Shown one piece after another: positions 1-64,000 of a DNA stretch of 64,000 bases; positions within the stretch are counted from its first letter, which is position 1; every line of letters begins with the position of its first letter. Below the pieces are notes generated by a model that saw only the letters and a program-made list of their open reading frames with translations, searched no databases and was not told where the DNA came from. A program made the position numbers and the translations under genes. This DNA is from a virus (Duplodnaviria > Caudoviricetes). Location: IMG/VR virus record IMGVR_UViG_2687453531_000003, positions 21,299-85,298 of that record, one strand, 5' to 3'.

Positions 1-1
1 T

Positions 2-94
2 GACGTCCTGGAACTGCCCGAGGTGCACCAGCGATACCATGACCGCGTGGCTGCCTACTGGACCCAGCGGGAGCGCCTGAAACAGGTCGCTTGA
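2..94 (+). CDS. 3' end of a probable Q-like late antiterminator (partial)
   Basis: Open frame DVLELPEVHQRYHDRVAAYWTQRERLKQVA*; sits directly before a promoter/terminator pair and the late genes; positional inference only. Confidence 0.45.
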   Translation, partial: DVLELPEVHQRYHDRVAAYWTQRERLKQVA

Positions 95-120
95 CGATTT
101 GGCGAGCATTTGGGTATCGT
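91..120 (+). promoter_or_regulatory. Putative late promoter (pR'-like)
   Basis: TTGACG (91-96), 18 nt, TATCGT (115-120), followed by a strong terminator about 40 nt downstream. Confidence 0.5.
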
Positions 121-161
121 TTTGCCACTGTGCACAGTTACACCCGCACGACCCAACAAGC

Positions 162-191
162 AAAAACCCCGGCCATCGAGCCGGGGTTTTT
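162..191. terminator. Bidirectional intrinsic terminator (tR'-like and hicAB terminator)
   Basis: AAAAACCCCGGC-catcga-GCCGGGGTTTTT perfect inverted repeat with a T tract on both strands. Confidence 0.85.
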
Positions 192-195
192 CGTT

Positions 196-897
196 TCAGC
201 GCGAGGCGCTTCGGGGGCCTGACGTTGTCTCCAGCCAGAAGCTGAAGTAGCCGCGGGACTGGATCGCGTTCACCGCTTCCTCCACGTTCCACATCGCGTA
301 CCTGGCACCGACTTCGAATTCGTCGATCGAATCTTCGATCCTGCAGGGTGCTTCCTGCAGCCATTCGTACTGACGTGGAAGCGCCTTCGGGTCAGCGTCC
401 CCAGGAATCACCAGAACACGGCCTCGCGCCGTATTGGCTATGTACCGGAGCTTGACCACCTGGTTGCCGTAATAGGTGCGGACGCTGAGCTTCGTGTCCA
501 GGGCGGCAAGGGCCTGTTCAAGCGCTTCCATCTTGGTGTTGTGAAGGAAGTCCACCAGGCGATCACCCTGGGTCTGGGCGATTCCCAGGAGCTTGCACAG
601 GTCAGACTTGCGCATTCCGCGCTTCATCATCTCGTTCCACAGCGCGATCTTCGCCACGGTGACGGCCGGCAGATGCACGACGTGTTCGCCTTCCTCTGGC
701 GGAGTTGCTTCCGGGATCGGCTTGCGCGCATCAACGTAGAGCGACAGGGTCGTCTCGATGGCGTCCAGCGCCTCACGGATCGCGTGCTCGCGGTCGTCAC
801 CGAAGCTGTTCAGCTCCGGCAGGTCTCGGCAGAAAACGGCGACGCCAGGCGCGCTGTCGTCCTGTTCGAATCGGATTGCATAGTCGTACATGGTCAC
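196..897 (-). CDS. hicB: HicB antitoxin with a ~90-aa C-terminal extension
   Basis: N-terminal FCRDLPELNSFGDDREHAIREALDA HicB motif, then an HTH; directly downstream of hicA. Confidence 0.88.
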   Translation of the reverse strand: MTMYDYAIRFEQDDSAPGVAVFCRDLPELNSFGDDREHAIREALDAIETTLSLYVDARKPIPEATPPEEGEHVVHLPAVTVAKIALWNEMMKRGMRKSDLCKLLGIAQTQGDRLVDFLHNTKMEALEQALAALDTKLSVRTYYGNQVVKLRYIANTARGRVLVIPGDADPKALPRQYEWLQEAPCRIEDSIDEFEVGARYAMWNVEEAVNAIQSRGYFSFWLETTSGPRSASR

Positions 898-936
898 TCC
901 TCGGGGTGATCGTTCAGCGTGCAGGCGAGGGGGCTC

Positions 937-1119
937 TTAGAGCCCCAGTTGCTTGATGATCGCCTTGCGGGTCGGTTCAGGCATTTCTTTAGCTCCGTGG
1001 TCCGCGAAGGTGGTCGTTTTGCCGTTCGGGGCGGTGATCTTGAAGTGGCTTCCCTTGCCGGCTTCGAAGGTCACCCCTTGGGCCCTCAACCATCGTCTGA
1101 ATTCGCTGAACTTCATCAC
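937..1119 (-). CDS. hicA: HicA mRNA interferase toxin
   Basis: 60 aa, basic, GKGSH catalytic motif, ends IIKQLGL. Confidence 0.92.
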   Translation of the reverse strand: MMKFSEFRRWLRAQGVTFEAGKGSHFKITAPNGKTTTFADHGAKEMPEPTRKAIIKQLGL

Positions 1120-1145
1120 CTCGTCTCTGTTGTTCGGATGGGTCC

Positions 1146-1187
1146 ATTATACAACAGATTTGTGGTATTACAACACTTTTGTGGTAT
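1146..1187 (-). promoter_or_regulatory. hicAB promoter with two tandem palindromic operators
   Basis: Minus strand TTGTAA-16 nt-TATAAT; overlapped by ATACAACAgattTGTGGTAT (1149-1168) and TTACAACActttTGTGGTAT (1168-1187). Confidence 0.7.
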
Positions 1188-1201
1188 TTGGAGATTGCCC
1201 C

Positions 1202-1582
1202 ATGTCCGAAAGCGGAGCCATCGCAGTAGCTGGCGCCGTCGGATTCGGCGGCGGCTACCTGCTGGGCGTCGACATCAACGCCATCATCGGTGCCTTTGCT
1301 GGCGCCATGTTCTTCGTGGTCCAGGCGAAAGACCTCTCGGTCTTCTCCCGCGTCGGGTACTTCCTGGTGTCCTGGATCTTCGGCTACTACATCGCCGGCG
1401 AGTTCGTCGGTAAGCAGTGGGTGGAGACTTCTGGCCTTGTGGCCGGCGTCGGCGCCCTGTTGTGCGTCTATTTGGGCATCAGCTTGCTGGAGTGGGTGCA
1501 GGGGGGGAAGACGCCGGGTTGGTTCCGCTTCATTGCGGGCCGCTTTGGAGGTCGAGATGATCGAGATGGCCGTAATGGTTGA
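1202..1582 (+). CDS. Putative holin
   Basis: GGAG RBS, ATG 1202, several transmembrane segments, charged C-terminus. Confidence 0.75.
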   Translation: MSESGAIAVAGAVGFGGGYLLGVDINAIIGAFAGAMFFVVQAKDLSVFSRVGYFLVSWIFGYYIAGEFVGKQWVETSGLVAGVGALLCVYLGISLLEWVQGGKTPGWFRFIAGRFGGRDDRDGRNG

Positions 1583-1907
1583 TCCGTGGTCCCTGGTCGC
1601 TGCAGTGATCTGCAGCGCGATCTGTGTGCGCATCGCCAGCTACCGCCGGCAGGGTGCACGCTACCGTGCTGGCGTTTCGCTACTGGCTTACCTGCTGTCC
1701 GTTGGCTCGGGCTGCTACTCCCTCACGTTCTTCCTCGACACGCTGCGCGGGAACTACCACCCGGCACTATCTCCCTGGCTGCTGATCATCCTGATCGTGC
1801 TGGCCGTTCTGGTCTTCAAGGCGCGCGGCAACGTTGCGCGAATCATCCGTATCGACTGGAGCGACCACTGGGACGGGGCAGAGCGGAGAGGAAAGGGCCG
1901 CATCTGA
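1575..1907 (+). CDS. Phage holin family protein (DUF754-like)
   Basis: Three hydrophobic segments, YRRQGARYR and ARGNVA motifs, homologous to 56829-57101. Confidence 0.75.
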   Translation: MVDPWSLVAAVICSAICVRIASYRRQGARYRAGVSLLAYLLSVGSGCYSLTFFLDTLRGNYHPALSPWLLIILIVLAVLVFKARGNVARIIRIDWSDHWDGAERRGKGRI

Positions 1908-1923
1908 GTGCGGCCCCTTTTGA

Positions 1924-2136
1924 TCAGACGTTCCTCAGCGCGGCTTGGATGTTGTCCGCAATCACATTGAGGTCCTCGGAAGCGTCGGTGACAGTGCGAT
2001 TAGTGGCTCCGGAGAGCTTCACTGCTACTAATTCAGCAGCAGCAGCAACGGCGTGCGCCCGGCGGCATTGGGGATCGTCATGGCTCCATTCGGATGCATT
2101 GACGATGGACTGAGCGAGAGAAGAGAGAGACATCAC
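1924..2136 (-). CDS. Small hypothetical protein, antisense-oriented moron
   Basis: 70-aa ORF with AAGGAAG RBS filling the gap between holin and terS; lower GC. Confidence 0.6.
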   Translation of the reverse strand: MMSLSSLAQSIVNASEWSHDDPQCRRAHAVAAAAELVAVKLSGATNRTVTDASEDLNVIADNIQAALRNV

Positions 2137-2232
2137 AGCTTCCTTTTGTTGATGGTGAGAAATGGATGTGATGTCGAAATGATGCCTTTCAAGCCCACAC
2201 TGAGAAAATAGTCTTCATCAAGGTGCGACAAG

Positions 2233-2829
2233 ATGGCGCTGAACAAGAAGCGGCGCCGGTTCGTCGAGGAGTACTTGGTCGACCTCAACGCGACGCAGGC
2301 AGCAATCCGCGCTGACTACAGCGTTAGGCGAGCGGCAGAAATCGGTTACGAGCTGCTCCGTGTACCCGAGGTGGCCGAAGCGATCGCCCAGGCCATGGCG
2401 GAGCGGTCGAAGCGCACTGAGGTCTCAGCCGACTACGTCGTCCGGCGCCTGCGCGAGATCGACGAGATGGACGTACTCGACATCCTCGAGGATGACGGAT
2501 CGTTCCGGTCGATCCGCGACTGGCCCAAGGCCTGGCGCCAGTTCCTGTCCGGCATCGAGATCGCCGAGTTGTTCGAGGGCCGCGGTGACGACCGCCGCAT
2601 CGCTGGCGTGCTCCGCAAGGTCAAGTGGCCGGACAAGCTCCGCAACCTGGAGCTGCTGAGCCGGCACGTCGGCACCGAGTCGGCTGCGCTGGACCTGGAG
2701 CTCAAGCGCCTGGACGTGGCGAAGAAGCGCGCCGAGTTGAAGTTGCTGGAAAACCCCGAGGACGAAGCGCCGCCGACCAGCATCGCGGTGACCATCATCG
2801 ATGCGAGGGTGCGCGATGCCGACGCTTAA
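2233..2829 (+). CDS. terS: Terminase small subunit
   Basis: RFVEEYLVDLNATQAAIRA motif. Confidence 0.93.
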   Translation: MALNKKRRRFVEEYLVDLNATQAAIRADYSVRRAAEIGYELLRVPEVAEAIAQAMAERSKRTEVSADYVVRRLREIDEMDVLDILEDDGSFRSIRDWPKAWRQFLSGIEIAELFEGRGDDRRIAGVLRKVKWPDKLRNLELLSRHVGTESAALDLELKRLDVAKKRAELKLLENPEDEAPPTSIAVTIIDARVRDADA

Positions 2830-4102
2830 CGTGCCTCAGGCAAAGTTCCTGGCGCTTCCGCACAAGTTCTGCGGCTTTGTCGCTGGGTTCGGCTCCGGCA
2901 AGACGTGGGTGGGCTGCTCAGGCCTCGCCCAACACGCTTGGGAGTGGCCGCGCATCAACGCCGGCTACTTCGCGCCGACCTACGCCCAAATCCGCGACAT
3001 CTTCTATCCGACGATGGAGGAGGTGGCCTTCGACTGGGGGCTGCGGACCAAGATCAATCAGGCGAATCACGAGGTTCACCTCTACAGCGGCAGCGCCTAC
3101 CGCACGACGATCATCTGTCGCTCCATGGAGAAGCCGCAGACCATCGTCGGCTTCAAGGTCGGCCGGTCCCTGGTGGACGAGCTCGACGTACTGTCGCTGA
3201 TCAAGGCCCAGCAGGCCTGGCGCAAGATCATCGCGCGGATGCGCTACAAGGTGGACGGCCTGCGCAACCGTGTCGACGTCACCACCACCCCGGAGGGCTT
3301 CAAGTTCGTATTCCAGCAGTTCGTGAAGCAGTTGCGCGAGAAGCCGCACCTGCAGGACCTGTATGGCCTGGTCCAGGCCAGCACCTACGACAACGAGGCG
3401 AACCTTCCGGACGACTACATCGATTCCCTGATGGAGTCGTACCCGCCGCAACTGATCGCGGCGTACCTGCGCGGCCAGTTCGTCAACCTGACGTCGGGCA
3501 CCATCTACACCGCCTACGACCGCACTCTCAACGCCTCGCAGGAGACGGTTCAGCCAGGCGAGCCGATATTCGTGGGTATGGACTTCAACGTCGGCAAGAT
3601 GGCCGCCGTCGTGCATGTGAAGCGCCTGGGCCTGCCGCACGCGGTCGACGAGATCGTCAACGGGTACGACACCCCGGACATGATCCGCCAGATCAAGGAG
3701 CGGTTCTGGCTGTACGCCGACGGCGACTATCGGCCGACCCGCCAGATCAGGATCTACCCCGACGCCTCCGGCGACTCTCGCAAGTCCGTCCGGGCCAGCG
3801 AGACCGATATCGCGCTGCTCAAGCAGGCCGGCTTCGTCGTATCGGCTCCGGCCGCCAACCCGCCGGTCAAGGACCGGATCAACTCCATGAACGCCATGTT
3901 CTGCAACGCCAAGGGCGAGCGACGGTATCGGGTCAATCCCGACCGCTGCCCGACCTACGCCGATGCCCTGGAACAGCAGGTGTGGGGCGCCAACGGTGAG
4001 CCGGACAAGTCCGCCGACATCGATCACCCCAATGACGCGGGTGGCTATTTCATCCACAAGGAATACCCGATCACGAAGTATTCCCTCGCAGGTGTTTCCT
4101 AA
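2816..4102 (+). CDS. terL: Terminase large subunit
   Basis: Walker A GFGSGKT, Walker B LVDE, TTTPEG, nuclease GMDFN and DHPNDA. Confidence 0.95.
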   Translation: MPTLNVPQAKFLALPHKFCGFVAGFGSGKTWVGCSGLAQHAWEWPRINAGYFAPTYAQIRDIFYPTMEEVAFDWGLRTKINQANHEVHLYSGSAYRTTIICRSMEKPQTIVGFKVGRSLVDELDVLSLIKAQQAWRKIIARMRYKVDGLRNRVDVTTTPEGFKFVFQQFVKQLREKPHLQDLYGLVQASTYDNEANLPDDYIDSLMESYPPQLIAAYLRGQFVNLTSGTIYTAYDRTLNASQETVQPGEPIFVGMDFNVGKMAAVVHVKRLGLPHAVDEIVNGYDTPDMIRQIKERFWLYADGDYRPTRQIRIYPDASGDSRKSVRASETDIALLKQAGFVVSAPAANPPVKDRINSMNAMFCNAKGERRYRVNPDRCPTYADALEQQVWGANGEPDKSADIDHPNDAGGYFIHKEYPITKYSLAGVS

Positions 4103-5910
4103 TGGGCGTAAGGCGCTTCCTCACTGACAAGCTGGTCAACTTCGTGGCCAACTTGGGCACGGAGCGAGACAAGGCCGCCGGCAACTTCTACGCGCCGGTC
4201 GTGCTCACCGATGAGCAGTTGCACAACGCGTATCGCGGCGCCTGGTTCCCGCGCAAGGTGGTCGATATCCCGGCGAAGGATGCGACCAGGCGTTGGCGGG
4301 CATGGCAAGCCAGCAAGGCGCAGATCGAGAAGATCGAGGCCGAGGAGAAGCGCCTTCAGGTCCAGGCTCGCACCAAGGACGCTCTGTCCAAGGCGCGGCT
4401 CTGGGGTGGCGCAGCGATCTTTATCGGCACGGGCGACATCGACACCAGCAAGCCGCTGGTGCCTGATCGGGTCAAGGCCGGCGGCATCAAGTATCTGACG
4501 GTGATGAGCCGGCGCGACCTGTCGGCCACTGAGTTGGATCGCGACGTCATGTCACCGAACTACGGCAAGCCCAAGGCCTACCGGCTCGGCGGCAGCGCGA
4601 TCGAGATTCACCCGTCCCGGCTGGTGATCTTCACCGGAGCTGATATCCCCGACCAGGACCTGGCCAGTGGCAATCAGTTCGGCTGGGGAGACTCGGTCCT
4701 GCAGGCCGTGTTCGAGGCCATCCAACAGATCGACAGCACCATGGCCAACGTGGCCAGCCTCATCTTCGAAGCGAAGGTCGACGTGATCCGTATCCCCGAC
4801 TTCATGCAGGGGATGCAGGACCCGAAGTACGAGAAGCTGGTGCTGGAGCGCATGCGTCTGGCGGCCATGGCGAAGGGAATCAATGGCACCCTGATGCTGG
4901 ACAAGGACGAGGAGTACGACAGCAAATCCGCGAACTTCGGCACGCTGCCGGACATCATGGACCGCTTCATGCAAGCGGGCTGCGGCGCTGCCGATATTCC
5001 GGCAACGCGCATGCTCAGCCAGTCACCCGCCGGCATGAACTCCACTGGTGAGGCCGACCTGCGTAACTACTACGACCGCATCCAGTCCAGCCAGGAGTTG
5101 GACATCACGCCGGCCATGTCGGTGCTGGACGAGTGCCTGGTGCGGTCCGCGCTGGGCAGCCGACCGCCGGAGATCCATTACGTCTGGAACAGCCTCTGGC
5201 AGACCACGGCGAAGGAGCGGGCGGACATCGGGAAGATCACCGCCGAGACTATCAAGACCATCGCCGAGACAAGGCTCTTCCCCGAGGACGCGCTCAGCAA
5301 GGCTGCCGAGACCCTGCTGGTCGAGAACAGCGTGATGCCCGGTCTGGAGTCGGCGCTGGAGGAGTTCGGCTCCGAAGTGCCCGAGGGCGAGCAGGACGAG
5401 GAGGGTGGCAACGGATCGTCCAGCCAGGCGCTGAACGACGCGGCACCTCGCACGCTGTACGTCTCGCGCCGGGTGCTGAACGCCGGCGCGATCATTGACT
5501 GGGCTAAGGACCAGGGCTTCGAGACCACGCTCCCGGCCGACGACCTGCACGTCACCATCGCCTACAGCCGGACGCCCGTCGACTGGATGAAGGTCACCCA
5601 GGCCTGGACGGTCAAGCCGAACGGAAACCTGACCTGTTCCGCCGGCGGCCCGCGCCTGGTCGAGCAGTTCGGCAAAGGGGCCGTGGTTCTGCTGTTCAAC
5701 TCCTCTGACCTGACCTGGCGGCACGTCGAAATTCGCGATGCCGGCGCCAGTTGGGACTGGCCGGACTACCAGCCACATATCACATTCACCTACCAGCCCG
5801 GCAGCGTCGACCTTGACCAGGTTGAGCCGTACCGCGGCGTCATCGAACTCGGCCCGGAGGTCTTCGAGGAGATCGACGGGGGCTGGGCGGATCGCCTCGA
5901 CGAGGAATAA
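4102..5910 (+). CDS. Portal protein (DUF1073-type) fused to a C-terminal Acb1-like 2H phosphoesterase
   Basis: Portal motifs (KVVDIPAKDATR, IHPSRL, GEADLRNYYD) after terL; C-terminal ~155 aa with LHVTIAYSR and YQPHITFTY. Confidence 0.88.
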   Translation: MGVRRFLTDKLVNFVANLGTERDKAAGNFYAPVVLTDEQLHNAYRGAWFPRKVVDIPAKDATRRWRAWQASKAQIEKIEAEEKRLQVQARTKDALSKARLWGGAAIFIGTGDIDTSKPLVPDRVKAGGIKYLTVMSRRDLSATELDRDVMSPNYGKPKAYRLGGSAIEIHPSRLVIFTGADIPDQDLASGNQFGWGDSVLQAVFEAIQQIDSTMANVASLIFEAKVDVIRIPDFMQGMQDPKYEKLVLERMRLAAMAKGINGTLMLDKDEEYDSKSANFGTLPDIMDRFMQAGCGAADIPATRMLSQSPAGMNSTGEADLRNYYDRIQSSQELDITPAMSVLDECLVRSALGSRPPEIHYVWNSLWQTTAKERADIGKITAETIKTIAETRLFPEDALSKAAETLLVENSVMPGLESALEEFGSEVPEGEQDEEGGNGSSSQALNDAAPRTLYVSRRVLNAGAIIDWAKDQGFETTLPADDLHVTIAYSRTPVDWMKVTQAWTVKPNGNLTCSAGGPRLVEQFGKGAVVLLFNSSDLTWRHVEIRDAGASWDWPDYQPHITFTYQPGSVDLDQVEPYRGVIELGPEVFEEIDGGWADRLDEE

Positions 5911-5912
5911 CG

Positions 5913-7034
5913 ATGCTTCTTCATGACTCCGTGTCGGTGTCCGGCGTTCGCCGGACCGCTGACGGCTACCTCGTGGCCGATGCCCGGGTAGCGCGCACTG
6001 GCATCCAGGAATACCTGGGTTCCGAGGTCGGCAAGCCCGACATACCCATTGTCCGCGTGTACCGGCCACCGGAATCGGTTTTCGCCGAGGACGCCATGCG
6101 CTCCTACGCCTACCGTCCCATGACCAACGGCCACCACGGCGAGGTCACCGCTGAGAACTGGAAGCAGCTCGCCATCGGCCAGACCGGCTCGGAGGTCCTG
6201 CGAGACGGCGACTTCGTGCGCGTGCCTCTGGTGTTGATGGATGCCGATGCGATCCGCGACTACGAGGCAGGAAAGCGCGAGCTATCCATGGGGCTCGAGG
6301 CAGAGGTCATTTTCGAGGATGGGGTGACCCCCACCGGCGAGACCTACGACGCCCGGCTTGGCCCGATGCGAATGAACCACCTCGCTCTGGTCGATCACGC
6401 CAGGGGCGGCGAGCAACTGCGCATCGGGGATTCGCGCACCCCCGGCGCCAAGAAACCTGCGCAAACAACCCCCACAGGAGGCCATGACATGGCTGATGCA
6501 CTCCGCAAACTCCTGGTCGATGGCCTCACGATCGAGACCACCGAGCAGGGCGCCCAGGTCGTCGAGAAGCTGCAGAAGCAACTCGGCGACGCCGGGGCGA
6601 ACCTCAAGACCATCCAAGACGCCCACGCCACCGCGATGGCAGCGAAAGACGCCGAACTGGCGAAGAAGGACGCCGAAATCGATGGGCTGAAGGCCAAGGT
6701 ACTGAGCGACGCCGACATCGACAAACTGGTGCGTGAGCGCGCCGACCTGATCGCCAGCGCGATGCTGATCGCTGACGGCGACTATGCCGGCAAGTCCGCC
6801 GCCGAGATCCGCAAGGCGGCTGTCGTGGCCAAGCTGGGCGACGCCGCCATCAAGGACAAGCCGGAGGCGTACATCGCCGCCCGATTCGACATCCTGCTCG
6901 AGGATGCCGCCAGTAACGACCCGGTGCGTGTCCATCTGAAGCAACAGGACAGCAAGCCGACGAACCCGGCTGACAACGGTCAGGCGGCCTACGAGGCCCG
7001 TGTTAACGGCGCCTGGAAAGGAGGTGACAAATAA
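5913..7034 (+). CDS. DUF2213 prohead protease/scaffold
   Basis: ARTGIQEY, RELSMG and NHLALVDHARGG motifs, then a coiled-coil scaffold. Confidence 0.85.
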   Translation: MLLHDSVSVSGVRRTADGYLVADARVARTGIQEYLGSEVGKPDIPIVRVYRPPESVFAEDAMRSYAYRPMTNGHHGEVTAENWKQLAIGQTGSEVLRDGDFVRVPLVLMDADAIRDYEAGKRELSMGLEAEVIFEDGVTPTGETYDARLGPMRMNHLALVDHARGGEQLRIGDSRTPGAKKPAQTTPTGGHDMADALRKLLVDGLTIETTEQGAQVVEKLQKQLGDAGANLKTIQDAHATAMAAKDAELAKKDAEIDGLKAKVLSDADIDKLVRERADLIASAMLIADGDYAGKSAAEIRKAAVVAKLGDAAIKDKPEAYIAARFDILLEDAASNDPVRVHLKQQDSKPTNPADNGQAAYEARVNGAWKGGDK

Positions 7035-7489
7035 TGCCCGCCGTTCAAACCACCTACAGCGCGAACATCCGCCCCGGCCTGCCGGGAATGATCGTCGACG
7101 AAGTCCCGAAGACCCTGATCTCTCGCACTGTCGAGGCCTCTGCTGGCCTGGCGTTCGGCATCCCGGTCATGCAGGGAACCGCCGACAAGGCCGGCCGTGC
7201 GCCGACTACTGGCGATACCGCCGCGAAGTTCGTCGGCATCAGCGTCCGCGACCGCTCCGTCAAGGCCGAGGCTAACCAGTACAGCCAGTACGAGTCGGCC
7301 CGCGTCATGACCGAGGGCGCTATCTGGGTGACCGCTTCCGTGCAGGTTGCCGCAGGCGATCCGGTCTACTTCGTGCCGGCCACCGGCGCCTGGACCAACG
7401 TCGCGACCGACAACGTGCAGGTCGCCGGGGCGCGCTTCGACACCAGCACCACTGGCACCAATCAACTCGCTCAAGTCCGCCTGGGCTAA
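7034..7489 (+). CDS. Head decoration/cement protein
   Basis: 151 aa between scaffold and capsid; VMTEGAIWV motif. Confidence 0.7.
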   Translation: MPAVQTTYSANIRPGLPGMIVDEVPKTLISRTVEASAGLAFGIPVMQGTADKAGRAPTTGDTAAKFVGISVRDRSVKAEANQYSQYESARVMTEGAIWVTASVQVAAGDPVYFVPATGAWTNVATDNVQVAGARFDTSTTGTNQLAQVRLG

Positions 7490-7498
7490 GGAGAAACC

Positions 7499-8428
7499 AT
7501 GAGCCGATTCAAGCTGCTCGACGCCCAGGCCGCCCTGGGCTTCGTGGTCTCGCAGACCACCTACATCGAGCGCCAGGTCAACGAGATCGTCTACCCGGAT
7601 ATCCAGTATCCGCAACTGATCCCGGTCGATACCTCCGCTCCCGAGTGGATCAAGAGCATCACCTACTACTCGGCCGACAAGGTCGGTCGGGCCGACTGGA
7701 TCAACGGCAACGCCGATGACATCCCGCTGGCCAGCACTGATCGCTCGAAGTTCGAGACCCAGGTTCACATGGCAGGTATCGGCTACGGCTACGGCCTGGA
7801 GGAGATCAGCCAGGCGCAGATGCTCGGCATCAACCTGACTGCTGACGACGCCATGGCCGCACGCCGCGCCTACGAGGAGATGGTGGACCGTGTCGCGCTG
7901 CTGGGCGACAGCTCCAAAGGATTCTCTGGCCTGTTCAACTTCCCAGGCGTCACCGCTGGTACCGCAGTGACCGGCAACTGGTCCACCGCGACCGCCGACC
8001 AGATCCTGGCAGACGTGAACACCGCGCTTACCGTGCAGGCACAGGGCACGCTGTTCACGGCGTTCTCTGACACCCTGTTGCTGCCGTACAGCAAGTTCTT
8101 GCTGCTGGCTACCCGCAAGGTGAACGAGCAGGGCCTGGAATCGATTCTGACCTACCTGCAGCGCAACAACGTGTACACCGCCCAAACCGGCCGACCTCTC
8201 CTGATCAAGGGGTTGAATGGCCTGGATACCGCCGGCGCTGGCGGCACTGCGCGCATGATCACTTACCGCCGTGATCCTTCGGTGTTGAAAATGCACATCC
8301 CGATGCCGCATCGCTTCCGCCCGGTGTACCAGGCCGGCCCGATCCGTTGGGAAGTTCCCGGCATCTTCCGCCTCGGTGGCGTGGATATCCGTCGTCCGGC
8401 GGAAGTCCGCTACACCGACGGCATCTGA
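7499..8428 (+). CDS. Major capsid protein (DUF2184-type)
   Basis: Strong RBS, 309 aa, GFSGLFNFPGV and GGVDIRRPAEVRYTDGI. Confidence 0.88.
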   Translation: MSRFKLLDAQAALGFVVSQTTYIERQVNEIVYPDIQYPQLIPVDTSAPEWIKSITYYSADKVGRADWINGNADDIPLASTDRSKFETQVHMAGIGYGYGLEEISQAQMLGINLTADDAMAARRAYEEMVDRVALLGDSSKGFSGLFNFPGVTAGTAVTGNWSTATADQILADVNTALTVQAQGTLFTAFSDTLLLPYSKFLLLATRKVNEQGLESILTYLQRNNVYTAQTGRPLLIKGLNGLDTAGAGGTARMITYRRDPSVLKMHIPMPHRFRPVYQAGPIRWEVPGIFRLGGVDIRRPAEVRYTDGI

Positions 8429-8440
8429 CGGGGGTGGACT

Positions 8441-8884
8441 ATGGCGCTCATCACCAATACCAACCGCATCACCCCCATCGGCCTGCCGAGCGGCGTGGTC
8501 ATCCCGCCGGGCGCGTCTGTTGACGTGCCCGAGTGGGACGAGATCAAGGACCGCAAGAACCTTGCCTTCTACGTGCTCACCGGCGTGCTGGTGGTCGAAG
8601 GCGGCGAGGGCGGAGACGACCAGGGCGGCGAAGAGGCGTACCGCCAGCAACTGTTCGCCGAGCTGAAGGCCCTGGGCGTGAATGCCGGCGCCAACAGCAA
8701 GACCGAGACCCTGGTTTCGAAACTGGCAGAGGTCAAGGCCAAGGCCACGCTGCCCGCTGACGAAGCGGCTCAGAAACAAGCGCTGATCGAGCAACTGGCC
8801 GCCCTCGGAGTGCCGGCTGGTCCTGATGCCTCCCTGGAAGAACTCCAGAAGGCCCTGGCCGACAAGCAGGCCGAGCAGCAGTAA
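8441..8884 (+). CDS. Hypothetical head-region protein with two short helical repeats
   Basis: QLFAELKALGVNAGANSKTETL and ALIEQLAALGVPAGPDASLEEL. Confidence 0.7.
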   Translation: MALITNTNRITPIGLPSGVVIPPGASVDVPEWDEIKDRKNLAFYVLTGVLVVEGGEGGDDQGGEEAYRQQLFAELKALGVNAGANSKTETLVSKLAEVKAKATLPADEAAQKQALIEQLAALGVPAGPDASLEELQKALADKQAEQQ

Positions 8885-8942
8885 TACCCGCCTCACGGAT
8901 GGTCGACCGGGCCAGGATGGCCCACCTATTCGAGGATTCTGC

Positions 8943-9068
8943 ATGAGCCCCATCTACTGGCACTTCGGACCGCTGCAGTTCACCAAGTCCGGCTCTCTCT
9001 GGGTTCTCTCCGTTAGCGGTTTCGGTCTCTGCGGCATCGGGCTGCGCATGGGGCTGTACCGTGGCTGA
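8943..9068 (+). CDS. 41-aa hypothetical peptide
   Basis: GAGGA RBS; MSPIYWHFGPLQF...; stop overlaps the next gene. Confidence 0.4.
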   Translation: MSPIYWHFGPLQFTKSGSLWVLSVSGFGLCGIGLRMGLYRG

Positions 9069-9582
9069 CGCCTACTACGGCACCGTGGCTGGTGCTGATG
9101 CCTACCACCAGGCCCGGGGCAATGCCGCCTGGGCGGCTGCTGCTGAGGCCGACAAGGAAGCAGCGCTGGCCCGGGCATCAGCCTACATCGACGGCCTCGG
9201 CACCCAACAGCCGGTCTCTGAATGCGTGCTGGTCTTTCCTGGCAAGAAAGCCGGAGGGCGAGCCCAAGCACTGCAATGGCCGCGCGTAGGCGCCGTTGAC
9301 CGTGACGGGGAGCCCGTTCCGGCTGATGAGGTGCCGCGGGAGGTCGAGCAGGCCACCTACGAGGCCGCGCTGCGCGAACTGTTGAAGCCCGGCAGCCTGA
9401 ATCCGGACTACGTTGCGACCACCGCGGTGAAACGCGCCAAGGTCGGGCCGCTCGAAACCGAGTTCTTCGGCCCAGCCGAAGGCGACGAGCAGCCCAACAA
9501 GCCCTTCATCGGGGTCATCAACGATCTCTTGGCGCCGATCATGGTGTTGCGGTGCCCGATGCCAGCGGTATTCACGGTATGA
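9061..9582 (+). CDS. Head-tail adaptor (DnaT-like family)
   Basis: YGTVAGADAYH, QALQWPR, VPREVEQATYEAAL. Confidence 0.75.
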   Translation: MADAYYGTVAGADAYHQARGNAAWAAAAEADKEAALARASAYIDGLGTQQPVSECVLVFPGKKAGGRAQALQWPRVGAVDRDGEPVPADEVPREVEQATYEAALRELLKPGSLNPDYVATTAVKRAKVGPLETEFFGPAEGDEQPNKPFIGVINDLLAPIMVLRCPMPAVFTV

Positions 9583-10571
9583 CCGAAGCCGAGATCCTAC
9601 GCGCAATCGAGGGAAAGGAGCCGGCGTTGCAGAGGGCGTACCTGGACCGGGTCAGGTCGGTGACGGATGCCGCTGTCGTGGCTGAGATCGAGCGCTACAT
9701 CAACGAGCAGGATGAGGATTCCATTGTCTCGGCGCTGTCGCTGGGGCTGCTGGCGGTGTTCCTGGAGCAACTGCGGTCCACCTACCTGGCCGGCGCGACC
9801 CTCGAAATCAAGTTTTTCCCGGGACGGCCGGTCCCGGAGTTTGACCCTGTAGGCCCTGGGCCGTCGACCTGGTTATCGGAGCATGCCCGCGTCCTGCAGC
9901 GTGACATCGATGATGCTACGCGCCTGGCTGTCCGCCACACGATCCAGATGGCCGACCTCCTGGGGCGCCCGCCGCGCGCGACAGCACTCGATATCGTCGG
10001 CCGGCGAAGCCCGCAGACCGGGCAGCGAACCGGAGGAATCACCGGACTCTCCGGCAACTACGCCCAGGCAGTGGCCAACGCCCGCGCCCAGTTGCTCAGC
10101 GGAGACCCCGCGCAGATGCGCCAATACCTGACCCGCATTCGCAGGGACCGGCGGTTCGACAGGTTGGTCGAGCGAGCCGTCGAGGCGCGTCGCCCGGTCC
10201 CGTCGGCGGATGTCGATCGCATCGTAGGCCGCTATTCCGAGCGACTGCTGCGGACCCGTGCCGAGCAGATCGCCGCGACTGAGGCACACGACGCCTTCAG
10301 CGCCGGACGGGATCAGGTCTACGAGCAACTCGTCGCCAATGGACTGGAGCGCAGCAGAGTCCTGAAGACCTGGCACAACGTCGGCGACAACCGCGTTCGG
10401 CACACTCATTCGCCGATGCAGGGCCAGCGACAGCAACTCGGTAGTCCGTTCGTGACGGGCGGTGGCGCGCTGCTGATGTTCCCCGGTGACCAGACGCTTG
10501 GGGCCGGCGACAACGAAACCGCCGGCTGCCGGTGCTGGGTCGAGTACGAAATCGGAGGTATCCGTGCGTGA
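9579..10571 (+). CDS. Head morphogenesis protein (Mu gpF/SPP1 gp7-like)
   Basis: KTWHNVGDNRVRHTH and GCRC C-terminal motifs. Confidence 0.8.
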   Translation: MTEAEILRAIEGKEPALQRAYLDRVRSVTDAAVVAEIERYINEQDEDSIVSALSLGLLAVFLEQLRSTYLAGATLEIKFFPGRPVPEFDPVGPGPSTWLSEHARVLQRDIDDATRLAVRHTIQMADLLGRPPRATALDIVGRRSPQTGQRTGGITGLSGNYAQAVANARAQLLSGDPAQMRQYLTRIRRDRRFDRLVERAVEARRPVPSADVDRIVGRYSERLLRTRAEQIAATEAHDAFSAGRDQVYEQLVANGLERSRVLKTWHNVGDNRVRHTHSPMQGQRQQLGSPFVTGGGALLMFPGDQTLGAGDNETAGCRCWVEYEIGGIRA

Positions 10572-10950
10572 CGAAATGCAGGCTATTTTCGGCCAGATGT
10601 TCGACAGCGTGTTCAGCGAGTCGGTGACCTCGTTCGCTGGCGAGTATCCGGGGCCGGGCGTCTTCGATCCGGTCACCGAGACCACCACCAGCCAACCCGT
10701 GCGGTACTCCGGGCGCGGGGTCTTCCACAACTACGAGGCCAACCGCATCGACGGAATCAACATCCTGGTCGGCGACATCCAACTGATCGCTCTGATCAAC
10801 GAGGTGTCGGACCAGCCCGCCGTCGGCCATGAACTGAGCACTACCGACGTGGTGCCGATCCTTGGTGGGCCGTTGGCGGGCTATCGCATCGTGCGCGTTG
10901 GCGGTGATCCCGCCGGCGTGCATCACGATCTGCAGTTGAGGAAAGCGTGA
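10564..10950 (+). CDS. Head closure protein
   Basis: GVFDPVT motif, ends LQLRK; synteny. Confidence 0.65.
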   Translation: MRDEMQAIFGQMFDSVFSESVTSFAGEYPGPGVFDPVTETTTSQPVRYSGRGVFHNYEANRIDGINILVGDIQLIALINEVSDQPAVGHELSTTDVVPILGGPLAGYRIVRVGGDPAGVHHDLQLRKA

Positions 10951-11345
10951 TGGCAAAGGGGAAGGGAGGAAGGTCCTGGAGCATCCCTCCGTCGGCTTTC
11001 GCCGAGAATGTGGGGCAGGCCGTGGCCAACCACCAGCGGCGGCTGACCATCGAAATGCTCGAGCAGATCACCATTCGTGCACCAGTCGATACCGGTCGAT
11101 TCAAAGCCAACAACATCGTCAGCGTTGACCTCCCGGTCTACTACTCGCTTGACCGCTACGACAAGGACGGTCACGAGACCCTGGCGATGGGGGAGGCTGC
11201 ACTGGCGGCGCTTGCGCCGTATTCGGTCGTCTACATCCAGAACAACCTGATCTACGCCGGCGCGCTGGAGCATGGCCACTCTGGCCAGGCTCCGGCGGGT
11301 ATCTATGGCGTCAGCTTCCATAGCGTCACGGCGAGATATTCATGA
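10950..11345 (+). CDS. HK97 gp10-like neck protein
   Basis: APVDTGRFKAN and LEHGHSGQAPAG. Confidence 0.8.
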   Translation: MAKGKGGRSWSIPPSAFAENVGQAVANHQRRLTIEMLEQITIRAPVDTGRFKANNIVSVDLPVYYSLDRYDKDGHETLAMGEAALAALAPYSVVYIQNNLIYAGALEHGHSGQAPAGIYGVSFHSVTARYS

Positions 11346-11749
11346 CCTTCGAACAGATCCGGGCAGTCATCATCACGCGCATGACCGAGTGGGCCGCGAT
11401 ACCGGGCGATGACGTCGATTACCCGAACAACCCAAAAGGTCCGTTCAAGCCGGACGGGCAGCCGATCTGGGCGCGCCTGGCGGATATCCCCGGCGCCTCG
11501 GCGGCCACGGAGATCGGCAACGGCCCCTGTGTTCGCCGCAGCGGACTGATCATCGTGCAGCTCTTCGTGCCGACCTACAAAGGCACGCTGCTGCTGACCC
11601 GGACCGCCGATACGCTGCGCGAGCACTTCGAGTTCTACAGCGACCCGGTCCTGCCGTTCGAGTGCTTTGCCGTCTCCCAATCCGTTCCCGGCGATGATGG
11701 ACACGGCTGGTACCAGGCCAACCTGACGATCCCCTACCGGGCTGGTTGA
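11342..11749 (+). CDS. Tail terminator-like protein
   Basis: GLIIVQLFVP and GWYQANLTIPY; precedes tail tube gene. Confidence 0.75.
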   Translation: MTFEQIRAVIITRMTEWAAIPGDDVDYPNNPKGPFKPDGQPIWARLADIPGASAATEIGNGPCVRRSGLIIVQLFVPTYKGTLLLTRTADTLREHFEFYSDPVLPFECFAVSQSVPGDDGHGWYQANLTIPYRAG

Positions 11750-11762
11750 GCCCGACCCACCC

Positions 11763-11785
11763 ACCGCCGCACGGCGGTTTTTTTT
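11763..11785 (+). terminator. Intrinsic terminator
   Basis: ACCGCC-gcac-GGCGGT followed by a T run. Confidence 0.75.
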
Positions 11786-11810
11786 CGCCTATCACAGGAG
11801 AAACGCCCCC

Positions 11811-12980
11811 ATGAGTAGCGGCGCGAAGGTCCAGCTTGCTTGGATCAAAGAGGTAACCCCCGGCGTCACCCCGCCGGGCGACTGGCACACGCTCACCCGT
11901 ATCAGCAACGGGGTGACACCGACCTACAACTCTGAGGCCAACAACGAGATCGGTGCCGACCGTATGGCCCAGGGTACCGCCATGACCACCGTCGACGTTG
12001 GCGGTGACATCGAGAGCAAATGGCGCTACGGGGCGCTGGATGAGTTCATGGCCTCCTGCTTCGGCAAGAACTGGGTCGCGAACGTCCTGACCATGGGTAA
12101 CGACCGCATCTCCTTCTCCCTGGCCACCTATGCCGCGGATATCGGCGTCGCCGGTATCGCCCGTGGCGCCCAGGTTGCGACGATGGCGTTCGACTTCCCG
12201 GGCGACAACGAGATCACCGTCACCACCACGTTCGCTGCCACCAGTTGGAGCGATAAGGCCGATGACACCTCGTTCATCGTCAACGCCCAGCCGGAGCCGG
12301 CGCAGCGCCGCTACTCGTTCAAGGACATCAGCGGCCTGAAGCTCAACGACCAGCAGGTGGGAGAGGGCAATGCCTGCGTCGACAGCTTCAACCTGCAGTT
12401 CGACAACGCGGTACAGACCCAGCGCTGTATCGGCAACGGCAACCCGTTCCCGGGCAACATCATCCCCACGACTTTCACGCCGTCGGGATCGATCACGATC
12501 AGTTGGTCGAAGATGGCCTATCAGCTCTGGAAGGCACAGCAGACCGGTGACGCCATCAGTTTGGAGTTCACCGTCAGCAACGCCGACGGCGGCTATCGCA
12601 TCAGCCTCCCGGAGATGGAAGTGAACGGGTCCTGGCCGGATGCCGGCGCCGAGGAAATCGTCCAGGTCGAGCTGAACTACACCGCGCGCCGTATCCCGCC
12701 GACCATCACCCGCCTGCCGGCGCCGATCGTGATTGCAAGCGTCACCGTCACGCCGGATACCGCCTCGGTCGCCGCCGGTGAAACCGTAGACCTGGAAGCC
12801 GAGGTTCTACCGGCCGGCGCCAGCCAGACCGTCACCTGGTCCACCTCCGATGCAGCGATCGCCACCGTGAACGACACCGGCCTGGTCACCGGCGTGGCCG
12901 TAGGCACCGCAACGATCACCGCTACCAGCACCGCGGACCCGACCAAGACCGATACCTGCGCGATCACCGTAACCGCGTAA
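11811..12980 (+). CDS. Major tail tube protein with C-terminal Ig-like domain
   Basis: MSSGAKV start; VTWSTSDAAIATVNDTGLVTGVAVGTATITAT Big_2 motif. Confidence 0.88.
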   Translation: MSSGAKVQLAWIKEVTPGVTPPGDWHTLTRISNGVTPTYNSEANNEIGADRMAQGTAMTTVDVGGDIESKWRYGALDEFMASCFGKNWVANVLTMGNDRISFSLATYAADIGVAGIARGAQVATMAFDFPGDNEITVTTTFAATSWSDKADDTSFIVNAQPEPAQRRYSFKDISGLKLNDQQVGEGNACVDSFNLQFDNAVQTQRCIGNGNPFPGNIIPTTFTPSGSITISWSKMAYQLWKAQQTGDAISLEFTVSNADGGYRISLPEMEVNGSWPDAGAEEIVQVELNYTARRIPPTITRLPAPIVIASVTVTPDTASVAAGETVDLEAEVLPAGASQTVTWSTSDAAIATVNDTGLVTGVAVGTATITATSTADPTKTDTCAITVTA

Positions 12981-13038
12981 CCCCTTGCCTGGCGCGCCCT
13001 GCGGTGCGCGCTGGGCCTTTTTACCGCAGAGGAACAGC

Positions 13039-13527
13039 ATGGCCATCACCCTGAAGAAAAAGCCCGAAATCGACCTGTACGGCACCCGCTGGCTGCATCT
13101 CAAACTGGACGAGCAGGGGCATCTGTCGCCTTGCGACGTAGAAGCGGAGGCGGACCTTTCGCTGCTGGTGGGGTCGACTGGCGATCCGCTTTTCCAGTCC
13201 CACCACGCGATGATCAACCGCCACATGCAGGCGATCGATGCTCAGGCCGGCGTCGGAACCAGCCAGTTCAGCCCGCTGACTCTGGCCGATGTTCAGTTCG
13301 ACAATATCGACGACCTGCTGATTGGCCTGGTGGCCAGGCACATCATCAAGGACTGGAAGGGTGTGCAGGACGAGGCGGCGCCCGGTGTGCCCGCCGACTA
13401 CACGCCGGAGCGCGGCCAGGCGCTGATGCGCCAACACCCCGATGCCTACTGGCTTGCGCTCAAGACCGGCACTGACATCGCGGTTCGCGCGGATCTGCGT
13501 ACCCAGGAGACCGTGGGAAAGTCCTGA
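13039..13527 (+). CDS. Tail assembly chaperone (gpG-like)
   Basis: Between tube and tape measure; IIKDWKGV; slippery site at its 3' end. Confidence 0.8.
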   Translation: MAITLKKKPEIDLYGTRWLHLKLDEQGHLSPCDVEAEADLSLLVGSTGDPLFQSHHAMINRHMQAIDAQAGVGTSQFSPLTLADVQFDNIDDLLIGLVARHIIKDWKGVQDEAAPGVPADYTPERGQALMRQHPDAYWLALKTGTDIAVRADLRTQETVGKS

Positions 13528-13922
13528 GCGCGTATCGCTGGGCTCGGGACTGGGCGGGGCCCGACAACGAGAAGAAGCGATGGAAGCATGAACGGTTCGG
13601 GCTCCCGGTCCCTGCGGAGCCCACAATAGACGCCGTCTGCGCCGAGGTGCTCGAGGCCTACCACCGGATCAGCAGGGGCCGGCAGTTCATCGGCATGATC
13701 GGCGCGCCGGCCCCGCTTTCTCACCGCGATATCGACGCCTACCTCCTGCGTTACCCCACCGCCATCCCCATCGCCGAGTTCGAGGCGGCGGTCCTCGCGC
13801 TCGACGACGAGTACCGCGCCCAGTGGGCCGTGGCGCAATCAGAACCTGCTGAACAAGAACCCGGAGACCGCCATGGCGGAAGAAAGTCGCCTCTCAATAA
13901 TCATCGACTCCCGGGGCGCTGA
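13515..13922 (+). CDS. Tail assembly chaperone -1 frameshift extension (gpT-like)
   Basis: G GGA AAG at 13515-13521 (lambda G/GT heptamer); -1 frame is open to 13922. Confidence 0.8.
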   Translation, partial: GKVLSAYRWARDWAGPDNEKKRWKHERFGLPVPAEPTIDAVCAEVLEAYHRISRGRQFIGMIGAPAPLSHRDIDAYLLRYPTAIPIAEFEAAVLALDDEYRAQWAVAQSEPAEQEPGDRHGGRKSPLNNHRLPGR

Positions 13923-16900
13923 GAAGAGCGCGACCAGTCTTAGCGACGCGCTAGACCGGGTGGAGCGCAGCGGGGACGAAGCCGCCGGCAGCACCTCCCG
14001 CCTCAGCGAGGTGACTGTCCGCCTCGGCTCGAATATGAGTAAGGCTGCGGCCGCTACCGTTGCGTCGCTATCGCGTATCGAGCGCGCGACGGAGTCGACC
14101 AGTTCGCAGATGACGGCGCTTGTCTCCCGCGCTGTCGCCCTGGAAAACGCGATGTCGTCGGTGGGCCAGGGTATCGGTCGGCTCGACACCGGCATCACCC
14201 AGTCGAACGCGCAACTTGCGCAGTTGAACACCCAGATGTCGCATCTGGTGTCGACGTTCAGCACGTTTTCCCAGGGGCAGAGCGCGATCAACGCGCAGTT
14301 GTCGCGCATCGCTGCGAACATGTCGCGGGCAGCGGACGAGACCCAGAACCTGGACCAGTCCACCAGCCGTGCCGGCCGCGGCGCGCGCGAAGCCGCGAGT
14401 GACCTCGACGCAGAACGCGCCGGCCTGGCGCGCCTGCTGGGGCAGATCAATCCCACTGTCGCGGCGCTCGACCGCCTCGACGACATGCAGCAACGGCTCA
14501 CTCGCTACAAGAACTTGCGCCTGGTCGATGCTGAGACGGTGGCGGAGTACACCGAGCGGCTGAAGGCAATGCGCAATGCCCTGGGCGACGCCGAGGGCGG
14601 CATGAACCGCACTGGGATGTCGGCCAAAGCGCTGTCGGCGAACATGCGGATGCTGCCGGCTCAGATCACGGACATCGTTGTCGGCCTGTCCTCTGGCCAG
14701 GCCCCCTTGACCGTGCTGCTCCAGCAGGGCGGCCAACTCAAGGACATGTTCGGTGGAATTGGGCCGGCTGCGCGCGCCGTCGGGGGCTACATCGCCGGCC
14801 TGGTAAATCCCTACACCATCGCCGCCGCCGCCGCTGGCGTGCTGGCGTTGGCTTTCTACCAGGGCTCGGTGGAGTCGTCGCGCCTGACCAACGCCCTGGT
14901 CAAGAACGGCAACGCCGCCGGAACCACCGCCGGGCAACTCTCGGTCTTCGCGCAGCAGGTCGGGGCTGGGAACGCGACAGTAGCGCAGGCAGCCAGCGCG
15001 CTGACGCAACTGGCCGGCGCCGGCAACCAACTGACCATCCTCTACCCGAAGATCGCCGCGGCGGCGATCAGTTGGTCGAAGGTCACCGACCAGTCTGTCG
15101 AGGAGGTGGTCGACAGCTTCAATGACCTGGCCAAGAACCCAGTCGATGCGGTGAAGAAGCTCGACGACCAGCTCAACTTCCTGACCGCGAGCCAGTACGC
15201 GAACATCCAGTCGCTGCAGGAGCAGGGGCGCACAATGGATGCTGCTCGACTTGCGACCGAGGCATACGCCAACGCGCTGGCCAGTCGCTCCACGGAGATG
15301 GAGCAGAACCTGGGGGTGGTAGAGAAGGCTTGGAACGGACTGAAGAGTGCCGCGAAGTCAGCATGGGATGCCATGCTCGACATAGGCCGTACCGAGTCGC
15401 CGGAACAGCAACTGCAGAAGGTCTACAAGCAGATCGAGAATGCCCAGAAGGGCATTGGGCGAGGTGGCCGGGCCGCGTTTGGCCTGGGGATCAGCCAGCC
15501 CAGTCTCGATGCGCTATATAAGCGCGCCGCTGACCTTCAGGCGAAGATCGCCGCCGACGGCGCGAAGAACCTGGAGCAGGCAACGAACAACGCGATCCAG
15601 GCGGCCGGAAAGAAAGGCATCGATACGATCAACACGACGTTCGCCGCCGCGCAGACGCAGACCGAGAAGCTCCAGAAGCAACTGGTAGAACTCGACAAGG
15701 CTCGAAAGGCCGCCATGGAGGCGGGCGGATTCACAGCCGAGGAGGAGACCAAGTTCGCGGTCGCACGCAAGAACATCGAGCAGCAGATCGCCGACATCAA
15801 GGCGCGTGAGGCGAAGAAGAGTGCGCCGAAGACCCGCGGCCAGAATGTCGGCGTGCGTGAGGCTGACAATACCGCCTCCCGCTTGCTGGCCCAGTACGAC
15901 CCGGCCGGCCAGGCTGTGCGCACCCTGACCAAGGAGCAGCAGCAACTCGACCTCGCTTGGCGCAAGGGCAAAATCACGCTCGACGAGTACGGCAAGGCCC
16001 TGGCGCAGGCGTCGCTTAACTACGCCGCGGCTATCAAGGGCGCCCAAGGCCTCACCGCAGCCGAGCAGTACCAGGCGCAGATGGAGCGGCAACTCTCGAT
16101 TCAGCGCCAGCAGTACGCTGCCCAAGCCGCGGCGGTCGGTATGGGCAGCAAGGAGGCCGAACGGTACCAGCAGCGTCTCCAACTGGAGCAGCAGACCAAC
16201 GACCGAGTCCTCCAGTTGCGGACCGAGTTGGCCCAGGCGACCACCGAGAAGCAGCGACAGGAGCTTCAGGCACAGATCGACCTGACCAACGAGTATCTGC
16301 CACAACAGGTCGCTGCGATGGAGGCGGGCTGGGCCCAGATGGACGCGGCCATGGCCAACCCCATCAACGGCTGGACCGCTGCGGTGCAGAACTTCGGCGC
16401 GCAAGCCGCCAATGTCGCGGGGCAGACGCAGAGCATCTTCTCCAGCGCTTTCGAGACCCTAACCAGCGGGATATCCGAGAGCATCACCAGCCTGAACTTC
16501 TCGCTGAACACGCTCGGCGACCTCGGGAAAGAGGTTCTGAAGAACATCATCGCCGGCTTCGTGAAGATGGGTGTCCAGTTGGCCGCGAATGCGGTGCTGG
16601 CCATGACCCTGGGCGCCTCTCAGACCGCCGCTACGGTCGCCATGGCAGGCACAACCGCTGCGGCTTGGGCGCCTGCGGCGGCGTTTGCGTCGATTGCGAC
16701 TCTCGGCGGCGCAGCGATCCCCGCGTCGGCCGCCCTCACCAGCACCACGGCCCTGGCATCGTCGCTGGCGGTGATCCCAGGCTTGGCCACTGGCGGGATG
16801 GTCAACGGCGCCGGCACCGGCACCTCCGACAGCAACCTCCGCTGGCTCAGCAACGGCGAGTTCGTGGTGAATGCCGAGGCGACCAGGCGGAATCGGTCAT

Positions 16901-17154
16901 TGCTCGAGGCGATCAACTCCAACGACCGGATTCCGAGCGGCGGCGCTGCGTCGAGCTCGTCCAGCGGTGCCACCGCTTCGGCCGGTCTCGCGCCAGAGGT
17001 CAACATCTTCAACGCGCCGCCCGGCACCCAGGCAAACGTCAGGATGGAGAACGCCCAGTGGGTGCTCGACGTCGTGTGCGGGAGCATGGAAGGCGATGGC
17101 CAGGTACACCAGGTCATGGCCGGTAAATATGGCGTTACCACGGTGGGACGGTAA
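13873..17154 (+). CDS. Tail tape measure protein (lambda family)
   Basis: 1093 aa, Ala/Gln-rich, LLQQGGQLKDMFGG and GTGTSDS...LSNGEFVVNA. Confidence 0.93.
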   Translation: MAEESRLSIIIDSRGAEKSATSLSDALDRVERSGDEAAGSTSRLSEVTVRLGSNMSKAAAATVASLSRIERATESTSSQMTALVSRAVALENAMSSVGQGIGRLDTGITQSNAQLAQLNTQMSHLVSTFSTFSQGQSAINAQLSRIAANMSRAADETQNLDQSTSRAGRGAREAASDLDAERAGLARLLGQINPTVAALDRLDDMQQRLTRYKNLRLVDAETVAEYTERLKAMRNALGDAEGGMNRTGMSAKALSANMRMLPAQITDIVVGLSSGQAPLTVLLQQGGQLKDMFGGIGPAARAVGGYIAGLVNPYTIAAAAAGVLALAFYQGSVESSRLTNALVKNGNAAGTTAGQLSVFAQQVGAGNATVAQAASALTQLAGAGNQLTILYPKIAAAAISWSKVTDQSVEEVVDSFNDLAKNPVDAVKKLDDQLNFLTASQYANIQSLQEQGRTMDAARLATEAYANALASRSTEMEQNLGVVEKAWNGLKSAAKSAWDAMLDIGRTESPEQQLQKVYKQIENAQKGIGRGGRAAFGLGISQPSLDALYKRAADLQAKIAADGAKNLEQATNNAIQAAGKKGIDTINTTFAAAQTQTEKLQKQLVELDKARKAAMEAGGFTAEEETKFAVARKNIEQQIADIKAREAKKSAPKTRGQNVGVREADNTASRLLAQYDPAGQAVRTLTKEQQQLDLAWRKGKITLDEYGKALAQASLNYAAAIKGAQGLTAAEQYQAQMERQLSIQRQQYAAQAAAVGMGSKEAERYQQRLQLEQQTNDRVLQLRTELAQATTEKQRQELQAQIDLTNEYLPQQVAAMEAGWAQMDAAMANPINGWTAAVQNFGAQAANVAGQTQSIFSSAFETLTSGISESITSLNFSLNTLGDLGKEVLKNIIAGFVKMGVQLAANAVLAMTLGASQTAATVAMAGTTAAAWAPAAAFASIATLGGAAIPASAALTSTTALASSLAVIPGLATGGMVNGAGTGTSDSNLRWLSNGEFVVNAEATRRNRSLLEAINSNDRIPSGGAASSSSSGATASAGLAPEVNIFNAPPGTQANVRMENAQWVLDVVCGSMEGDGQVHQVMAGKYGVTTVGR

Positions 17155-17624
17155 TGAGTGACGACATCATCAAATATCCGGCGCAACTGCCGCACCCGCT
17201 GCAACAGGGTTACGCCTTCGAGACGACGAACCCGAAGCTGTCGACTCCGATGGCTTCGGGCTACGTTCGAGAACGCCGGCGAACCCAGAGCGTACCCACC
17301 AGGGCGAAAGTCACCTGGAACATGGATAGCCAGCAGGCCGCCTTCTTCGAGGCGTGGTTCGCTCGCACCCTGGTGGACGGAACGAAGTGGTTCGAAGCGA
17401 TGCTGCAGACGCCGCTTGGCTTCCTGCCGTACACCTGCCGGATTCTCGGGATGTACGAGGGCGCCGAACTGGTCCAGGTCAGGCGCTGGGAGTACAGCGC
17501 GACGCTCGAACTGCGCGAACGCCCCCTGATGCCGCCAGGCTGGGAGGAGTTCCCGGACTACTGGTTCAACATGAACATCCTGGATCTCGGGATGAACCGC
17601 GATGGCCACTGGCCGGAGGCATGA
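17154..17624 (+). CDS. Distal tail protein
   Basis: Immediately after tape measure; TPMASGYVRERRR. Confidence 0.7.
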   Translation: MSDDIIKYPAQLPHPLQQGYAFETTNPKLSTPMASGYVRERRRTQSVPTRAKVTWNMDSQQAAFFEAWFARTLVDGTKWFEAMLQTPLGFLPYTCRILGMYEGAELVQVRRWEYSATLELRERPLMPPGWEEFPDYWFNMNILDLGMNRDGHWPEA

Positions 17625-17625
17625 G

Positions 17626-18111
17626 ATGGACCCACTCGAAGTTGCCTTCGCTTCGCCGGCCGACGAGGTGCTGATTCCAACCCTGGAGATCACCTGTGAT
17701 GCCTGGCCGGCCCCGGTGTTGCTGACGCACGGCTACGACAATGTCACCGCCGGCACCGAGGATGGCCGAACTCTGACATTCGAGGCTGGAGGGATCGATG
17801 CCTCGTTGCCGAAGTCGGACAACACCGGGAACCAGACGATCACCTTTGCCATCGACGGCGTGACTGGAAAATCCCAGAACCTGATCCAGCAGGCCGTCGA
17901 TGCAGAGAAGCGGGTCCGGCTGACCATGCGGCTCTACCTCAGCACGGACCTCTCCAGACCGAAGCGCGACTACCACATGACCGTCAAGAGCGGCGTGCTG
18001 GAGGTCGATCATGCCGAAATTCAGGCCGGCTACTTCGACCTGATTGGCACCCGCTGGCCCCGCGTCGACTTCAACTCCCAGAACGCACCCTGCATCAAGT
18101 ACGAAGGCTGA
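17626..18111 (+). CDS. Minor tail protein (DUF1833-like)
   Basis: Synteny; TFAIDGVTG and C-terminal APCIKY. Confidence 0.7.
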   Translation: MDPLEVAFASPADEVLIPTLEITCDAWPAPVLLTHGYDNVTAGTEDGRTLTFEAGGIDASLPKSDNTGNQTITFAIDGVTGKSQNLIQQAVDAEKRVRLTMRLYLSTDLSRPKRDYHMTVKSGVLEVDHAEIQAGYFDLIGTRWPRVDFNSQNAPCIKYEG

Positions 18112-18114
18112 TCC

Positions 18115-18528
18115 ATGCTCGATCGATATCTCGCCGCCGTCTACGAGGACGGCGGGCGCGAGCTGCCGCGCGTCGATTGCTGGGGACTCACCCGGCTGGC
18201 GCGTCATGAGCTCTACGGCCTGCCCATGCTCTCCAGCTTCGGGGAGGTGAGACATACCAGCCCGCACCATTTCCAGCGCGCCTACCAGCGCCAGGTCCAG
18301 GCCGCCCTGGAAGAGTGCGAACCGTTCGCCGGTGCCATCGCTGCCGGCATGGATGGGGCGGTCTGCGTCCACGTCGCCCTGGTCGTGGCCAGGGAAGGGC
18401 GGCTGCAAGTACTCGAAATCAATCCAGGGTCCGGCGCCCGCATGGTGCGCCTGCAGGACTTCCTCGAAAACTTCACCCGGGTGATCTTCTACCGTGATCG
18501 AATTCTTCGCGAACAAGCTGGATCCTGA
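18115..18528 (+). CDS. Tail tip assembly NlpC/P60-like protein
   Basis: GGRELPRVDCWGL and HVALV. Confidence 0.8.
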   Translation: MLDRYLAAVYEDGGRELPRVDCWGLTRLARHELYGLPMLSSFGEVRHTSPHHFQRAYQRQVQAALEECEPFAGAIAAGMDGAVCVHVALVVAREGRLQVLEINPGSGARMVRLQDFLENFTRVIFYRDRILREQAGS

Positions 18529-21241
18529 GCCGCTGCGCCAGTACCCCGTCCGCGCGCGGATGCCAATCGACACCTGGTTGCGTGGGAACGTGGCGAGCTA
18601 TCGCCGCAATCGGCGCCGCATCCGCCGGGGTGAGTTGAACCCGGTAAGCATCTCGGTCAACGGTCGGCTCGTCCACTTCAGCCGCTGGCGCGTGACCGAG
18701 ATCGGACCCGACGACGAGGTCCACATCTGGAAAGAGCCGAAGGGCATCGATCCGATCTCGATCACAATCGCCGCGATCAAGAGCGCCCAGGCGCTGTTTC
18801 GGTTGTTCATGCCTCGGATCAAGATGCCGAGCACCCAGAACCCGCGCCAGGGCGACCCGTTGGAGAGCGCGCGGACCAAGGCGAACCAGGTCCGCTACGG
18901 CGACATCGTCCGGGAGGCGTTTGGCCGGAACAAGATCTACCCCGACTACATCGTCCCGCAATGCCGGCGTTTCCCCAGCGAGCGGACGGAGTGGGTCCAG
19001 ATGCTGCTGGCGGTCGGGATCGGCGACTACGAGATCCACGCCAGCGACATCATGATCGGCGACACCCCGATCATTTCGCTCGGCAATAACGCCCGCTACC
19101 GCATCTATCGGCCGGGTGAGAGTGTGGCTGGCGACCCGGCTGCGGAGTGGTGGCACTCGGTTGCCGAGGTCGGCGCCACGGCGACGGGCACAGCGGGGAT
19201 CGACCTCCGTACAACCACCACGGTGGACCAGTCTGCGAACGCCCAGGCGTACCAGTTCGACGGCGACCTGGTCACCGTTCCCGTCGGGGCCGGCCAGTTC
19301 CCCACTGGCTGGGCTGCCGGGATGATCGTCCGCGTCGAAGTGATGTACCAGTACAACGTCACCGCAGGCACCGGAGTGGGCGGTCGAGACACAATCTCCG
19401 GCCCGCTCGCCCAGCTCGGCGCTTTCCCAGGCATGGTTATCGAGGTCACCGGGGCGAACGAAGGCATCTACGTCGTCAACAGCTACACCGCGCCGGCAGG
19501 GTCTACGCCAGCGTCGATGACGCTCAATACCACCAGCGGTGCCCCCGTTTCTGGGTTGCAGTACGGCACGGGCTGGGCGTGTATTGGCTACCGCGGGCTC
19601 CGGTACCGGATCACCGCTGCGAGCTCCAGCCAATTGGCGCTGGACCGGTTGACCGATACCGGCTCCGACGACACTGCTTGGCCTGGATTCGACTACATCG
19701 AGAGCAACTCGGCGGTCCTGAAACTGGACGGCTCCACGCTGGAGGGAGACTGGGCCGGCCCGTTCGCAGGGAACCCGGAGGCCGAGAAGGCCACCGCGAT
19801 CGAGTTCGACTACATGTTCCCGCAAGGCCTCGGAGGGGTGGACAAGAAAGGGAGACTCTTCAACTGGCAGGTCGAGATCGAACTGCAGTGGCGCGACATG
19901 GCCCTGGCCGGCGCATGGACCTCCTACCGCGAGACCATCAGCCGAGCGACTCTGGATCAGATCGCGTTCACGCGCCGGATCAACCTGCCGTATGCAATGC
20001 GCCCTGAGGTCAGGATGCGTCGGATCGGCGCGAAGTCAACCGAGACCACCATTCAGGATACCGTGCAGTGGTACGGCCTACGGACAAGGCTGGCGAGCCC
20101 GTCGTCCTACCCCGGAATGACCGTCATTTCAGTGGCGGTCGCCGGCGGCGGCCGCTTGGGTGCGCAGTCCGAGAATCGGGTCTCGGTGATCGGTACCCGG
20201 ATACTCCCGACGCGCCAGAACGGCGCGTGGACGGAGCCGCGGCCTGTCCGGGATCTGGTGGCGCCGTTCTGCTACGTCGCAAAGTCCGTTGGCTACGAGG
20301 ATGCAGACCTCGACCTGGTCGAGATCGATGCACTGGCCGATATCTGGGCGCAGCGAGGCGACACGTTCGATCACCAGTACGAGTCGACGTCGACGGTGAA
20401 GGAAGTGCTGGGCGATATCCTCGCCGCGGGATTCTCTGAACTGACCATTGGGCGCGGGCGGCTGCGTCCGGTTCGCGATGGGCTGCGCGAGGGTGTCGAT
20501 CATCTCTACACCACGCCGGCGGCGAATGGCGAGGTCTGGGCCTACTCGGCACAGAACATGAAAGGGTCGCTTTCCAGAACCTTCAGCACGCCAACCCCAG
20601 ACGACAACGACGGCGTCGACGTCGAGCACATCGACGGCCGAACATTCCAGAAACAGACGGTCAAGTGCCGCCTGCCTGGCCAGTTGGGGTTGAAGCCCGA
20701 GAAGGTCAGCGCTGTCGGGGTGAGCGATGTCAATAAGGCGTATCAGAAGGGCATGCGTCGAGCGGCAGAGCAGCGCTACCGGCGGTGGAACTACTCGTTC
20801 GAGACGGAGCTCGACGCGAACAACAGCGGCTATCTCAGCCTGGCCGCTGTGTCCGACGACACGCCGGGGAGTGGCCAGAGCGCATTCCTGAAGTCGATCG
20901 CCCCTCGTGACACTGGCTTTGTATTGGAGAGCAGCGAGCCTCTGGACTGGGCTGGTATGGAAACGGCCAGGGTTGCGCTTCGCAAGCCGGATGGTCGAGT
21001 AGACGGCCCTTGGAGTGCATCGCGAATCGACGACCGCCGGATGCTGGTACCGTCACTCGGTTTCGTCCCTGACCTGTCCTGGGCGCGCGAGCCGCCGCAT
21101 CTCCTGTTCGGTCGCATCCATCCAGTGCTGATAACCGGTGTGGACCCGAAGGGCCTCGAGAGCTGCTCTGTCCGCGGCGTGAACTACGACGAGAGGCTCT
21201 ACGTCAACGACAACGCCACCGCGCCGCCTGAGGCGGTCTGA
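18494..21241 (+). CDS. Central tail tip/host specificity protein (gpJ-like)
   Basis: 915 aa, REAFGRNKIYPDY, ends NYDERLY; synteny. Confidence 0.82.
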   Translation: MIEFFANKLDPEPLRQYPVRARMPIDTWLRGNVASYRRNRRRIRRGELNPVSISVNGRLVHFSRWRVTEIGPDDEVHIWKEPKGIDPISITIAAIKSAQALFRLFMPRIKMPSTQNPRQGDPLESARTKANQVRYGDIVREAFGRNKIYPDYIVPQCRRFPSERTEWVQMLLAVGIGDYEIHASDIMIGDTPIISLGNNARYRIYRPGESVAGDPAAEWWHSVAEVGATATGTAGIDLRTTTTVDQSANAQAYQFDGDLVTVPVGAGQFPTGWAAGMIVRVEVMYQYNVTAGTGVGGRDTISGPLAQLGAFPGMVIEVTGANEGIYVVNSYTAPAGSTPASMTLNTTSGAPVSGLQYGTGWACIGYRGLRYRITAASSSQLALDRLTDTGSDDTAWPGFDYIESNSAVLKLDGSTLEGDWAGPFAGNPEAEKATAIEFDYMFPQGLGGVDKKGRLFNWQVEIELQWRDMALAGAWTSYRETISRATLDQIAFTRRINLPYAMRPEVRMRRIGAKSTETTIQDTVQWYGLRTRLASPSSYPGMTVISVAVAGGGRLGAQSENRVSVIGTRILPTRQNGAWTEPRPVRDLVAPFCYVAKSVGYEDADLDLVEIDALADIWAQRGDTFDHQYESTSTVKEVLGDILAAGFSELTIGRGRLRPVRDGLREGVDHLYTTPAANGEVWAYSAQNMKGSLSRTFSTPTPDDNDGVDVEHIDGRTFQKQTVKCRLPGQLGLKPEKVSAVGVSDVNKAYQKGMRRAAEQRYRRWNYSFETELDANNSGYLSLAAVSDDTPGSGQSAFLKSIAPRDTGFVLESSEPLDWAGMETARVALRKPDGRVDGPWSASRIDDRRMLVPSLGFVPDLSWAREPPHLLFGRIHPVLITGVDPKGLESCSVRGVNYDERLYVNDNATAPPEAV

Positions 21242-21266
21242 CCGCCAACACATAACCCCCATGAAG

Positions 21267-21290
21267 AACCCCGCCCTGTGCGGGGTTTTT
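21267..21290 (+). terminator. Intrinsic terminator
   Basis: AACCCCGC-cctgt-GCGGGGTT followed by TTT. Confidence 0.75.
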
Positions 21291-21307
21291 GCTTTCTAGG
21301 AGCAGCC

Positions 21308-22987
21308 ATGCCCGTCCGTTACAACACCATGAACCCGGTCGAGCCGAATGGGTCTTCCGACTTCCGTGATCTGTCTGACAACACTGCGAACCTTGACCTT
21401 GCGATGAATGGCCAGGCCCTGACCTGGACGAATCGAATTGGAGGTGAAGAGAAGTCTTGGCGGGGCATTGTGCAGTGGATTGCCGATTGGCTCGCCGCGC
21501 AGGGATTCGAGCCAGGCTTCCTTGAGTATGTCGACGGCTCTCCGCTGATTGTTGATCGCCCGACCCAACTGATCCAGCGCGACGGGAATCTCTACAGCGT
21601 TAAGCGGCCAGCAGATTTCCCGGTCAGCCTCAACGGGAACTGGGCCACCGACCAGACCCTGCTGGTTGCCCAGGTCGACCGCTCGCTGCGTCAGCAGTTG
21701 AGAGCTCCGGGTGGCGCCGGAATGATCGGTTACGATCCGGCGGAAACGTACCCATCAGATACAATCGGCTACGAGGTAAATACCCTCGGGGCGCTCAAGG
21801 TTGTCGTAGTTACGAATTACGGCGCCACCGGCAACGGGACGACTGATGACACGGCGGCGATTCAGGCTGCCATTGCAGCAGCAGGGCCATATTCAGATGT
21901 CGTATTCCCGTCTGGAACTTACCTCATCACCTCTACGCTCACCTCGTTGACTGGTCAGCGCTGGCTTGGTAGAGGCGGCCAACGAGGCACTACGATCAAG
22001 AAGGGTGCCAACATCGACATGGTTGTTGTGGGCACCCTTTCCACCATTCTTGATATCAACCTCGAAGGCGTTGGTTCTACCTATACAGGAAAGGGGTTCA
22101 GGATCGTCTCTGGATTTAGTCAAACGATCACAAGATGCCGTGCGGTAAATATGGGCGGTAACCCCATGTGGTTCGACGTTGATGCAGGTGGCGGGGCTAA
22201 CGTGACATGTTTTGAAGGCTATCCAGTTGATCCAGATGCCTATGCAGGAATCCAGATTGCTGGTGATACTGGTGCTCATCCTAGATTTTTCCGAGGGATT
22301 TGGCTAAGTGGCGCTAACTTCGCGCTCGGTCCAGGCGGCGGTAATGGTGGGAGTCTGTCTGAGTTCTATATCAGAACTTTCGTATTTGATCCGACATCTA
22401 CGCTTTTCCATATTTCAAATGGAAGGTGCTCTACTCCATCTACAACTATTAGGGGTTTTGACCATTCCATTGATGGGGTTGCATTTCCAGGGCCTTTAAC
22501 CCTTGACTCTGCTCAAGGAATTAACTTCGGACCATCCTGCGGAATAAATAACAACTTCACCGAAGTCAACTCGCAATACAACGCTGTCTATATCCAGCGA
22601 AGGACCTACACTCCAACGTGGAAGCAGTCTACTGCTACACCATCGATAGGAAATGGCACTCTCACCGGGAATTTCGTCAGGTCTGGTCATATGTGCCACC
22701 TCCAGCTTGAGCTTATTGCTGGGTCCACCACGACCTTTGGAGATAGTGCCTCAGCTTATAGGTTTTCGTTACCCTTCCCAGGGCATCTGTCGTTTAATCA
22801 ACGTGGCTTCCCTGTAAGAATCTATGATTCGAGTGCAGGGGCTGATTTCACTGGGTGGGCGAGCATTGCGGCCGGTTCTTCAGAGTTTACGATCTCTTTC
22901 GGGGGACAGCAGGTTAGGGCGTCTTCGCCCATGACCTGGGCAAGCGGAGACACCTTGCAGTGCTCATTTTCGTACATGGTTAGGTAG
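21308..22987 (+). CDS. Tailspike/depolymerase (pectate-lyase-like beta-helix)
   Basis: N-terminal anchor YNTMNPVEPNGSSDFRDLSDN; NYGATGNGTTDDTAAIQAAI...VVFPSGTYLI. Confidence 0.85.
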   Translation: MPVRYNTMNPVEPNGSSDFRDLSDNTANLDLAMNGQALTWTNRIGGEEKSWRGIVQWIADWLAAQGFEPGFLEYVDGSPLIVDRPTQLIQRDGNLYSVKRPADFPVSLNGNWATDQTLLVAQVDRSLRQQLRAPGGAGMIGYDPAETYPSDTIGYEVNTLGALKVVVVTNYGATGNGTTDDTAAIQAAIAAAGPYSDVVFPSGTYLITSTLTSLTGQRWLGRGGQRGTTIKKGANIDMVVVGTLSTILDINLEGVGSTYTGKGFRIVSGFSQTITRCRAVNMGGNPMWFDVDAGGGANVTCFEGYPVDPDAYAGIQIAGDTGAHPRFFRGIWLSGANFALGPGGGNGGSLSEFYIRTFVFDPTSTLFHISNGRCSTPSTTIRGFDHSIDGVAFPGPLTLDSAQGINFGPSCGINNNFTEVNSQYNAVYIQRRTYTPTWKQSTATPSIGNGTLTGNFVRSGHMCHLQLELIAGSTTTFGDSASAYRFSLPFPGHLSFNQRGFPVRIYDSSAGADFTGWASIAAGSSEFTISFGGQQVRASSPMTWASGDTLQCSFSYMVR

Positions 22988-23051
22988 GTTCGAGTCGCCA
23001 CAGGGATGTGGCTATCGGCTACAATCGGCGCCTGTCAATCTGGAGGACGCC

Positions 23052-24308
23052 ATGTACGCGATGCTAACCGGGGTAACCCTGCTCATTTTTTCAGTGGTTG
23101 CAAGGCTTCTAGCGCGTAGCGCCATACACCCCTCGGTCGCTATGCCAGTCACCTGGGGGTTAGGCCTTCTCGGAGTCAGCCTAGCATCTATGATAGGTTT
23201 CTATCCTGTCGAGTCCGACGCTCTGCTTATTTTCCTCGCAGGTGTCCTTTCGTTTTCACTCTCGTCCGCATTTTTCTCTTTCATCTACAATTCATATACT
23301 CCTCCATATAGCTACAATGTTCTTTTCGATAGAGATCTGCGCGCTAAATCTCTAGTTTTTTTCTTCTGTGTAGCACACCTGTTTTTTCTCACAGTAATCT
23401 ACAGAGATTTGTCTTCTATTGCTCCAACTCTGCGCGAAGCGGCATATATGGTTCGTGCGCAGTCAGTATCAGGTGAGCCACTCCTCAGTTCTTTGTCTCT
23501 AAATTATCTTCAGCTTGGTCAAACAGTAATACCTCTTGTGGTATTGCTTTATTTGCGCGGGAAATGCGGGGCTATAGGCATGCTGTCTGTTTCTGCTCCA
23601 TGGATGGCTGTCATACTTCTGGCAAGCGGTAGATCATCTCTTATGCAGATGCTTGTCGGGTTGTTCTTTATTTATGTTCTGGTAAAGGGTCGTCCATCCA
23701 TCAAGAGCATTCTCGTGATAGGTGCGGCAATGTTCTTGGTAATTGCTGTTGGTGCAGTTGCAACGTCTAAGATCCAGTTTCACGAAGGTGATGGAATCTC
23801 TACCTTATTCGTTGAGCTTTACCGTCACGTTGCTGGGTATGCTTTGCAGGGCCCTGTTTTATTTGATAGGTACTATCAGGGGCTGATTCAGGTTGAACCT
23901 CATTGGTCGCCTTTTAACGGTCTTTGCAGTATGGGTTATATATTGGGCTTGTGTGATAAGCCTATTCAGCATCTAGATTTTTACGCTTATGCTCCAGGCG
24001 AGCTTGGAAACGTATACTCAGTATTCTTCTCTATGTACCCTCACTATGGTGTTTTAGGTGTGGTTTTCTTTATGTCTGTTTATGGCATGGTTTGCTCGTA
24101 TGCATACTGTAAAGCCAAGAAGGGTAGTCTGTACTTCACAATTCTCTCCTCGTACTTCTTTTCTGCAATCGTGTTTTCCCTGTTTAGTGACCAGATATCC
24201 ACCTCATGGTGGTTCTACGTCAAAATGACGATCATTCTGGGAGTCCTGTGCTTCGTGTTTAAGCGTGACAGGATGTTTGTGATACGCCTTCCGCAGAAAG
24301 CCAACTGA
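23052..24308 (+). CDS. wzy: O-antigen polymerase
   Basis: 418 aa, about 10-11 TM segments, SGRSSL and GNVYSVF...YG motifs, low GC; recalled similarity to P. aeruginosa O6 Wzy. Confidence 0.85.
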   Translation: MYAMLTGVTLLIFSVVARLLARSAIHPSVAMPVTWGLGLLGVSLASMIGFYPVESDALLIFLAGVLSFSLSSAFFSFIYNSYTPPYSYNVLFDRDLRAKSLVFFFCVAHLFFLTVIYRDLSSIAPTLREAAYMVRAQSVSGEPLLSSLSLNYLQLGQTVIPLVVLLYLRGKCGAIGMLSVSAPWMAVILLASGRSSLMQMLVGLFFIYVLVKGRPSIKSILVIGAAMFLVIAVGAVATSKIQFHEGDGISTLFVELYRHVAGYALQGPVLFDRYYQGLIQVEPHWSPFNGLCSMGYILGLCDKPIQHLDFYAYAPGELGNVYSVFFSMYPHYGVLGVVFFMSVYGMVCSYAYCKAKKGSLYFTILSSYFFSAIVFSLFSDQISTSWWFYVKMTIILGVLCFVFKRDRMFVIRLPQKAN

Positions 24309-24346
24309 TATCGTAAAGTCTTCGTCAACGTTCATGAGGGTCTGGT

Positions 24347-24694
24347 GTGGCTAAAAAGGGAATCGACTCAGCGATCATCCATGCGAAGCGGATGACTAAG
24401 CTGAATAGCGCGTCCAGCAGCTACGGTTGCAGGACTTTGTTTATGCATCTGTCGGCCCTTCGTCCAGATACCCGAACCTCTCATGCGGCAAGGCATGGAA
24501 AGCTTTTCACTGCTGATCAGGTAAGGGAGTGGTATGCGCGTGATGGCAATTCAGAGGGATGCAGGTGCTCACTCGTTGAGGTCCTCGTAGACGAGCAGGG
24601 TGTCCCCCTGACCCCCATGCTGGTTGAGCGTGCGCGTCAGACTTTCGAAAATATGAAGGCGAAGGGGCGCGGCGACTGGACAAGAGAACTGTGA
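24347..24694 (+). CDS. Stand-alone gpF/gp7-like C-terminal domain protein
   Basis: HLSALRPDTRTSHAARHGKLFT...GCRCS. Confidence 0.6.
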   Translation: MAKKGIDSAIIHAKRMTKLNSASSSYGCRTLFMHLSALRPDTRTSHAARHGKLFTADQVREWYARDGNSEGCRCSLVEVLVDEQGVPLTPMLVERARQTFENMKAKGRGDWTREL

Positions 24695-24711
24695 CATTGA
24701 GTGATCTCAGC

Positions 24712-24740
24712 AGCCCGGCCAAGAGCCGGGCTTTTTATTT
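24712..24740 (+). terminator. Intrinsic terminator ending the wzy moron
   Basis: AGCCCGGC-caaga-GCCGGGCT followed by TTTTATTT. Confidence 0.75.
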
Positions 24741-24751
24741 CAGGAGAACGT

Positions 24752-25381
24752 ATGCCCATCACCGAGCAGCAATTGCTGCGCATTTTTCCCAACGCCGGCC
24801 CTCGCGCCGGCGTTTTTGTTGGTGCGCTGAACCGCGGGATGACGCGGTTCGGTATCACGTCGCCGGTGCGCGCGGCGGCATTCCTCGCCCAGGTCGGCCA
24901 CGAGAGCGCCCAACTGACCCACCTGGTGGAGAGCCTCAACTACAGTGCGCGTGGCTTGGCGGCGACCTGGCCGAGCCGGTACCGCGATGCCGACGGCCAG
25001 CCCAATGCTCTGGCGCAGCGCGTGGCGCGGAACCCCAGGGCCATCGCCAACAACGCCTACGCCTCGCGCAACGGCAATGGGGACGAGGCGTCGGGCGACG
25101 GCTGGCGTTTCCGCGGGCGTGGGCTGCTGCAGATCACCGGCCGGGCGAACTACCGCGCCGCCGGCGCCGGGCTGGGCCAGCCGCTGGAGCAGGAGCCCGA
25201 GCTTCTCGAGCAACCGGAGTGGGCGGCGATCTCGGCGGCCTGGTGGTGGTCGACGCACGGCCTCAACGAGTTGGCCGACCGCGGCGAGTTCGCCGCCATC
25301 ACCCGTCGGATCAACGGTGGACTCAACGGCCATGCGGAGCGCCTGGCGTTGTGGGCGCGCGCAAAGGCGGTGCTGGCATGA
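24752..25381 (+). CDS. Endolysin, glycoside hydrolase family 19
   Basis: AAFLAQVGHES, GDGWRFRGRGLLQITGRANY, TRRINGG. Confidence 0.93.
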   Translation: MPITEQQLLRIFPNAGPRAGVFVGALNRGMTRFGITSPVRAAAFLAQVGHESAQLTHLVESLNYSARGLAATWPSRYRDADGQPNALAQRVARNPRAIANNAYASRNGNGDEASGDGWRFRGRGLLQITGRANYRAAGAGLGQPLEQEPELLEQPEWAAISAAWWWSTHGLNELADRGEFAAITRRINGGLNGHAERLALWARAKAVLA

Positions 25382-25758
25382 CCTGGCTCCTCAGCTACTG
25401 GAAGCCCCTGGCCCTGGTGCTGGCCGTGCTGCTGATGGTCGTCGCCGGCGCCAGCCTGGGCGCCTGGCTGACCGCCGGGCACTACCGGCCTCAGCTCGAC
25501 CAGGCCGCCCAGGACCTGACGGCCTGTCGCGCGGCCCGGGGCAACCTGGAGTCCCTGGTAGGCCAGCAGAACGCGGCCATCGCCGGCCTGGCTGATCAGG
25601 CCGAGCAGCGCCAGGCGAAGGCCGCCCAGGCGGTTGTCGATGCTCAGCAGCAGGCAGGCCAGCGCTTCGCCGCCGCGCAGCGCCTGCAGCAGGAGCGCGC
25701 CGAGGGTGATCAGTGCGCAGCGGCAGAGGCGGTCATCGACAAGGAGCTGGGGCTATGA
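25378..25758 (+). CDS. Inner-membrane spanin (Rz-like)
   Basis: ATGA overlap with lysin; N-terminal TM then Ala/Gln coiled coil. Confidence 0.8.
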   Translation: MTWLLSYWKPLALVLAVLLMVVAGASLGAWLTAGHYRPQLDQAAQDLTACRAARGNLESLVGQQNAAIAGLADQAEQRQAKAAQAVVDAQQQAGQRFAAAQRLQQERAEGDQCAAAEAVIDKELGL

Positions 25759-26081
25759 AGCTGCAGGCGTGGCGAAAGACTGCAGGTGCAGCGATTTCCG
25801 GCAGGTGCAGCCGAAAGGTGCAGGTGGTGCAGGTGCTGGGGTTGGTGTTCGCGCTGGCGGGATGCGCCGGCCAGGTGGAGCCTGAGCCGCACACGGTGCG
25901 CGTAGAAGTGCCAGTGGCGGTGCCGTGCCGGGTGCCGGCGGTGGAGGTGCCGGCTTGGGCAACTACTGGGCTGCGAAAAGGCGACGACTTGCAGACCAAG
26001 GTCCGCGCGCTGCTCGCCGAACGCTTGCAGCGGATCGGGTATGAGGCGCAACTGCTTGCAGCCAACAGGGCATGCCAGTAG
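25755..26081 (+). CDS. Outer-membrane spanin lipoprotein (Rz1-like)
   Basis: Lipobox LAGC, VEVPVAVPC; start codon uncertain. Confidence 0.75.
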   Translation: MKLQAWRKTAGAAISGRCSRKVQVVQVLGLVFALAGCAGQVEPEPHTVRVEVPVAVPCRVPAVEVPAWATTGLRKGDDLQTKVRALLAERLQRIGYEAQLLAANRACQ

Positions 26082-26116
26082 GAGTAGACTACGGCCTTTT
26101 CCTACGGAGCAGGGCG

Positions 26117-26383
26117 ATGCTGGTGATTCGATTGGCGGGGAAGTGGACGCTGAAGCTCGACAGGCAGATAGGCAGTTCCGGCAAACACGGGATATGGGCA
26201 TTCCACTGCTCTGAAAGCACTTTCGCGCCGTCTTCAAACGACCTGCGGCGCACTGCGGCGATCCTGCCGGCCGAACCCAAGGAAGGCCAGACGGTGGAGG
26301 TATCCATCTGCGACACCGCGCACTCGCCGGATGGATGGATCGCTGTTGGCGCAGGCGTCGCCGCTTACGAAGCGGAGCGCTGA
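26117..26383 (+). CDS. 88-aa hypothetical protein
   Basis: GGAG RBS; MLVIRLAGKWTLKLDRQ...; overlaps the 3' end of the convergent SRAP gene. Confidence 0.6.
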   Translation: MLVIRLAGKWTLKLDRQIGSSGKHGIWAFHCSESTFAPSSNDLRRTAAILPAEPKEGQTVEVSICDTAHSPDGWIAVGAGVAAYEAER

Positions 26384-27051
26384 GGCTCGATCAACTGCGG
26401 CCCCTGGTTCCTCACGTTCCCCACGTCGCGGCTTACCGGATACCAGGTGAACGCCTCGCTCGGCTCGCCCTGGTTCAGCGCGATCTGTTCCGCGCGCTCC
26501 GCCGGCGTAGCCGGATCCAGCCACTCGCGTGCCTGCTCGGGTGACAGCACAACAGGACGCCGATCGTGGATGTCCACCATGCCGCCCTCGGCGTCCGCGG
26601 TAATGATCACGAAACCATGCCGTTCGTCCTGCGCGCCATCGAGCCCGGGGAACTGGCCGATCGCGGCGCAGAGGATCGGTGAGCCGTCGGCGTGCTGGAT
26701 GTGGTACGGCTGCTTCTTTGACGCACCGGTGTCCACCCACTCGAACCAGCCTGAAACGGGGCAAAGCGCGCGATGGCGCCAAGCTGCGCTGAAGAAGCGT
26801 CCATGCGCCACTTTCTCGACCCGAGCGTTGATCGGCGCCGCGCGGTCCCTAGCCCAGAAGGGCCGCCAGCCCCATCGAATCGGCTGAGCTACGAGCGCAT
26901 CGCCTTCGAGCCGTAGCGTCGTCACGGCCGTCGATGGCGCAACGTTGTAGCGCTCTGACTGTTCGCCGACGAGGTTGACCAGGACGTTGGGCATCGACAG
27001 CGCGTCGACGAACTCGTGCAGGCCGGTGTACTGGCTGAGCCTTCCGCACAT
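26365..27051 (-). CDS. SOS response-associated peptidase (SRAP/YedK, abasic-site protection)
   Basis: MCGR N-terminus, RYNVAP, INARVE, GWFEW, IHDRRPVVL. Confidence 0.93.
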   Translation of the reverse strand: MCGRLSQYTGLHEFVDALSMPNVLVNLVGEQSERYNVAPSTAVTTLRLEGDALVAQPIRWGWRPFWARDRAAPINARVEKVAHGRFFSAAWRHRALCPVSGWFEWVDTGASKKQPYHIQHADGSPILCAAIGQFPGLDGAQDERHGFVIITADAEGGMVDIHDRRPVVLSPEQAREWLDPATPAERAEQIALNQGEPSEAFTWYPVSRDVGNVRNQGPQLIEPQRSAS

Positions 27052-27060
27052 TTCGCATCC

Positions 27061-27153
27061 TCACAGGCTGATCGAAGCTTTCAATACTAGATAGATGCAC
27101 ATCGCTATCGCTGCTGTTAGAAGCAGGCCGACGGCCAGAATACTGAGCTTCAT
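27061..27153 (-). CDS. 30-aa single-TM peptide (not in ORF track)
   Basis: MKLSILAVGLLLTAAIAMCIYLVLKASISL*; GAGGT RBS; stop overlaps the SRAP RBS. Confidence 0.65.
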   Translation of the reverse strand: MKLSILAVGLLLTAAIAMCIYLVLKASISL

Positions 27154-27341
27154 GGTTACCTCGTGAAAGCTGCACCTGAGCTGCTGAATTCATCGAGGGG
27201 ACACAGCAGGACGAAGAGGGGGAGGCTCCAGGAAGGCCTGGACCCTCCGTGACCATAGGAGGAAGTCACCTAGGTAAGGCTAGCCATGTTTCGCGTTTGG
27301 GCAAGCGAAGCGGCGCGGTATGGGCTATCGCGGGAGAGGGG

Positions 27342-27857
27342 TTATGGTGGCCAGCGCCACGGCCGGAAGTCGCTGGGGATCTGCTCGACAAGCAGCAGCG
27401 TGCCGCCGGCGTCGAGTTCGATCACCAGGCCACGCACGACGCCCGCGCGCTCAAGCGCCTGGCCCATGCGCAAGTATGTTATCCCGTCCAGGGGATCCCG
27501 GCCGAGGTAGCCCAGCCGCTGTCGTCCGGGTGCGGGCCCGTGGTAGATGCCCTCGTCGTCCACGCTCCCGACGACGGCGCCGCCGTCGAGCACGTCGTAG
27601 CAGCAGTCCGAGCAGTAGTGCGTCTCGCGCGTGATGCCGTGCTCGATCGCCCATGAGTACATGCCGAGGGCGTCGGTGACCATGTCGTGCCTGTCCTGCA
27701 GGCCCACGACGCCGCACTGGTAGAGCTCGTTGGCCTCGGCGACCAGGTACAGGTACTGCTCATCCGCGGCGTACAGCCAGGCAGCATGCTGCCGCATCGC
27801 TGCAAGCCATTGTGTTACGCGCTGATGATGGCAATGCCTAGGGTCGGAGTAGGACAT
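27342..27857 (-). CDS. 171-aa hypothetical protein, probably SOS-inducible
   Basis: GGAG RBS before ATG 27857; LexA box upstream. Confidence 0.7.
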   Translation of the reverse strand: MSYSDPRHCHHQRVTQWLAAMRQHAAWLYAADEQYLYLVAEANELYQCGVVGLQDRHDMVTDALGMYSWAIEHGITRETHYCSDCCYDVLDGGAVVGSVDDEGIYHGPAPGRQRLGYLGRDPLDGITYLRMGQALERAGVVRGLVIELDAGGTLLLVEQIPSDFRPWRWPP

Positions 27858-27887
27858 GGGAATCTCCGGCGGACGAGTGGGCCGGAA

Positions 27888-27909
27888 ATTATGCTGTATG
27901 AATATCCAG
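27888..27909 (-). promoter_or_regulatory. LexA (SOS) box abutting a -10 element
   Basis: CTGTATGAATATCCAG (27894-27909, CTG-N10-CAG); minus-strand CATAAT at 27888-27893. Confidence 0.8.
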
Positions 27910-27972
27910 TGTTCGAGGGCGTCCGACGAGCGGAGAGTGGCGCTCAGGCATGTCTGGAGGAGGGCGAAATCA

Positions 27973-28044
27973 TTTCCGCAATTTAAGAATCGACCCAGGC
28001 AGCAAGCGGCATCCATCGAAGGAAAAATGTCTGAATTGCGGAAA
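27973..28044. repeat. 11-bp inverted repeat, candidate integrase arm sites of prophage 1
   Basis: TTTCCGCAATT (27973-27983) and AATTGCGGAAA (28034-28044) just inside the att core. Confidence 0.5.
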
Positions 28045-28089
28045 CGAAATCCAGCCGCAACCCGCATAAACCTTGAATTCAGCGATAGA

Positions 28090-28147
28090 CTTGAAAACCG
28101 TCGAAGGGGAGACTCTTCCGTGAGTTCGAATCTCACCGCCTCCGCCA
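28090..28147 (+). pseudogene. 3' half of tRNA-Ser(UGA), attR of prophage 1
   Basis: Anticodon loop CTTGAAA, long variable arm GAAGGGGAGACTCTTC, T arm GTGAG-TTCGAAT-CTCAC, CCA end; no 5' half upstream. Confidence 0.88.
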
Positions 28148-28150
28148 TAT
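28121..28150 (+). other. att core (attL) of the phiCTX-like prophage
   Basis: TGAGTTCGAATCTCACCGCCTCCGCCATAT; phiCTX integrates at the 3' end of a tRNA-Ser gene; integrase adjacent; TGGGAAC direct repeats at 28206 and 28217. Confidence 0.8.
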
Positions 28151-28232
28151 AACCTTCTGTTTTCATTGATGTTTTCATTCGATCCGCTCTCAGGAGTGAA
28201 CGATTTGGGAACAAACTGGGAACGAGGCGCAG

Positions 28233-28261
28233 AAAAAAGGGGCCCAGCAGGGCCCCTTTTT
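28233..28261. terminator. Bidirectional terminator after int
   Basis: AAAAAAGGGGCCC-agca-GGGCCCCTTTTT. Confidence 0.85.
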
Positions 28262-28268
28262 CGTTGCT

Positions 28269-29456
28269 TCAGGAAAGTTTCAGCGCCTGGTTCAGCAGAC
28301 CTACGATGTCGGGGCCGTCCTTGCTGATCCACTTGGCGTAATGCTTGAAGATCATCGCCGTCGAGGTGTGCCCCATCTGGTCCGCGATCCATTCGGGAGT
28401 GGCGATGCCGCTGCTGAGCATCTGGCTGGCGAAGGTGTGACGGCACTGATTGGGACCACGCGAGCGGACGCCCGCATTCCTGAGGTGGCCATGCCACCAG
28501 CCGTTGCGCAGCGTATCCGACGTGGAGTACGCCGCCCCGCTAGCACTGTTGTGGAACACGAAGCGTACCCGTTGAGCCTTTCTGGTCCGGTTGTCGCGGT
28601 CTATCACCTCGATCTGTACGGGCGGAAGGCGTCTGGTTAGTTTGGCCTGCTGCTGCAGTGCGCGCAGCGCCGGGGCCAGTAGCTGGACCTTCCTCGTCGA
28701 TCGGCGAGTCTTGGTGACCTTGTACTGGCTGCGTACACGGGCGCGGCGGAAAACCACGGTCCCCGTGTCCAAATCGACATCTTCCCAGGCCAGAGCTATG
28801 GCCTCGCTGACGCGGGGGCCGCTCCAGATCATGAATTCCGCCAGGTTCAGCTCACCGATGCGCGCGGTTTCGGTACCGAGGATGAGGTCGATTTCCTCTC
28901 GAGTGAATGGGTCTGGGTCATCCGCATCCGGGAGAGTGATCACGATGCCGTCTGTTGGGTCGTGCGCGGTCCGGTTCCGAGTTCGATACAGCCGGAAGAT
29001 CTGCCGCAGGTTGCTGACGATCTCTCGCACCGTCTTGTTGTGCAGCTTGGGCATGAGCGTGTTCTGCACCCAGTCTTGAATATCCAGGTGGTCGATGCTG
29101 TCGGCCTGGCTGTCACCCCAGCGAGGTCGGATGTGGGTTTCCACGCGGCTGGTGTAGCCGCGGAAGCCGCTGGCGGCGATCTGGTTGCGTTTGATATCGA
29201 GCCAGAGGTCGATGTAATGGCCGAGGGTGTTGCTTTTCACCCGGGGTGAGTCCGGGAAGTGTCGGCTGTAGTTGAAGACTCCTTGCTTGATCTCGTAGTT
29301 GATGATGCCGGCCAGCCGTTCGGCATTGGCTATATTCTCGGGCGTTGCGTCCCCTGGTATGGACTCCCTACACAGCTCGCCCTGGTAGCGGAAGTAGATC
29401 CTGATCCGGTTTCCGCGTACCTCGACTCCGTCTGCCATCTGGTTCCCCTGATCCAC
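28269..29456 (-). CDS. int: Tyrosine integrase with Arm DNA-binding domain
   Basis: SGPRVSE (R), TKT (K), CRHTFAS, QMGH, HY catalytic motifs. Confidence 0.95.
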   Translation of the reverse strand: MDQGNQMADGVEVRGNRIRIYFRYQGELCRESIPGDATPENIANAERLAGIINYEIKQGVFNYSRHFPDSPRVKSNTLGHYIDLWLDIKRNQIAASGFRGYTSRVETHIRPRWGDSQADSIDHLDIQDWVQNTLMPKLHNKTVREIVSNLRQIFRLYRTRNRTAHDPTDGIVITLPDADDPDPFTREEIDLILGTETARIGELNLAEFMIWSGPRVSEAIALAWEDVDLDTGTVVFRRARVRSQYKVTKTRRSTRKVQLLAPALRALQQQAKLTRRLPPVQIEVIDRDNRTRKAQRVRFVFHNSASGAAYSTSDTLRNGWWHGHLRNAGVRSRGPNQCRHTFASQMLSSGIATPEWIADQMGHTSTAMIFKHYAKWISKDGPDIVGLLNQALKLS

Positions 29457-29483
29457 ACCAAACGTTCAGGCTATCAAGTCTCC

Positions 29484-29508
29484 AAAAAAATAGGCCCGCA
29501 AGCGGGCC
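29484..29508 (-). terminator. Intrinsic terminator ending the early operon
   Basis: Minus strand GGCCCGCTTGCGGGCC-TATTTTTTT. Confidence 0.75.
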
Positions 29509-29540
29509 AAGAAGATTCGTTGCCTGTTTCTGGTAGCTCT

Positions 29541-29648
29541 CTACCATTCAGTCAACACCATGAAGTACAGGATGAAGACAACCAAAGTCGCGAGAGAGAA
29601 GTTCAACAGGCTGCGAGGGCTGTCTAGCATTTTGAGTAGTTCGTGCAT
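29541..29648 (-). CDS. 35-aa membrane peptide
   Basis: AAGGGG RBS; MHELLKMLDSPRSLLNFSLATLVVFILYFMVLTEW*. Confidence 0.55.
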   Translation of the reverse strand: MHELLKMLDSPRSLLNFSLATLVVFILYFMVLTEW

Positions 29649-29658
29649 GAATATCCCC

Positions 29659-30891
29659 TTAACAGAACAGCAGCGGCTGTACCGCGCCGTCGGCGAAGAC
29701 TTTGTCGAGAGGGGTGATGGCGATTGGCTCGTCGCCGTCCCAGCCATCCGGCCAGGTTCCGGCGGCGATCAGCTCGCGGATGCGGGCCTCTTCCTCGGCG
29801 TTGATCAGGTCGATGTGAGGGCGACCGAGGGGGGCGGCTGCGGCGTTGCATTCGGCCTGGATGGCCAGCACGCGCTCCAGGCCCATCAAGCGGGACTCCA
29901 GCAGGATCGGTCCCATACGCTGGGGGTTCGCCGCGATGCTGCCGTCCTTCAGCCGCTCGATGCCGGCCTTGCGTAGACGATGCTGGGGTTCGCGCAACTC
30001 GCGCCACAGCGGCTTGATGCGCTTGAGCGGCGCCAGGTACTGCCAGTACGGAACCAGCAGGATCGTGTCGAGCGCCTTGTCTTCATCAGTCAGCGGGCAA
30101 CTGGTGCAACCGGTGCGCGCGTTGATTTCCTCGGCCTCGTCGCCGCCGTAGGCGTCGGCGATCATGGTGGTAGACCAGTCGCCGAATTCGGGCAGGGGGG
30201 CCCAGTGCTTCAGCCATTCCCAGACATGACAGACCCGCCAGTGCAGAAGCGGTGCGAGCGTGGCGATGCGTCCCTTGATGCCCTTTGCCTCGGGTAGAAC
30301 CTTTTGATACCAGCCCTGGCCGCACTCGGCTCCATCCTTACCGCATGACATCTCGATGCGTTTGTCGCGTATTGCGCTCTCGCCCTGGCGTACGCCAGTG
30401 ATCATCAACACGTTGCCGTCGAGCGCGGCCAGGCGTTGCTCGAGGGCGGTGACCATCGGGTCGACCTTGATCTGCCGGGTGCACCAGCGAAGCGTGTTGT
30501 TGTTCGGCGGTGGCACGCCCCTGCCGAGGATGTAGACCATGAAGCGCTTGTCGAGCGGGGCCATGACCACTTCGACGTGGACGCCACGCTCTTCCAGTTC
30601 GTCCATGAGGTGACGCGCAGAGTTCGCCAGCGGCAGCAATTCCAGACGGGTATCGGCATAGAACACGGTCAAGGTTTTCGGCGCTTTCACCTTCCTGGCG
30701 TCGATCAGATAGAGCACTAGAGTGACAGTGGCGCTACTGTCCTTGCCGCCCGACCAGGCAATGGCCCAATGCTCATGATCGGCGCCGTAGGCCTGTAGGG
30801 ATTGGATTGTCAGTTCAATGCTCTCGGTCATCTGCAGGCGCTGGGCGCCGGCGGCGAAGATGTCGTTTTGACGCGGGGTAAAGGTCTTCAC
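29659..30891 (-). CDS. PAPS-reductase/DndC-like PP-loop protein
   Basis: SGGKDS, FYADTRLE, RWCTRQIKVDP, GVRQGES, RTGCTSCP; GTG start overlaps the upstream stop. Confidence 0.85.
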   Translation of the reverse strand: MKTFTPRQNDIFAAGAQRLQMTESIELTIQSLQAYGADHEHWAIAWSGGKDSSATVTLVLYLIDARKVKAPKTLTVFYADTRLELLPLANSARHLMDELEERGVHVEVVMAPLDKRFMVYILGRGVPPPNNNTLRWCTRQIKVDPMVTALEQRLAALDGNVLMITGVRQGESAIRDKRIEMSCGKDGAECGQGWYQKVLPEAKGIKGRIATLAPLLHWRVCHVWEWLKHWAPLPEFGDWSTTMIADAYGGDEAEEINARTGCTSCPLTDEDKALDTILLVPYWQYLAPLKRIKPLWRELREPQHRLRKAGIERLKDGSIAANPQRMGPILLESRLMGLERVLAIQAECNAAAAPLGRPHIDLINAEEEARIRELIAAGTWPDGWDGDEPIAITPLDKVFADGAVQPLLFC

Positions 30892-31172
30892 TGATGCGTC
30901 TCCGTCTGGGCAGAGCTCCGCTCCAAAAGGGCGATGCCTCCCTGCGCTTTCCTGGCCGCCAGGTTGGCCATGTAGCTGGCCCACTCGACAGCCTTGGCCT
31001 GTTGGCGAATTCGGCTGCAGCGTTGGTGTTTGCCGGTGGAACGTGCGTTGCCGCAGATATCACAGATGCTCGGAAGGTCCAGCCGCTTGCTGGCCATCGC
31101 TGGGCGAGTGCGAGCCGCCGACGTGGTTGTGCTAGCCTTGGCGCCGCCGCCTTGAGGCTGATTCGCTTGCAT
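30888..31172 (-). CDS. Small Zn-binding hypothetical protein
   Basis: CDICGNARSTGKHQRCS; strong RBS. Confidence 0.7.
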   Translation of the reverse strand: MQANQPQGGGAKASTTTSAARTRPAMASKRLDLPSICDICGNARSTGKHQRCSRIRQQAKAVEWASYMANLAARKAQGGIALLERSSAQTETHQ

Positions 31173-31231
31173 GGTGTCTCTCCTTTGGGGTGGTTGGCGC
31201 CAGGGAGTTGCCGCTCCCTGGCGCCTCTTCT

Positions 31232-31438
31232 TCAACGCCGCGCGGGGTGCTCGCGCAGTTCCTGACAGCTGATGCAGCACTCACAACCCGGGGCGGCCTG
31301 GCGGCGAGCCTCGGGGATTCGCTCGCCGCAGTCTTCGCACCAGAGGGCGCTGGGTGCCAGGCGGGTGTTTGTCCGCTGGGCCAGGGCGGCCTGGACCATG
31401 TTCTCGGCCCGTTCGTTGGCCTGGTCGATCACATCCAC
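31232..31438 (-). CDS. TraR/DksA C4 zinc-finger protein
   Basis: CEDCGERIPEARR...CISCQ. Confidence 0.9.
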   Translation of the reverse strand: MDVIDQANERAENMVQAALAQRTNTRLAPSALWCEDCGERIPEARRQAAPGCECCISCQELREHPARR

Positions 31439-31449
31439 AGTCAGCCTCC

Positions 31450-31803
31450 TTATGCTGCAAGCTTCGCTGCGGCCCAGCGCTTGCTCAGGTCCTGCCAGAT
31501 CGCATCGCCGTTTTCGAAGTACTCATGCACTTCCTGTTTCGGGGCGTAGTCCATGCGCAGCACGGACAGGCACGCATCGAACAGCGCTGGGTCGAGGCGG
31601 CGCAGCTCGGTGAGGTCGAAGCGGTGGGCTTGGCCGTTGTACAGGCCGAGCAGGAACCGACCGATCACGCCGCTCTGGCCGCTGTCGCGCTGGGCGATCG
31701 GCAGCAGGCGTTTCAGCGCGGTGAGGCCGGCTACCTCGTTCTCCTGCTGCCTGGCCTGGAAGTCGTGGATCAACCGCAGATAGTCGTGGGGGAGGGGTTG
31801 CAT
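31450..31803 (-). CDS. Conserved hypothetical phage protein
   Basis: DSGQS...FLLGLYNG..FDLTELRRLD; strong RBS. Confidence 0.75.
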   Translation of the reverse strand: MQPLPHDYLRLIHDFQARQQENEVAGLTALKRLLPIAQRDSGQSGVIGRFLLGLYNGQAHRFDLTELRRLDPALFDACLSVLRMDYAPKQEVHEYFENGDAIWQDLSKRWAAAKLAA

Positions 31804-31862
31804 GGTGTCTCTCCTATCGGTTTGTGGTCCCGGCGTTGCCGCGCCGGGTCAAGGGTCGTCGG

Positions 31863-32135
31863 TCAGTTCGCTACAACGGCGTGGATGGTGAGGTCGCTGG
31901 GGATATCGCCTTTGAGGTGCCGCAGGTGCTTGATCTGTTGCTCACTGCATTCGTCGATGCAGATCACCTTGGCGCCGTGGCTGATGCGGTGGCGCACCAA
32001 CAGCTCTAGGTCGAACGGTGTGTAGAGACTGCCGCTGATGATCTGGTGCTCTTCCTGACCGGCCTTACGTGCGGCCTGGCGCAGGCGAATGGTCTTGCCG
32101 GTCATCCGTGCGCCGCGTTCTACGTTCAGTTGCAT
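31863..32135 (-). CDS. 90-aa minimal P-loop-like protein
   Basis: GARMTGKT (Walker A-like), VICIDE (Walker B-like); strong RBS. Confidence 0.7.
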   Translation of the reverse strand: MQLNVERGARMTGKTIRLRQAARKAGQEEHQIISGSLYTPFDLELLVRHRISHGAKVICIDECSEQQIKHLRHLKGDIPSDLTIHAVVAN

Positions 32136-32179
32136 GGTGTCTCTCCTTTGGGGTTGCAGTTCCGGCGTTGCCGCGCCGG

Positions 32180-34900
32180 TCAGGCTTGGAAAATCCAGCA
32201 CTTGACGGTGCTGGGTCGGTTGGTGAGAGGGTTCTGGCGGGCGTGTGCCGAACGCACGGCACTGTCGACGGCCTTGTATTCGATGAACTTGTGCCGGCGG
32301 GACTCTTTCAGCAGGTCGCGCAGGGTTGCCGCGTCGGCCACCTTCTGGCGGTGGTCGGCGGCCAGCTTCACGAACTCGTTGAGGTTGATGGCGATGGTTC
32401 CGGGGTTCTTGCTGTGGTTGAGCACCGGCTCTTCGCTGAGGTTTTCGAGGTAGTCGTAGACCTCCCAGAACTCGGCCACCTCGGGCGCGTCGGCGTTGAC
32501 GGCGTCCTGGCGCTCCAGGGCCATCGTCATCAGGGTCTGCTGAGCGCAGGCGAGCTGGTGCTCGGACAGCGGCACCACCAGGCGCAGCGCGTCGACCAGG
32601 GCCATCATCTGCGCGTGGTTGAGGATCAGCCGCTCGATACGAATCTGCTTCAGACCGCGCAGCGTCGCGCTGTGAACCTTCAGCCGCTCGCGGAAGCACT
32701 CCAGCACGCGGGCCTCGGAGCGGATGGCCATCAGCAGGAAGTGGCTGACCTCGAGCACGCCCAGGTGGTTGAGGTTGTCGGCCGCAGCCTGGCTCTCGCG
32801 GGTGATCTCTGGGCGAATGAAGTGCAGCTTCACGATACGGGTCAAGATCGCTTCGGAGGCCTGCACCGTGGCGTTCTGGCTCATCACCAGGGTGCCGCGG
32901 AAGGGGGGCTCGTAGGTCTCGTTGCCGGCGGTCTTCTGGCCTGTCACGCCCAACGCGCGGCCGTTGAACAGCGGCTTGAACTCGTCCCAGTCGAAGGACT
33001 TGGCGGCGCCGCCGGCGCGGCTGTTGTCGCTGCGGTCGGCCTCAAGCATGACCATGGGCATGTTCGACAGCTGGGTCAGCCAGCGGCGTAGGCCCGCCTT
33101 GGTCATCTTCGACGGGTCCTGGCCTTCCTCGTCCGCCCGGCCGAGCAGCTTCCACAGGAAGGTGATCAGCGTGGACTTGCCGGCACCGGCCTCGCCGGTG
33201 GCCTCGAGGAACGGAAAGGACTGGAACTCGGCGCGGATCTGCTCCGCGAACAGCGAGCCGAACCAGAATGCCAGCGCCACCAGGCCCTTGGCCCCGAAGC
33301 AGGTCCACAGCCAGTCTAGCCACTCCGGGCGGTAGTCCTTGGCGTCGGTGGCGATCTGCAGCTTGATCGATCGCTGCAGGGTCTTCAGGCGCAGCTTTTG
33401 GAACTCGAAGAAGTCTTCGGCGTTGGCCTTTTCGATCACGCCACCGCGCACTGCCACGTCGCCCAGGACGTAGCAGGCATGCTCCCGGCTGTAGCCCAGG
33501 TAATCGATGGTGGCCACCGTCTTCAGGCCGGTGAGTTGCAGCTTCATGATCTGGTCGAGCTGCGCGCCGCTGCCGGTGAATATCGCCCCGGCCGCCACGC
33601 CGAGCAGGCGCTTCTTGAACTCGCTGGCCGCTGCGACCTGGGCGCTGGTGAATGTGTTCTTCACGCTCTCGTCGTCGGGACGATCGATGCGGAAGTAGTA
33701 CCAGCTCTCGTCTGTGACCTCGTTGCGCTGGAAGTACAGGGCCTGGGGGAAGCAGTTTGCGATTTCAACCACATTGCCTGACTGCTGCAGCGCCTTGTCG
33801 CGCTTCTGTCTGTCGTTCAGCAACTTATCTTCGTGGTCGTCACTGTTTTCGAACGCGCGCATGGCCCGGTCGAACTTCTCGAGGTCCAGCTTGAACCAGA
33901 ACAATCTGTTGCCGAACCGAAAGTGGAATTCGCCGCGGCTGTTCCAGTCGTACATCAGCAGCGCTTTCTCGGCAGGACTCTCGGCGATCAGCAGCGCGCC
34001 CTCATGACGTGCGGTCTTGAGGTCTTTCTCGATCTTTGCAGCACGCTCGGCCGCGTCATCGATGAACATCCAGCGCTGGTGCAGGTCGTTCCAGTCGAAT
34101 TTGCGGTTGTTGCGCTGCGGCAGTTGGGCCGCTTCGCAGACGTAGCCCAGGGCACGCGCCTCGGTCACCCAGCGCCGGGTGTACCTATGGGCGCCGGGTT
34201 CGTTGTCCAGCGCCCAGATCAGTTTCGGCAGCTTGCCGCCACGGGCTGTCGCGAGTTCGCGCAGGGACTGCTCGGGGAAGGCGTTGGAGCTCATGGCTGA
34301 CACAGCGTCGATGCCGTGGTGCAGCAGCGCGATGGCGTCGAAGATACCTTCGACGATCCACAGCTCCTTCACCTCCTGCAGGTCGACGCTGGGTGGGCAC
34401 CACCAGACGCCGCGCGGGCTGTCGCCCGGCTTGAAGCGCGCCTTCTTCTTGCCGAAGCGGCTCGGGCGATCGATTAGGCGTTCCCAGTAGCCGCCTTTCT
34501 TCAGCGGGAAGCGTACTGTCGCGCTACCGATCTCAAGGTCGCGGTCCCAGTAGTTTTCCTGGCTGTACCAGCCATCGATCAGCTTCAGGTCGAAGCCGCG
34601 GGCATGCGCCAGGTACGCCCGGGCCGAGGCGGCGGGTTCCTTGTCGGTGGCCGGCGCTCGCTTGCTCCAGTCGTCGAAGAGCTCCGGGTAGATTTCCTTG
34701 ATGTGCCAGGTGTCGCCGCACTTGCCGCGCCCGCAGCGGATGAACCAGGGGCTGTCGACCAGGGCGTAGAGCTCCTTTTTGCCGCACGTCGGGCACTCGC
34801 CCTTGCGCATGTACTTCGTGCCCTTGATCGGCGTCAGGCCGTACTGGTTCTGCAGGCGGCGCAGCACGTCGGCCTTGAGCTCGCGGTCCATTTCCTTCAT
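32180..34900 (-). CDS. Replication protein: Zn finger-TOPRIM primase-helicase
   Basis: CPTCGKKE, IVEGIFDA, WALDNE, Walker A GEAGAGKS. Confidence 0.92.
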   Translation of the reverse strand: MKEMDRELKADVLRRLQNQYGLTPIKGTKYMRKGECPTCGKKELYALVDSPWFIRCGRGKCGDTWHIKEIYPELFDDWSKRAPATDKEPAASARAYLAHARGFDLKLIDGWYSQENYWDRDLEIGSATVRFPLKKGGYWERLIDRPSRFGKKKARFKPGDSPRGVWWCPPSVDLQEVKELWIVEGIFDAIALLHHGIDAVSAMSSNAFPEQSLRELATARGGKLPKLIWALDNEPGAHRYTRRWVTEARALGYVCEAAQLPQRNNRKFDWNDLHQRWMFIDDAAERAAKIEKDLKTARHEGALLIAESPAEKALLMYDWNSRGEFHFRFGNRLFWFKLDLEKFDRAMRAFENSDDHEDKLLNDRQKRDKALQQSGNVVEIANCFPQALYFQRNEVTDESWYYFRIDRPDDESVKNTFTSAQVAAASEFKKRLLGVAAGAIFTGSGAQLDQIMKLQLTGLKTVATIDYLGYSREHACYVLGDVAVRGGVIEKANAEDFFEFQKLRLKTLQRSIKLQIATDAKDYRPEWLDWLWTCFGAKGLVALAFWFGSLFAEQIRAEFQSFPFLEATGEAGAGKSTLITFLWKLLGRADEEGQDPSKMTKAGLRRWLTQLSNMPMVMLEADRSDNSRAGGAAKSFDWDEFKPLFNGRALGVTGQKTAGNETYEPPFRGTLVMSQNATVQASEAILTRIVKLHFIRPEITRESQAAADNLNHLGVLEVSHFLLMAIRSEARVLECFRERLKVHSATLRGLKQIRIERLILNHAQMMALVDALRLVVPLSEHQLACAQQTLMTMALERQDAVNADAPEVAEFWEVYDYLENLSEEPVLNHSKNPGTIAINLNEFVKLAADHRQKVADAATLRDLLKESRRHKFIEYKAVDSAVRSAHARQNPLTNRPSTVKCWIFQA

Positions 34901-35130
34901 GCGCGCCCCCGAATCTGCTTGCGCAGCTCGCGGATGGTCCGGCAGATGCCGGCGATGTGTGGGCGGTCCTCGAGGATGCGCTTGCCGCGTAGCCCCTGCG
35001 GCGTATAGCGGTAGCGGTCGTCGTACCAGCACTCGGCCATGGCGGCTTCGTACTGGCTGACCAGCCAGAGCAGGTACTTCTCAGCCTGGTTCTGGTCGAC
35101 TTCGACGGTGATTGAAATGTGGCCGCTCAT
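34897..35130 (-). CDS. Hypothetical early protein
   Basis: 77 aa, GAGGT RBS, ATGA overlap with the replication gene. Confidence 0.7.
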   Translation of the reverse strand: MSGHISITVEVDQNQAEKYLLWLVSQYEAAMAECWYDDRYRYTPQGLRGKRILEDRPHIAGICRTIRELRKQIRGRA

Positions 35131-35201
35131 GGCGGAATACCTCGAATTCTGGGCGTAACTTCCCCAAACCCACGGCAGTGGGTGGGTCGATTTCAGGGTG
35201 G

Positions 35202-35552
35202 TTACGGGGTGTGCTGCGGGCGCTGCTTGAGCAGATGGTCCGGCAGGTAGCGGGCCGGGATCGGGAAGCGGCAGTGGCTGCGGGTGTCGATCAGGTAGAC
35301 CACTTCGTTGTCACCCTCGCCCCAGTCGATACCCAGCCAGATCGGCTCCGGACCTGCGAAGACCTGGTCCCAGGCGCGCTGGGCGAGTCGCTCGGCCATG
35401 AACTGGGGAACCTCGAGGCCCTTGACCAGATGATTGACGCAGGCGCTGAACAGCCGGTCGGAGCCGGAGGACAGGTACTGGTTCGCGTTGCTCCGCAAGT
35501 AGGCTGCGGCGGCCTGTTGCATGGTGCTGCGATAGTCGTTGCTGCCGTTCAT
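35202..35552 (-). CDS. Hypothetical early protein
   Basis: 116 aa, ATGA overlap with ogr. Confidence 0.7.
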   Translation of the reverse strand: MNGSNDYRSTMQQAAAAYLRSNANQYLSSGSDRLFSACVNHLVKGLEVPQFMAERLAQRAWDQVFAGPEPIWLGIDWGEGDNEVVYLIDTRSHCRFPIPARYLPDHLLKQRPQHTP

Positions 35553-35842
35553 TGCATGCACTCCATGTGGTCCAGCAGGTCCAACTGGTTGGTTGCGGCC
35601 GCGAGGTCGCGGTGTGCCAGTTGACGGGTTTTCGAAGGTGCCATGGGGAGCACCAGCAGTGGCCGCTCGAGGCCCGAGGGGCTGAGCTGGTAGTCCCAGC
35701 TCAGGGAGCCGGTGAAGGTGGCGCCGCAGAGCGCGTTTGTGCATTGCGCGTACATCGAGCGGAAGCACGGGGTCTGGCCTTCGGAGGAGCGGATTCGCAT
35801 CCGGCTGTGGCAGCAGGGGCAGACTAGCTTGTAGACGCTCAC
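35549..35842 (-). CDS. ogr: Ogr/Delta-like zinc-finger late activator
   Basis: CPCCHSRMRIRSS...YAQCTNALCGATF. Confidence 0.9.
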   Translation of the reverse strand: MSVYKLVCPCCHSRMRIRSSEGQTPCFRSMYAQCTNALCGATFTGSLSWDYQLSPSGLERPLLVLPMAPSKTRQLAHRDLAAATNQLDLLDHMECMQ

Positions 35843-36309
35843 GCCTTGACCCTCCTGTGCAGGGTGATCACTGCGCCGACCTCGGCGTGCCGTGCGGCCA
35901 GGTGTTGGCGGTGAGCGACTATGATTTCAGCGAGTTCGGCTTCGTCGATCTCACCATCGCGCAGCGCCTCGGCGATGATGCGGTCGACTTCTCCACGCTT
36001 GATGGCGGTGGCGACGCCCCTCGCGTACAGGTCGAGGTTGTCCAACTGGGCTGGGTCGGGCATCTGCACGAACATGCCGCCATACAGGTGTGCGACGTAC
36101 TCGGGGAAGTGGCTGGTGCCGGTTTCCTGCTCAAGCAAGCGCAACTGGTCGTCGCTGAGGGGCTTGCTTCCGGCGTTCTCGTAGGCGTGGTTGTCGAACT
36201 TCTTCAGGTCGAGGCCCAGGCGGGCGGCGGCGCATTCACGACCACCGGGGTAGGCGCCGATGATCGCGCTGACCACTTGGCGCCGCGTTTCTAGGAGCGG
36301 GCGTTTCAT
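35839..36309 (-). CDS. CII-like regulatory protein
   Basis: AYPGGRECAAARLG N-terminal HTH; LRDGEIDEAE motif. Confidence 0.7.
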   Translation of the reverse strand: MKRPLLETRRQVVSAIIGAYPGGRECAAARLGLDLKKFDNHAYENAGSKPLSDDQLRLLEQETGTSHFPEYVAHLYGGMFVQMPDPAQLDNLDLYARGVATAIKRGEVDRIIAEALRDGEIDEAELAEIIVAHRQHLAARHAEVGAVITLHRRVKA

Positions 36310-36338
36310 CTTCTGGTGTCCCCCCAGTGCAGTGGCCA

Positions 36339-36551
36339 TTACTGTGCGATCACGCCGTCTTTGATGCCGAGTAGTACAGCCGCGCGATGGGCTTCGCCGC
36401 GCAGGCACTTCTTCTGCCGGTTGAGGACGGCGTACACGGTCGAGGGGGTGAGGTTGTTCTTCACCGCCCATTGCCTGGCCGAAAGCCCTTGGCTCGCCAG
36501 ATGCTGGCGCGCTTTCTCGCACGCTTGCTCGGTGGGGTAGGCGTTGTGCAT
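36339..36551 (-). CDS. Cox/Cro-like DNA-binding protein
   Basis: 70 aa HTH, RGEAHRAAVLLGIK; divergent from the repressor. Confidence 0.8.
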   Translation of the reverse strand: MHNAYPTEQACEKARQHLASQGLSARQWAVKNNLTPSTVYAVLNRQKKCLRGEAHRAAVLLGIKDGVIAQ

Positions 36552-36635
36552 AGTCTCGTTTCGTGTGATTTCGTGTGAATGTATGTGCAGTCTTTCCTAC
36601 GAATGATGGAAAGTCAAGCGCATTTGGAGACGTAT
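36552..36635. promoter_or_regulatory. Lysis-lysogeny switch region
   Basis: TTTCGTGTGA direct repeat x2 (36559-36578); CTTTCC-N10-GGAAAG palindrome (36592-36613); minus-strand TTGACT at 36612-36617. Confidence 0.6.
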
Positions 36636-36977
36636 GTGGGAATCGGAGAACGGCTGAAGGAGGAGCGGGAACGGCTGGGCATGAACCAGACGGACTTTGC
36701 TGCCCAGTTGAATGTGTCGAAGAACAGCCAATACAACTACGAAAAAGGGGAACGTAGCCCTGATGCTTTGTATCTCTCTGCGGCCGATGCGTTTGGGGTT
36801 GATGTTCTTTACGTGATAACTGGCAGGCGACTTCCTGCCGAACTCGATGCTCTCAGCCAGAGCGAGTTGGATGTACTGGGGTACATGACATCTATGGACG
36901 AGGCGGATCGAGCTGCCTACGTGCGGATGGGGCGCGCGCTCTCTAAAGCCGCTGCAACACGTCCTACGAAGAAATGA
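36636..36977 (+). CDS. XRE-family immunity repressor
   Basis: IGERLKEERERLGMNQTDFA...YEKGERSPDALYL; short helical CTD, no S24 peptidase; start uncertain. Confidence 0.88.
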   Translation: MGIGERLKEERERLGMNQTDFAAQLNVSKNSQYNYEKGERSPDALYLSAADAFGVDVLYVITGRRLPAELDALSQSELDVLGYMTSMDEADRAAYVRMGRALSKAAATRPTKK

Positions 36978-37126
36978 GACGTATCGCTGTCGAGTAGGAA
37001 ATTCGTTAGGGGGAGGCTTCGTTGCGTCTGCTTTTCGGGCGTCAACCTATGTGAACAATGGGGTACTCCCAGGCTGCTGGCACGGTGGCATGATGTCGCC
37101 GGGTGGCCTGTCTAAGGAGTAGACCT

Positions 37127-37243
37127 ATGGATAAGCCCATCGATCCTGTCGTGCTCACCGCTCTTCTGATCTGCCTGAGTCAGATGAGTGAGCAGGACCA
37201 ACTGGACCTGCTGCGGTTGGCATGCGCTTTCCGGGATCGTTGA
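37127..37243 (+). CDS. 38-aa peptide resembling the repressor C-terminal domain (not in ORF track)
   Basis: TAAGGAG RBS; MDKPIDPVVLTALLICLSQMSEQDQLDLLRLACAFRDR*. Confidence 0.65.
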   Translation: MDKPIDPVVLTALLICLSQMSEQDQLDLLRLACAFRDR

Positions 37244-37295
37244 CTGAACGGGTCTTCGGCGGTAGCCGAAGGCCCCACTGTGAAGAGAGGGACGT

Positions 37296-37646
37296 ATGAA
37301 CTGGCTCAAGGGAACGGCCGCTGCGGTTGGACTGATGGTTTCATGTGCTGTGGCGGCGGATTCGGCTGCCCAGGTCGAACTGATGGACAACCTGCATCAG
37401 AGGATGCTGGACGCGTTGCAGGCATCGAGCGTTGACCAGGTGACGGAGGTGTTTGGAGATCTGGATCGGTACCGCCCTGGTATCCGTAGCACCGCCAGTG
37501 AAACCTGTTTCAAGGCCTATGAGGCTTTAGGGTGGGTCTTGTCTGATTTGATGGTGCAAGCCGATATGGAAGAGCCACTGCCTGAACTTAAGGGTCACCA
37601 GCAGGATTATGAGCGGAAGCGCTTGGCCTGTGCTGCCGACGCGTGA
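37296..37646 (+). CDS. Exported hypothetical protein
   Basis: Signal peptide ending AVAA; helical mature part with two Cys. Confidence 0.7.
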   Translation: MNWLKGTAAAVGLMVSCAVAADSAAQVELMDNLHQRMLDALQASSVDQVTEVFGDLDRYRPGIRSTASETCFKAYEALGWVLSDLMVQADMEEPLPELKGHQQDYERKRLACAADA

Positions 37647-37711
37647 CTAGACATGAATGGGCAAGACACTCTAGCTTTAATAGGTAGAGTTTTCAATGGA
37701 GTGTGAAATCA

Positions 37712-39694
37712 ATGAATGATGAAGTGCAGGAGCAGCCGCTCAAGCTAGAAATTGATTTAAATGTTTTGAATCATTTAGGTATTAATCTCTATAGCAATAC
37801 TCCGGCCGTGCTTACAGAGATTGTTGCAAATGCTTGGGATGCAGATGCTACAAGCGTTGATGTGGTTATTGATAGTGGATCAAATACTATTACCATTACC
37901 GATGATGGGATCGGTATGGATTACTCTGATTTGAAGACGAAATTTCTTACTGTAGGCTACCCCCGAAGAGATCATGGCGAGACCCGGACACCAAGTGGCC
38001 GTCAGTGCATGGGGCGAAAAGGTATCGGAAAGTTGGCAATGTTTTCTTTGGCAAAGAACATAGTTGTTGTAACTAGGAAGAAGGGGGGTAGTCCTTATGG
38101 ATTGACTTTCTCTGTTGAAGAGCTTAAGGAAAAAATAAAAGATAAGAAGGAATATGTTCCCGAAAGGATTTCTGACTTTTCCTCATATATTATGCCTGTA
38201 AGTGGGACGATTATTAAGCTTATTGATCTTCAGCAGCGGGTCAATAAGACGGAGTCTTTTCTTCGTCGTCGGATTGCTCGTCGTTTCAGTGTTATTGGTG
38301 CGGCTAATAATTTTAATGTTCGGGTGAATAAAGTGCCGATAGGTCTGTCTGATAGAGAGTTCTATCCAGACATTCAGTTTCTTTGGACTTTTGGTGATGA
38401 AAGGAAAGCAGAGGTCGCTAAGGCGGCGTGTAGAAACTTGAAAGATAAATACCATCGACATTTTGAGGGTGTGACATCCGGTGGGATGGCGGTAGATGGG
38501 TTTATTGGAAGTGTGGTTAAGCCTGAGCAGTTAAAGAAGGATGGTGATAATAATAATACCATAACTTTATTGGCGAATGGGCGACTTTTTGAGGAGGACT
38601 TGCAGAAGCGTATTGATGACTCGAAGGTCTTCAATAGCTATCTGGTAGGCGAGTTGGAGGTCAATGATCTTGATTTGAATGATCGTCCAGATATAGCAGT
38701 TAGTAGCCGCCAAGGCGTGCAGGAAGATGATCCACGTTACCAGGACTTTGTTGGCTACATAAAGTCTAGGCTAAGCGATATCGCTGCGAATTGGGATACT
38801 TGGCGGCGGGAGGTTGGTGGTGCCCAGATGGTCGCTGAATTTCCCAAACTTCAAGATTGGCTTGATACTTTGTCGCCGAGGCTCAGGTCGAAAGCGCAGC
38901 AGTTAATAAATAAGATCAACACAATTCGTTTCAATGGAAGTGAAGAGTATCAGAAGATTCAAAGGCGTGAAGTGGTTAAGGCACAGGTTTTAGCTTTCGA
39001 AAAGTTGCGGCTTCAAGATAATCTGGATGCTATTGCCAATATTGATGTTGAGCGCAATGTGTCTGAGTTTCGGGAAATCATGATAACTGTGGAGGATCTT
39101 GAAGCGTCGCTCCATAGAGATATAATTTCTCAGCGCCTGGCTGTTATAAAAAAGCTTGATGATGACCAGCGTAATAAAGTTCGCGAGGTGGTTGTGCAGG
39201 AGCATATTTACAACCACCTATGGCTGGTAGACTCTAAGTGGGAGTACAAGGAAAGTGCCACTGATTGGGAGCTTCGATTGACAGAGCACCTGCGAGCAGC
39301 TTGCCCTGACACAACAGAAGGGGCTCGACTCGATATCGGCTACAGGACTACAGCTGGGCGATATATCGTGATAGAGCTAAAAAAACCAGGCTTGAGCGTG
39401 ACGGCAAGCTCGCTACTTGATCAAGGTGAGAAATATGTCATAGCTTTGGGTGAATATTTCGAAAAAAATCCAGAGTCATCGCCGATTCAAGGGCAGATCC
39501 CATCTATTGATGTTGTGTTTATTGTTGATAAAGCTCCTCGTTTACATGATCTACAGAAGGGGAGGCTTAGGAACATGAATGGTCGTATAACTACTTATCG
39601 TGATCTTGTGGTTCAAGCCAATTTAGCCTACGAAGATTACCTTCAGGCTTCACGTAAGGTGGGGCGTATCAGGGAGATCATTGAAAATATCTAA
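37712..39694 (+). CDS. GHKL-ATPase plus PD-(D/E)xK nuclease, probable restriction endonuclease (HgiDII-like)
   Basis: EIVANAWDADA, DDGIGM, GRKGIGKLA, GT; C-terminal RLDI...VIELKKP; low GC. Confidence 0.82.
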   Translation: MNDEVQEQPLKLEIDLNVLNHLGINLYSNTPAVLTEIVANAWDADATSVDVVIDSGSNTITITDDGIGMDYSDLKTKFLTVGYPRRDHGETRTPSGRQCMGRKGIGKLAMFSLAKNIVVVTRKKGGSPYGLTFSVEELKEKIKDKKEYVPERISDFSSYIMPVSGTIIKLIDLQQRVNKTESFLRRRIARRFSVIGAANNFNVRVNKVPIGLSDREFYPDIQFLWTFGDERKAEVAKAACRNLKDKYHRHFEGVTSGGMAVDGFIGSVVKPEQLKKDGDNNNTITLLANGRLFEEDLQKRIDDSKVFNSYLVGELEVNDLDLNDRPDIAVSSRQGVQEDDPRYQDFVGYIKSRLSDIAANWDTWRREVGGAQMVAEFPKLQDWLDTLSPRLRSKAQQLINKINTIRFNGSEEYQKIQRREVVKAQVLAFEKLRLQDNLDAIANIDVERNVSEFREIMITVEDLEASLHRDIISQRLAVIKKLDDDQRNKVREVVVQEHIYNHLWLVDSKWEYKESATDWELRLTEHLRAACPDTTEGARLDIGYRTTAGRYIVIELKKPGLSVTASSLLDQGEKYVIALGEYFEKNPESSPIQGQIPSIDVVFIVDKAPRLHDLQKGRLRNMNGRITTYRDLVVQANLAYEDYLQASRKVGRIREIIENI

Positions 39695-40124
39695 GAAGAG
39701 TCGGCTCTTACTCTCCCGGTCATCCATTATGAAGAGGGTCGGGAGAGAGAATACTAAGCCTGAGCTAAAAGTTCGAGCTAAACTGCACGTGCTGGGCCTA
39801 AGGTTCCGGTTACATAGACGAGACTTGCCAGGCACTCCTGATATCGTCTTAACGAAACACCGAACGGTGATTTTCGTTCATGGTTGTTTTTGGCATCGCC
39901 ATTTAGGATGCCGATATGCAACCACGCCCAAGACACGTCAGGAGTATTGGATTCCTAAATTCGAGGCCAATATTACGCGTGACGTACGAAAAGAGGCCCA
40001 ACTACGAGAGCTGGGCTGGCGAGTATTGGTTATCTGGGAGTGTGAAACCAGGGACTTGCCTGTACTGGAAGCACGGCTTAGGCGCGAATTCGACCTTCTG
40101 CCTGAAGCGCCTCGTACTCTCTGA
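39681..40124 (+). CDS. vsr: Very short patch repair endonuclease
   Basis: NTKPEL, LPGTPDIV, FVHGCFWHRH, GWRVLVIWEC. Confidence 0.93.
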   Translation: MKISKKSRLLLSRSSIMKRVGRENTKPELKVRAKLHVLGLRFRLHRRDLPGTPDIVLTKHRTVIFVHGCFWHRHLGCRYATTPKTRQEYWIPKFEANITRDVRKEAQLRELGWRVLVIWECETRDLPVLEARLRREFDLLPEAPRTL

Positions 40125-41139
40125 CATGATTCATTAGGCTTTCACCGATAACTTCTCCAAGGCGTACCGGCACGGCGTTACCTATCATTCGACCTACGGC
40201 CTTGAAGGTGATCTTTTCTGGCTCTAGAAATACATAATCATCGGGGAACGATTGTAGGATCGCTGCTTCGCGCAAAGATATCGCTCGATTTTGAGTTGGG
40301 TGGCCGAATCGACCGTTCCCGAATCCGTAGCAAAGCGTGGTCATGGTCGGACTCGGTTGATCGCCACGCATGCGTCCATACACGCTGGCGTAGGTCATTC
40401 CGCTTTCTTTACGATGGCAGGGCGCTCTGAGTTCAGGCTCCCAGTCCCTCCAAGTGCCGCCCGGCTTCGAATTGACGATTCGCTTGAAGTTGAGAGGAGT
40501 AAGCGTTGCTGCTCTATGCAATGGATCGTTAGGGTCGCACTGTCCGGCCGCTATTTGGGGTAAGTGGCCAATGACACTGTCGACCGTCACGGGCTCATCA
40601 CGATGGGTAGGAGGTATGAGCTCAATAGGTATGCCCAGTCTCGAAGCTAGTAGAACGTGTCGGCGACGTTTCTGTGGTAATCCGTAATCCACACAAGAAA
40701 CGCGGCCATCCCAGATCTCGTAGCCTTTATCCACCATGCTTTTCACGAAGTCGTGATAGACCTGATGCTTAGTGACGTCGGGTACGTTCTCCATCGTAAC
40801 GAGGTGAGGGTCGGTTTCTTCGATCAGGCGTGCGAAGTGATACAGTAGTGGCCATTTGCGATCGCTTCGGGTGTCACGCCCTTGGTTGTAGGTTGAGAAT
40901 GGTTGACAGGGAGCACAGCCAGCAAGAAGTCTGTACTGCCCAGGACGGTACCAAGCGAGCAACTGCTCGGCAGTCACGTCCTTCACGTCGCTGGCGATGA
41001 ACGATGCGCGATTGTTCTCGCAATAGGCATACTCGCATTGGGCCTCAATGTCGTAGCCAGCTCGAACGGAAATGCCAGCATTGAGCATGCCAGCGGTCAG
41101 GCCGCCAGCACCACAGAAAAGGTCAACTGCATCGATCAT
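40078..41139 (-). CDS. dcm: DNA cytosine-C5 methyltransferase (M.HgiDII-like)
   Basis: DLFCGAGG, GCAPCQPFS, ENV, QKRRR, IGNAVP. Confidence 0.95.
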   Translation of the reverse strand: MIDAVDLFCGAGGLTAGMLNAGISVRAGYDIEAQCEYAYCENNRASFIASDVKDVTAEQLLAWYRPGQYRLLAGCAPCQPFSTYNQGRDTRSDRKWPLLYHFARLIEETDPHLVTMENVPDVTKHQVYHDFVKSMVDKGYEIWDGRVSCVDYGLPQKRRRHVLLASRLGIPIELIPPTHRDEPVTVDSVIGHLPQIAAGQCDPNDPLHRAATLTPLNFKRIVNSKPGGTWRDWEPELRAPCHRKESGMTYASVYGRMRGDQPSPTMTTLCYGFGNGRFGHPTQNRAISLREAAILQSFPDDYVFLEPEKITFKAVGRMIGNAVPVRLGEVIGESLMNHVREYEALQAEGRIRA

Positions 41140-41173
41140 GGGGTTGTCTTCTTTGAAACGAGGTGCATTTTAG

Positions 41174-41519
41174 TCATCGGGCGAGCCATGTCGAGTGCGG
41201 AGTTGACTGGTTCGGAAATGCCCAGCCGTCCTGCAATCGCAAAATCAGCTCATCTTTGAGAATGACATCGGACGGGAAGTCGATGATCTCGAAGCCTACT
41301 AAGCTGGTGACGCCTGGTTTCGGGTATTCAATGATCTGTACGTCCCATCTGAACCATCCGTGAACGGTTTCGAGGTTGAACGGGATGATGACTTTCGCCC
41401 ACGCGTCCCGGAGCGTTCAATCTCGTAGGCTTCCAGTTCTTCGAGATCGTCTGTCGGAAGGAGTACTCGACGCCTCCGTGAATGTAGCTGCCATCGGCAC
41501 ATCTTTCGATCCAGTACAT
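41174..41519 (-). pseudogene. Probable frameshifted hypothetical gene
   Basis: RBS plus MYWIERCADGSYIHGG...RLNA; protein-like RDAWAKVIIPFNLETVHGWFRWDVQIIEYP...* continues in another frame after about 41410. Confidence 0.4.
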
Positions 41520-41631
41520 GGCCTTCTTCCTTGTGCATTCGACATGCGCGATGATCGATCACGCTTGTCTTTGAGTCAACCTCAGAGATAGAGCTGCAGA
41601 GCTAGAAGGGGCGGCCCCCATTACTGGTGCG

Positions 41632-42927
41632 CTACCACTGCATTTGGCTTACCGGATGGACGTGCGCCTGTAGTCGTCCCCATTCTCGATCAATAGCCCG
41701 CTTCGCGCTGGCCTTGGTGCTGTACAGGTAGTGCAGGCGGCGCGGCTTGCTCTGGTCCCCCGCGGTGATGGTCTTCTCCGTCCCGCTCTTCTCGTCACGG
41801 TAGTAGGCGATGATGCCGGTGTAGTCGCCGCCGGTGTCGTCGGCCAGGTCGCTGACCAGGTCCTCGGGCAGCTTGCTTTCCAGCTCCAGGCTGGTGATGT
41901 AGCCGCCGTCGGCGCTGAGGCTGTGCTGCACATTGCCGCCGTACCAGATGATCGCGTCTATCTCCGTCTTCACGCCCTGCAGGGTGTAGGTCAGCTCCGG
42001 GATCAGGTCCGCCCGGCCTCTGGCGAGCACGTAGCTGAGCGTGGCGCTGCCACGCTGCAGGCGGTTCCACTCGGCGCGGGCAGCGCGCAGGGCGCTCTGG
42101 CGGTCGCTGTAGGTGTGGCGCAGGTCCTTCAGGTTGTCGCCCTTGGCACCGGCGATGGCCTCTTGCTTCTTCGCGCTGTTCACGTCGTAGAAGTACGCGC
42201 GCACGCCGTCGTAGCTGTCGCGGTCGGCCTGCAGGTAGCGGTGCTGGTCGCCATCCTGGCGGGTGAGGATGATGTGCGGCAGCGCCAGGCCGCTGGCAGT
42301 CTTGCCGCCGCCGGCCGGCAGGCAGAGCAGGCAGCCGGCTTTCACGGTGGCCACCGCATCGAAGTCCTCGCCCAGGCGGGTCAGCAGGTTGGCGTCTGAC
42401 TCGTTGGCCTGGTCCAGTTGCAGGATCGGCAGGCCCGCCAGCGCCGGCGCGAGCACCGGCTTCAGGTTGTTGCCGAGGGCAATGTCGGTGAGCACGTCGC
42501 CCAACGTCTTCGGGCTGCTCCAGCTGCGCTCGCGCTTGACCTTCAGTCCCTTGCGCAGGTCTGCCGAGCGGGCGCGGATGCTGAGCACGTCCGGCGCGCC
42601 GCTGTGCTCGGTTTCGTCGACGGTGTAGGTGCCCTTGTCGACCAGTCCGCTGTCACTCCAGCCCAGCCAGAGGTGCAGCACGGCGCCGCGCGGGGGGATC
42701 GCGAGCAGCCCGTCATGATCGCTGAGTGTCACGCTCAACTGATCGGCCTCGAGGCCGCGATTGTCCGTCAGGTCCAGTGCGATCAGTCGTGGGCTGATGA
42801 GCTGGGCGATGTCGTTGCCGTCGACCGTGAGCCGGAACACCGGCACCGGGTAGCCGGCGTCGCGCTGCAGCTGCTCGACTGCGCTGGTCAGGTAGCCCGT
42901 TACGCGGGCGAGGGCGGCATCGATCAC
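41632..42927 (-). CDS. P2 gpD late control/tail hub protein
   Basis: DNRGLEADQL, DQANESDANLLTRL. Confidence 0.9.
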   Translation of the reverse strand: MIDAALARVTGYLTSAVEQLQRDAGYPVPVFRLTVDGNDIAQLISPRLIALDLTDNRGLEADQLSVTLSDHDGLLAIPPRGAVLHLWLGWSDSGLVDKGTYTVDETEHSGAPDVLSIRARSADLRKGLKVKRERSWSSPKTLGDVLTDIALGNNLKPVLAPALAGLPILQLDQANESDANLLTRLGEDFDAVATVKAGCLLCLPAGGGKTASGLALPHIILTRQDGDQHRYLQADRDSYDGVRAYFYDVNSAKKQEAIAGAKGDNLKDLRHTYSDRQSALRAARAEWNRLQRGSATLSYVLARGRADLIPELTYTLQGVKTEIDAIIWYGGNVQHSLSADGGYITSLELESKLPEDLVSDLADDTGGDYTGIIAYYRDEKSGTEKTITAGDQSKPRRLHYLYSTKASAKRAIDREWGRLQAHVHPVSQMQW

Positions 42928-43364
42928 AGGATGCGTCTCAGCAGGTTGCCGGCGGTACCGAGGACCGAGCCGAGCAGATCGGTGCGGCCGTCGTCGATGC
43001 GCTTGAGCTCGAGGGAGAACTCGATCCGCCGCGGGGTGCCGTCGGCGAAGAAGAGTGTCCGCGTCTCGGTGACGCGCTCGATCACCCACAGGCCGTAGAT
43101 GCGTCCGGTGCCCTCGACCATGGGCCAGGCCGACCCGGTGTCAGCCATCTGCCGCAGCACGTCCAGGCTCAACGCGCTGCCGGCCAGCTCCGGCAGTAGC
43201 ACGCCGGGCAGGGTGATCGCGTCGTCGCCGCGGCCGACGAACTGGCGCGCCGGCTGGGCACCGATGCGGCTGCTGCTGGCGTGCCGCCACTCGGTCTGTC
43301 GCTGGAACTCCTGATAGGCCAGCGTGTGCAGGCTGAAGACGAACATCCCGAGGGACAGCATCAT
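42924..43364 (-). CDS. P2 gpU tail protein
   Basis: MMLSLGMFVFSL...DGTPRRIEFSL. Confidence 0.9.
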   Translation of the reverse strand: MMLSLGMFVFSLHTLAYQEFQRQTEWRHASSSRIGAQPARQFVGRGDDAITLPGVLLPELAGSALSLDVLRQMADTGSAWPMVEGTGRIYGLWVIERVTETRTLFFADGTPRRIEFSLELKRIDDGRTDLLGSVLGTAGNLLRRIL

Positions 43365-43369
43365 GGTGG

Positions 43370-46129
43370 TTACTCCCGGTCCTGCAGGCGGGCGCGCAGG
43401 CGCGCCGCCTTGTTGCGTTCGCGCTCGTCCAGCAGTTGGCTGAGCGTGCGTTTCAGGTCTGCGGTGTCGCTGCCCGCGCCGGCCTGGATGGTGATGTAGT
43501 AGGTGTCGCCGCCAATGCTGATTGCCGCTGGCGCCGAGCTGACCGGGGGACGGTTGTCGATGGTGATGGCCTGCGCCGGGGCGCTGGCGCCGAGCACCAG
43601 GGCACCGATGGCGCCGGCGCTCTTGCCCAGGTCGCCCAGCATGGCCAGCAGCGGCTGGTCGAGCATCGGCGAGCGTTGGCGCTGGGCCGCGACCAGTTCG
43701 GTCACCACTGCCGGCGGGGTGATCGTAGAGCGGGTGCCTCGGGTCAGCTCACTGTCCAGGCCGGCGACAGCCTGGCGGCCTGCGTTGACCAGGCCTTGGC
43801 CGAGACGTGCAATCACGCCCAGCGGGCCGGCCTGGCCGGCGCCGAGGCCCTGGGTCAGGCCGGCCATGGTGAACCCGCCCAGGTCGGCGAATACCCGCGA
43901 CGGTGAATGGATGCCGAGCTTGTCCTTGAACCAGTCGATCGCGGCACCGCCGACGCGCTGGACGGCGCGCTTGATCTGCCCTAAGCCGGCGAGCAGGCCG
44001 TTCACCAGGCCCTGGACGATCATGTTGCCGAAGTCGCTGAAGCGCGCCGGCAGGTCGATGCCCAGGTAGCCCAGGACGCCGGCGAAGGCGCGGTACATCA
44101 GGCCGAGTGGGTTGAAGTCTAGGAGGATGCGGATGATCCCGCCGATCCCGCCGTTCAGGCCCGCCTGGATCTCTTCCCACATCCCGAGCAGGTACGCCTT
44201 GACGGCGTCCCAGTTGCGATAGATCAGGTACGCGGCGCCGGCCAGCACCGCCACGACGGCGGCAATTGCCAGGACCACCGGGTTGGCGGCCAGGCCCCAC
44301 AGCGCGATGCTCACGACGCGCAGGGCGGTTACCAGCGGGCCGATCAACAGGCCGGCCAGCATGCGGATCGGTGCGAACAGCAGTTTCAGCAGGCCGATCA
44401 GACCGGGCAGGCGAATGCCGATGGTGCCGAGCATGAAGCGGACCGCGATCATCGGGCCGAGGATGCCGGCGAGGGTGATGGCCAGGCTGCCGACGGTGGC
44501 CATCAGCGCCGAGAACGCGGCGACGGTGATGACGATGCCCTTGCTGACCTGCGGGTTGGCCTTCAGGAACTCGCCGACGTTGTGCAGCAGGTGACTGAGG
44601 TCTGCGGCGAGCTCGCGCAGCCAGGGGCTGTTCTTGTCGAACAGCTCGACCGAAATGTTTTCCAGGGCCGCATGGAGCATGGTCATGTCGCCCTTGAGGT
44701 TGTCCAGCTGGGTAGCGGCGACCCTCGCGGCCTCGCCCTCTGAGTTGTTCAGGCTTTCGCGCATGGTCTGGAACTGGCCGCCCTCGACGGCGCGCATCAG
44801 GGTGCCGAAGCTGGTCACCGCGTACTGCCCGGCGATGTCCTTGAAGATCGCGCCGCGCTGTACGTTGCCCATGCCGGCGGTCTTCTTGTTGATGTCCTTC
44901 AGGATGTCCAGCATATCGCGCATGTTGCCGTTGGCGTCCTTGGTCTGGACGCCCAGCTTGGCTACCGCCTTGGACGTGCCCAGGCGGGTCAGAACAGAGC
45001 GCATCGAGGTGCCGGCCATGCTGCCCTGGACGCCGGCGTTGCCGAGCAGGGCCGTGGCGGTGGTGACCGTCTCCAGGCTCTGGCCGTACTCGCGGCCGAC
45101 GCCGGCGGAGTACTTCAGCGAGTCGCCGAGCATGCGGATGTCGACGTTGTTCCGGGTGAACGCCGCAGTCAGTACGTCGGCCACCTGGTCCATTTTCTCT
45201 GCCGGAATCCCCATCGCCGTCTGGATGTTCGAGGCAATGTCAGCAGTGTCGCCGAGGTCCATGTCGCCCGCGGCGGCCAGGTTGAGCATGCCGGGCATGG
45301 CGCTGAGGATCTGCTTCGCGTTGTAGCCGGTGCGGCCCAGGAAGTACTGGCCCTGGGCGACTTCCTTGTCGGTGAACTTGCTGGACAGCGGCAGGGTTCG
45401 GGCCTGTTGCCGCAGCGCCTGCATCTGCGGATCGTCCTTGCGCTCGATGCGGGTAACCGCCTGGGTGGCCGACATCGTTGCGTCGAACTCGTAGCCCACG
45501 CCGAGCATCTGCCGCAGCTTGTCGCCGGTGTACATGCCCGTTGCGCGCGCCGCCATGCCGGTGCCGGCCAGCGCGGCAGCGCTCTGGATGCCACGGCTGT
45601 AGGTGTTGCGGGCGTGGGTTAGGCGCTCCTGCTGCTGGCTGAGGTTGCGTAAGCGCTGCGCCTGGCTGTTGATGGCGCCATTGGCCGCCTGGATCTGCGC
45701 GCGCAGGTCGCGCTCATGCTTGCCGAGGTTGCGCGTGCTGATGCCGGCGTTGCTGAGGCGCGTACGCAGTTGCTGCAGGGCTTGGCTCTGCTGCAGGTGC
45801 TGCTGCTTGAGGAAACCGGCTTCACGGATTGCCCGGTTGTAGTCGCGGGTGAGCGCACGGGTGGGGTTGCCGGCGGCGGCCATCTGCTGGGCTAGCGCTT
45901 TCACTCGGGCCTGTTGCGCGGCCAGCGCGGTGCTGACCTGCTCCAGGGCTCCGCGCTGGGTGCGGAATGCGCGCACGTCGCTCTGCTGAGCGTTGAGCTG
46001 CTTCAGGCGCTCGCGAGTTGCCTTGAGCGCCCGGGCCGTCGCGTCGCTGCCTTGCATGATGCGACGCAGGGGAGCGGTGGCTCTGTCGATCGCGCTGAGC
46101 AGCACGCGCAGCTGCAGGTCATTCGCCAT
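43370..46129 (-). CDS. P2 gpT tape measure protein
   Basis: 919 aa, AIDRATAP, QGSMAGT, LGIHSPSRVF. Confidence 0.92.
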   Translation of the reverse strand: MANDLQLRVLLSAIDRATAPLRRIMQGSDATARALKATRERLKQLNAQQSDVRAFRTQRGALEQVSTALAAQQARVKALAQQMAAAGNPTRALTRDYNRAIREAGFLKQQHLQQSQALQQLRTRLSNAGISTRNLGKHERDLRAQIQAANGAINSQAQRLRNLSQQQERLTHARNTYSRGIQSAAALAGTGMAARATGMYTGDKLRQMLGVGYEFDATMSATQAVTRIERKDDPQMQALRQQARTLPLSSKFTDKEVAQGQYFLGRTGYNAKQILSAMPGMLNLAAAGDMDLGDTADIASNIQTAMGIPAEKMDQVADVLTAAFTRNNVDIRMLGDSLKYSAGVGREYGQSLETVTTATALLGNAGVQGSMAGTSMRSVLTRLGTSKAVAKLGVQTKDANGNMRDMLDILKDINKKTAGMGNVQRGAIFKDIAGQYAVTSFGTLMRAVEGGQFQTMRESLNNSEGEAARVAATQLDNLKGDMTMLHAALENISVELFDKNSPWLRELAADLSHLLHNVGEFLKANPQVSKGIVITVAAFSALMATVGSLAITLAGILGPMIAVRFMLGTIGIRLPGLIGLLKLLFAPIRMLAGLLIGPLVTALRVVSIALWGLAANPVVLAIAAVVAVLAGAAYLIYRNWDAVKAYLLGMWEEIQAGLNGGIGGIIRILLDFNPLGLMYRAFAGVLGYLGIDLPARFSDFGNMIVQGLVNGLLAGLGQIKRAVQRVGGAAIDWFKDKLGIHSPSRVFADLGGFTMAGLTQGLGAGQAGPLGVIARLGQGLVNAGRQAVAGLDSELTRGTRSTITPPAVVTELVAAQRQRSPMLDQPLLAMLGDLGKSAGAIGALVLGASAPAQAITIDNRPPVSSAPAAISIGGDTYYITIQAGAGSDTADLKRTLSQLLDERERNKAARLRARLQDRE

Positions 46130-46295
46130 CGGCGGAACTCCTTACCCGGGCGCGTTCGCGCCATTCCATCAGTTCGGTGAGCGAGAGCCGGTCCATATGG
46201 TCCGGCGCCCAGTGAAACGTCACGGCCAGGTCGGCCATGGCGTTTTCTACGCGATCAGGGAGGCTGCCGCCGACGCCCGCTTCTGCAGCAAAAAA
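46119..46295 (-). CDS. P2 gpE' -1 frameshift extension
   Basis: Minus-strand TTTTTTG at 46295-46289; -1 frame encodes MADLAVTFHWAP...LTELMEWRERA. Confidence 0.85.
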   Translation of the reverse strand, partial: FFAAEAGVGGSLPDRVENAMADLAVTFHWAPDHMDRLSLTELMEWRERARVRSSADGE

Positions 46296-46576
46296 CCGGC
46301 GATCACCTGGCCGCAGGCGAGCAGGTCAGCCGGGTCCATGCCGGCGGCCTCGGGCTCGGTGATGGTCGGTTGGCTGATGCGCGGCAGGATTTTCATGGTG
46401 GCAGCCACGTCGAACTGCAGCAGGTCGAGCAGGTGCAGGCCGCGGAGTTCGCCAGAGGAGGGCTTGCGCAGGGTGAGCGATTCGATGGACTGGGCGCCGC
46501 GCTTGATCGGCTGGTCGAGGGTTACGACGTTGTCGGGAGCGTTCTGCAGGTCAGCGGGAGTCTGTTCGGTTTTCAT
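46247..46576 (-). CDS. P2 gpE tail assembly chaperone
   Basis: VTLDQPIKRG...LRKPSSGELRGL. Confidence 0.9.
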   Translation of the reverse strand: MKTEQTPADLQNAPDNVVTLDQPIKRGAQSIESLTLRKPSSGELRGLHLLDLLQFDVAATMKILPRISQPTITEPEAAGMDPADLLACGQVIAGFLLQKRASAAASLIA

Positions 46577-46630
46577 GGGCGTCGGTATCCAAGGGGGAGA
46601 GGAACCGCCGGTCGGGCCGGCGGGAAGGGA

Positions 46631-47146
46631 TTACAGGCCGATGGCCTTGCGCTGTGCCTCGAGCAGGTCCTTGCCGTTGACCTTCTCGACGAAGTTCAGC
46701 AGGTCGATCTCGATGACTTCCTCGCCGTTGACGACGAGCTTGTAGTAGCTGCAGGTGGTGGTGATCTTGTGCTCGGTGTCTTCGCCGGGCTGGGCGTCAC
46801 CCATTTCGATGGTCTCGTGCCGGCCGCGAACGACGATTTCGACGGACGTGACCGCGCCGGTATCGTCCTGCTGGTAGGCGCCGGCGAAACGCAGCATCAC
46901 GCCGCTGGCGCTGACTGCGCCGTACTGCTTGAGGACGGTCAGCTCCAGGCCCCCGACGGTCCACTCGAACTGGATGCCGTCGTCGTCGTGGCCGAGGTCG
47001 GCCTTGACCGGGCCGTTCATGCCGCCCCCGCGGAAGGCCTCCATCTTGCGGGCCAGCGGGGGCAGGGTGCAGGACTTCACAAGGCCCTGGTAGCTACCGC
47101 CATCGTTGAAAAGGTTCATGTTCTTGAGCTTGCGCGGCATGGCCAT
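46631..47146 (-). CDS. P2 gpFII tail tube
   Basis: MAMPRKLKNMNLFNDG, RGGGMNG. Confidence 0.93.
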   Translation of the reverse strand: MAMPRKLKNMNLFNDGGSYQGLVKSCTLPPLARKMEAFRGGGMNGPVKADLGHDDDGIQFEWTVGGLELTVLKQYGAVSASGVMLRFAGAYQQDDTGAVTSVEIVVRGRHETIEMGDAQPGEDTEHKITTTCSYYKLVVNGEEVIEIDLLNFVEKVNGKDLLEAQRKAIGL

Positions 47147-47202
47147 TGTGGGGCTCTCCGGGAATCAGGTGGGTCGGCTCCCCGTCCGGGGAGCGCTGGG
47201 CG

Positions 47203-48378
47203 TCAGGCGTTGACGCGGCTGGCGAAGTCGACGAGGTAGCTGTCGGTGATCTTCTGGAAGAAGGTCAGGTCCTCGAGCGGCGGCACCGGGGTGTAGTCGT
47301 AGGCGATGCGCAGCTTGCCGGCCTTGAGCGTGTCCTTGTCGTTCATGCTGGGGTCGTACCAGGCCTGGGCATCGATGATCAGGCCGAGCCCCTTGAGTTC
47401 GCGGAACTTGGCGTTCACGCCCTCGAGGATGTCGCGCACCAGCGACGGGTGCATGGGCTTGTCGACCGCCCACATATGCGCTTCGGCGATGGTGTCGGCT
47501 AGCACCTGGGCGGTGCGGGTGTAGTTCTCGAAGGCGAACAGCGGATCATCGCTGCAGGTGCGCGAACCCCAGAAACGGAATCCCCCTTCCTGCACCAGGG
47601 TGGTGACCTCGTTCTCGTTGAGGTAGTTGGCGTCGGTGCTGGGGCTCTGCAGATCCCAGAACACGTCGGCGCTGATGCCGGTCACGCCGTTGACGGCGAC
47701 GTTCGACAGGGTCTTGTGCCAACCGACCTCCTGATCGATCCGGGCGCGCAAGCCCAATGCCTGGGCAACAGCTGGCGCGGGCACGGTCTGGTTGACCACG
47801 GTGCTCCACGTCAGGAAGTCCGGCCAGATCACCATGGCGTCGCGCGCGGCGAAGTTCTCGCGGTAGGCGGTGGCCTCTTCCTTTGTCTTGCAGCCGCTGG
47901 CGGAGACATAAGCGAAGGCTCGCAGTTGCTGGGCGATGGCGATGAGTGCGGTAGCGACCGGCTGGGTATCCAGGCCCGGCACGCCGAGGATGCGCGGTAC
48001 CACGCCCAAGCGGGCCTTGGCGGCAAGCAAGGCCTTCATGCCGGTGTACTTGCCATCGGCGCTGACGCCGCCGATGACCGCGCTATTGGTCGCGGCTTCA
48101 TCCTCGCCCGGCTTCACTCGCACCACAACGGTGGCGGCGTTGGCCTGGTCGGCGATTGCCTGCAGGCTTGCGGGCAGCGTACCGCTGGTGCCTGCCTTAC
48201 CGATGGCAGCCTGCACGTTGGTGATGAGTACCGGCGTATCGAGTGGAAAGGCGGTGGCGTCGGCGTCTTCGGCGGTGGCTACCAGGCCGATGATCGCGGT
48301 GGCGATGGTGCGAATGGGGCGGGTCCCGTCATTGATCTCTTGGACCCGGACACCGTGATGATATTGGTCAGCGGCCAT
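47203..48378 (-). CDS. P2 gpFI tail sheath
   Basis: YHHGVRV, GWHKTLSNV, FRFWGSRT. Confidence 0.95.
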   Translation of the reverse strand: MAADQYHHGVRVQEINDGTRPIRTIATAIIGLVATAEDADATAFPLDTPVLITNVQAAIGKAGTSGTLPASLQAIADQANAATVVVRVKPGEDEAATNSAVIGGVSADGKYTGMKALLAAKARLGVVPRILGVPGLDTQPVATALIAIAQQLRAFAYVSASGCKTKEEATAYRENFAARDAMVIWPDFLTWSTVVNQTVPAPAVAQALGLRARIDQEVGWHKTLSNVAVNGVTGISADVFWDLQSPSTDANYLNENEVTTLVQEGGFRFWGSRTCSDDPLFAFENYTRTAQVLADTIAEAHMWAVDKPMHPSLVRDILEGVNAKFRELKGLGLIIDAQAWYDPSMNDKDTLKAGKLRIAYDYTPVPPLEDLTFFQKITDSYLVDFASRVNA

Positions 48379-48454
48379 GGGGTGTGCCTGTGCAGTGGTT
48401 GGATGACACTGCACAGGCTGCCGCGCGCGCGGCGAAGGGGCGATGCGGGAAGCT

Positions 48455-48473
48455 TGTACGGCGGGAAGCTACA
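48455..48473. promoter_or_regulatory. Ogr-type late activator site (F operon)
   Basis: TGTA-N11-TACA, same pattern at 53697 and 61122. Confidence 0.75.
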
Positions 48474-48933
48474 AGACGCCATCTGCAAAGAGGGCGTCGA
48501 GCCAGTCCGGTGCGGTCGGCCGGTGTTCTGCGAGCGGAAACTCACCGGACTCCGGCCAGTCGCGCAGTTGGCGGCGGTAGGCCTGCAGCACCTGGTACTG
48601 CTCCGCGCTGAGCGTCGTGGTACCAACCTCCAGCTCGTCGCGGTGACGGGCGACCAGGGCGTCGGTGTCGACGAGCTGGCGGTCGCGCCAGTTGCGCTCA
48701 ATAGCGGCTTGCGCCTCCTCTGTGGGCGGCGGTGGTTCTTTCGTTGCTGGCTGTCCATCGGCGTCCGCGCAGATCACACGGCCGGACTCCTGTTCTAGCA
48801 GAATGCGGGCGTGTACTTCATCGCTGACGGGGACGCCGTCATCCGGCCAGCCGATCCCGGCCTCGTAGACCTCGCGCAAGGACACGGGGTAGAAGACCCT
48901 CGCGGACGGCGAGAAAACATAGCTAGCGCTCAT
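48469..48933 (-). CDS. Tail fibre assembly chaperone
   Basis: ERNWRDRQL, YRRQLRDWPESGEFP. Confidence 0.85.
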   Translation of the reverse strand: MSASYVFSPSARVFYPVSLREVYEAGIGWPDDGVPVSDEVHARILLEQESGRVICADADGQPATKEPPPPTEEAQAAIERNWRDRQLVDTDALVARHRDELEVGTTTLSAEQYQVLQAYRRQLRDWPESGEFPLAEHRPTAPDWLDALFADGVL

Positions 48934-51287
48934 CGACCGAATGCCTCCCAAAGCAAAATCGCCTGGAATTGATACCCGTTTTCTAAAGTTGCACCTGTCG
49001 TCGACGGGTTATAGAACGAGGTGCTCGCGTCGGTTCCTGGGTGGAAATTCGCAGTTTGACCAGCGAACCCGCCCAAGCAGACATTCGGGAACGCGATGGG
49101 GAAGGTGATCGCCGCAGTACCATCACCAGGCACTGTCACACGGCCCCATTGGCGGATGTAACCCGTATCGTTGTCCCTCCACCAACCGCTTGCTCCCAAG
49201 GAGGCTGTGGCGATGGTGCCGGCTCCGATGTTGCTACGCGCCGTCGTGGCGTTGTTCGCCCCAAGTCCGCCTCGAGCCAGCGGCAGGATGCCAGACGTAA
49301 TCTGGCTGGCGTCGTGGATGTGCGCCGTGGGTGGAAACGTCGCGGGCTTTCCTGGCAGCGACGACCAGTTGTACTCCGACTTGGCCACGTAGTTGCCCGG
49401 GTTGAAGTTGCCGGAGTCCCATGCCCGGAACCATCCTCCCCAGGTGCCGTTGTATCTGCAGCGCCAGTACAGACCGCCAGCGGCATAGCCACGATAAGTC
49501 TGATAGATCATCGAGGAGGTTGGAGCATGCACCGTCAATATGCCGGCCTCGCCCACCGGATAGTTCGCGCCGTTCTGTGCGTTCGCGCTGAACGGTTGAT
49601 GCCACCAGCCCGACGCAATCATTGAATCCAAGTTGACTCCGCCACCCAGGACGCCATCCGGCGCATGAGCGAACGCCCCTCCCAGATCGCAGCGGACCCA
49701 TGCTGACCACTCTCGCTTCGAAGGATCGGTTGTTGCGGGGGAGCCGTAGGCATAACGAACGTACATGTCAGCCACGCCGGCATAGCCGGTTGCAATCTGC
49801 GTCGCGTTGCCTTCGACGGTCGGATAGAACATCGTCTGGATGTAGTAGTAGCGGCCAGCCACTGGGCCATTCGCGTGATTGGTCAGTACCAGCGGAATGA
49901 CCACCGAGTTGGGATCAACGCTGGTATGCACTGCCGTGGCCAGTCCCTGCGACACCAACGGCAAGCGTTCAAGATCGAGTCGACCGGTCGCAATCTTCGA
50001 CGCATCCAACGCAGGAATGTCTGCTGCCGTCAGGCCACCGCCACCGGTAACCAGCCCCTTGGCGTTAACAGTGACTTTGGGGTAGGAGCCGGCATTTACA
50101 CCCGAGTTCGCCAACGTGACCGTGATTCCAGCGTTCGCGCTACCGTCGAACGTTGTCGAGCCGCTGACGTCCCCACCGAGGTAGATCGTACGAGGGGCGG
50201 CGAGTTTGACCGCCGTTGCAGCCTGACCAATACCATTGCCGGTACCGCCTCTGGCAGCAGGTAAGATGCCGGAGGTGATTTTTCCGGCATCAAGGGCCGG
50301 AATATCACTCGCTACAAGCCCAGTGGCTCCGGTAACCAGTCCTTTGGCGTTCACCGTGACTTTCGCGTAGGTCCCGGCGGTGACGCCGGAGTTGGCCAGC
50401 GTCAGGACTCCGTTGACGTTTGTGGCCCCATCGAACCGAGCTGACCACGTTGCATCGCCGCTCGCGCTGAGCGTGATGGGCGCTGCAAGCCGGCTGGCAG
50501 TGGCTGCGTTGCCCGTAATCGAGGCCGGTAGTAGCCCGGCCGCGTTCAGCCTGAGCAGCTTGTTCGCCGTCGGGGTAGTGACCGCCTCGCTGGCATGCAG
50601 TGCGTCCGTGATGCCGTAGCCGCCCAGCGTGGTCGGGTTGCTGCCGGCGGTGACGATGCCATTGGCGTTGACGGTGACCGCACGGTAGGTGCCGGCACCC
50701 ACGCCGGAGGCTGGTAAGGCGATGGTGCGATCCGCAGACAAATCGCCACCGCCGACCAGGCCGTTGCCGGCCAGCACCTTGCGTCCCTTGAAGTCCGCGG
50801 CAACCTTCGCCGTCACCCAGTCCTGGGTGGCGTAGACGATGCCGTCGTCGATGATCAGTTCGACGTGCTCCATGCCGGATAGGATGATCTGCACGCGGAT
50901 GGTCTGGGTGCGCGCGCTCCCGCTCTCGACGCTGGCCTTGAAGCTGGGCGGGCAGTTGGCGACCGCCACGAACTTCCCGTCGGCGTCCTCGAGGCCGATC
51001 TCCCGTATCCAGAATCCACCGATGGCCATCGGCAGTACCAGCTCGGCGACCAGCACGTTTGCGCTTTGCTCGGAGACGAACAGACGGTTCAGTTGAGCGC
51101 GGTAGCGCTGGCGAATCAGCTTGGTCTGAGCGGCCGAGGGGATGGGGTCAGCCGTCTCGCCGGGCGCGCCGCCGGCGTCACCGATGAGCATATGGGTGGG
51201 CTGCCACTTCTTCCCGGCCTCGCTCGCCGCGATCAGCGCTGCCGCGCCGATGTCGGTGAGCAGGCCGCCGTACTTGGGAGTCGTCAT
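48930..51287 (-). CDS. Tail fibre (gpH, R-pyocin-like)
   Basis: LLTDIGAA, GGFWIREIGL, repeated AGTY/AGSY..VTVNAKGLVT units, C-terminal YIRQWG. Confidence 0.92.
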   Translation of the reverse strand: MTTPKYGGLLTDIGAAALIAASEAGKKWQPTHMLIGDAGGAPGETADPIPSAAQTKLIRQRYRAQLNRLFVSEQSANVLVAELVLPMAIGGFWIREIGLEDADGKFVAVANCPPSFKASVESGSARTQTIRVQIILSGMEHVELIIDDGIVYATQDWVTAKVAADFKGRKVLAGNGLVGGGDLSADRTIALPASGVGAGTYRAVTVNANGIVTAGSNPTTLGGYGITDALHASEAVTTPTANKLLRLNAAGLLPASITGNAATASRLAAPITLSASGDATWSARFDGATNVNGVLTLANSGVTAGTYAKVTVNAKGLVTGATGLVASDIPALDAGKITSGILPAARGGTGNGIGQAATAVKLAAPRTIYLGGDVSGSTTFDGSANAGITVTLANSGVNAGSYPKVTVNAKGLVTGGGGLTAADIPALDASKIATGRLDLERLPLVSQGLATAVHTSVDPNSVVIPLVLTNHANGPVAGRYYYIQTMFYPTVEGNATQIATGYAGVADMYVRYAYGSPATTDPSKREWSAWVRCDLGGAFAHAPDGVLGGGVNLDSMIASGWWHQPFSANAQNGANYPVGEAGILTVHAPTSSMIYQTYRGYAAGGLYWRCRYNGTWGGWFRAWDSGNFNPGNYVAKSEYNWSSLPGKPATFPPTAHIHDASQITSGILPLARGGLGANNATTARSNIGAGTIATASLGASGWWRDNDTGYIRQWGRVTVPGDGTAAITFPIAFPNVCLGGFAGQTANFHPGTDASTSFYNPSTTGATLENGYQFQAILLWEAFGR

Positions 51288-51288
51288 A

Positions 51289-51825
51289 TCACTGCTTCCA
51301 GGGGCTGATTTCCAGGGTGTCGCCGTCGATCGTCGCCAGGCCGTGGCGGGCCAGGATGTCCGGCGTGATGCGCAGGTCCAGGCGGGTCAGGTGTCGGCTG
51401 ACTGGGCGCACGTCGTCGAGCAGGCGCTCGAGCTCGAGCACGGTCTCCTCGTCGAGACCGTTGTCGCTGACGTCGACGGTGATTTCGAAGGTGCCGGGGA
51501 CGCCGGCGGGGGTCTGTTGCCACCACTCGAGGATGTCGGTCAGCGAGCCGACGGGCTCGACCACGCGGCGCAGGGCGCTCAAGGTTCCCTTGTGGGAGTG
51601 GACGAGGTAGGCATCCCGAATGACCTGGCGCTTCACACGCTCCGGCCAGGTGCTGTCCCAGCGATCGACGGAGAACGCCCAGGCCAGGTACGGCAGAAGG
51701 GCGACCGGGCAGGTGCTGGGGTTCCACAGTTGGCGCAATGGGATCGGTACCCGCTCAATCTGCGCCAGGGCTTCGGCGGCCAGGCGCTCAAGTTCGGTGG
51801 CGTTGCGTGGGAGCAAGCTGGGCAT
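51289..51825 (-). CDS. P2 gpI baseplate protein
   Basis: LLPYLAWAFSVDRWD, HKGT. Confidence 0.92.
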   Translation of the reverse strand: MPSLLPRNATELERLAAEALAQIERVPIPLRQLWNPSTCPVALLPYLAWAFSVDRWDSTWPERVKRQVIRDAYLVHSHKGTLSALRRVVEPVGSLTDILEWWQQTPAGVPGTFEITVDVSDNGLDEETVLELERLLDDVRPVSRHLTRLDLRITPDILARHGLATIDGDTLEISPWKQ

Positions 51826-52739
51826 CACTCATCCCCCAGCGTCAGCGTAATTCCGGTGCAGTAGGGCGCCTGGGCTGGTGTGGCGGCGATGTCCGACCAG
51901 TTGCTGAGCGTGACCTTGCGCACGCCTTCCACGTGGAGGGCCGCATGCACCGCCGATTCGGACACTTCCATGCCCAGGCGTCGACGCTGATGGACGTAGG
52001 CCGTCAAGCGGGCCCGGGCGGCATCGAGTATCGGCTCGGACTCCGGGCCGATGGTGGCCAGGTAGAGCGTCGCGTCGACACGGTACTCGAGCACTTGGGC
52101 GGACTGGACTGTTAGGCGATCAGCGACGGGGCGACGGTCGGCGTCGTTGAGGTAGGCGTCGACGATGGCCAGCAGGTCCGCCGGGGCGCTGCCGTTGCCC
52201 TGGGCGGCCTGCACCGTCACCACGACAACGGCAGGCGATGGGCTGACGGCCGAGGCATCGCCGACGCGACCGTCGGCGGCGCGGGCGTGGAAGATGTAGC
52301 TGTTACGCGGTCCCGCGGTGCTGAGGCCTTCCCAGGCCATCTGCGCCCGCTCGCGCAGGCTGTCGTCGGACTCCAGCAGTTCCGGCACGGGCGGCACCTT
52401 CGACGGATCTCCAGGCTGGATGACCAGGCGCTTGACGTTGTAGTTCGCGGCGAGCTGGTCGAGGTCAGCGCCCTGGGCGCTGGCCAGCATGTTGGCGAGA
52501 GCCGCCTCGTTGACCCGCTGGCGCCAGAGCATTTCGCGGTATGCGTTTTCCTCGAGCAGCTTGGTCAGCGGTTCGGACTCCAGGGCGAGGCGGGCGGCGA
52601 TTTCCGCCTGCTGATCCTCCGGCCAGAGGCTGATGGCGTAGGCCTTGCGCTCGGCGAGTATCTGCTCGTAGTCCAGCTGCTCCACCGCGTGTGGTGGCGG
52701 CAACTGGCTGAGGTCGATGGCGACGAAGTTCGTTGTCAT
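51825..52739 (-). CDS. P2 gpJ baseplate protein
   Basis: IDLSQLPPP, LESDDSLRER, STAGP. Confidence 0.93.
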   Translation of the reverse strand: MTTNFVAIDLSQLPPPHAVEQLDYEQILAERKAYAISLWPEDQQAEIAARLALESEPLTKLLEENAYREMLWRQRVNEAALANMLASAQGADLDQLAANYNVKRLVIQPGDPSKVPPVPELLESDDSLRERAQMAWEGLSTAGPRNSYIFHARAADGRVGDASAVSPSPAVVVVTVQAAQGNGSAPADLLAIVDAYLNDADRRPVADRLTVQSAQVLEYRVDATLYLATIGPESEPILDAARARLTAYVHQRRRLGMEVSESAVHAALHVEGVRKVTLSNWSDIAATPAQAPYCTGITLTLGDE

Positions 52740-53080
52740 GCGCTGGCGCCCATCTGCAGGGGGATGCTCAGGTTGTGCGGCTCGTTGCTGTCCACCAGGG
52801 TGGCGTCAATCTCCATGAGCACCTGGCCGGCCAGGTTCTGGCCGGTGATCTGGACACGGCTCAGGCGGATGCGCGGTTCCCAGCGCATGAGGGCCATGGC
52901 GGTGGCGGCATAGACCTGCAGGCGGGTGGTGTCGTTGAACGGAGCATCGATCAGCTCCGGCAACTGGCTGCCGTATTCGCGTCGCATGACGCGGGTACCG
53001 ATGCGAGTTGTGAGGATGTCGGCGATCGACTGGCGGATGTGTGCCAAGCGGTCGATGGCGCCGCCGGTATGGGCATTCAT
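52736..53080 (-). CDS. P2 gpW baseplate wedge
   Basis: HIRQSIADILTT.IGTRVMRREYGS, WEPRI. Confidence 0.93.
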   Translation of the reverse strand: MNAHTGGAIDRLAHIRQSIADILTTRIGTRVMRREYGSQLPELIDAPFNDTTRLQVYAATAMALMRWEPRIRLSRVQITGQNLAGQVLMEIDATLVDSNEPHNLSIPLQMGASA

Positions 53081-53649
53081 TGCGGTTTCCCCGTCGTAGC
53101 GCCGCCCGGTATGACGCCGCCGTGGGTATGACCGACCAGGCTGATGCCCTTGGCGATCACGTCGACGCTCACCGTGACCTTGCCGGTGACGGTCTGGTTG
53201 CCCGTCTGGATGTAGTCGCCCTGGTGTGTGATGTCGCCGACGATGCGGATGCCGCCGTCGCTGATGAGTTCGGTGGTACCGCCGGCGGGAAGAACTGCGC
53301 GCAGGTGGTGGGCTGCGCTGTCGTACTCAATCACCGCGCCGTCGCGGTAGGTGGTGCGATGCAGGGCGTCGCGGTCGCCGTTGGGCGGGATCAGGTCACT
53401 GAACAAGCCGGTCAGGACCACGCCATTGGCGGTCTGCCCGGATGGGCTGAAGAGCAGTACCTGCTCGTTCAGGGTGGGGGCGTTCCATTCGCGGTCGGCG
53501 CCGGCCCGCGGCGATGCCCAAGGCAGCCAGCCGGTCAGCAGGTCGCCGGTCAACACACGGACGCGCTGCGCGGCATGGTCCACCGCGGCGATGGTGCCGA
53601 GGCGGATCAGGTTCTCGATCATGCGGGAGAGGGCGGCGAAGTCGTTCAT
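53077..53649 (-). CDS. P2 gpV baseplate spike
   Basis: NLIRLGTI, C-terminal HTHGGV. Confidence 0.93.
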   Translation of the reverse strand: MNDFAALSRMIENLIRLGTIAAVDHAAQRVRVLTGDLLTGWLPWASPRAGADREWNAPTLNEQVLLFSPSGQTANGVVLTGLFSDLIPPNGDRDALHRTTYRDGAVIEYDSAAHHLRAVLPAGGTTELISDGGIRIVGDITHQGDYIQTGNQTVTGKVTVSVDVIAKGISLVGHTHGGVIPGGATTGKPQ

Positions 53650-53696
53650 GCCACCGATGTTTATTATGTTTTTGTGCTGCGTGAATCTTTTAAGCC

Positions 53697-53715
53697 TGTA
53701 CTGTAGGTGACTACA
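53697..53715. promoter_or_regulatory. Ogr-type late activator site (V operon)
   Basis: TGTACTGTAGGTGACTACA upstream of V. Confidence 0.7.
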
Positions 53716-53728
53716 AATAGTCGCTACC

Positions 53729-54457
53729 CTAGTCCGACGAGTCTGCTTGGGCGCCGCTTAAGTAATCTTCAATGGAGGCTTTGTCTGTTAAGATTTTGGA
53801 GTATTCATTGTTGTGCTTTATTTTTTCGCTAAGTTGGTTTAGCTCGTCTGCAATACCCTTGGTGAGAATTTCTAGATCAGGGAGTAAGACCAAGGTTGAT
53901 TGGTTGTTCTGTAAGGTTGTGTAAAGCTCTTTGTTGTTTTTGTCTCCTGAGTAGAATTTGTTGATAAATCTATCATCAATTATTGTGATTCCTTCTAGAC
54001 CTGAATGGTGAGGCTCAAATGGTAGGGTGGCGGGATCACAATAGGCAGGGTGGTGAGTGAGGAGAAATGCTTTTGGGTGTTTGAGGAAGTTTGCCCACCG
54101 TTTTATGGTTATTGTATTTTTGAAGTCCTTGTTTTTAATATCTTGGGGGTAGGATATTAATTTCAATACTTCATGTATATTTTCGGATAGCAAATACAGC
54201 CATAATATATAGGTTTTTTCTGCAAAAGCTTCGTCTGCTGGGTAAGATAGACTTTTGGTGCTTTTTGATAGTAAGTCTGCAGCGTCTTTGAGGTTTATAA
54301 CGTTGCCGGCGAGGTTGCAGGCAATGCAGTTGTGACTATCCTTGTCTGGGGATATATCATGCAGGCTGCATATGCTGGGGTACTCGCTTGTGAATAATTC
54401 TTTTTCTATTATTTTTAATATGTTCTCAAATTTTCTGTTTGTTAGGGATTCTTTCAT
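53729..54457 (-). CDS. AT-rich moron, HEPN-like hypothetical protein
   Basis: 242 aa, markedly AT-rich, RWANFLKH (R-X6-H) and an N-terminal Cys/His cluster. Confidence 0.7.
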   Translation of the reverse strand: MKESLTNRKFENILKIIEKELFTSEYPSICSLHDISPDKDSHNCIACNLAGNVINLKDAADLLSKSTKSLSYPADEAFAEKTYILWLYLLSENIHEVLKLISYPQDIKNKDFKNTITIKRWANFLKHPKAFLLTHHPAYCDPATLPFEPHHSGLEGITIIDDRFINKFYSGDKNNKELYTTLQNNQSTLVLLPDLEILTKGIADELNQLSEKIKHNNEYSKILTDKASIEDYLSGAQADSSD

Positions 54458-54490
54458 TTCGTTGTCTCGATATTAGACAGCCCGTCGAGG

Positions 54491-54961
54491 CTAAATGGGA
54501 GAGTTTGCGTCTATGTGCGCCAAAATTCCATTCTGGATCGTTTCCATATCGCTGCTATCAAAGCCAAGTAGGAGACGCTGCGCGTAGCTGACTTCGGGAG
54601 CGCCAGGCTCCGCACGGTCCCTCAGCCCGTACTGGTGAACCCGCGCGATGCGTGCGATCCGACCAGCGAAGGAAACCGTGATCGCCTGGGCGTCGCCCTT
54701 GGCGCGCAGATAGCGCACCGTGCGCAGCTTCTGGAACATCTTGATCTTGCGCCGAATACGGCCCTGCTTGCCGCGCAGTTCGCGCTTCTTGCGTGGCTCG
54801 TAGGCGCTGCCGTCGGGGTTGCGCTGTGCCATCACGCGCTTCTGTTGGCTGCGCCGTAGATCGCGGGCGAGCGAACGCGCGAGGGCAGCACGAGGGCCTG
54901 GCTCGAGGGCGCGGAGAATCGGCCCTGCCCAGTCTTCCAGAGCCTGAAGGCTGTCAGCCAT
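54491..54961 (-). CDS. P2 gpS tail completion protein
   Basis: QRNPDGSAYEPRK, IARVHQYG. Confidence 0.9.
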   Translation of the reverse strand: MADSLQALEDWAGPILRALEPGPRAALARSLARDLRRSQQKRVMAQRNPDGSAYEPRKKRELRGKQGRIRRKIKMFQKLRTVRYLRAKGDAQAITVSFAGRIARIARVHQYGLRDRAEPGAPEVSYAQRLLLGFDSSDMETIQNGILAHIDANSPI

Positions 54962-55490
54962 TGGCCGGGCGCCTGATCTGCGGCGTCTCGAGCATGACGG
55001 CCTCGGTAGGCGTCGGCGGCGTCCACTCGGCCAGCAGCTCGCCGTTGGCGAGCATCTGCATCGGCCTATCGACCTCGATGGCCTCGGTGAGCTGGGGCTC
55101 TTCCGGGTGACTCACATCGTAGCGGCCATCCTCGCGACGCTTGACGACGACACGCTCGGTCAGTGGCAGGACGATACCGAGGTCGACCTTGCTGCGGTCG
55201 AGCATGTCGGCCTCGAAGGTGATGCCGTCCTGCACCTTGGTGAGGTTGGCCAGCAGATCCGACTGGTTCACCAGCAGCCAGCCGAGCAGCGGCAGAAACA
55301 CGCTGTCGGGGTGCCCGGCGAAGTCGGTGAGGATCACCTGCAGGTCATAGGCGTATTCGAAGGACAGGCTCTCGGCCGAGGTGCTGCGGACCCGGCCGTT
55401 GTCGATGAATATCACCAGGCGGTCGCCGTTGTTCCTGAGTTCCGGCACGGCGGCGAGCAGATGCGCCTTCAGGCTATCGGGCTTGTTCAT
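54954..55490 (-). CDS. P2 gpR tail completion protein
   Basis: MNKPDSLK, SLSFEYAY, LTERVVV. Confidence 0.9.
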   Translation of the reverse strand: MNKPDSLKAHLLAAVPELRNNGDRLVIFIDNGRVRSTSAESLSFEYAYDLQVILTDFAGHPDSVFLPLLGWLLVNQSDLLANLTKVQDGITFEADMLDRSKVDLGIVLPLTERVVVKRREDGRYDVSHPEEPQLTEAIEVDRPMQMLANGELLAEWTPPTPTEAVMLETPQIRRPANG

Positions 55491-55743
55491 GGGTAGCCCC
55501 TTGGGTGCGGATGATCATGTCGACCTTCGCGGCGCATTCGGCCCAGGCCAGGCCGATACGCTCGACTTCAGTCTGTAGGTCGCCGTTGTCCTTCGGTGCC
55601 GCTGACTCCAGGCTGCAGGGCGTCACGGCGGGACAGCCACTGATGGTAAGCGGCCGCTCCGGTGATAGCGGGGCGCTGTTGCAGCCGGCGAGCAACATCA
55701 GGCAGAGGCTGATCAGCCCACTGGCGATAGGGTTCATCGTCAC
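55474..55743 (-). CDS. LysC/Rz1-like o-spanin
   Basis: Lipobox LAGC, GCPAVTPC, CAAKVD. Confidence 0.85.
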   Translation of the reverse strand: MTMNPIASGLISLCLMLLAGCNSAPLSPERPLTISGCPAVTPCSLESAAPKDNGDLQTEVERIGLAWAECAAKVDMIIRTQGATHEQAR

Positions 55744-56029
55744 GTTTCAGGTCCTCGATCAAGCGTTCGCGGATGGCCAGCGCCTGGCGCAGCTGCTGCC
55801 GCTGTTGGTCCAGGTCGGCCTGGGCCAGGCGCTCGCGGGAAAGGGCGGCCTCGAGGGCCGTGATGGTGCCGGCCTGGCGGGAAAGCTGGGCGTCGCTGGC
55901 TTTCCTCGCCAACTCGGCCTGGGCCAGGCGGGCCTGCGCCAGGTCGATGCGCTGCTGCTGTACCCACAGGAGCAAGCCGAGGGCACCGAGCAGGGCGGCG
56001 CTGTACAACACCTGGCGCAGAAGGCTCAC
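55568..56029 (-). CDS. LysB/Rz-like i-spanin
   Basis: N-terminal TM, coiled coil, WADQPLPD. Confidence 0.85.
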   Translation of the reverse strand: MSLLRQVLYSAALLGALGLLLWVQQQRIDLAQARLAQAELARKASDAQLSRQAGTITALEAALSRERLAQADLDQQRQQLRQALAIRERLIEDLKRDDEPYRQWADQPLPDVARRLQQRPAITGAAAYHQWLSRRDALQPGVSGTEGQRRPTD

Positions 56030-56832
56030 GTGCTGGCCTCGGCGCAGTTGGCGTGTTGCTCGTAGGCTCGCGCGAGCTTGGTGTCGTAGAGGTTCCGCTT
56101 GTAGTCGGGGCCGTTGTAGAGGCGGGCGAAGTCGGCCCATTTGCGAGCCTTCAGCGCCTTGTGTAGCGCCGGGTCGGTGTCGATGAAGCGGACGAACGCT
56201 TCGAACTGAGCCGACTCGCTACGCCCCATGGACTCGGCGAAGGCCTGCACGCTGACGTAGCCCAGGCGCTGCCAGTGGAACCCCATGATCTGGAAGGCGC
56301 CCCAACTGGCCGACTCCAGGGCGGCGGTATCGTCGATCTGGCGAGCGTTCGCCAGGCGCTGGTGCTCGGCGGTGCCGCCGGCATAGCCGCCCGGGCGAGG
56401 GTTCACCAGCGCGGGGAACTGTGCGGCCAGTTGGTCGGCGGTGACCTGATCGTGGGCGGCGAGACGGCGGTACATGATGTGGCGTTCGAACAGGATTGCC
56501 GGCTTGCCGTTGCCCAGGAACCCCTGGCCGTTCGACTCGACCTGGTTGACTGCATAGATCGTCGCCAGCGGCAGGTCGAGGCGAGCTCCGGCGGCGACGA
56601 GGTCGGCGTTCTGCAGCAGGTGCGAGCAGTCAGCGCCGCCGAGGGCGGCCAGGGTCTTCGGGCCAGCGATGCCATCGGCGACCAGTCCATGCGAACGCTG
56701 GAAGGCACGCACCGCGTCCTCGGTGGCGGCGCCGAAGTGGCCGTCCTCGTAGAGGTTGGCGCCGGCCCAGGTGTTCAGTCGACGCTGAAGCTGGAGGACC
56801 TCTTGAGAGCGGTCACCATATCGAAGGGTCAT
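56026..56832 (-). CDS. Modular endolysin (PG-binding domain plus N-acetylmuramidase)
   Basis: DGHFGAATEDAVRAFQ, ILFERH, SASWGAFQIMGF, FARLYNG. Confidence 0.92.
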   Translation of the reverse strand: MTLRYGDRSQEVLQLQRRLNTWAGANLYEDGHFGAATEDAVRAFQRSHGLVADGIAGPKTLAALGGADCSHLLQNADLVAAGARLDLPLATIYAVNQVESNGQGFLGNGKPAILFERHIMYRRLAAHDQVTADQLAAQFPALVNPRPGGYAGGTAEHQRLANARQIDDTAALESASWGAFQIMGFHWQRLGYVSVQAFAESMGRSESAQFEAFVRFIDTDPALHKALKARKWADFARLYNGPDYKRNLYDTKLARAYEQHANCAEAST

Positions 56833-57101
56833 GCGGATGGCCTCAGCAGGGCGGCGACGTTGCCGCGGGAACGGAAGATCAGCAGGCACAGCAGGGTGGC
56901 GACGATGGCGTGCCAGATGCTGACCGGTGGGCGGTAGAGCAGGATTTCCAGGCCGCAGATGGCCATGGATGCGCCGAGCAGGCTGGCGAGCAACGAGACG
57001 CTGCGGCGGAAGCGGGCGCCGCAGCGCTGGTAGCAGACCAGGCGCAGCGCGGCAGCGATGTAGGCCAGGGCGGCGATCAACGGAACGGCAGTCATGAGCA
57101 T
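56829..57101 (-). CDS. Phage holin family protein (DUF754-like)
   Basis: Three TM segments, YQRCGARFR, SRGNVA. Confidence 0.8.
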   Translation of the reverse strand: MLMTAVPLIAALAYIAAALRLVCYQRCGARFRRSVSLLASLLGASMAICGLEILLYRPPVSIWHAIVATLLCLLIFRSRGNVAALLRPSA

Positions 57102-57102
57102 G

Positions 57103-57456
57103 TCAGCGACCTCCTCGGATGCGGCGCCAGAGGTCGTCGAAGTCGACCTTGTCGACCCAGGCGACCGCCTTGAGGCTGAGGGGAATGACCACCAGGGCGC
57201 AGACGAAGGCAGAGAAAGCCAGGTTGGTCAGCCAGGGCACACGGGCGAGGGCGACATCTGCGAACAGGTAGCCGACGCAGGTCGGCAGGATCAGCGACAG
57301 CAGGCGCGACCAGGCCTTCAGGTCCTGCTTCGTGCCGGTGGCCAGCCAGGCGCCGAGCAGGGCACCGAACAGCATGCCGCCGTCAACCGGAAGGGTTACG
57401 CCCAGGCCGAGGCCCATGATGGCGCCGGCCGTGGCGGTGGTGGTGAGGTCAGCCAT
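57103..57456 (-). CDS. Putative holin
   Basis: Multi-TM, first gene of the lysis cassette. Confidence 0.75.
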   Translation of the reverse strand: MADLTTTATAGAIMGLGLGVTLPVDGGMLFGALLGAWLATGTKQDLKAWSRLLSLILPTCVGYLFADVALARVPWLTNLAFSAFVCALVVIPLSLKAVAWVDKVDFDDLWRRIRGGR

Positions 57457-57480
57457 GCGGGGTGGTTCCTTGCAAAGTGG

Positions 57481-57690
57481 TCAGTCCCATAGGTTCACCA
57501 TCTGCCGTTCCGGGGCGGCCGTCGGAATGTCCGGCATGGTGACCTTGAGGCCAGGGGGGAGGGTGGGGCCGTGGTCGGCCAGGCCGTGGTTCGCCTCGAG
57601 GACCGCCTCGGTCACGCCGGCGGTGCGACCGTAGTGCCGCCAGCACAGCGCCTCGACGGTGTCGCTCTGGTTAGCGATCACGGTGGCCAT
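57481..57690 (-). CDS. P2 gpX tail protein
   Basis: DTVEALCWRHYG...EAVLEANHGLA, ends VNLWD. Confidence 0.9.
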   Translation of the reverse strand: MATVIANQSDTVEALCWRHYGRTAGVTEAVLEANHGLADHGPTLPPGLKVTMPDIPTAAPERQMVNLWD

Positions 57691-57887
57691 TAGTTGCACT
57701 CCTGGTGCTTGAGCTGATCGGGATAAACGAACGGGCCGTCGTCCGAGACGAGCGCGCCTGGGGAGCGACCGGTTTCTACCTCGCGGCACACGGCATAGCC
57801 GAGCGGGTGCATGATTTCCCGGTTGATGCGTTCCAGAAGCCCCAAACGGGAAATTTCGTTCCAGTCGATGATCTTTGGCTCGTTCAT
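57690..57887 (-). CDS. 65-aa hypothetical protein inserted between L and X
   Basis: Start/stop overlaps on both sides; DWNEISRLGLLERINREIMHPLG. Confidence 0.7.
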   Translation of the reverse strand: MNEPKIIDWNEISRLGLLERINREIMHPLGYAVCREVETGRSPGALVSDDGPFVYPDQLKHQECN

Positions 57888-58348
57888 CAGATCAGCTCCA
57901 CCGTCGTGCGGGGACGCTTGAGAAAGTCGCGGATCGCCCAGCGCTGGTCGCGGCGGTAGTCGTCGATGGTGGTTGCGATGTCCTGGGCCTTGTCGTTGCC
58001 GCTGGTGGTGGTGTCGTACCAGCGGTAGCGCTCGGCCACTTCGGCGGCGGTGGCAGACTGCACTGCGCGCAGATACAGCTGCACCAGTTCGGAGGTATCC
58101 CGCACCTTGTCGGACGGCACCTGGGCGAGTTCGGCATAGCCGGCCGCGATCTTCTCAAGGCGCCAGGCCCGCAGCTCGCGGTTGACGCTGATCACCGCGG
58201 CAATGACCGCAACTTCGAGGCGCGCTGGATCGACGCTGGAGTCGATGCGCAGGTTCGCGCGCACATGCTCGAGCTCGATGGTGGGCCAGAAGGGATCGCT
58301 GTTGATGTGCCCGGCTGGGACCGGGCCGTTGGCGATGAATCCGCTCAT
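57887..58348 (-). CDS. P2 gpL head completion protein
   Basis: FWPTI, YLRAV, ends TVELI. Confidence 0.9.
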   Translation of the reverse strand: MSGFIANGPVPAGHINSDPFWPTIELEHVRANLRIDSSVDPARLEVAVIAAVISVNRELRAWRLEKIAAGYAELAQVPSDKVRDTSELVQLYLRAVQSATAAEVAERYRWYDTTTSGNDKAQDIATTIDDYRRDQRWAIRDFLKRPRTTVELI

Positions 58349-58451
58349 GCTGCTGCTCGCTTGAGGTCGCCGGTGGTCGGGGCGTCACTGCTCAGGAAGG
58401 AGAGGACCTGGCAGATCGGCCCCGAGCCGGCGGGGCGCGGGGTACGCTCGG

Positions 58452-59153
58452 TCAACCGCCAGAGGCGGTCAGTTTCTTCTGGAGCCGTTCGGCGGCCTCC
58501 AAATCCTTCTTCCCGCCGCACTTGTCGTGCAGTTGGATCGCGCGCTTGAGCAGATCGATGCCGGCTTGCACCTGCCCGGGTTGGCCGGGGCTCTCTACAG
58601 AAAGTCCTTCCAGAGTGGCATGGCCGGCGGCGAGGTAGAGCTTCGCGCGGGCTTCGTCGGGCATGTCGGCCTGGTCGGTGAGCAGGAGGGTGCGATGCAA
58701 GGTCGCAAGGTCGAAACTGCCGCCGGTCTTCTGTGCCTTGAGCGCGGCCTCGGCGATCTCTTCGGCGATGACGCAGCCGGCGGTACGCGCGAAGCGGTCG
58801 GGCATGACCAGGTCGTGTGCGAGCACGTAGTCGGCGATGTCCAGGGCGCCGGCGTAATCGCCGGCATCGATGCGCCAGAGCATGACGGTGGTGACCACCT
58901 CGTCCTGGGCGCCCTTGCCGGCCTGCAGCACGCCGGAAATGTACGGCTGGTAGACCGGCAGCAGCTCGACCTTGAGCGCTGCCTTGCCTTCGTCGGATTG
59001 GATGTTCTTCAGGCGGCTGCGATCCTGATACAGCTGGGCGAGCTGCAGCTCATAGGCGTTCGCGCCTTCCATGCCCTGGTGCGGGGCAGTGGCCGCCGCC
59101 TCTTGAGCGGCGGTCACGCGCAGGAAGTGCGCCTTGGCGGGACTGAAGGCCAT
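58452..59153 (-). CDS. P2 gpM terminase endonuclease subunit
   Basis: SPAKAH, MLWRIDAGDY, DMPDEARAKL. Confidence 0.9.
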   Translation of the reverse strand: MAFSPAKAHFLRVTAAQEAAATAPHQGMEGANAYELQLAQLYQDRSRLKNIQSDEGKAALKVELLPVYQPYISGVLQAGKGAQDEVVTTVMLWRIDAGDYAGALDIADYVLAHDLVMPDRFARTAGCVIAEEIAEAALKAQKTGGSFDLATLHRTLLLTDQADMPDEARAKLYLAAGHATLEGLSVESPGQPGQVQAGIDLLKRAIQLHDKCGGKKDLEAAERLQKKLTASGG

Positions 59154-59158
59154 GTCAT

Positions 59159-60175
59159 CTACTCCGCGACTTCGATGTTCTCGACCAGGCAGCCGAGGCC
59201 GTAGTCCTCGACGACGTAGGCGTCGTTGCTGGACTCGTAGTTCTCGATGCGGTTCTTCTCCGGTACCTCCTTCAGGTAGCGGCGGCGACCGCCGATCTGC
59301 CAGTAGAGCGACAGGTTCTTCAGGGTGGTGACCATGAGGCCCTTCTCGGGCACGTAGGGCACTTCCACCGGCGGCAGGCCGCCCATGCGCTTCTGCGACA
59401 GGATGAGGTCGGTGGCGATCTTCTCGGTTGCCGGCTGGTCCTTGTTCACCATCGGGAAGTACTTGTCGTGGACCAGCTCGCGGCCGAGGATCACCACCAG
59501 GCCCGGGTCACGGCGGTGCCAGGGATCGATCAGGCTGCTGACCACGTCGAACACCAGGGCGTCGAGGTTCTTGTAGTCGGCGTCGGCGCCGTTGCCGACT
59601 ACCACCTTGCCGGTGGTCTTCCCTTCCTTCAGTACCCGTGCCGGAGCGTTGTTGCGGTACTGCTGGAACCAGCCAATGTTCACGTCCTGCAGCAGCGGGT
59701 TGGCGGCGCGGTTGGTGGTAGCCGCGGCGCTGGTGCCGTTGAAGCCGATCATCAGGCGGTCGAGGGCCTGGCGCTTGAGGATCGCGTCGCGCAGCAGGGC
59801 CTGGAACTCGGGGAACTTGGCCCAGGCGTCGAGCATGGCGTAGGTGATTGCGGTGTCGAAGTCGGTGTGCTTGCACTCGTAACGCTGGTTGTCGAGCGCG
59901 GACACGTCGCGCGGCTTGCGTACACCGTCGCCAGTGGTATCGGTACGGCTGGCGATGGTGCCGCTGACGCCGATGCCGATCTTCTCGCCCTGCAGCTCGT
60001 CGACGCCGTAGACGTTGATCTGCTTCAGGAACTCGCTGGACTCCTGAATACGTTGCTCCAGCTTCTGCTGGACACTCGGCTCGACGGCGAAGGTCTGGAC
60101 GGCGGAGTTCACGCCGTTGAGCTTGGCGAGCTGCGCCAGGTAGGCGTCGAACTGTTTGCGGGTTTCGTTGCGCAT
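59159..60175 (-). CDS. P2 gpN major capsid protein
   Basis: MRNETR, ALDRLMIGFNG, NPLLQDVNIGW. Confidence 0.95.
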   Translation of the reverse strand: MRNETRKQFDAYLAQLAKLNGVNSAVQTFAVEPSVQQKLEQRIQESSEFLKQINVYGVDELQGEKIGIGVSGTIASRTDTTGDGVRKPRDVSALDNQRYECKHTDFDTAITYAMLDAWAKFPEFQALLRDAILKRQALDRLMIGFNGTSAAATTNRAANPLLQDVNIGWFQQYRNNAPARVLKEGKTTGKVVVGNGADADYKNLDALVFDVVSSLIDPWHRRDPGLVVILGRELVHDKYFPMVNKDQPATEKIATDLILSQKRMGGLPPVEVPYVPEKGLMVTTLKNLSLYWQIGGRRRYLKEVPEKNRIENYESSNDAYVVEDYGLGCLVENIEVAE

Positions 60176-60210
60176 GGTGCTTTTCCTTTGGATACCGGGG
60201 CGGGGGACGG

Positions 60211-61032
60211 TTAGCAGTCGGTCAGGGCGACACTGCCGCCACCGGTGACCGGGGGCCGCTGCTGTTGGCTGTGGTCCCGGGTGCTATCGAGGGTGCTCTT
60301 GAGGTCCGCCAGTTCCTTGGTGACCTTGTCCAACTGGCTGGCCAGTTGCTGGGTCTGCTTCTTCTGCTCGCCGAGTTGCTCACCCAGGTCGCGGCTGTGC
60401 TCGGCGATCGCTTCGACGGCCTCGCCGACCTGGCCGAACTCGGCTTGGGTGCGGGCTTCCTTGCCCTTGAGCAGTTCCTTGACCTTGGTGAACAGCGCTG
60501 CGCCGACCGAGGGCTTGTCCTCGTATTCCTCGAACTCGAGGGTGCCCTCTTCGGCAGCGCTGAACAGGGTGTCGGGATTGGTCTTGCGGCTGGCGAGGGT
60601 CCCGTTCTTGGCGCTGAAGGAGAGCGCCTCGGTACCCAGGCTGGCGGGGGAGTCGGTGATGGCCAGGCCGACCAAGTAGGCCTTGCCGGTGTCGGCGAAC
60701 TTGGGATCGATCTCGACCGAGGTGTAGACCTTCTGCCGCTGCTTGTTCAGTTCCAGCAGCGCCTGGTTGGGCTCCAGTTGGGCGAAGAGGGCCAGCTTCT
60801 TCTGCCCGTTGATGTCGATCTCTTCCGCCTTGCACGCCAGCACGTCGCCATAGGCGCCGAACTCACCAGCCGGCCAGGCCCACTTGATGTGCTCGCAGTT
60901 GATCCGCGCGCCGTAGGTGTTCGGGTCGTACTGCGCGGCCATCTGCTCGATCCAGTCGCGCTCGATGTTGCGGCCGTCCGTGGTCGCCCCTTCGACGGCG
61001 ATGCGGAACCATTTGCTGCGGAATTTCTTCAT
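60211..61032 (-). CDS. P2 gpO capsid scaffold/protease
   Basis: EGATTDGR, YLVGLAITDSPASLGTE. Confidence 0.93.
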   Translation of the reverse strand: MKKFRSKWFRIAVEGATTDGRNIERDWIEQMAAQYDPNTYGARINCEHIKWAWPAGEFGAYGDVLACKAEEIDINGQKKLALFAQLEPNQALLELNKQRQKVYTSVEIDPKFADTGKAYLVGLAITDSPASLGTEALSFSAKNGTLASRKTNPDTLFSAAEEGTLEFEEYEDKPSVGAALFTKVKELLKGKEARTQAEFGQVGEAVEAIAEHSRDLGEQLGEQKKQTQQLASQLDKVTKELADLKSTLDSTRDHSQQQRPPVTGGGSVALTDC

Positions 61033-61121
61033 GCCGGGAGTCCTCAATGCGGCTGATGCGGGGTGCATGGCAATGAGGGGCATGTTCGGGACGCGCGCGC
61101 GGCCCAGCAATCAAGCGGGAT

Positions 61122-61140
61122 TGTAGGGCGCGGAGCTACA
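61122..61140. promoter_or_regulatory. Ogr-type late activator site (divergent O/P promoters)
   Basis: TGTAGGGCGCGGAGCTACA. Confidence 0.75.
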
Positions 61141-61187
61141 AGGGGCGGCGCTACTGAGGGGCGAGGGTGGGCGGCAGCATCTGCGCC

Positions 61188-62951
61188 ATGAACGCTGCCG
61201 TCGAAATTCCCATCCGTGACAACCGCCGCCAGGCCAAATTCCTGTACTGGATGGGCTGGCGTGTCTGCGACATCGCCGACCACCTGGGCGAGAAGGACAA
61301 GACCCTTCACTCATGGAAGGACCGCGACGGATGGGACCGGGCCGACAGCGTAGAACGGATCGGGGGCGCCCTGGAAGCCCGGTTGGTTCAGTTGATCCTG
61401 AAGGACGGCAAGACCGGCGGTGACTACAAGGAAATCGACCTGCTGCATCGGCAGCTTGAGCGCCAGGCGCGGATCCAGCGCTACCAGGGCGGTGGTACGG
61501 AAACCGACCTGAACCCCGAGCTTGCCAAGCGTAACGAAGGTCCCAAGCGCAAGCCGAAGCGCAACGACATCAGTGAGGAACTGACCGAGAAACTGGTCGA
61601 GGCCTTCCTCGACGGTTGCTTCGACTACCAGAAAGACTGGTACCGCGCGGGTAATCAGCGAACCCGCGTGATTCTCAAGTCGCGGCAGATCGGCGCCACG
61701 TTCTACTTCGCCCGCGAGGCGCTGATCGACGCGCTGGAAACGGGGCGCAACCAGATATTCCTGTCGGCCAGCAAGGCCCAAGCGCACATCTTCAAGGCGT
61801 ATATCCAGGCCTTCGCGCGCGATGCGGTAGGTGTCGAACTGAAGGGCGACCCGATCATCCTGCCGAACGGCGCGGAATTGCACTTCCTCGGCACCAACGC
61901 GCGGACTGCCCAGGGCTACCACGGCAACTTCTACTTCGACGAGTTCTTCTGGACGTTCAAGTTCAAGGAGCTGAACAAGGTCGCCAGCGGTATGGCGATG
62001 CAGAAGCGCTACCGCCGGACCTACTTCTCGACGCCCAGTTCGATGGCGCATGAGGCCTACACATTCTGGACTGGCGAGCGCTTCAACAAGGGCAAGCCGG
62101 CCGCCGATCGCATCAAGATCGACGTAAGTCATGACGCCCTGCAGCAAGGGCGACTGTGCGAGGACCGCATCTGGCGCCAGATCGTCACCATCCTCGATGC
62201 CGAGGCCCGTGGCTGCGATCTGTTCGACATCGACGAGCTGCGTCTCGAGTACGACGCCGAGGCTTTCCAGAACCTGCTGATGTGCCAGTTCGTCGACGAC
62301 GGCGCGAGCATTTTCCCGTTGACCATGCTGCAGCCGTGCATGGTCGATAGCTGGGACCTGTGGTCGGAGGACTACAAGCCGTTCGCGCTGCGGCCGTTCG
62401 GTGATCGCCAGGTGTGGCTGGGCTATGACCCCGCCGAGACGGGCGACACCGCGGGTCTGGTGGTGGTGGCGCCTCCGGCGGTACCGGGCGGCAAGTTCCG
62501 CGTGCTGGAGCGCCATCAATTCCGCGGCAAGGACTTCGCCGAACAGGCCGAGTTCATCCGCAAGGTGACCCAGCGCTACTGGGTCACCTACATCGGCGTC
62601 GACACCACCGGCATGGGCTCTGGCGTCGCGCAGCTGGTGCGCCAGTTCTTCCCGGGGGTGCGCACCTTCAGCTACTCGCCCGAGGTGAAGACGCAGTTGG
62701 TCATGAAGGCCTGGTCAGTGATCAAGAACGGCCGCCTCGAATTCGACGCCGGCTGGACCGACCTGGCCCAGGCGCTGATGGCTATCCGCAAGACCATCAC
62801 GGCCGGTGGGCGCCAGTTCACCTATACCGCCGGCCGCAACGACAACACCGGCCACGCCGATCTGGCCTGGGCGCTATTCCACGCATTGCAAAACGAGCCG
62901 CTCGAGGGGCAGACCCCCGCGAATACCGGCCGCATGGAGATTTTCGGATGA
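61188..62951 (+). CDS. P2 gpP terminase ATPase subunit
   Basis: LKSRQIGAT, YFDEFFW, GYDPA, HADLAWA. Confidence 0.95.
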   Translation: MNAAVEIPIRDNRRQAKFLYWMGWRVCDIADHLGEKDKTLHSWKDRDGWDRADSVERIGGALEARLVQLILKDGKTGGDYKEIDLLHRQLERQARIQRYQGGGTETDLNPELAKRNEGPKRKPKRNDISEELTEKLVEAFLDGCFDYQKDWYRAGNQRTRVILKSRQIGATFYFAREALIDALETGRNQIFLSASKAQAHIFKAYIQAFARDAVGVELKGDPIILPNGAELHFLGTNARTAQGYHGNFYFDEFFWTFKFKELNKVASGMAMQKRYRRTYFSTPSSMAHEAYTFWTGERFNKGKPAADRIKIDVSHDALQQGRLCEDRIWRQIVTILDAEARGCDLFDIDELRLEYDAEAFQNLLMCQFVDDGASIFPLTMLQPCMVDSWDLWSEDYKPFALRPFGDRQVWLGYDPAETGDTAGLVVVAPPAVPGGKFRVLERHQFRGKDFAEQAEFIRKVTQRYWVTYIGVDTTGMGSGVAQLVRQFFPGVRTFSYSPEVKTQLVMKAWSVIKNGRLEFDAGWTDLAQALMAIRKTITAGGRQFTYTAGRNDNTGHADLAWALFHALQNEPLEGQTPANTGRMEIFG

Positions 62952-64000
62952 GCAAACGTCGCAGCCACCGCCGCCAGCAGCCAGTTACAGTCCAGTCCGC
63001 CCAGGAAGGCGAGTTCATCCCGCGCCAGGGTGGCCGTGCCGAGGCCTTCACCTTCGGTGATCCGATGCCGGTGCTCGACGGCCGGGGCATCCTCGACTAT
63101 CTCGAGTGCTGGCCGAACGGGCGGTGGTACGAGCCGCCGCTGTCTATGGAGGGGCTGGCCAAGTCGGTGGGGTCGAGCGTTTATCTGCAGTCGGGCCTGA
63201 AGTTCAAGCGCAACATGCTGGCCAAGACCTTCATCCCGCACCGCCTGCTCAGCCGGGCGACGTTCGAGCAGTTCTCCCTGGACTGGCTGACATTTGGCTC
63301 GGCATACCTCGAGCAGCCTCGTTCTCGCCTGGGTACGCGGATGCCGCTGCAGGCGCCGCTGGCCAAGTACATGCGCCGCGGCACCGATCTGGAGACGTTC
63401 TACCAGGTGCGCAGCTGGAAGGATGAGCACGAATTCGAGAAGGGCAGCGTGATCCAACTGCGCGAGGCCGACATCAATCAGGAAATCTACGGAGTGCCGG
63501 AGTGGTTCTGCGCCCTACAGAGCGCCCTGCTGAACGAGTCGGCCACGCTGTTCCGGCGTAAGTACTACAACAACGGCAGCCACGCCGGCTTCATCCTCTA
63601 CATGACCGACGCCGCACAGAATGAGGAAGACATCGACGCGCTGCGCACGGCGCTGAAGACCGCGAAGGGGCCTGGCAATTTCCGCAACCTGTTCGTCTAC
63701 GCGCCGAACGGGAAGAAGGAGGGGATCCAACTGATTCCGGTCAGCGAGGTGGCGGCCAAGGACGAGTTCGGCTCAATCAAGAACATCAGCCGCGACGACC
63801 AGCTCGCCGGCCTGCGGGTCTATCCGCAGCTGATGGGGGTGGTGCCGCAGAACGCTGGTGGGTTCGGATCCATTAGCGACGCAGCAGCGGTCTGGGCAAG
63901 CTTGGAACTCGCGCCAATGCAGACGCGCCTGCAGCAGGTTAATGAGATGATCGGGGAGGAGGTCGTGAGGTTCGCGCAGTTCGACGCTCCAGGCTTGTAA
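62948..64000 (+). CDS. P2 gpQ portal protein
   Basis: AFTFGDP, DINQEIYGVPE, YYNNGSHAGFI. Confidence 0.95.
   Translation: MSKRRSHRRQQPVTVQSAQEGEFIPRQGGRAEAFTFGDPMPVLDGRGILDYLECWPNGRWYEPPLSMEGLAKSVGSSVYLQSGLKFKRNMLAKTFIPHRLLSRATFEQFSLDWLTFGSAYLEQPRSRLGTRMPLQAPLAKYMRRGTDLETFYQVRSWKDEHEFEKGSVIQLREADINQEIYGVPEWFCALQSALLNESATLFRRKYYNNGSHAGFILYMTDAAQNEEDIDALRTALKTAKGPGNFRNLFVYAPNGKKEGIQLIPVSEVAAKDEFGSIKNISRDDQLAGLRVYPQLMGVVPQNAGGFGSISDAAAVWASLELAPMQTRLQQVNEMIGEEVVRFAQFDAPGL

Follow-up and report, generated by a model that had tools for sequence, protein, structure and literature searches.

The gene at positions 4102–5910 of the window, a 64,000-nucleotide stretch of the virus record IMGVR_UViG_2687453531_000003 in IMG/VR, is a prophage gene for the portal protein of a temperate siphophage of Pseudomonas type, a protein that ends in a complete Acb1-family 2H phosphoesterase domain. 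Such a fusion of a portal with an Acb1-like 2H phosphoesterase had been proposed by a sequence-only reading, and profile, residue and fold tests agree with it. The same reading supposed that DUF1073–Acb1 fusions are already annotated, which is correct and even understated: the architecture is found in thousands of database proteins. The fusion is real but already known, being common, named in databases and discussed in print since 2017. Added here are the optional nature of the domain, the purifying selection acting on it, its association with three portal families and a protease, the extra effector domains behind it, the gap in the Pam3 portal structure and the 2-nt junction with the next gene (Table 1).

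A single frame on the plus strand, opened by ATG and closed by TAA at 5908–5910, encodes all 602 residues. Among the 80 closest IMG/VR loci examined, 4 end at a contig edge and were left out; at the remaining 76 uncut loci the close relative of the Acb1 domain lies in a single open frame of 584–1093 aa in every case (76/76), which argues that the portal–Acb1 frame is not an assembly accident. A profile-guided IMG/VR scan for distant forms returned the same 80 loci and added no diversity. The scores of both the Acb1 and the portal profiles are far beyond chance. The first part is a Phage_portal_3 portal by profile, by fold and by its slot right after the large terminase. Solved portals fill the match list of its fold search, the best being the Pam3 portal 8hds_A (Foldseek E 4.6e-35; VIA Z 28.8, rmsd 7.5, 402 aligned, model residues 24..430 on chain residues 26..436). 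Since Pam3 gp3 is a dodecamer (PMC9942802), homology suggests that the protein studied here would likewise form a dodecameric ring at one capsid vertex.

Table 1. Coordinates of the portal–Acb1 gene, its parts and its neighbours in the window (aa, residues of the portal–Acb1 protein).
Feature	Position	Strand	Evidence
Large terminase subunit, previous gene	2801..4102	+	Terminase_6N E 5.9e-30, Terminase_6C E 9.9e-8
Portal protein with C-terminal Acb1 domain	4102..5910	+	phrog_146 'portal protein' on aa 5-596, profile positions 21-585 of 587
Portal body, Phage_portal_3 (formerly DUF1073), aa 39-385	4216..5256	+	Pfam E 1.1e-105, 353.7 bits, cut-off 33.8
Acidic Gly/Ser-rich linker, aa 423-446	5368..5439	+	GSEVPEGEQDEEGGNGSSSQALND, 24 residues
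Acb1-family 2H phosphoesterase domain, aa 450-597	5449..5892	+	PF23474 E 5.4e-45, profile positions 1-143 of 144
First HxT motif, His483-Val-Thr485	5548..5556	+	codons CAC 5548, ACC 5554; aligns with T4 Acb1 H44/T46
Second HxT motif, His559-Ile-Thr561	5776..5784	+	codons CAT 5776, ACA 5782; aligns with T4 Acb1 H113/T115
C-terminal lid region, Glu589 and Trp595	5866..5886	+	aligns with T4 Acb1 E141, W147
DUF2213 protein, next gene, annotated head maturation protease/scaffold	5913..7034	+	PF09979 E 2.5e-47; phrog_530 'head maturation protease' E 1.8e-108

The portal–Acb1 gene is closely packed between its neighbours. The terminase stop and the portal–Acb1 start share 1 nt, 2 nt separate the portal–Acb1 stop from the ATG of the DUF2213 gene (5913), and GAGGA is found 6 nt upstream of that ATG. 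The gene is probably translationally coupled both to the terminase upstream and to the head-maturation protease gene downstream. A sequence search for solved structures gave no match to the DUF2213 protein, so its protease activity is taken as an annotation and not as a finding.

The acidic linker and the peptides quoted in the sequence-only reading are present in the translation. With 7 acidic residues, 11 Gly/Ser/Asn and 0 basic residues, the linker varies across the alignment of 22 homologues, and residues 423–454 have pLDDT <50 in the full-length model. Separate translation of the Acb1 part was considered, and an in-frame ATG is absent from the linker. The single in-frame GTG there (5377, Val426) lies 12 nt 3' of GGAGGAG; internal initiation at this codon is not proposed because the 22 homologues have Leu as the consensus residue at this position.

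The Acb1 part scores 153.1 bits against the Pfam Acb1 profile (PF23474, cut-off 27), with the whole domain covered, while the generic 2H families 2_5_RNA_ligase2 (17.1 bits) and LigT_PEase (14.7 bits) stay below their own cut-offs. Modelled alone, the domain reaches a mean pLDDT of 85.6, and its closest fold is Acb1 of phage FBB1 (7t26; Foldseek E 1.3e-9, TM 0.81), on which 131 of 137 residues align (VIA Z 15.8, rmsd 2.1 A). LigT follows (Z about 10.9), LigT and other 2H enzymes lying at Z about 9–11 (VIA). The full-length AlphaFold model assigns pLDDT 28–58 to the whole Acb1 part and is therefore unreadable for docking of the domain on the portal.

Both HxT motifs are intact, as had been claimed from the letters, with the two His codons read at the positions given. 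By alignment, Y12, H44, T46 and F107 of T4 gp57B correspond to Y453, H483, T485 and W553, and H113, T115, E141 and W147 to H559, T561, E589 and W595, so that 8 of the 9 named functional residues of T4 Acb1 are kept. The ninth, the base-stacking W74, is aligned with a Glu (a Phe follows two residues later), in a loop whose alignment is uncertain; the base-stacking aromatics Y453, W553 and W595 are retained. Section 6 of PMC9117128 describes E141 as an adenine (N6) contact and W147 as stacking in the lid. The lid with W595 here forms the free C-terminus of the protein, where the model pLDDT is 71 and then 43 over its final two blocks. Across 150 representative relatives, HxT/S...HxT/S is retained in 145.

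The likeness to the T4 (gp57B) and FBB1 Acb1 enzymes (7T26/7T27; Hobbs et al., 2022) covers PF23474, the 2H fold, the HxT/HxT tetrad and the substrate contacts made by a Tyr, an aromatic residue, a Glu and the lid Trp, although identity is only 28–33% and the residue aligned with T4 W74 is non-aromatic. Whereas those enzymes are free proteins of ~150 aa among early/nucleotide-metabolism genes, the domain here is the C-terminal part of a late structural protein. An activity like that of T4/FBB1 Acb1 is most likely, both the activity and the substrate being predictions. The flexible 24-residue acidic linker would tether a complete Acb1-type 2H phosphodiesterase to the portal C-terminus. The predicted enzyme would cut, independently of metal, the 3'-5' bond beside adenosine in cyclic nucleotides of two or three units, for example 3'3'-cGAMP and cA3, and this cleavage would remove the signal that turns on CBASS effectors.

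Being part of the portal polypeptide, the enzyme would be made with the late head genes, and would therefore be present when CBASS is triggered. On balance, late action in the producing cell is slightly favoured as the main selected function. The sequence-only reading had suggested late timing and possible loading into the virion, which is reasonable, agrees with the results here and is already proposed in print (PMC5512222, PMC9503650). One study reports that prohead proteases activate CD-NTases (10.64898/2026.03.04.709575). The stop of the enzyme gene lies 2 nt ahead of the protease-annotated gene, and enzymes of that class switch CBASS on in other phages; selection could have kept this order as an 'antidote before trigger', a reading not yet in print.

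[quoted passage not shown] Because the portal C-terminal end faces the inside of the head, the Acb1 domain would be present twelvefold in the procapsid interior, and it is fairly probable that twelve copies per particle are built in there. A less probable further step would be release of these domains by cleavage and their injection into the next cell.

Hosts were searched for the CBASS cyclase. No SMODS cyclase was found in the 85,298-b IMG/VR provirus record, and of five genomes with related prophages one gives a SMODS match. In a set of 401 Pseudomonas species genomes, the fusion occurs in 8 (all open frames, 600–645 aa) and a SMODS match in 30 (one of them, G375, flagged as unpublished), with an overlap of 0/8 against ~0.6 expected. 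This overlap gives no support to an association of the fusion with CBASS in the host, and the numbers are too few to count against one.

The Acb1 domain is widespread, at least 1,682 clusters of 331–1,054 aa matching it, and a profile search gave 2,819 hits. A phmmer census of 150 relatives against the window's own proteins found 114 with portal body and Acb1, 4 with Acb1 and DUF2213, and 32 with Acb1 only. Pfam scans covered two chosen sets of 9 and 10 proteins, with 22 of the 'Acb1 only' rows lying outside them; these 22 are mostly 181–536 aa long and probably fragments. The Acb1 clade is joined to portals from three different families in Pfam (PF06381, PF04860 and Portal_Mu) and, in one case, stands beside a prohead protease domain of XkdF type; on a FastTree of 151 domains, 3 partner changes are needed. 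Behind Acb1, the Pfam-scanned relatives carry a Zeta_toxin domain in 2/9 and an ADP-ribosyltransferase domain in 2/9. Best among the matches listed is a P. aeruginosa cluster (P0002; 96% identity over aa 440–602), which likewise has 602 aa and the identical two Pfam domains and shows no difference of substance. Product names in NCBI and UniRef read 'anti-CBASS protein Acb1 family protein', for Pseudomonas also 'DUF1073 domain-containing protein'.

Purifying selection acts on the domain: in 21 of 22 comparisons with dS <0.7 the Acb1 part has a dN/dS of 0.04–0.27, similar to the portal body, the outlier being one locus (L023) with 0.47 at dS 0.019. The domain is also an optional module, since close portals exist without it. 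Those of Stenotrophomonas phage CUB19, Acinetobacter phage Silvergun and Rhizobium phage RHph_N28_2 are 53–55% identical but only 436–481 aa long, and no Acb1 match was found anywhere in these three genomes (0/3). In Synechococcus phage Yong-M3-232, portal and Acb1 part are two overlapping ORFs. Its alignment with Ssp-JY40 reveals a direct duplication of ~127 nt at the portal/Acb1 junction, which rules out a programmed frameshift giving two portal forms; the split is a duplication or an assembly artefact and not a slippery site. Cultured phages with portal–Acb1 include phiPSA1 and its relatives, several Rhizobium phages and Pam3.

The Pam3 portal gp3 (8HDS) is one of the nearest known relatives, with the same two-domain architecture, 45% identity over aa 9–599 and a sequence match of the Acb1 part at E 1.3e-33. 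Gene order is also alike (terminases, portal, then head genes), but Pam3 is a cyanobacterial myophage with a MuF-like minor capsid gene between portal and DUF2213, and its record names the DUF2213 protein 'head scaffold protein'. The 8hds coordinates contain 442 of 621 residues, the Acb1 part not among them, and 8hds is missing from the fold matches of the Acb1 domain despite the sequence match. In Pam3 the Acb1 part may be flexible, may be lost in averaging or may have been cleaved off. In the main text of the Pam3 paper the words 'phosphoesterase', 'Acb1' and 'ligase' occur 0 times.

[quoted passage not shown] Their comparative-genomic proposals, which precede the Acb1 biochemistry or stand apart from it, include head packaging, injection and the degradation of SMODS/CBASS and CRISPR nucleotide signals for an architecture exactly as here. 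The present gene joins an effector to a head-internal anchor in a terminase–portal phage, as in the 2017 description, in a minimal two-domain form that lacks further effector domains. A parallel is T7 gp8, a late portal that also counters a host nucleotide-alarm pathway (RelA/SpoT), reportedly through binding of host enzymes by its own portal body (review PMC13728456); here a separate enzymatic domain is appended.

These proposals lead to the strongest rival explanation, namely that Acb1 is packed in the head, cut at the linker by the maturation protease and injected with the DNA, which is possible though rather unlikely. The cyclic-nucleotide signalling of the next cell would then be blunted before any phage gene is expressed. 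In a broader form, put forward tentatively, the portal C-terminus would be a general cargo hook, with twelve Acb1 copies above the crown that are freed at the linker and exit with the DNA; reuse of this hook for ADP-ribosyltransferase and zeta-toxin cargo across three portal families is a similarly speculative extension. Consistent with delivery are the recurrent joining of Acb1 to procapsid-internal proteins (the three portal families and the XkdF-type fusion), the partner changes on the tree and the additional effector domains in relatives, a kind of domain that Iyer et al. tie to head proteins that are injected, T4 Alt among them (PMC5512222). The long, disordered, acidic linker and the adjoining protease-annotated gene point the same way, and section 21 of PMC9503650 proposes the same for 2H–portal fusions. 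The absence of the domain from the Pam3 virion portal model is what a cut-off domain would give, but a flexible tether under 12-fold averaging would equally account for the missing density. Portals also tolerate C-terminal extensions, which could produce recurrent fusion without selection for delivery, and neither a cleavage site nor a cleavage product is known. Moreover, the activity of standalone T4 Acb1 is visible only from ~15 min into infection, so the family works without delivery; and since CBASS is triggered late, an early dose of 12 molecules may find little substrate.

It is improbable that the domain is not an anti-CBASS nuclease but a 2H enzyme acting on another substrate, through RNA 2',3'-cyclic phosphate healing, degradation of a 2'-5' oligoadenylate-like signal or RNase activity. 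PHROGs label standalone relatives (phrog_755) 'RNA ligase', LigT and other 2H enzymes come next in fold, T4 W74 appears not to be conserved, and an RNase role is one option considered for portal-/MuF-fused 2H domains (Iyer et al., 2017; PMC5512222). Against this, Hobbs et al. saw cleavage of both 3'3'-cGAMP and cA3 by 9/9 further Acb1 homologues (PMC9117128). The Acb1 profile scores 153 bits against 15–17 bits for LigT-type profiles, the adenine-contact Glu, the lid Trp and two more stacking aromatics are retained, and no RNA ligase gene was found associated with the domain here. Least probable is an enzymatically irrelevant domain with a role in building the head or in retaining DNA, perhaps as a spacer or plug over the portal crown, a site occupied in other phages by portal barrels and ejection-protein stacks: a tetrad residue is changed in 5/150 relatives, but the full tetrad stands in the other 145, the substrate-contact residues are retained, and close relatives assemble with portals that have no Acb1 domain.

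As a sequence finding, the portal–Acb1 gene is ordinary: its architecture is widespread, NCBI, UniRef and Pfam all have names for it, and its likely meaning was published as early as 2017. The product names, 'Acb1 family protein' or 'portal protein', each hide half of the protein, and such half-names can distort tallies of anti-defence genes and portals among Pseudomonas prophages. In the literature searched, no enzyme assay, virion proteomics or genetics was found for portal-fused Acb1 members, and cultured phages carry the fusion; portal–Acb1 is for these reasons a ready test system. The question it serves is whether anti-signalling enzymes travel as virion cargo or act late in the producing cell only. 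If the cargo hook were true, the phage would arrive pre-armed against cyclic-oligonucleotide immunity.

The sequence-only reading had taken the gene for a portal protein fused to an Acb1-like anti-CBASS phosphoesterase, and this observation is confirmed as real and correctly read. A single ORF of 602 aa carries both Pfam domains, Phage_portal_3 (former DUF1073) at aa 39-385 (E 1.1e-105) and Acb1 (PF23474) at aa 450-597 (E 5.4e-45, 153 bits with a cut-off of 27, profile positions 1-143 of 144). The two His codons lie where they had been placed, CAC at 5548 and CAT at 5776, each with Thr two codons later. The ATG shares one base with the large terminase stop codon. Downstream, 2 bases separate the TAA (5908-5910) from the start codon of the DUF2213 gene, the next head gene, annotated as head maturation protease; GAGGA lies 6 nt before this start codon. 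The interdomain segment, GSEVPEGEQDEEGGNGSSSQALND, contains 7 acidic, 11 Gly/Ser/Asn and 0 basic residues and is predicted to be disordered (pLDDT <50 at residues 423-454 of the full-length model).

The Acb1 domain is a conserved member of the Acb1 family and, judged from sequence and model, very probably active, because of its residues, fold, tetrad retention and dN/dS. On this part, the generic 2H families of Pfam score no more than 15-17 bits. An alignment with T4 gp57B, the standalone T4 Acb1, numbered as in Hobbs et al. (2022; PMC9117128), places H483/T485/H559/T561 opposite the catalytic tetrad H44/T46/H113/T115; it also pairs Y453, W553 and W595 with the stacking residues Y12, F107 and W147, and E589 with the adenine-specific E141. 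W74 alone lacks an aromatic counterpart, in a loop where the alignment is uncertain, and this apparently non-conserved stacking residue is counted against the Acb1 reading. A model of the Acb1 part, built from 21 aligned sequences (mean pLDDT 85.6), found FBB1 Acb1 as its best solved match (Foldseek E 1.3e-9, TM 0.81; by VIA, Z 15.8, rmsd 2.1 A, 131 aligned), followed by a Burkholderia phage BCSR5 phosphodiesterase deposited as Acb1 (Z 14.1) and, third, LigT-type enzymes (Z ~10.9). The HxT/S...HxT/S pattern is kept in 145 of the 150 best representative relatives. When comparisons were limited to unsaturated synonymous change (dS <0.7), dN/dS of the Acb1 part was 0.04-0.27 in 21 of 22, resembling the portal body; the exception, locus L023, gave 0.47 at dS 0.019.

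The full-length model is mediocre overall (mean pLDDT 64.6), with a good portal body, and solved portals fill its structural match list. The best is Pam3 gp3, a cyanophage portal (8hds_A; Foldseek E 4.6e-35, 50% identity), on which model residues 24..430 align to chain residues 26..436 (VIA, Z 28.8). Of the 621 residues of the Pam3 portal in its sequence record, the coordinates include 442, with alignment up to residue 436, and 8hds is missing among the fold matches of the Acb1 model despite a sequence match at E 1.3e-33. It is therefore the solved structure of a close relative in which the Acb1 domain is not visible; 'phosphoesterase', 'Acb1' and 'ligase' each have 0 occurrences in the main text of the Pam3 paper. 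By analogy with this portal, the Acb1 domain would hang from the inward-facing end, and in the mature particle it would be flexible, averaged out or gone. In addition, positions 21-585 of the 587-position phrog_146 'portal protein' profile align to aa 5-596, spanning both domains, so the two-domain form is built into this family.

The fusion recurs widely. In 33 of 50,697 phage records, a single locus spans at least 80% of the protein; these include Pseudomonas phages phiPSA1, MR15, psageB2, psageK9 and PSA-2T (62% identity), a series of Rhizobium phages, Synechococcus phages, Pam3, Aminobacter phage Erebus and Sinorhizobium phage HMSP1-Susan. The Acb1 domain alone matched 1,488 records, mostly T4-like phages with a free gene (~28-31% identity). 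At a cut-off of E 1e-5, aa 440-602 matched 1,682 clusters (331-1,054 aa) in the protein collection; both Pfam domains occur in 120/120 of the matches listed, the best of which is a P. aeruginosa cluster (552 members, 96% identity over aa 440-602). Among the source names in the clusters are 'phage portal protein', 'DUF1073 domain-containing protein' and 'anti-CBASS protein Acb1 family protein'. Of 1.84 billion representatives, 2,819 matched the Acb1-domain profile with E of at most 1e-3, and 1,037 with E of at most 1e-30. Of 88 IMG/VR pattern matches, 87 encode a relative; all 80 retained loci have the domain within a long frame (uncut in 76, 584-1093 aa; cut by a contig end in 4).

Comparison of genomes indicates that the Acb1 domain is optional on portals. 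Phages CUB19 (Stenotrophomonas), Silvergun (Acinetobacter) and RHph_N28_2 (Rhizobium) share the gene order and have portals 53-55% identical, of 436-481 aa only, with no Acb1 match genome-wide (0/3), and in phiPSA1 and Pam3 the match lies in the portal frame only. Identities to portal-Acb1 further indicate that the domain moves independently of the portal body: 71% for portal and 87% for Acb1 in locus L029, 93% and 84% in L030, and 25-26% and 58-62% in L069, L070 and L074. Three portal Pfam families carry one and the same Acb1 clade. Ten further relatives scanned with Pfam comprised PF04860 in 3, PF06381 in 3, Portal_Mu in 2, Acb1 alone in 1, and one protein (P0221) with ChaB, Acb1, an XkdF-type prohead protease and an ADP-ribosyltransferase, without portal. 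A quick FastTree analysis of 151 domains, with only 5 labelled non-PF06381 rows, needs 3 partner changes, 2 forced by well-supported branches. Portal and Acb1 occur in all 9 long relatives scanned (Pfam), to which Zeta_toxin is added in two (P0159, P0218) and ADP-ribosyltransferase in two (P0177, P0204); P0153 has a pyridine-nucleotide oxidoreductase between portal and Acb1, and 4 have extra sequence without Pfam match.

In Synechococcus phage Yong-M3-232, a ~127-nt direct duplication at the junction (1480-1720) yields two overlapping ORFs, whereas its relative Ssp-JY40 has portal-Acb1 in one frame; the duplication is an assembly artefact or a recent mutation. In Edwardsiella phage vB_EpM_ZHS, the gene shortly before the portal genes (2116-2715), annotated 'prohead protease', matches phrog_755 (Acb1/57B family, E 2e-18), keeps both HxT motifs in the alignment and looks like a mislabelled free Acb1-like gene beside the portal. 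In the phage T4 locus (271-1023), free acb1 (57B) lies downstream of 57A and is immediately followed by ipI, which encodes an internal head protein.

The IMG/VR provirus record that contains the window is 85,298 b long, and portal-Acb1 is placed in a standard late operon.

Late operon and neighbouring features (window positions)
Feature	Position	Strand	Match or context
HicB-like/HTH antitoxin candidate	196-897	-	sub-threshold matches; beside HicA
HicA toxin	937-1119	-	Pfam E 6e-12; just upstream of terminase genes
Small terminase	2233-2829		late operon
tRNA-Arg(CCG), 88 nt	2475-2562	+	ARAGORN; within small terminase ORF; may be false call
Large terminase	2801-4102		late operon
Portal-Acb1	4102-5910	+	late operon
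DUF2213 protein	starts 5913		phrog_530 'head maturation protease'
Cement protein	starts 7034		late operon
Major capsid protein	starts 7499		late operon
Adaptor	starts 9061		late operon
MuF-like head morphogenesis protein	9552-10571	+	phrog_3517, E 8e-124
Tail tube	starts 11811		late operon
Tape measure	starts 13873		late operon
gpJ-like tip protein	starts 18494		late operon
Pectate-lyase-like protein	21278-22987		probably tail spike
Tyrosine integrase	28269-29456	-	directly past tail and host-recognition genes
DndC/PAPS-reductase-like protein	29659-30984	-	next after integrase
Toprim primase-like protein, 950 aa	32180-35032	-	after DndC/PAPS-reductase-like gene
HATPase-type restriction enzyme	37703-39694		PADLOC REase_II E 5e-77
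Vsr nicking endonuclease	39681-40124		low-GC island
C5 cytosine methyltransferase	40078-41139	-	low-GC island

The protease role of the DUF2213 protein is by annotation only; sequence search gave it no solved relative, and Pam3 labels its homologue scaffold protein instead. The MuF-like protein has no extra effector domain, though MuF is the other known 2H anchor. GC drops to 0.48 at 22-24 kb, and the 418-aa ORF after the pectate-lyase-like protein (region 21278-24308) has no Pfam or PADLOC match. Region 28269-35032 could represent either the other arm of the prophage or a second element integrated next to it. The low-GC island (37703-41139, GC 0.45-0.56 vs ~0.64 elsewhere) carries a type II restriction-modification cassette.

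As a family member, portal-Acb1 would cleave cyclic di- and trinucleotides 3' of adenosine without a metal requirement, as has been shown for T4 and FBB1 Acb1 (PMC9117128), thereby removing the CBASS second messenger. The enzyme would be produced alongside the late head proteins. Acting late, in the cell that makes it, is narrowly favoured as its main function, because late synthesis fits three published points, including activation of CD-NTases through cleavage by prohead proteases (10.64898/2026.03.04.709575). By portal topology, twelve Acb1 copies should probably enter the procapsid interior. Release at the linker and then injection is a tentative possibility, which the domain company in relatives favours. 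Among 401 Pseudomonas species genomes, 30 have a match to SMODS, the CBASS cyclase profile (including G375, unpublished), and 8 match Acb1, in each case within an open frame of 600-645 aa. Of these 8 fusion lysogens none has a SMODS match (~0.6 expected), and with so few lysogens no link to host CBASS was found by co-occurrence.

The sequence-only reading had also proposed that the fusion times counter-defence to head assembly and may load the enzyme into virions. Packaging into phage heads and injection were already suggested by such 2H fusions in a section of Iyer et al. (2022; PMC9503650), so this is an existing hypothesis; 'portal' and 'fused' have 0 occurrences in Hobbs et al. (2022). Portal-Acb1 is thus already known, as architecture and as hypothesis, and in the literature collection searched no paper with an experiment on portal-fused Acb1 was found. 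It offers an easy experimental system for asking whether anti-signalling enzymes are carried in the virion.
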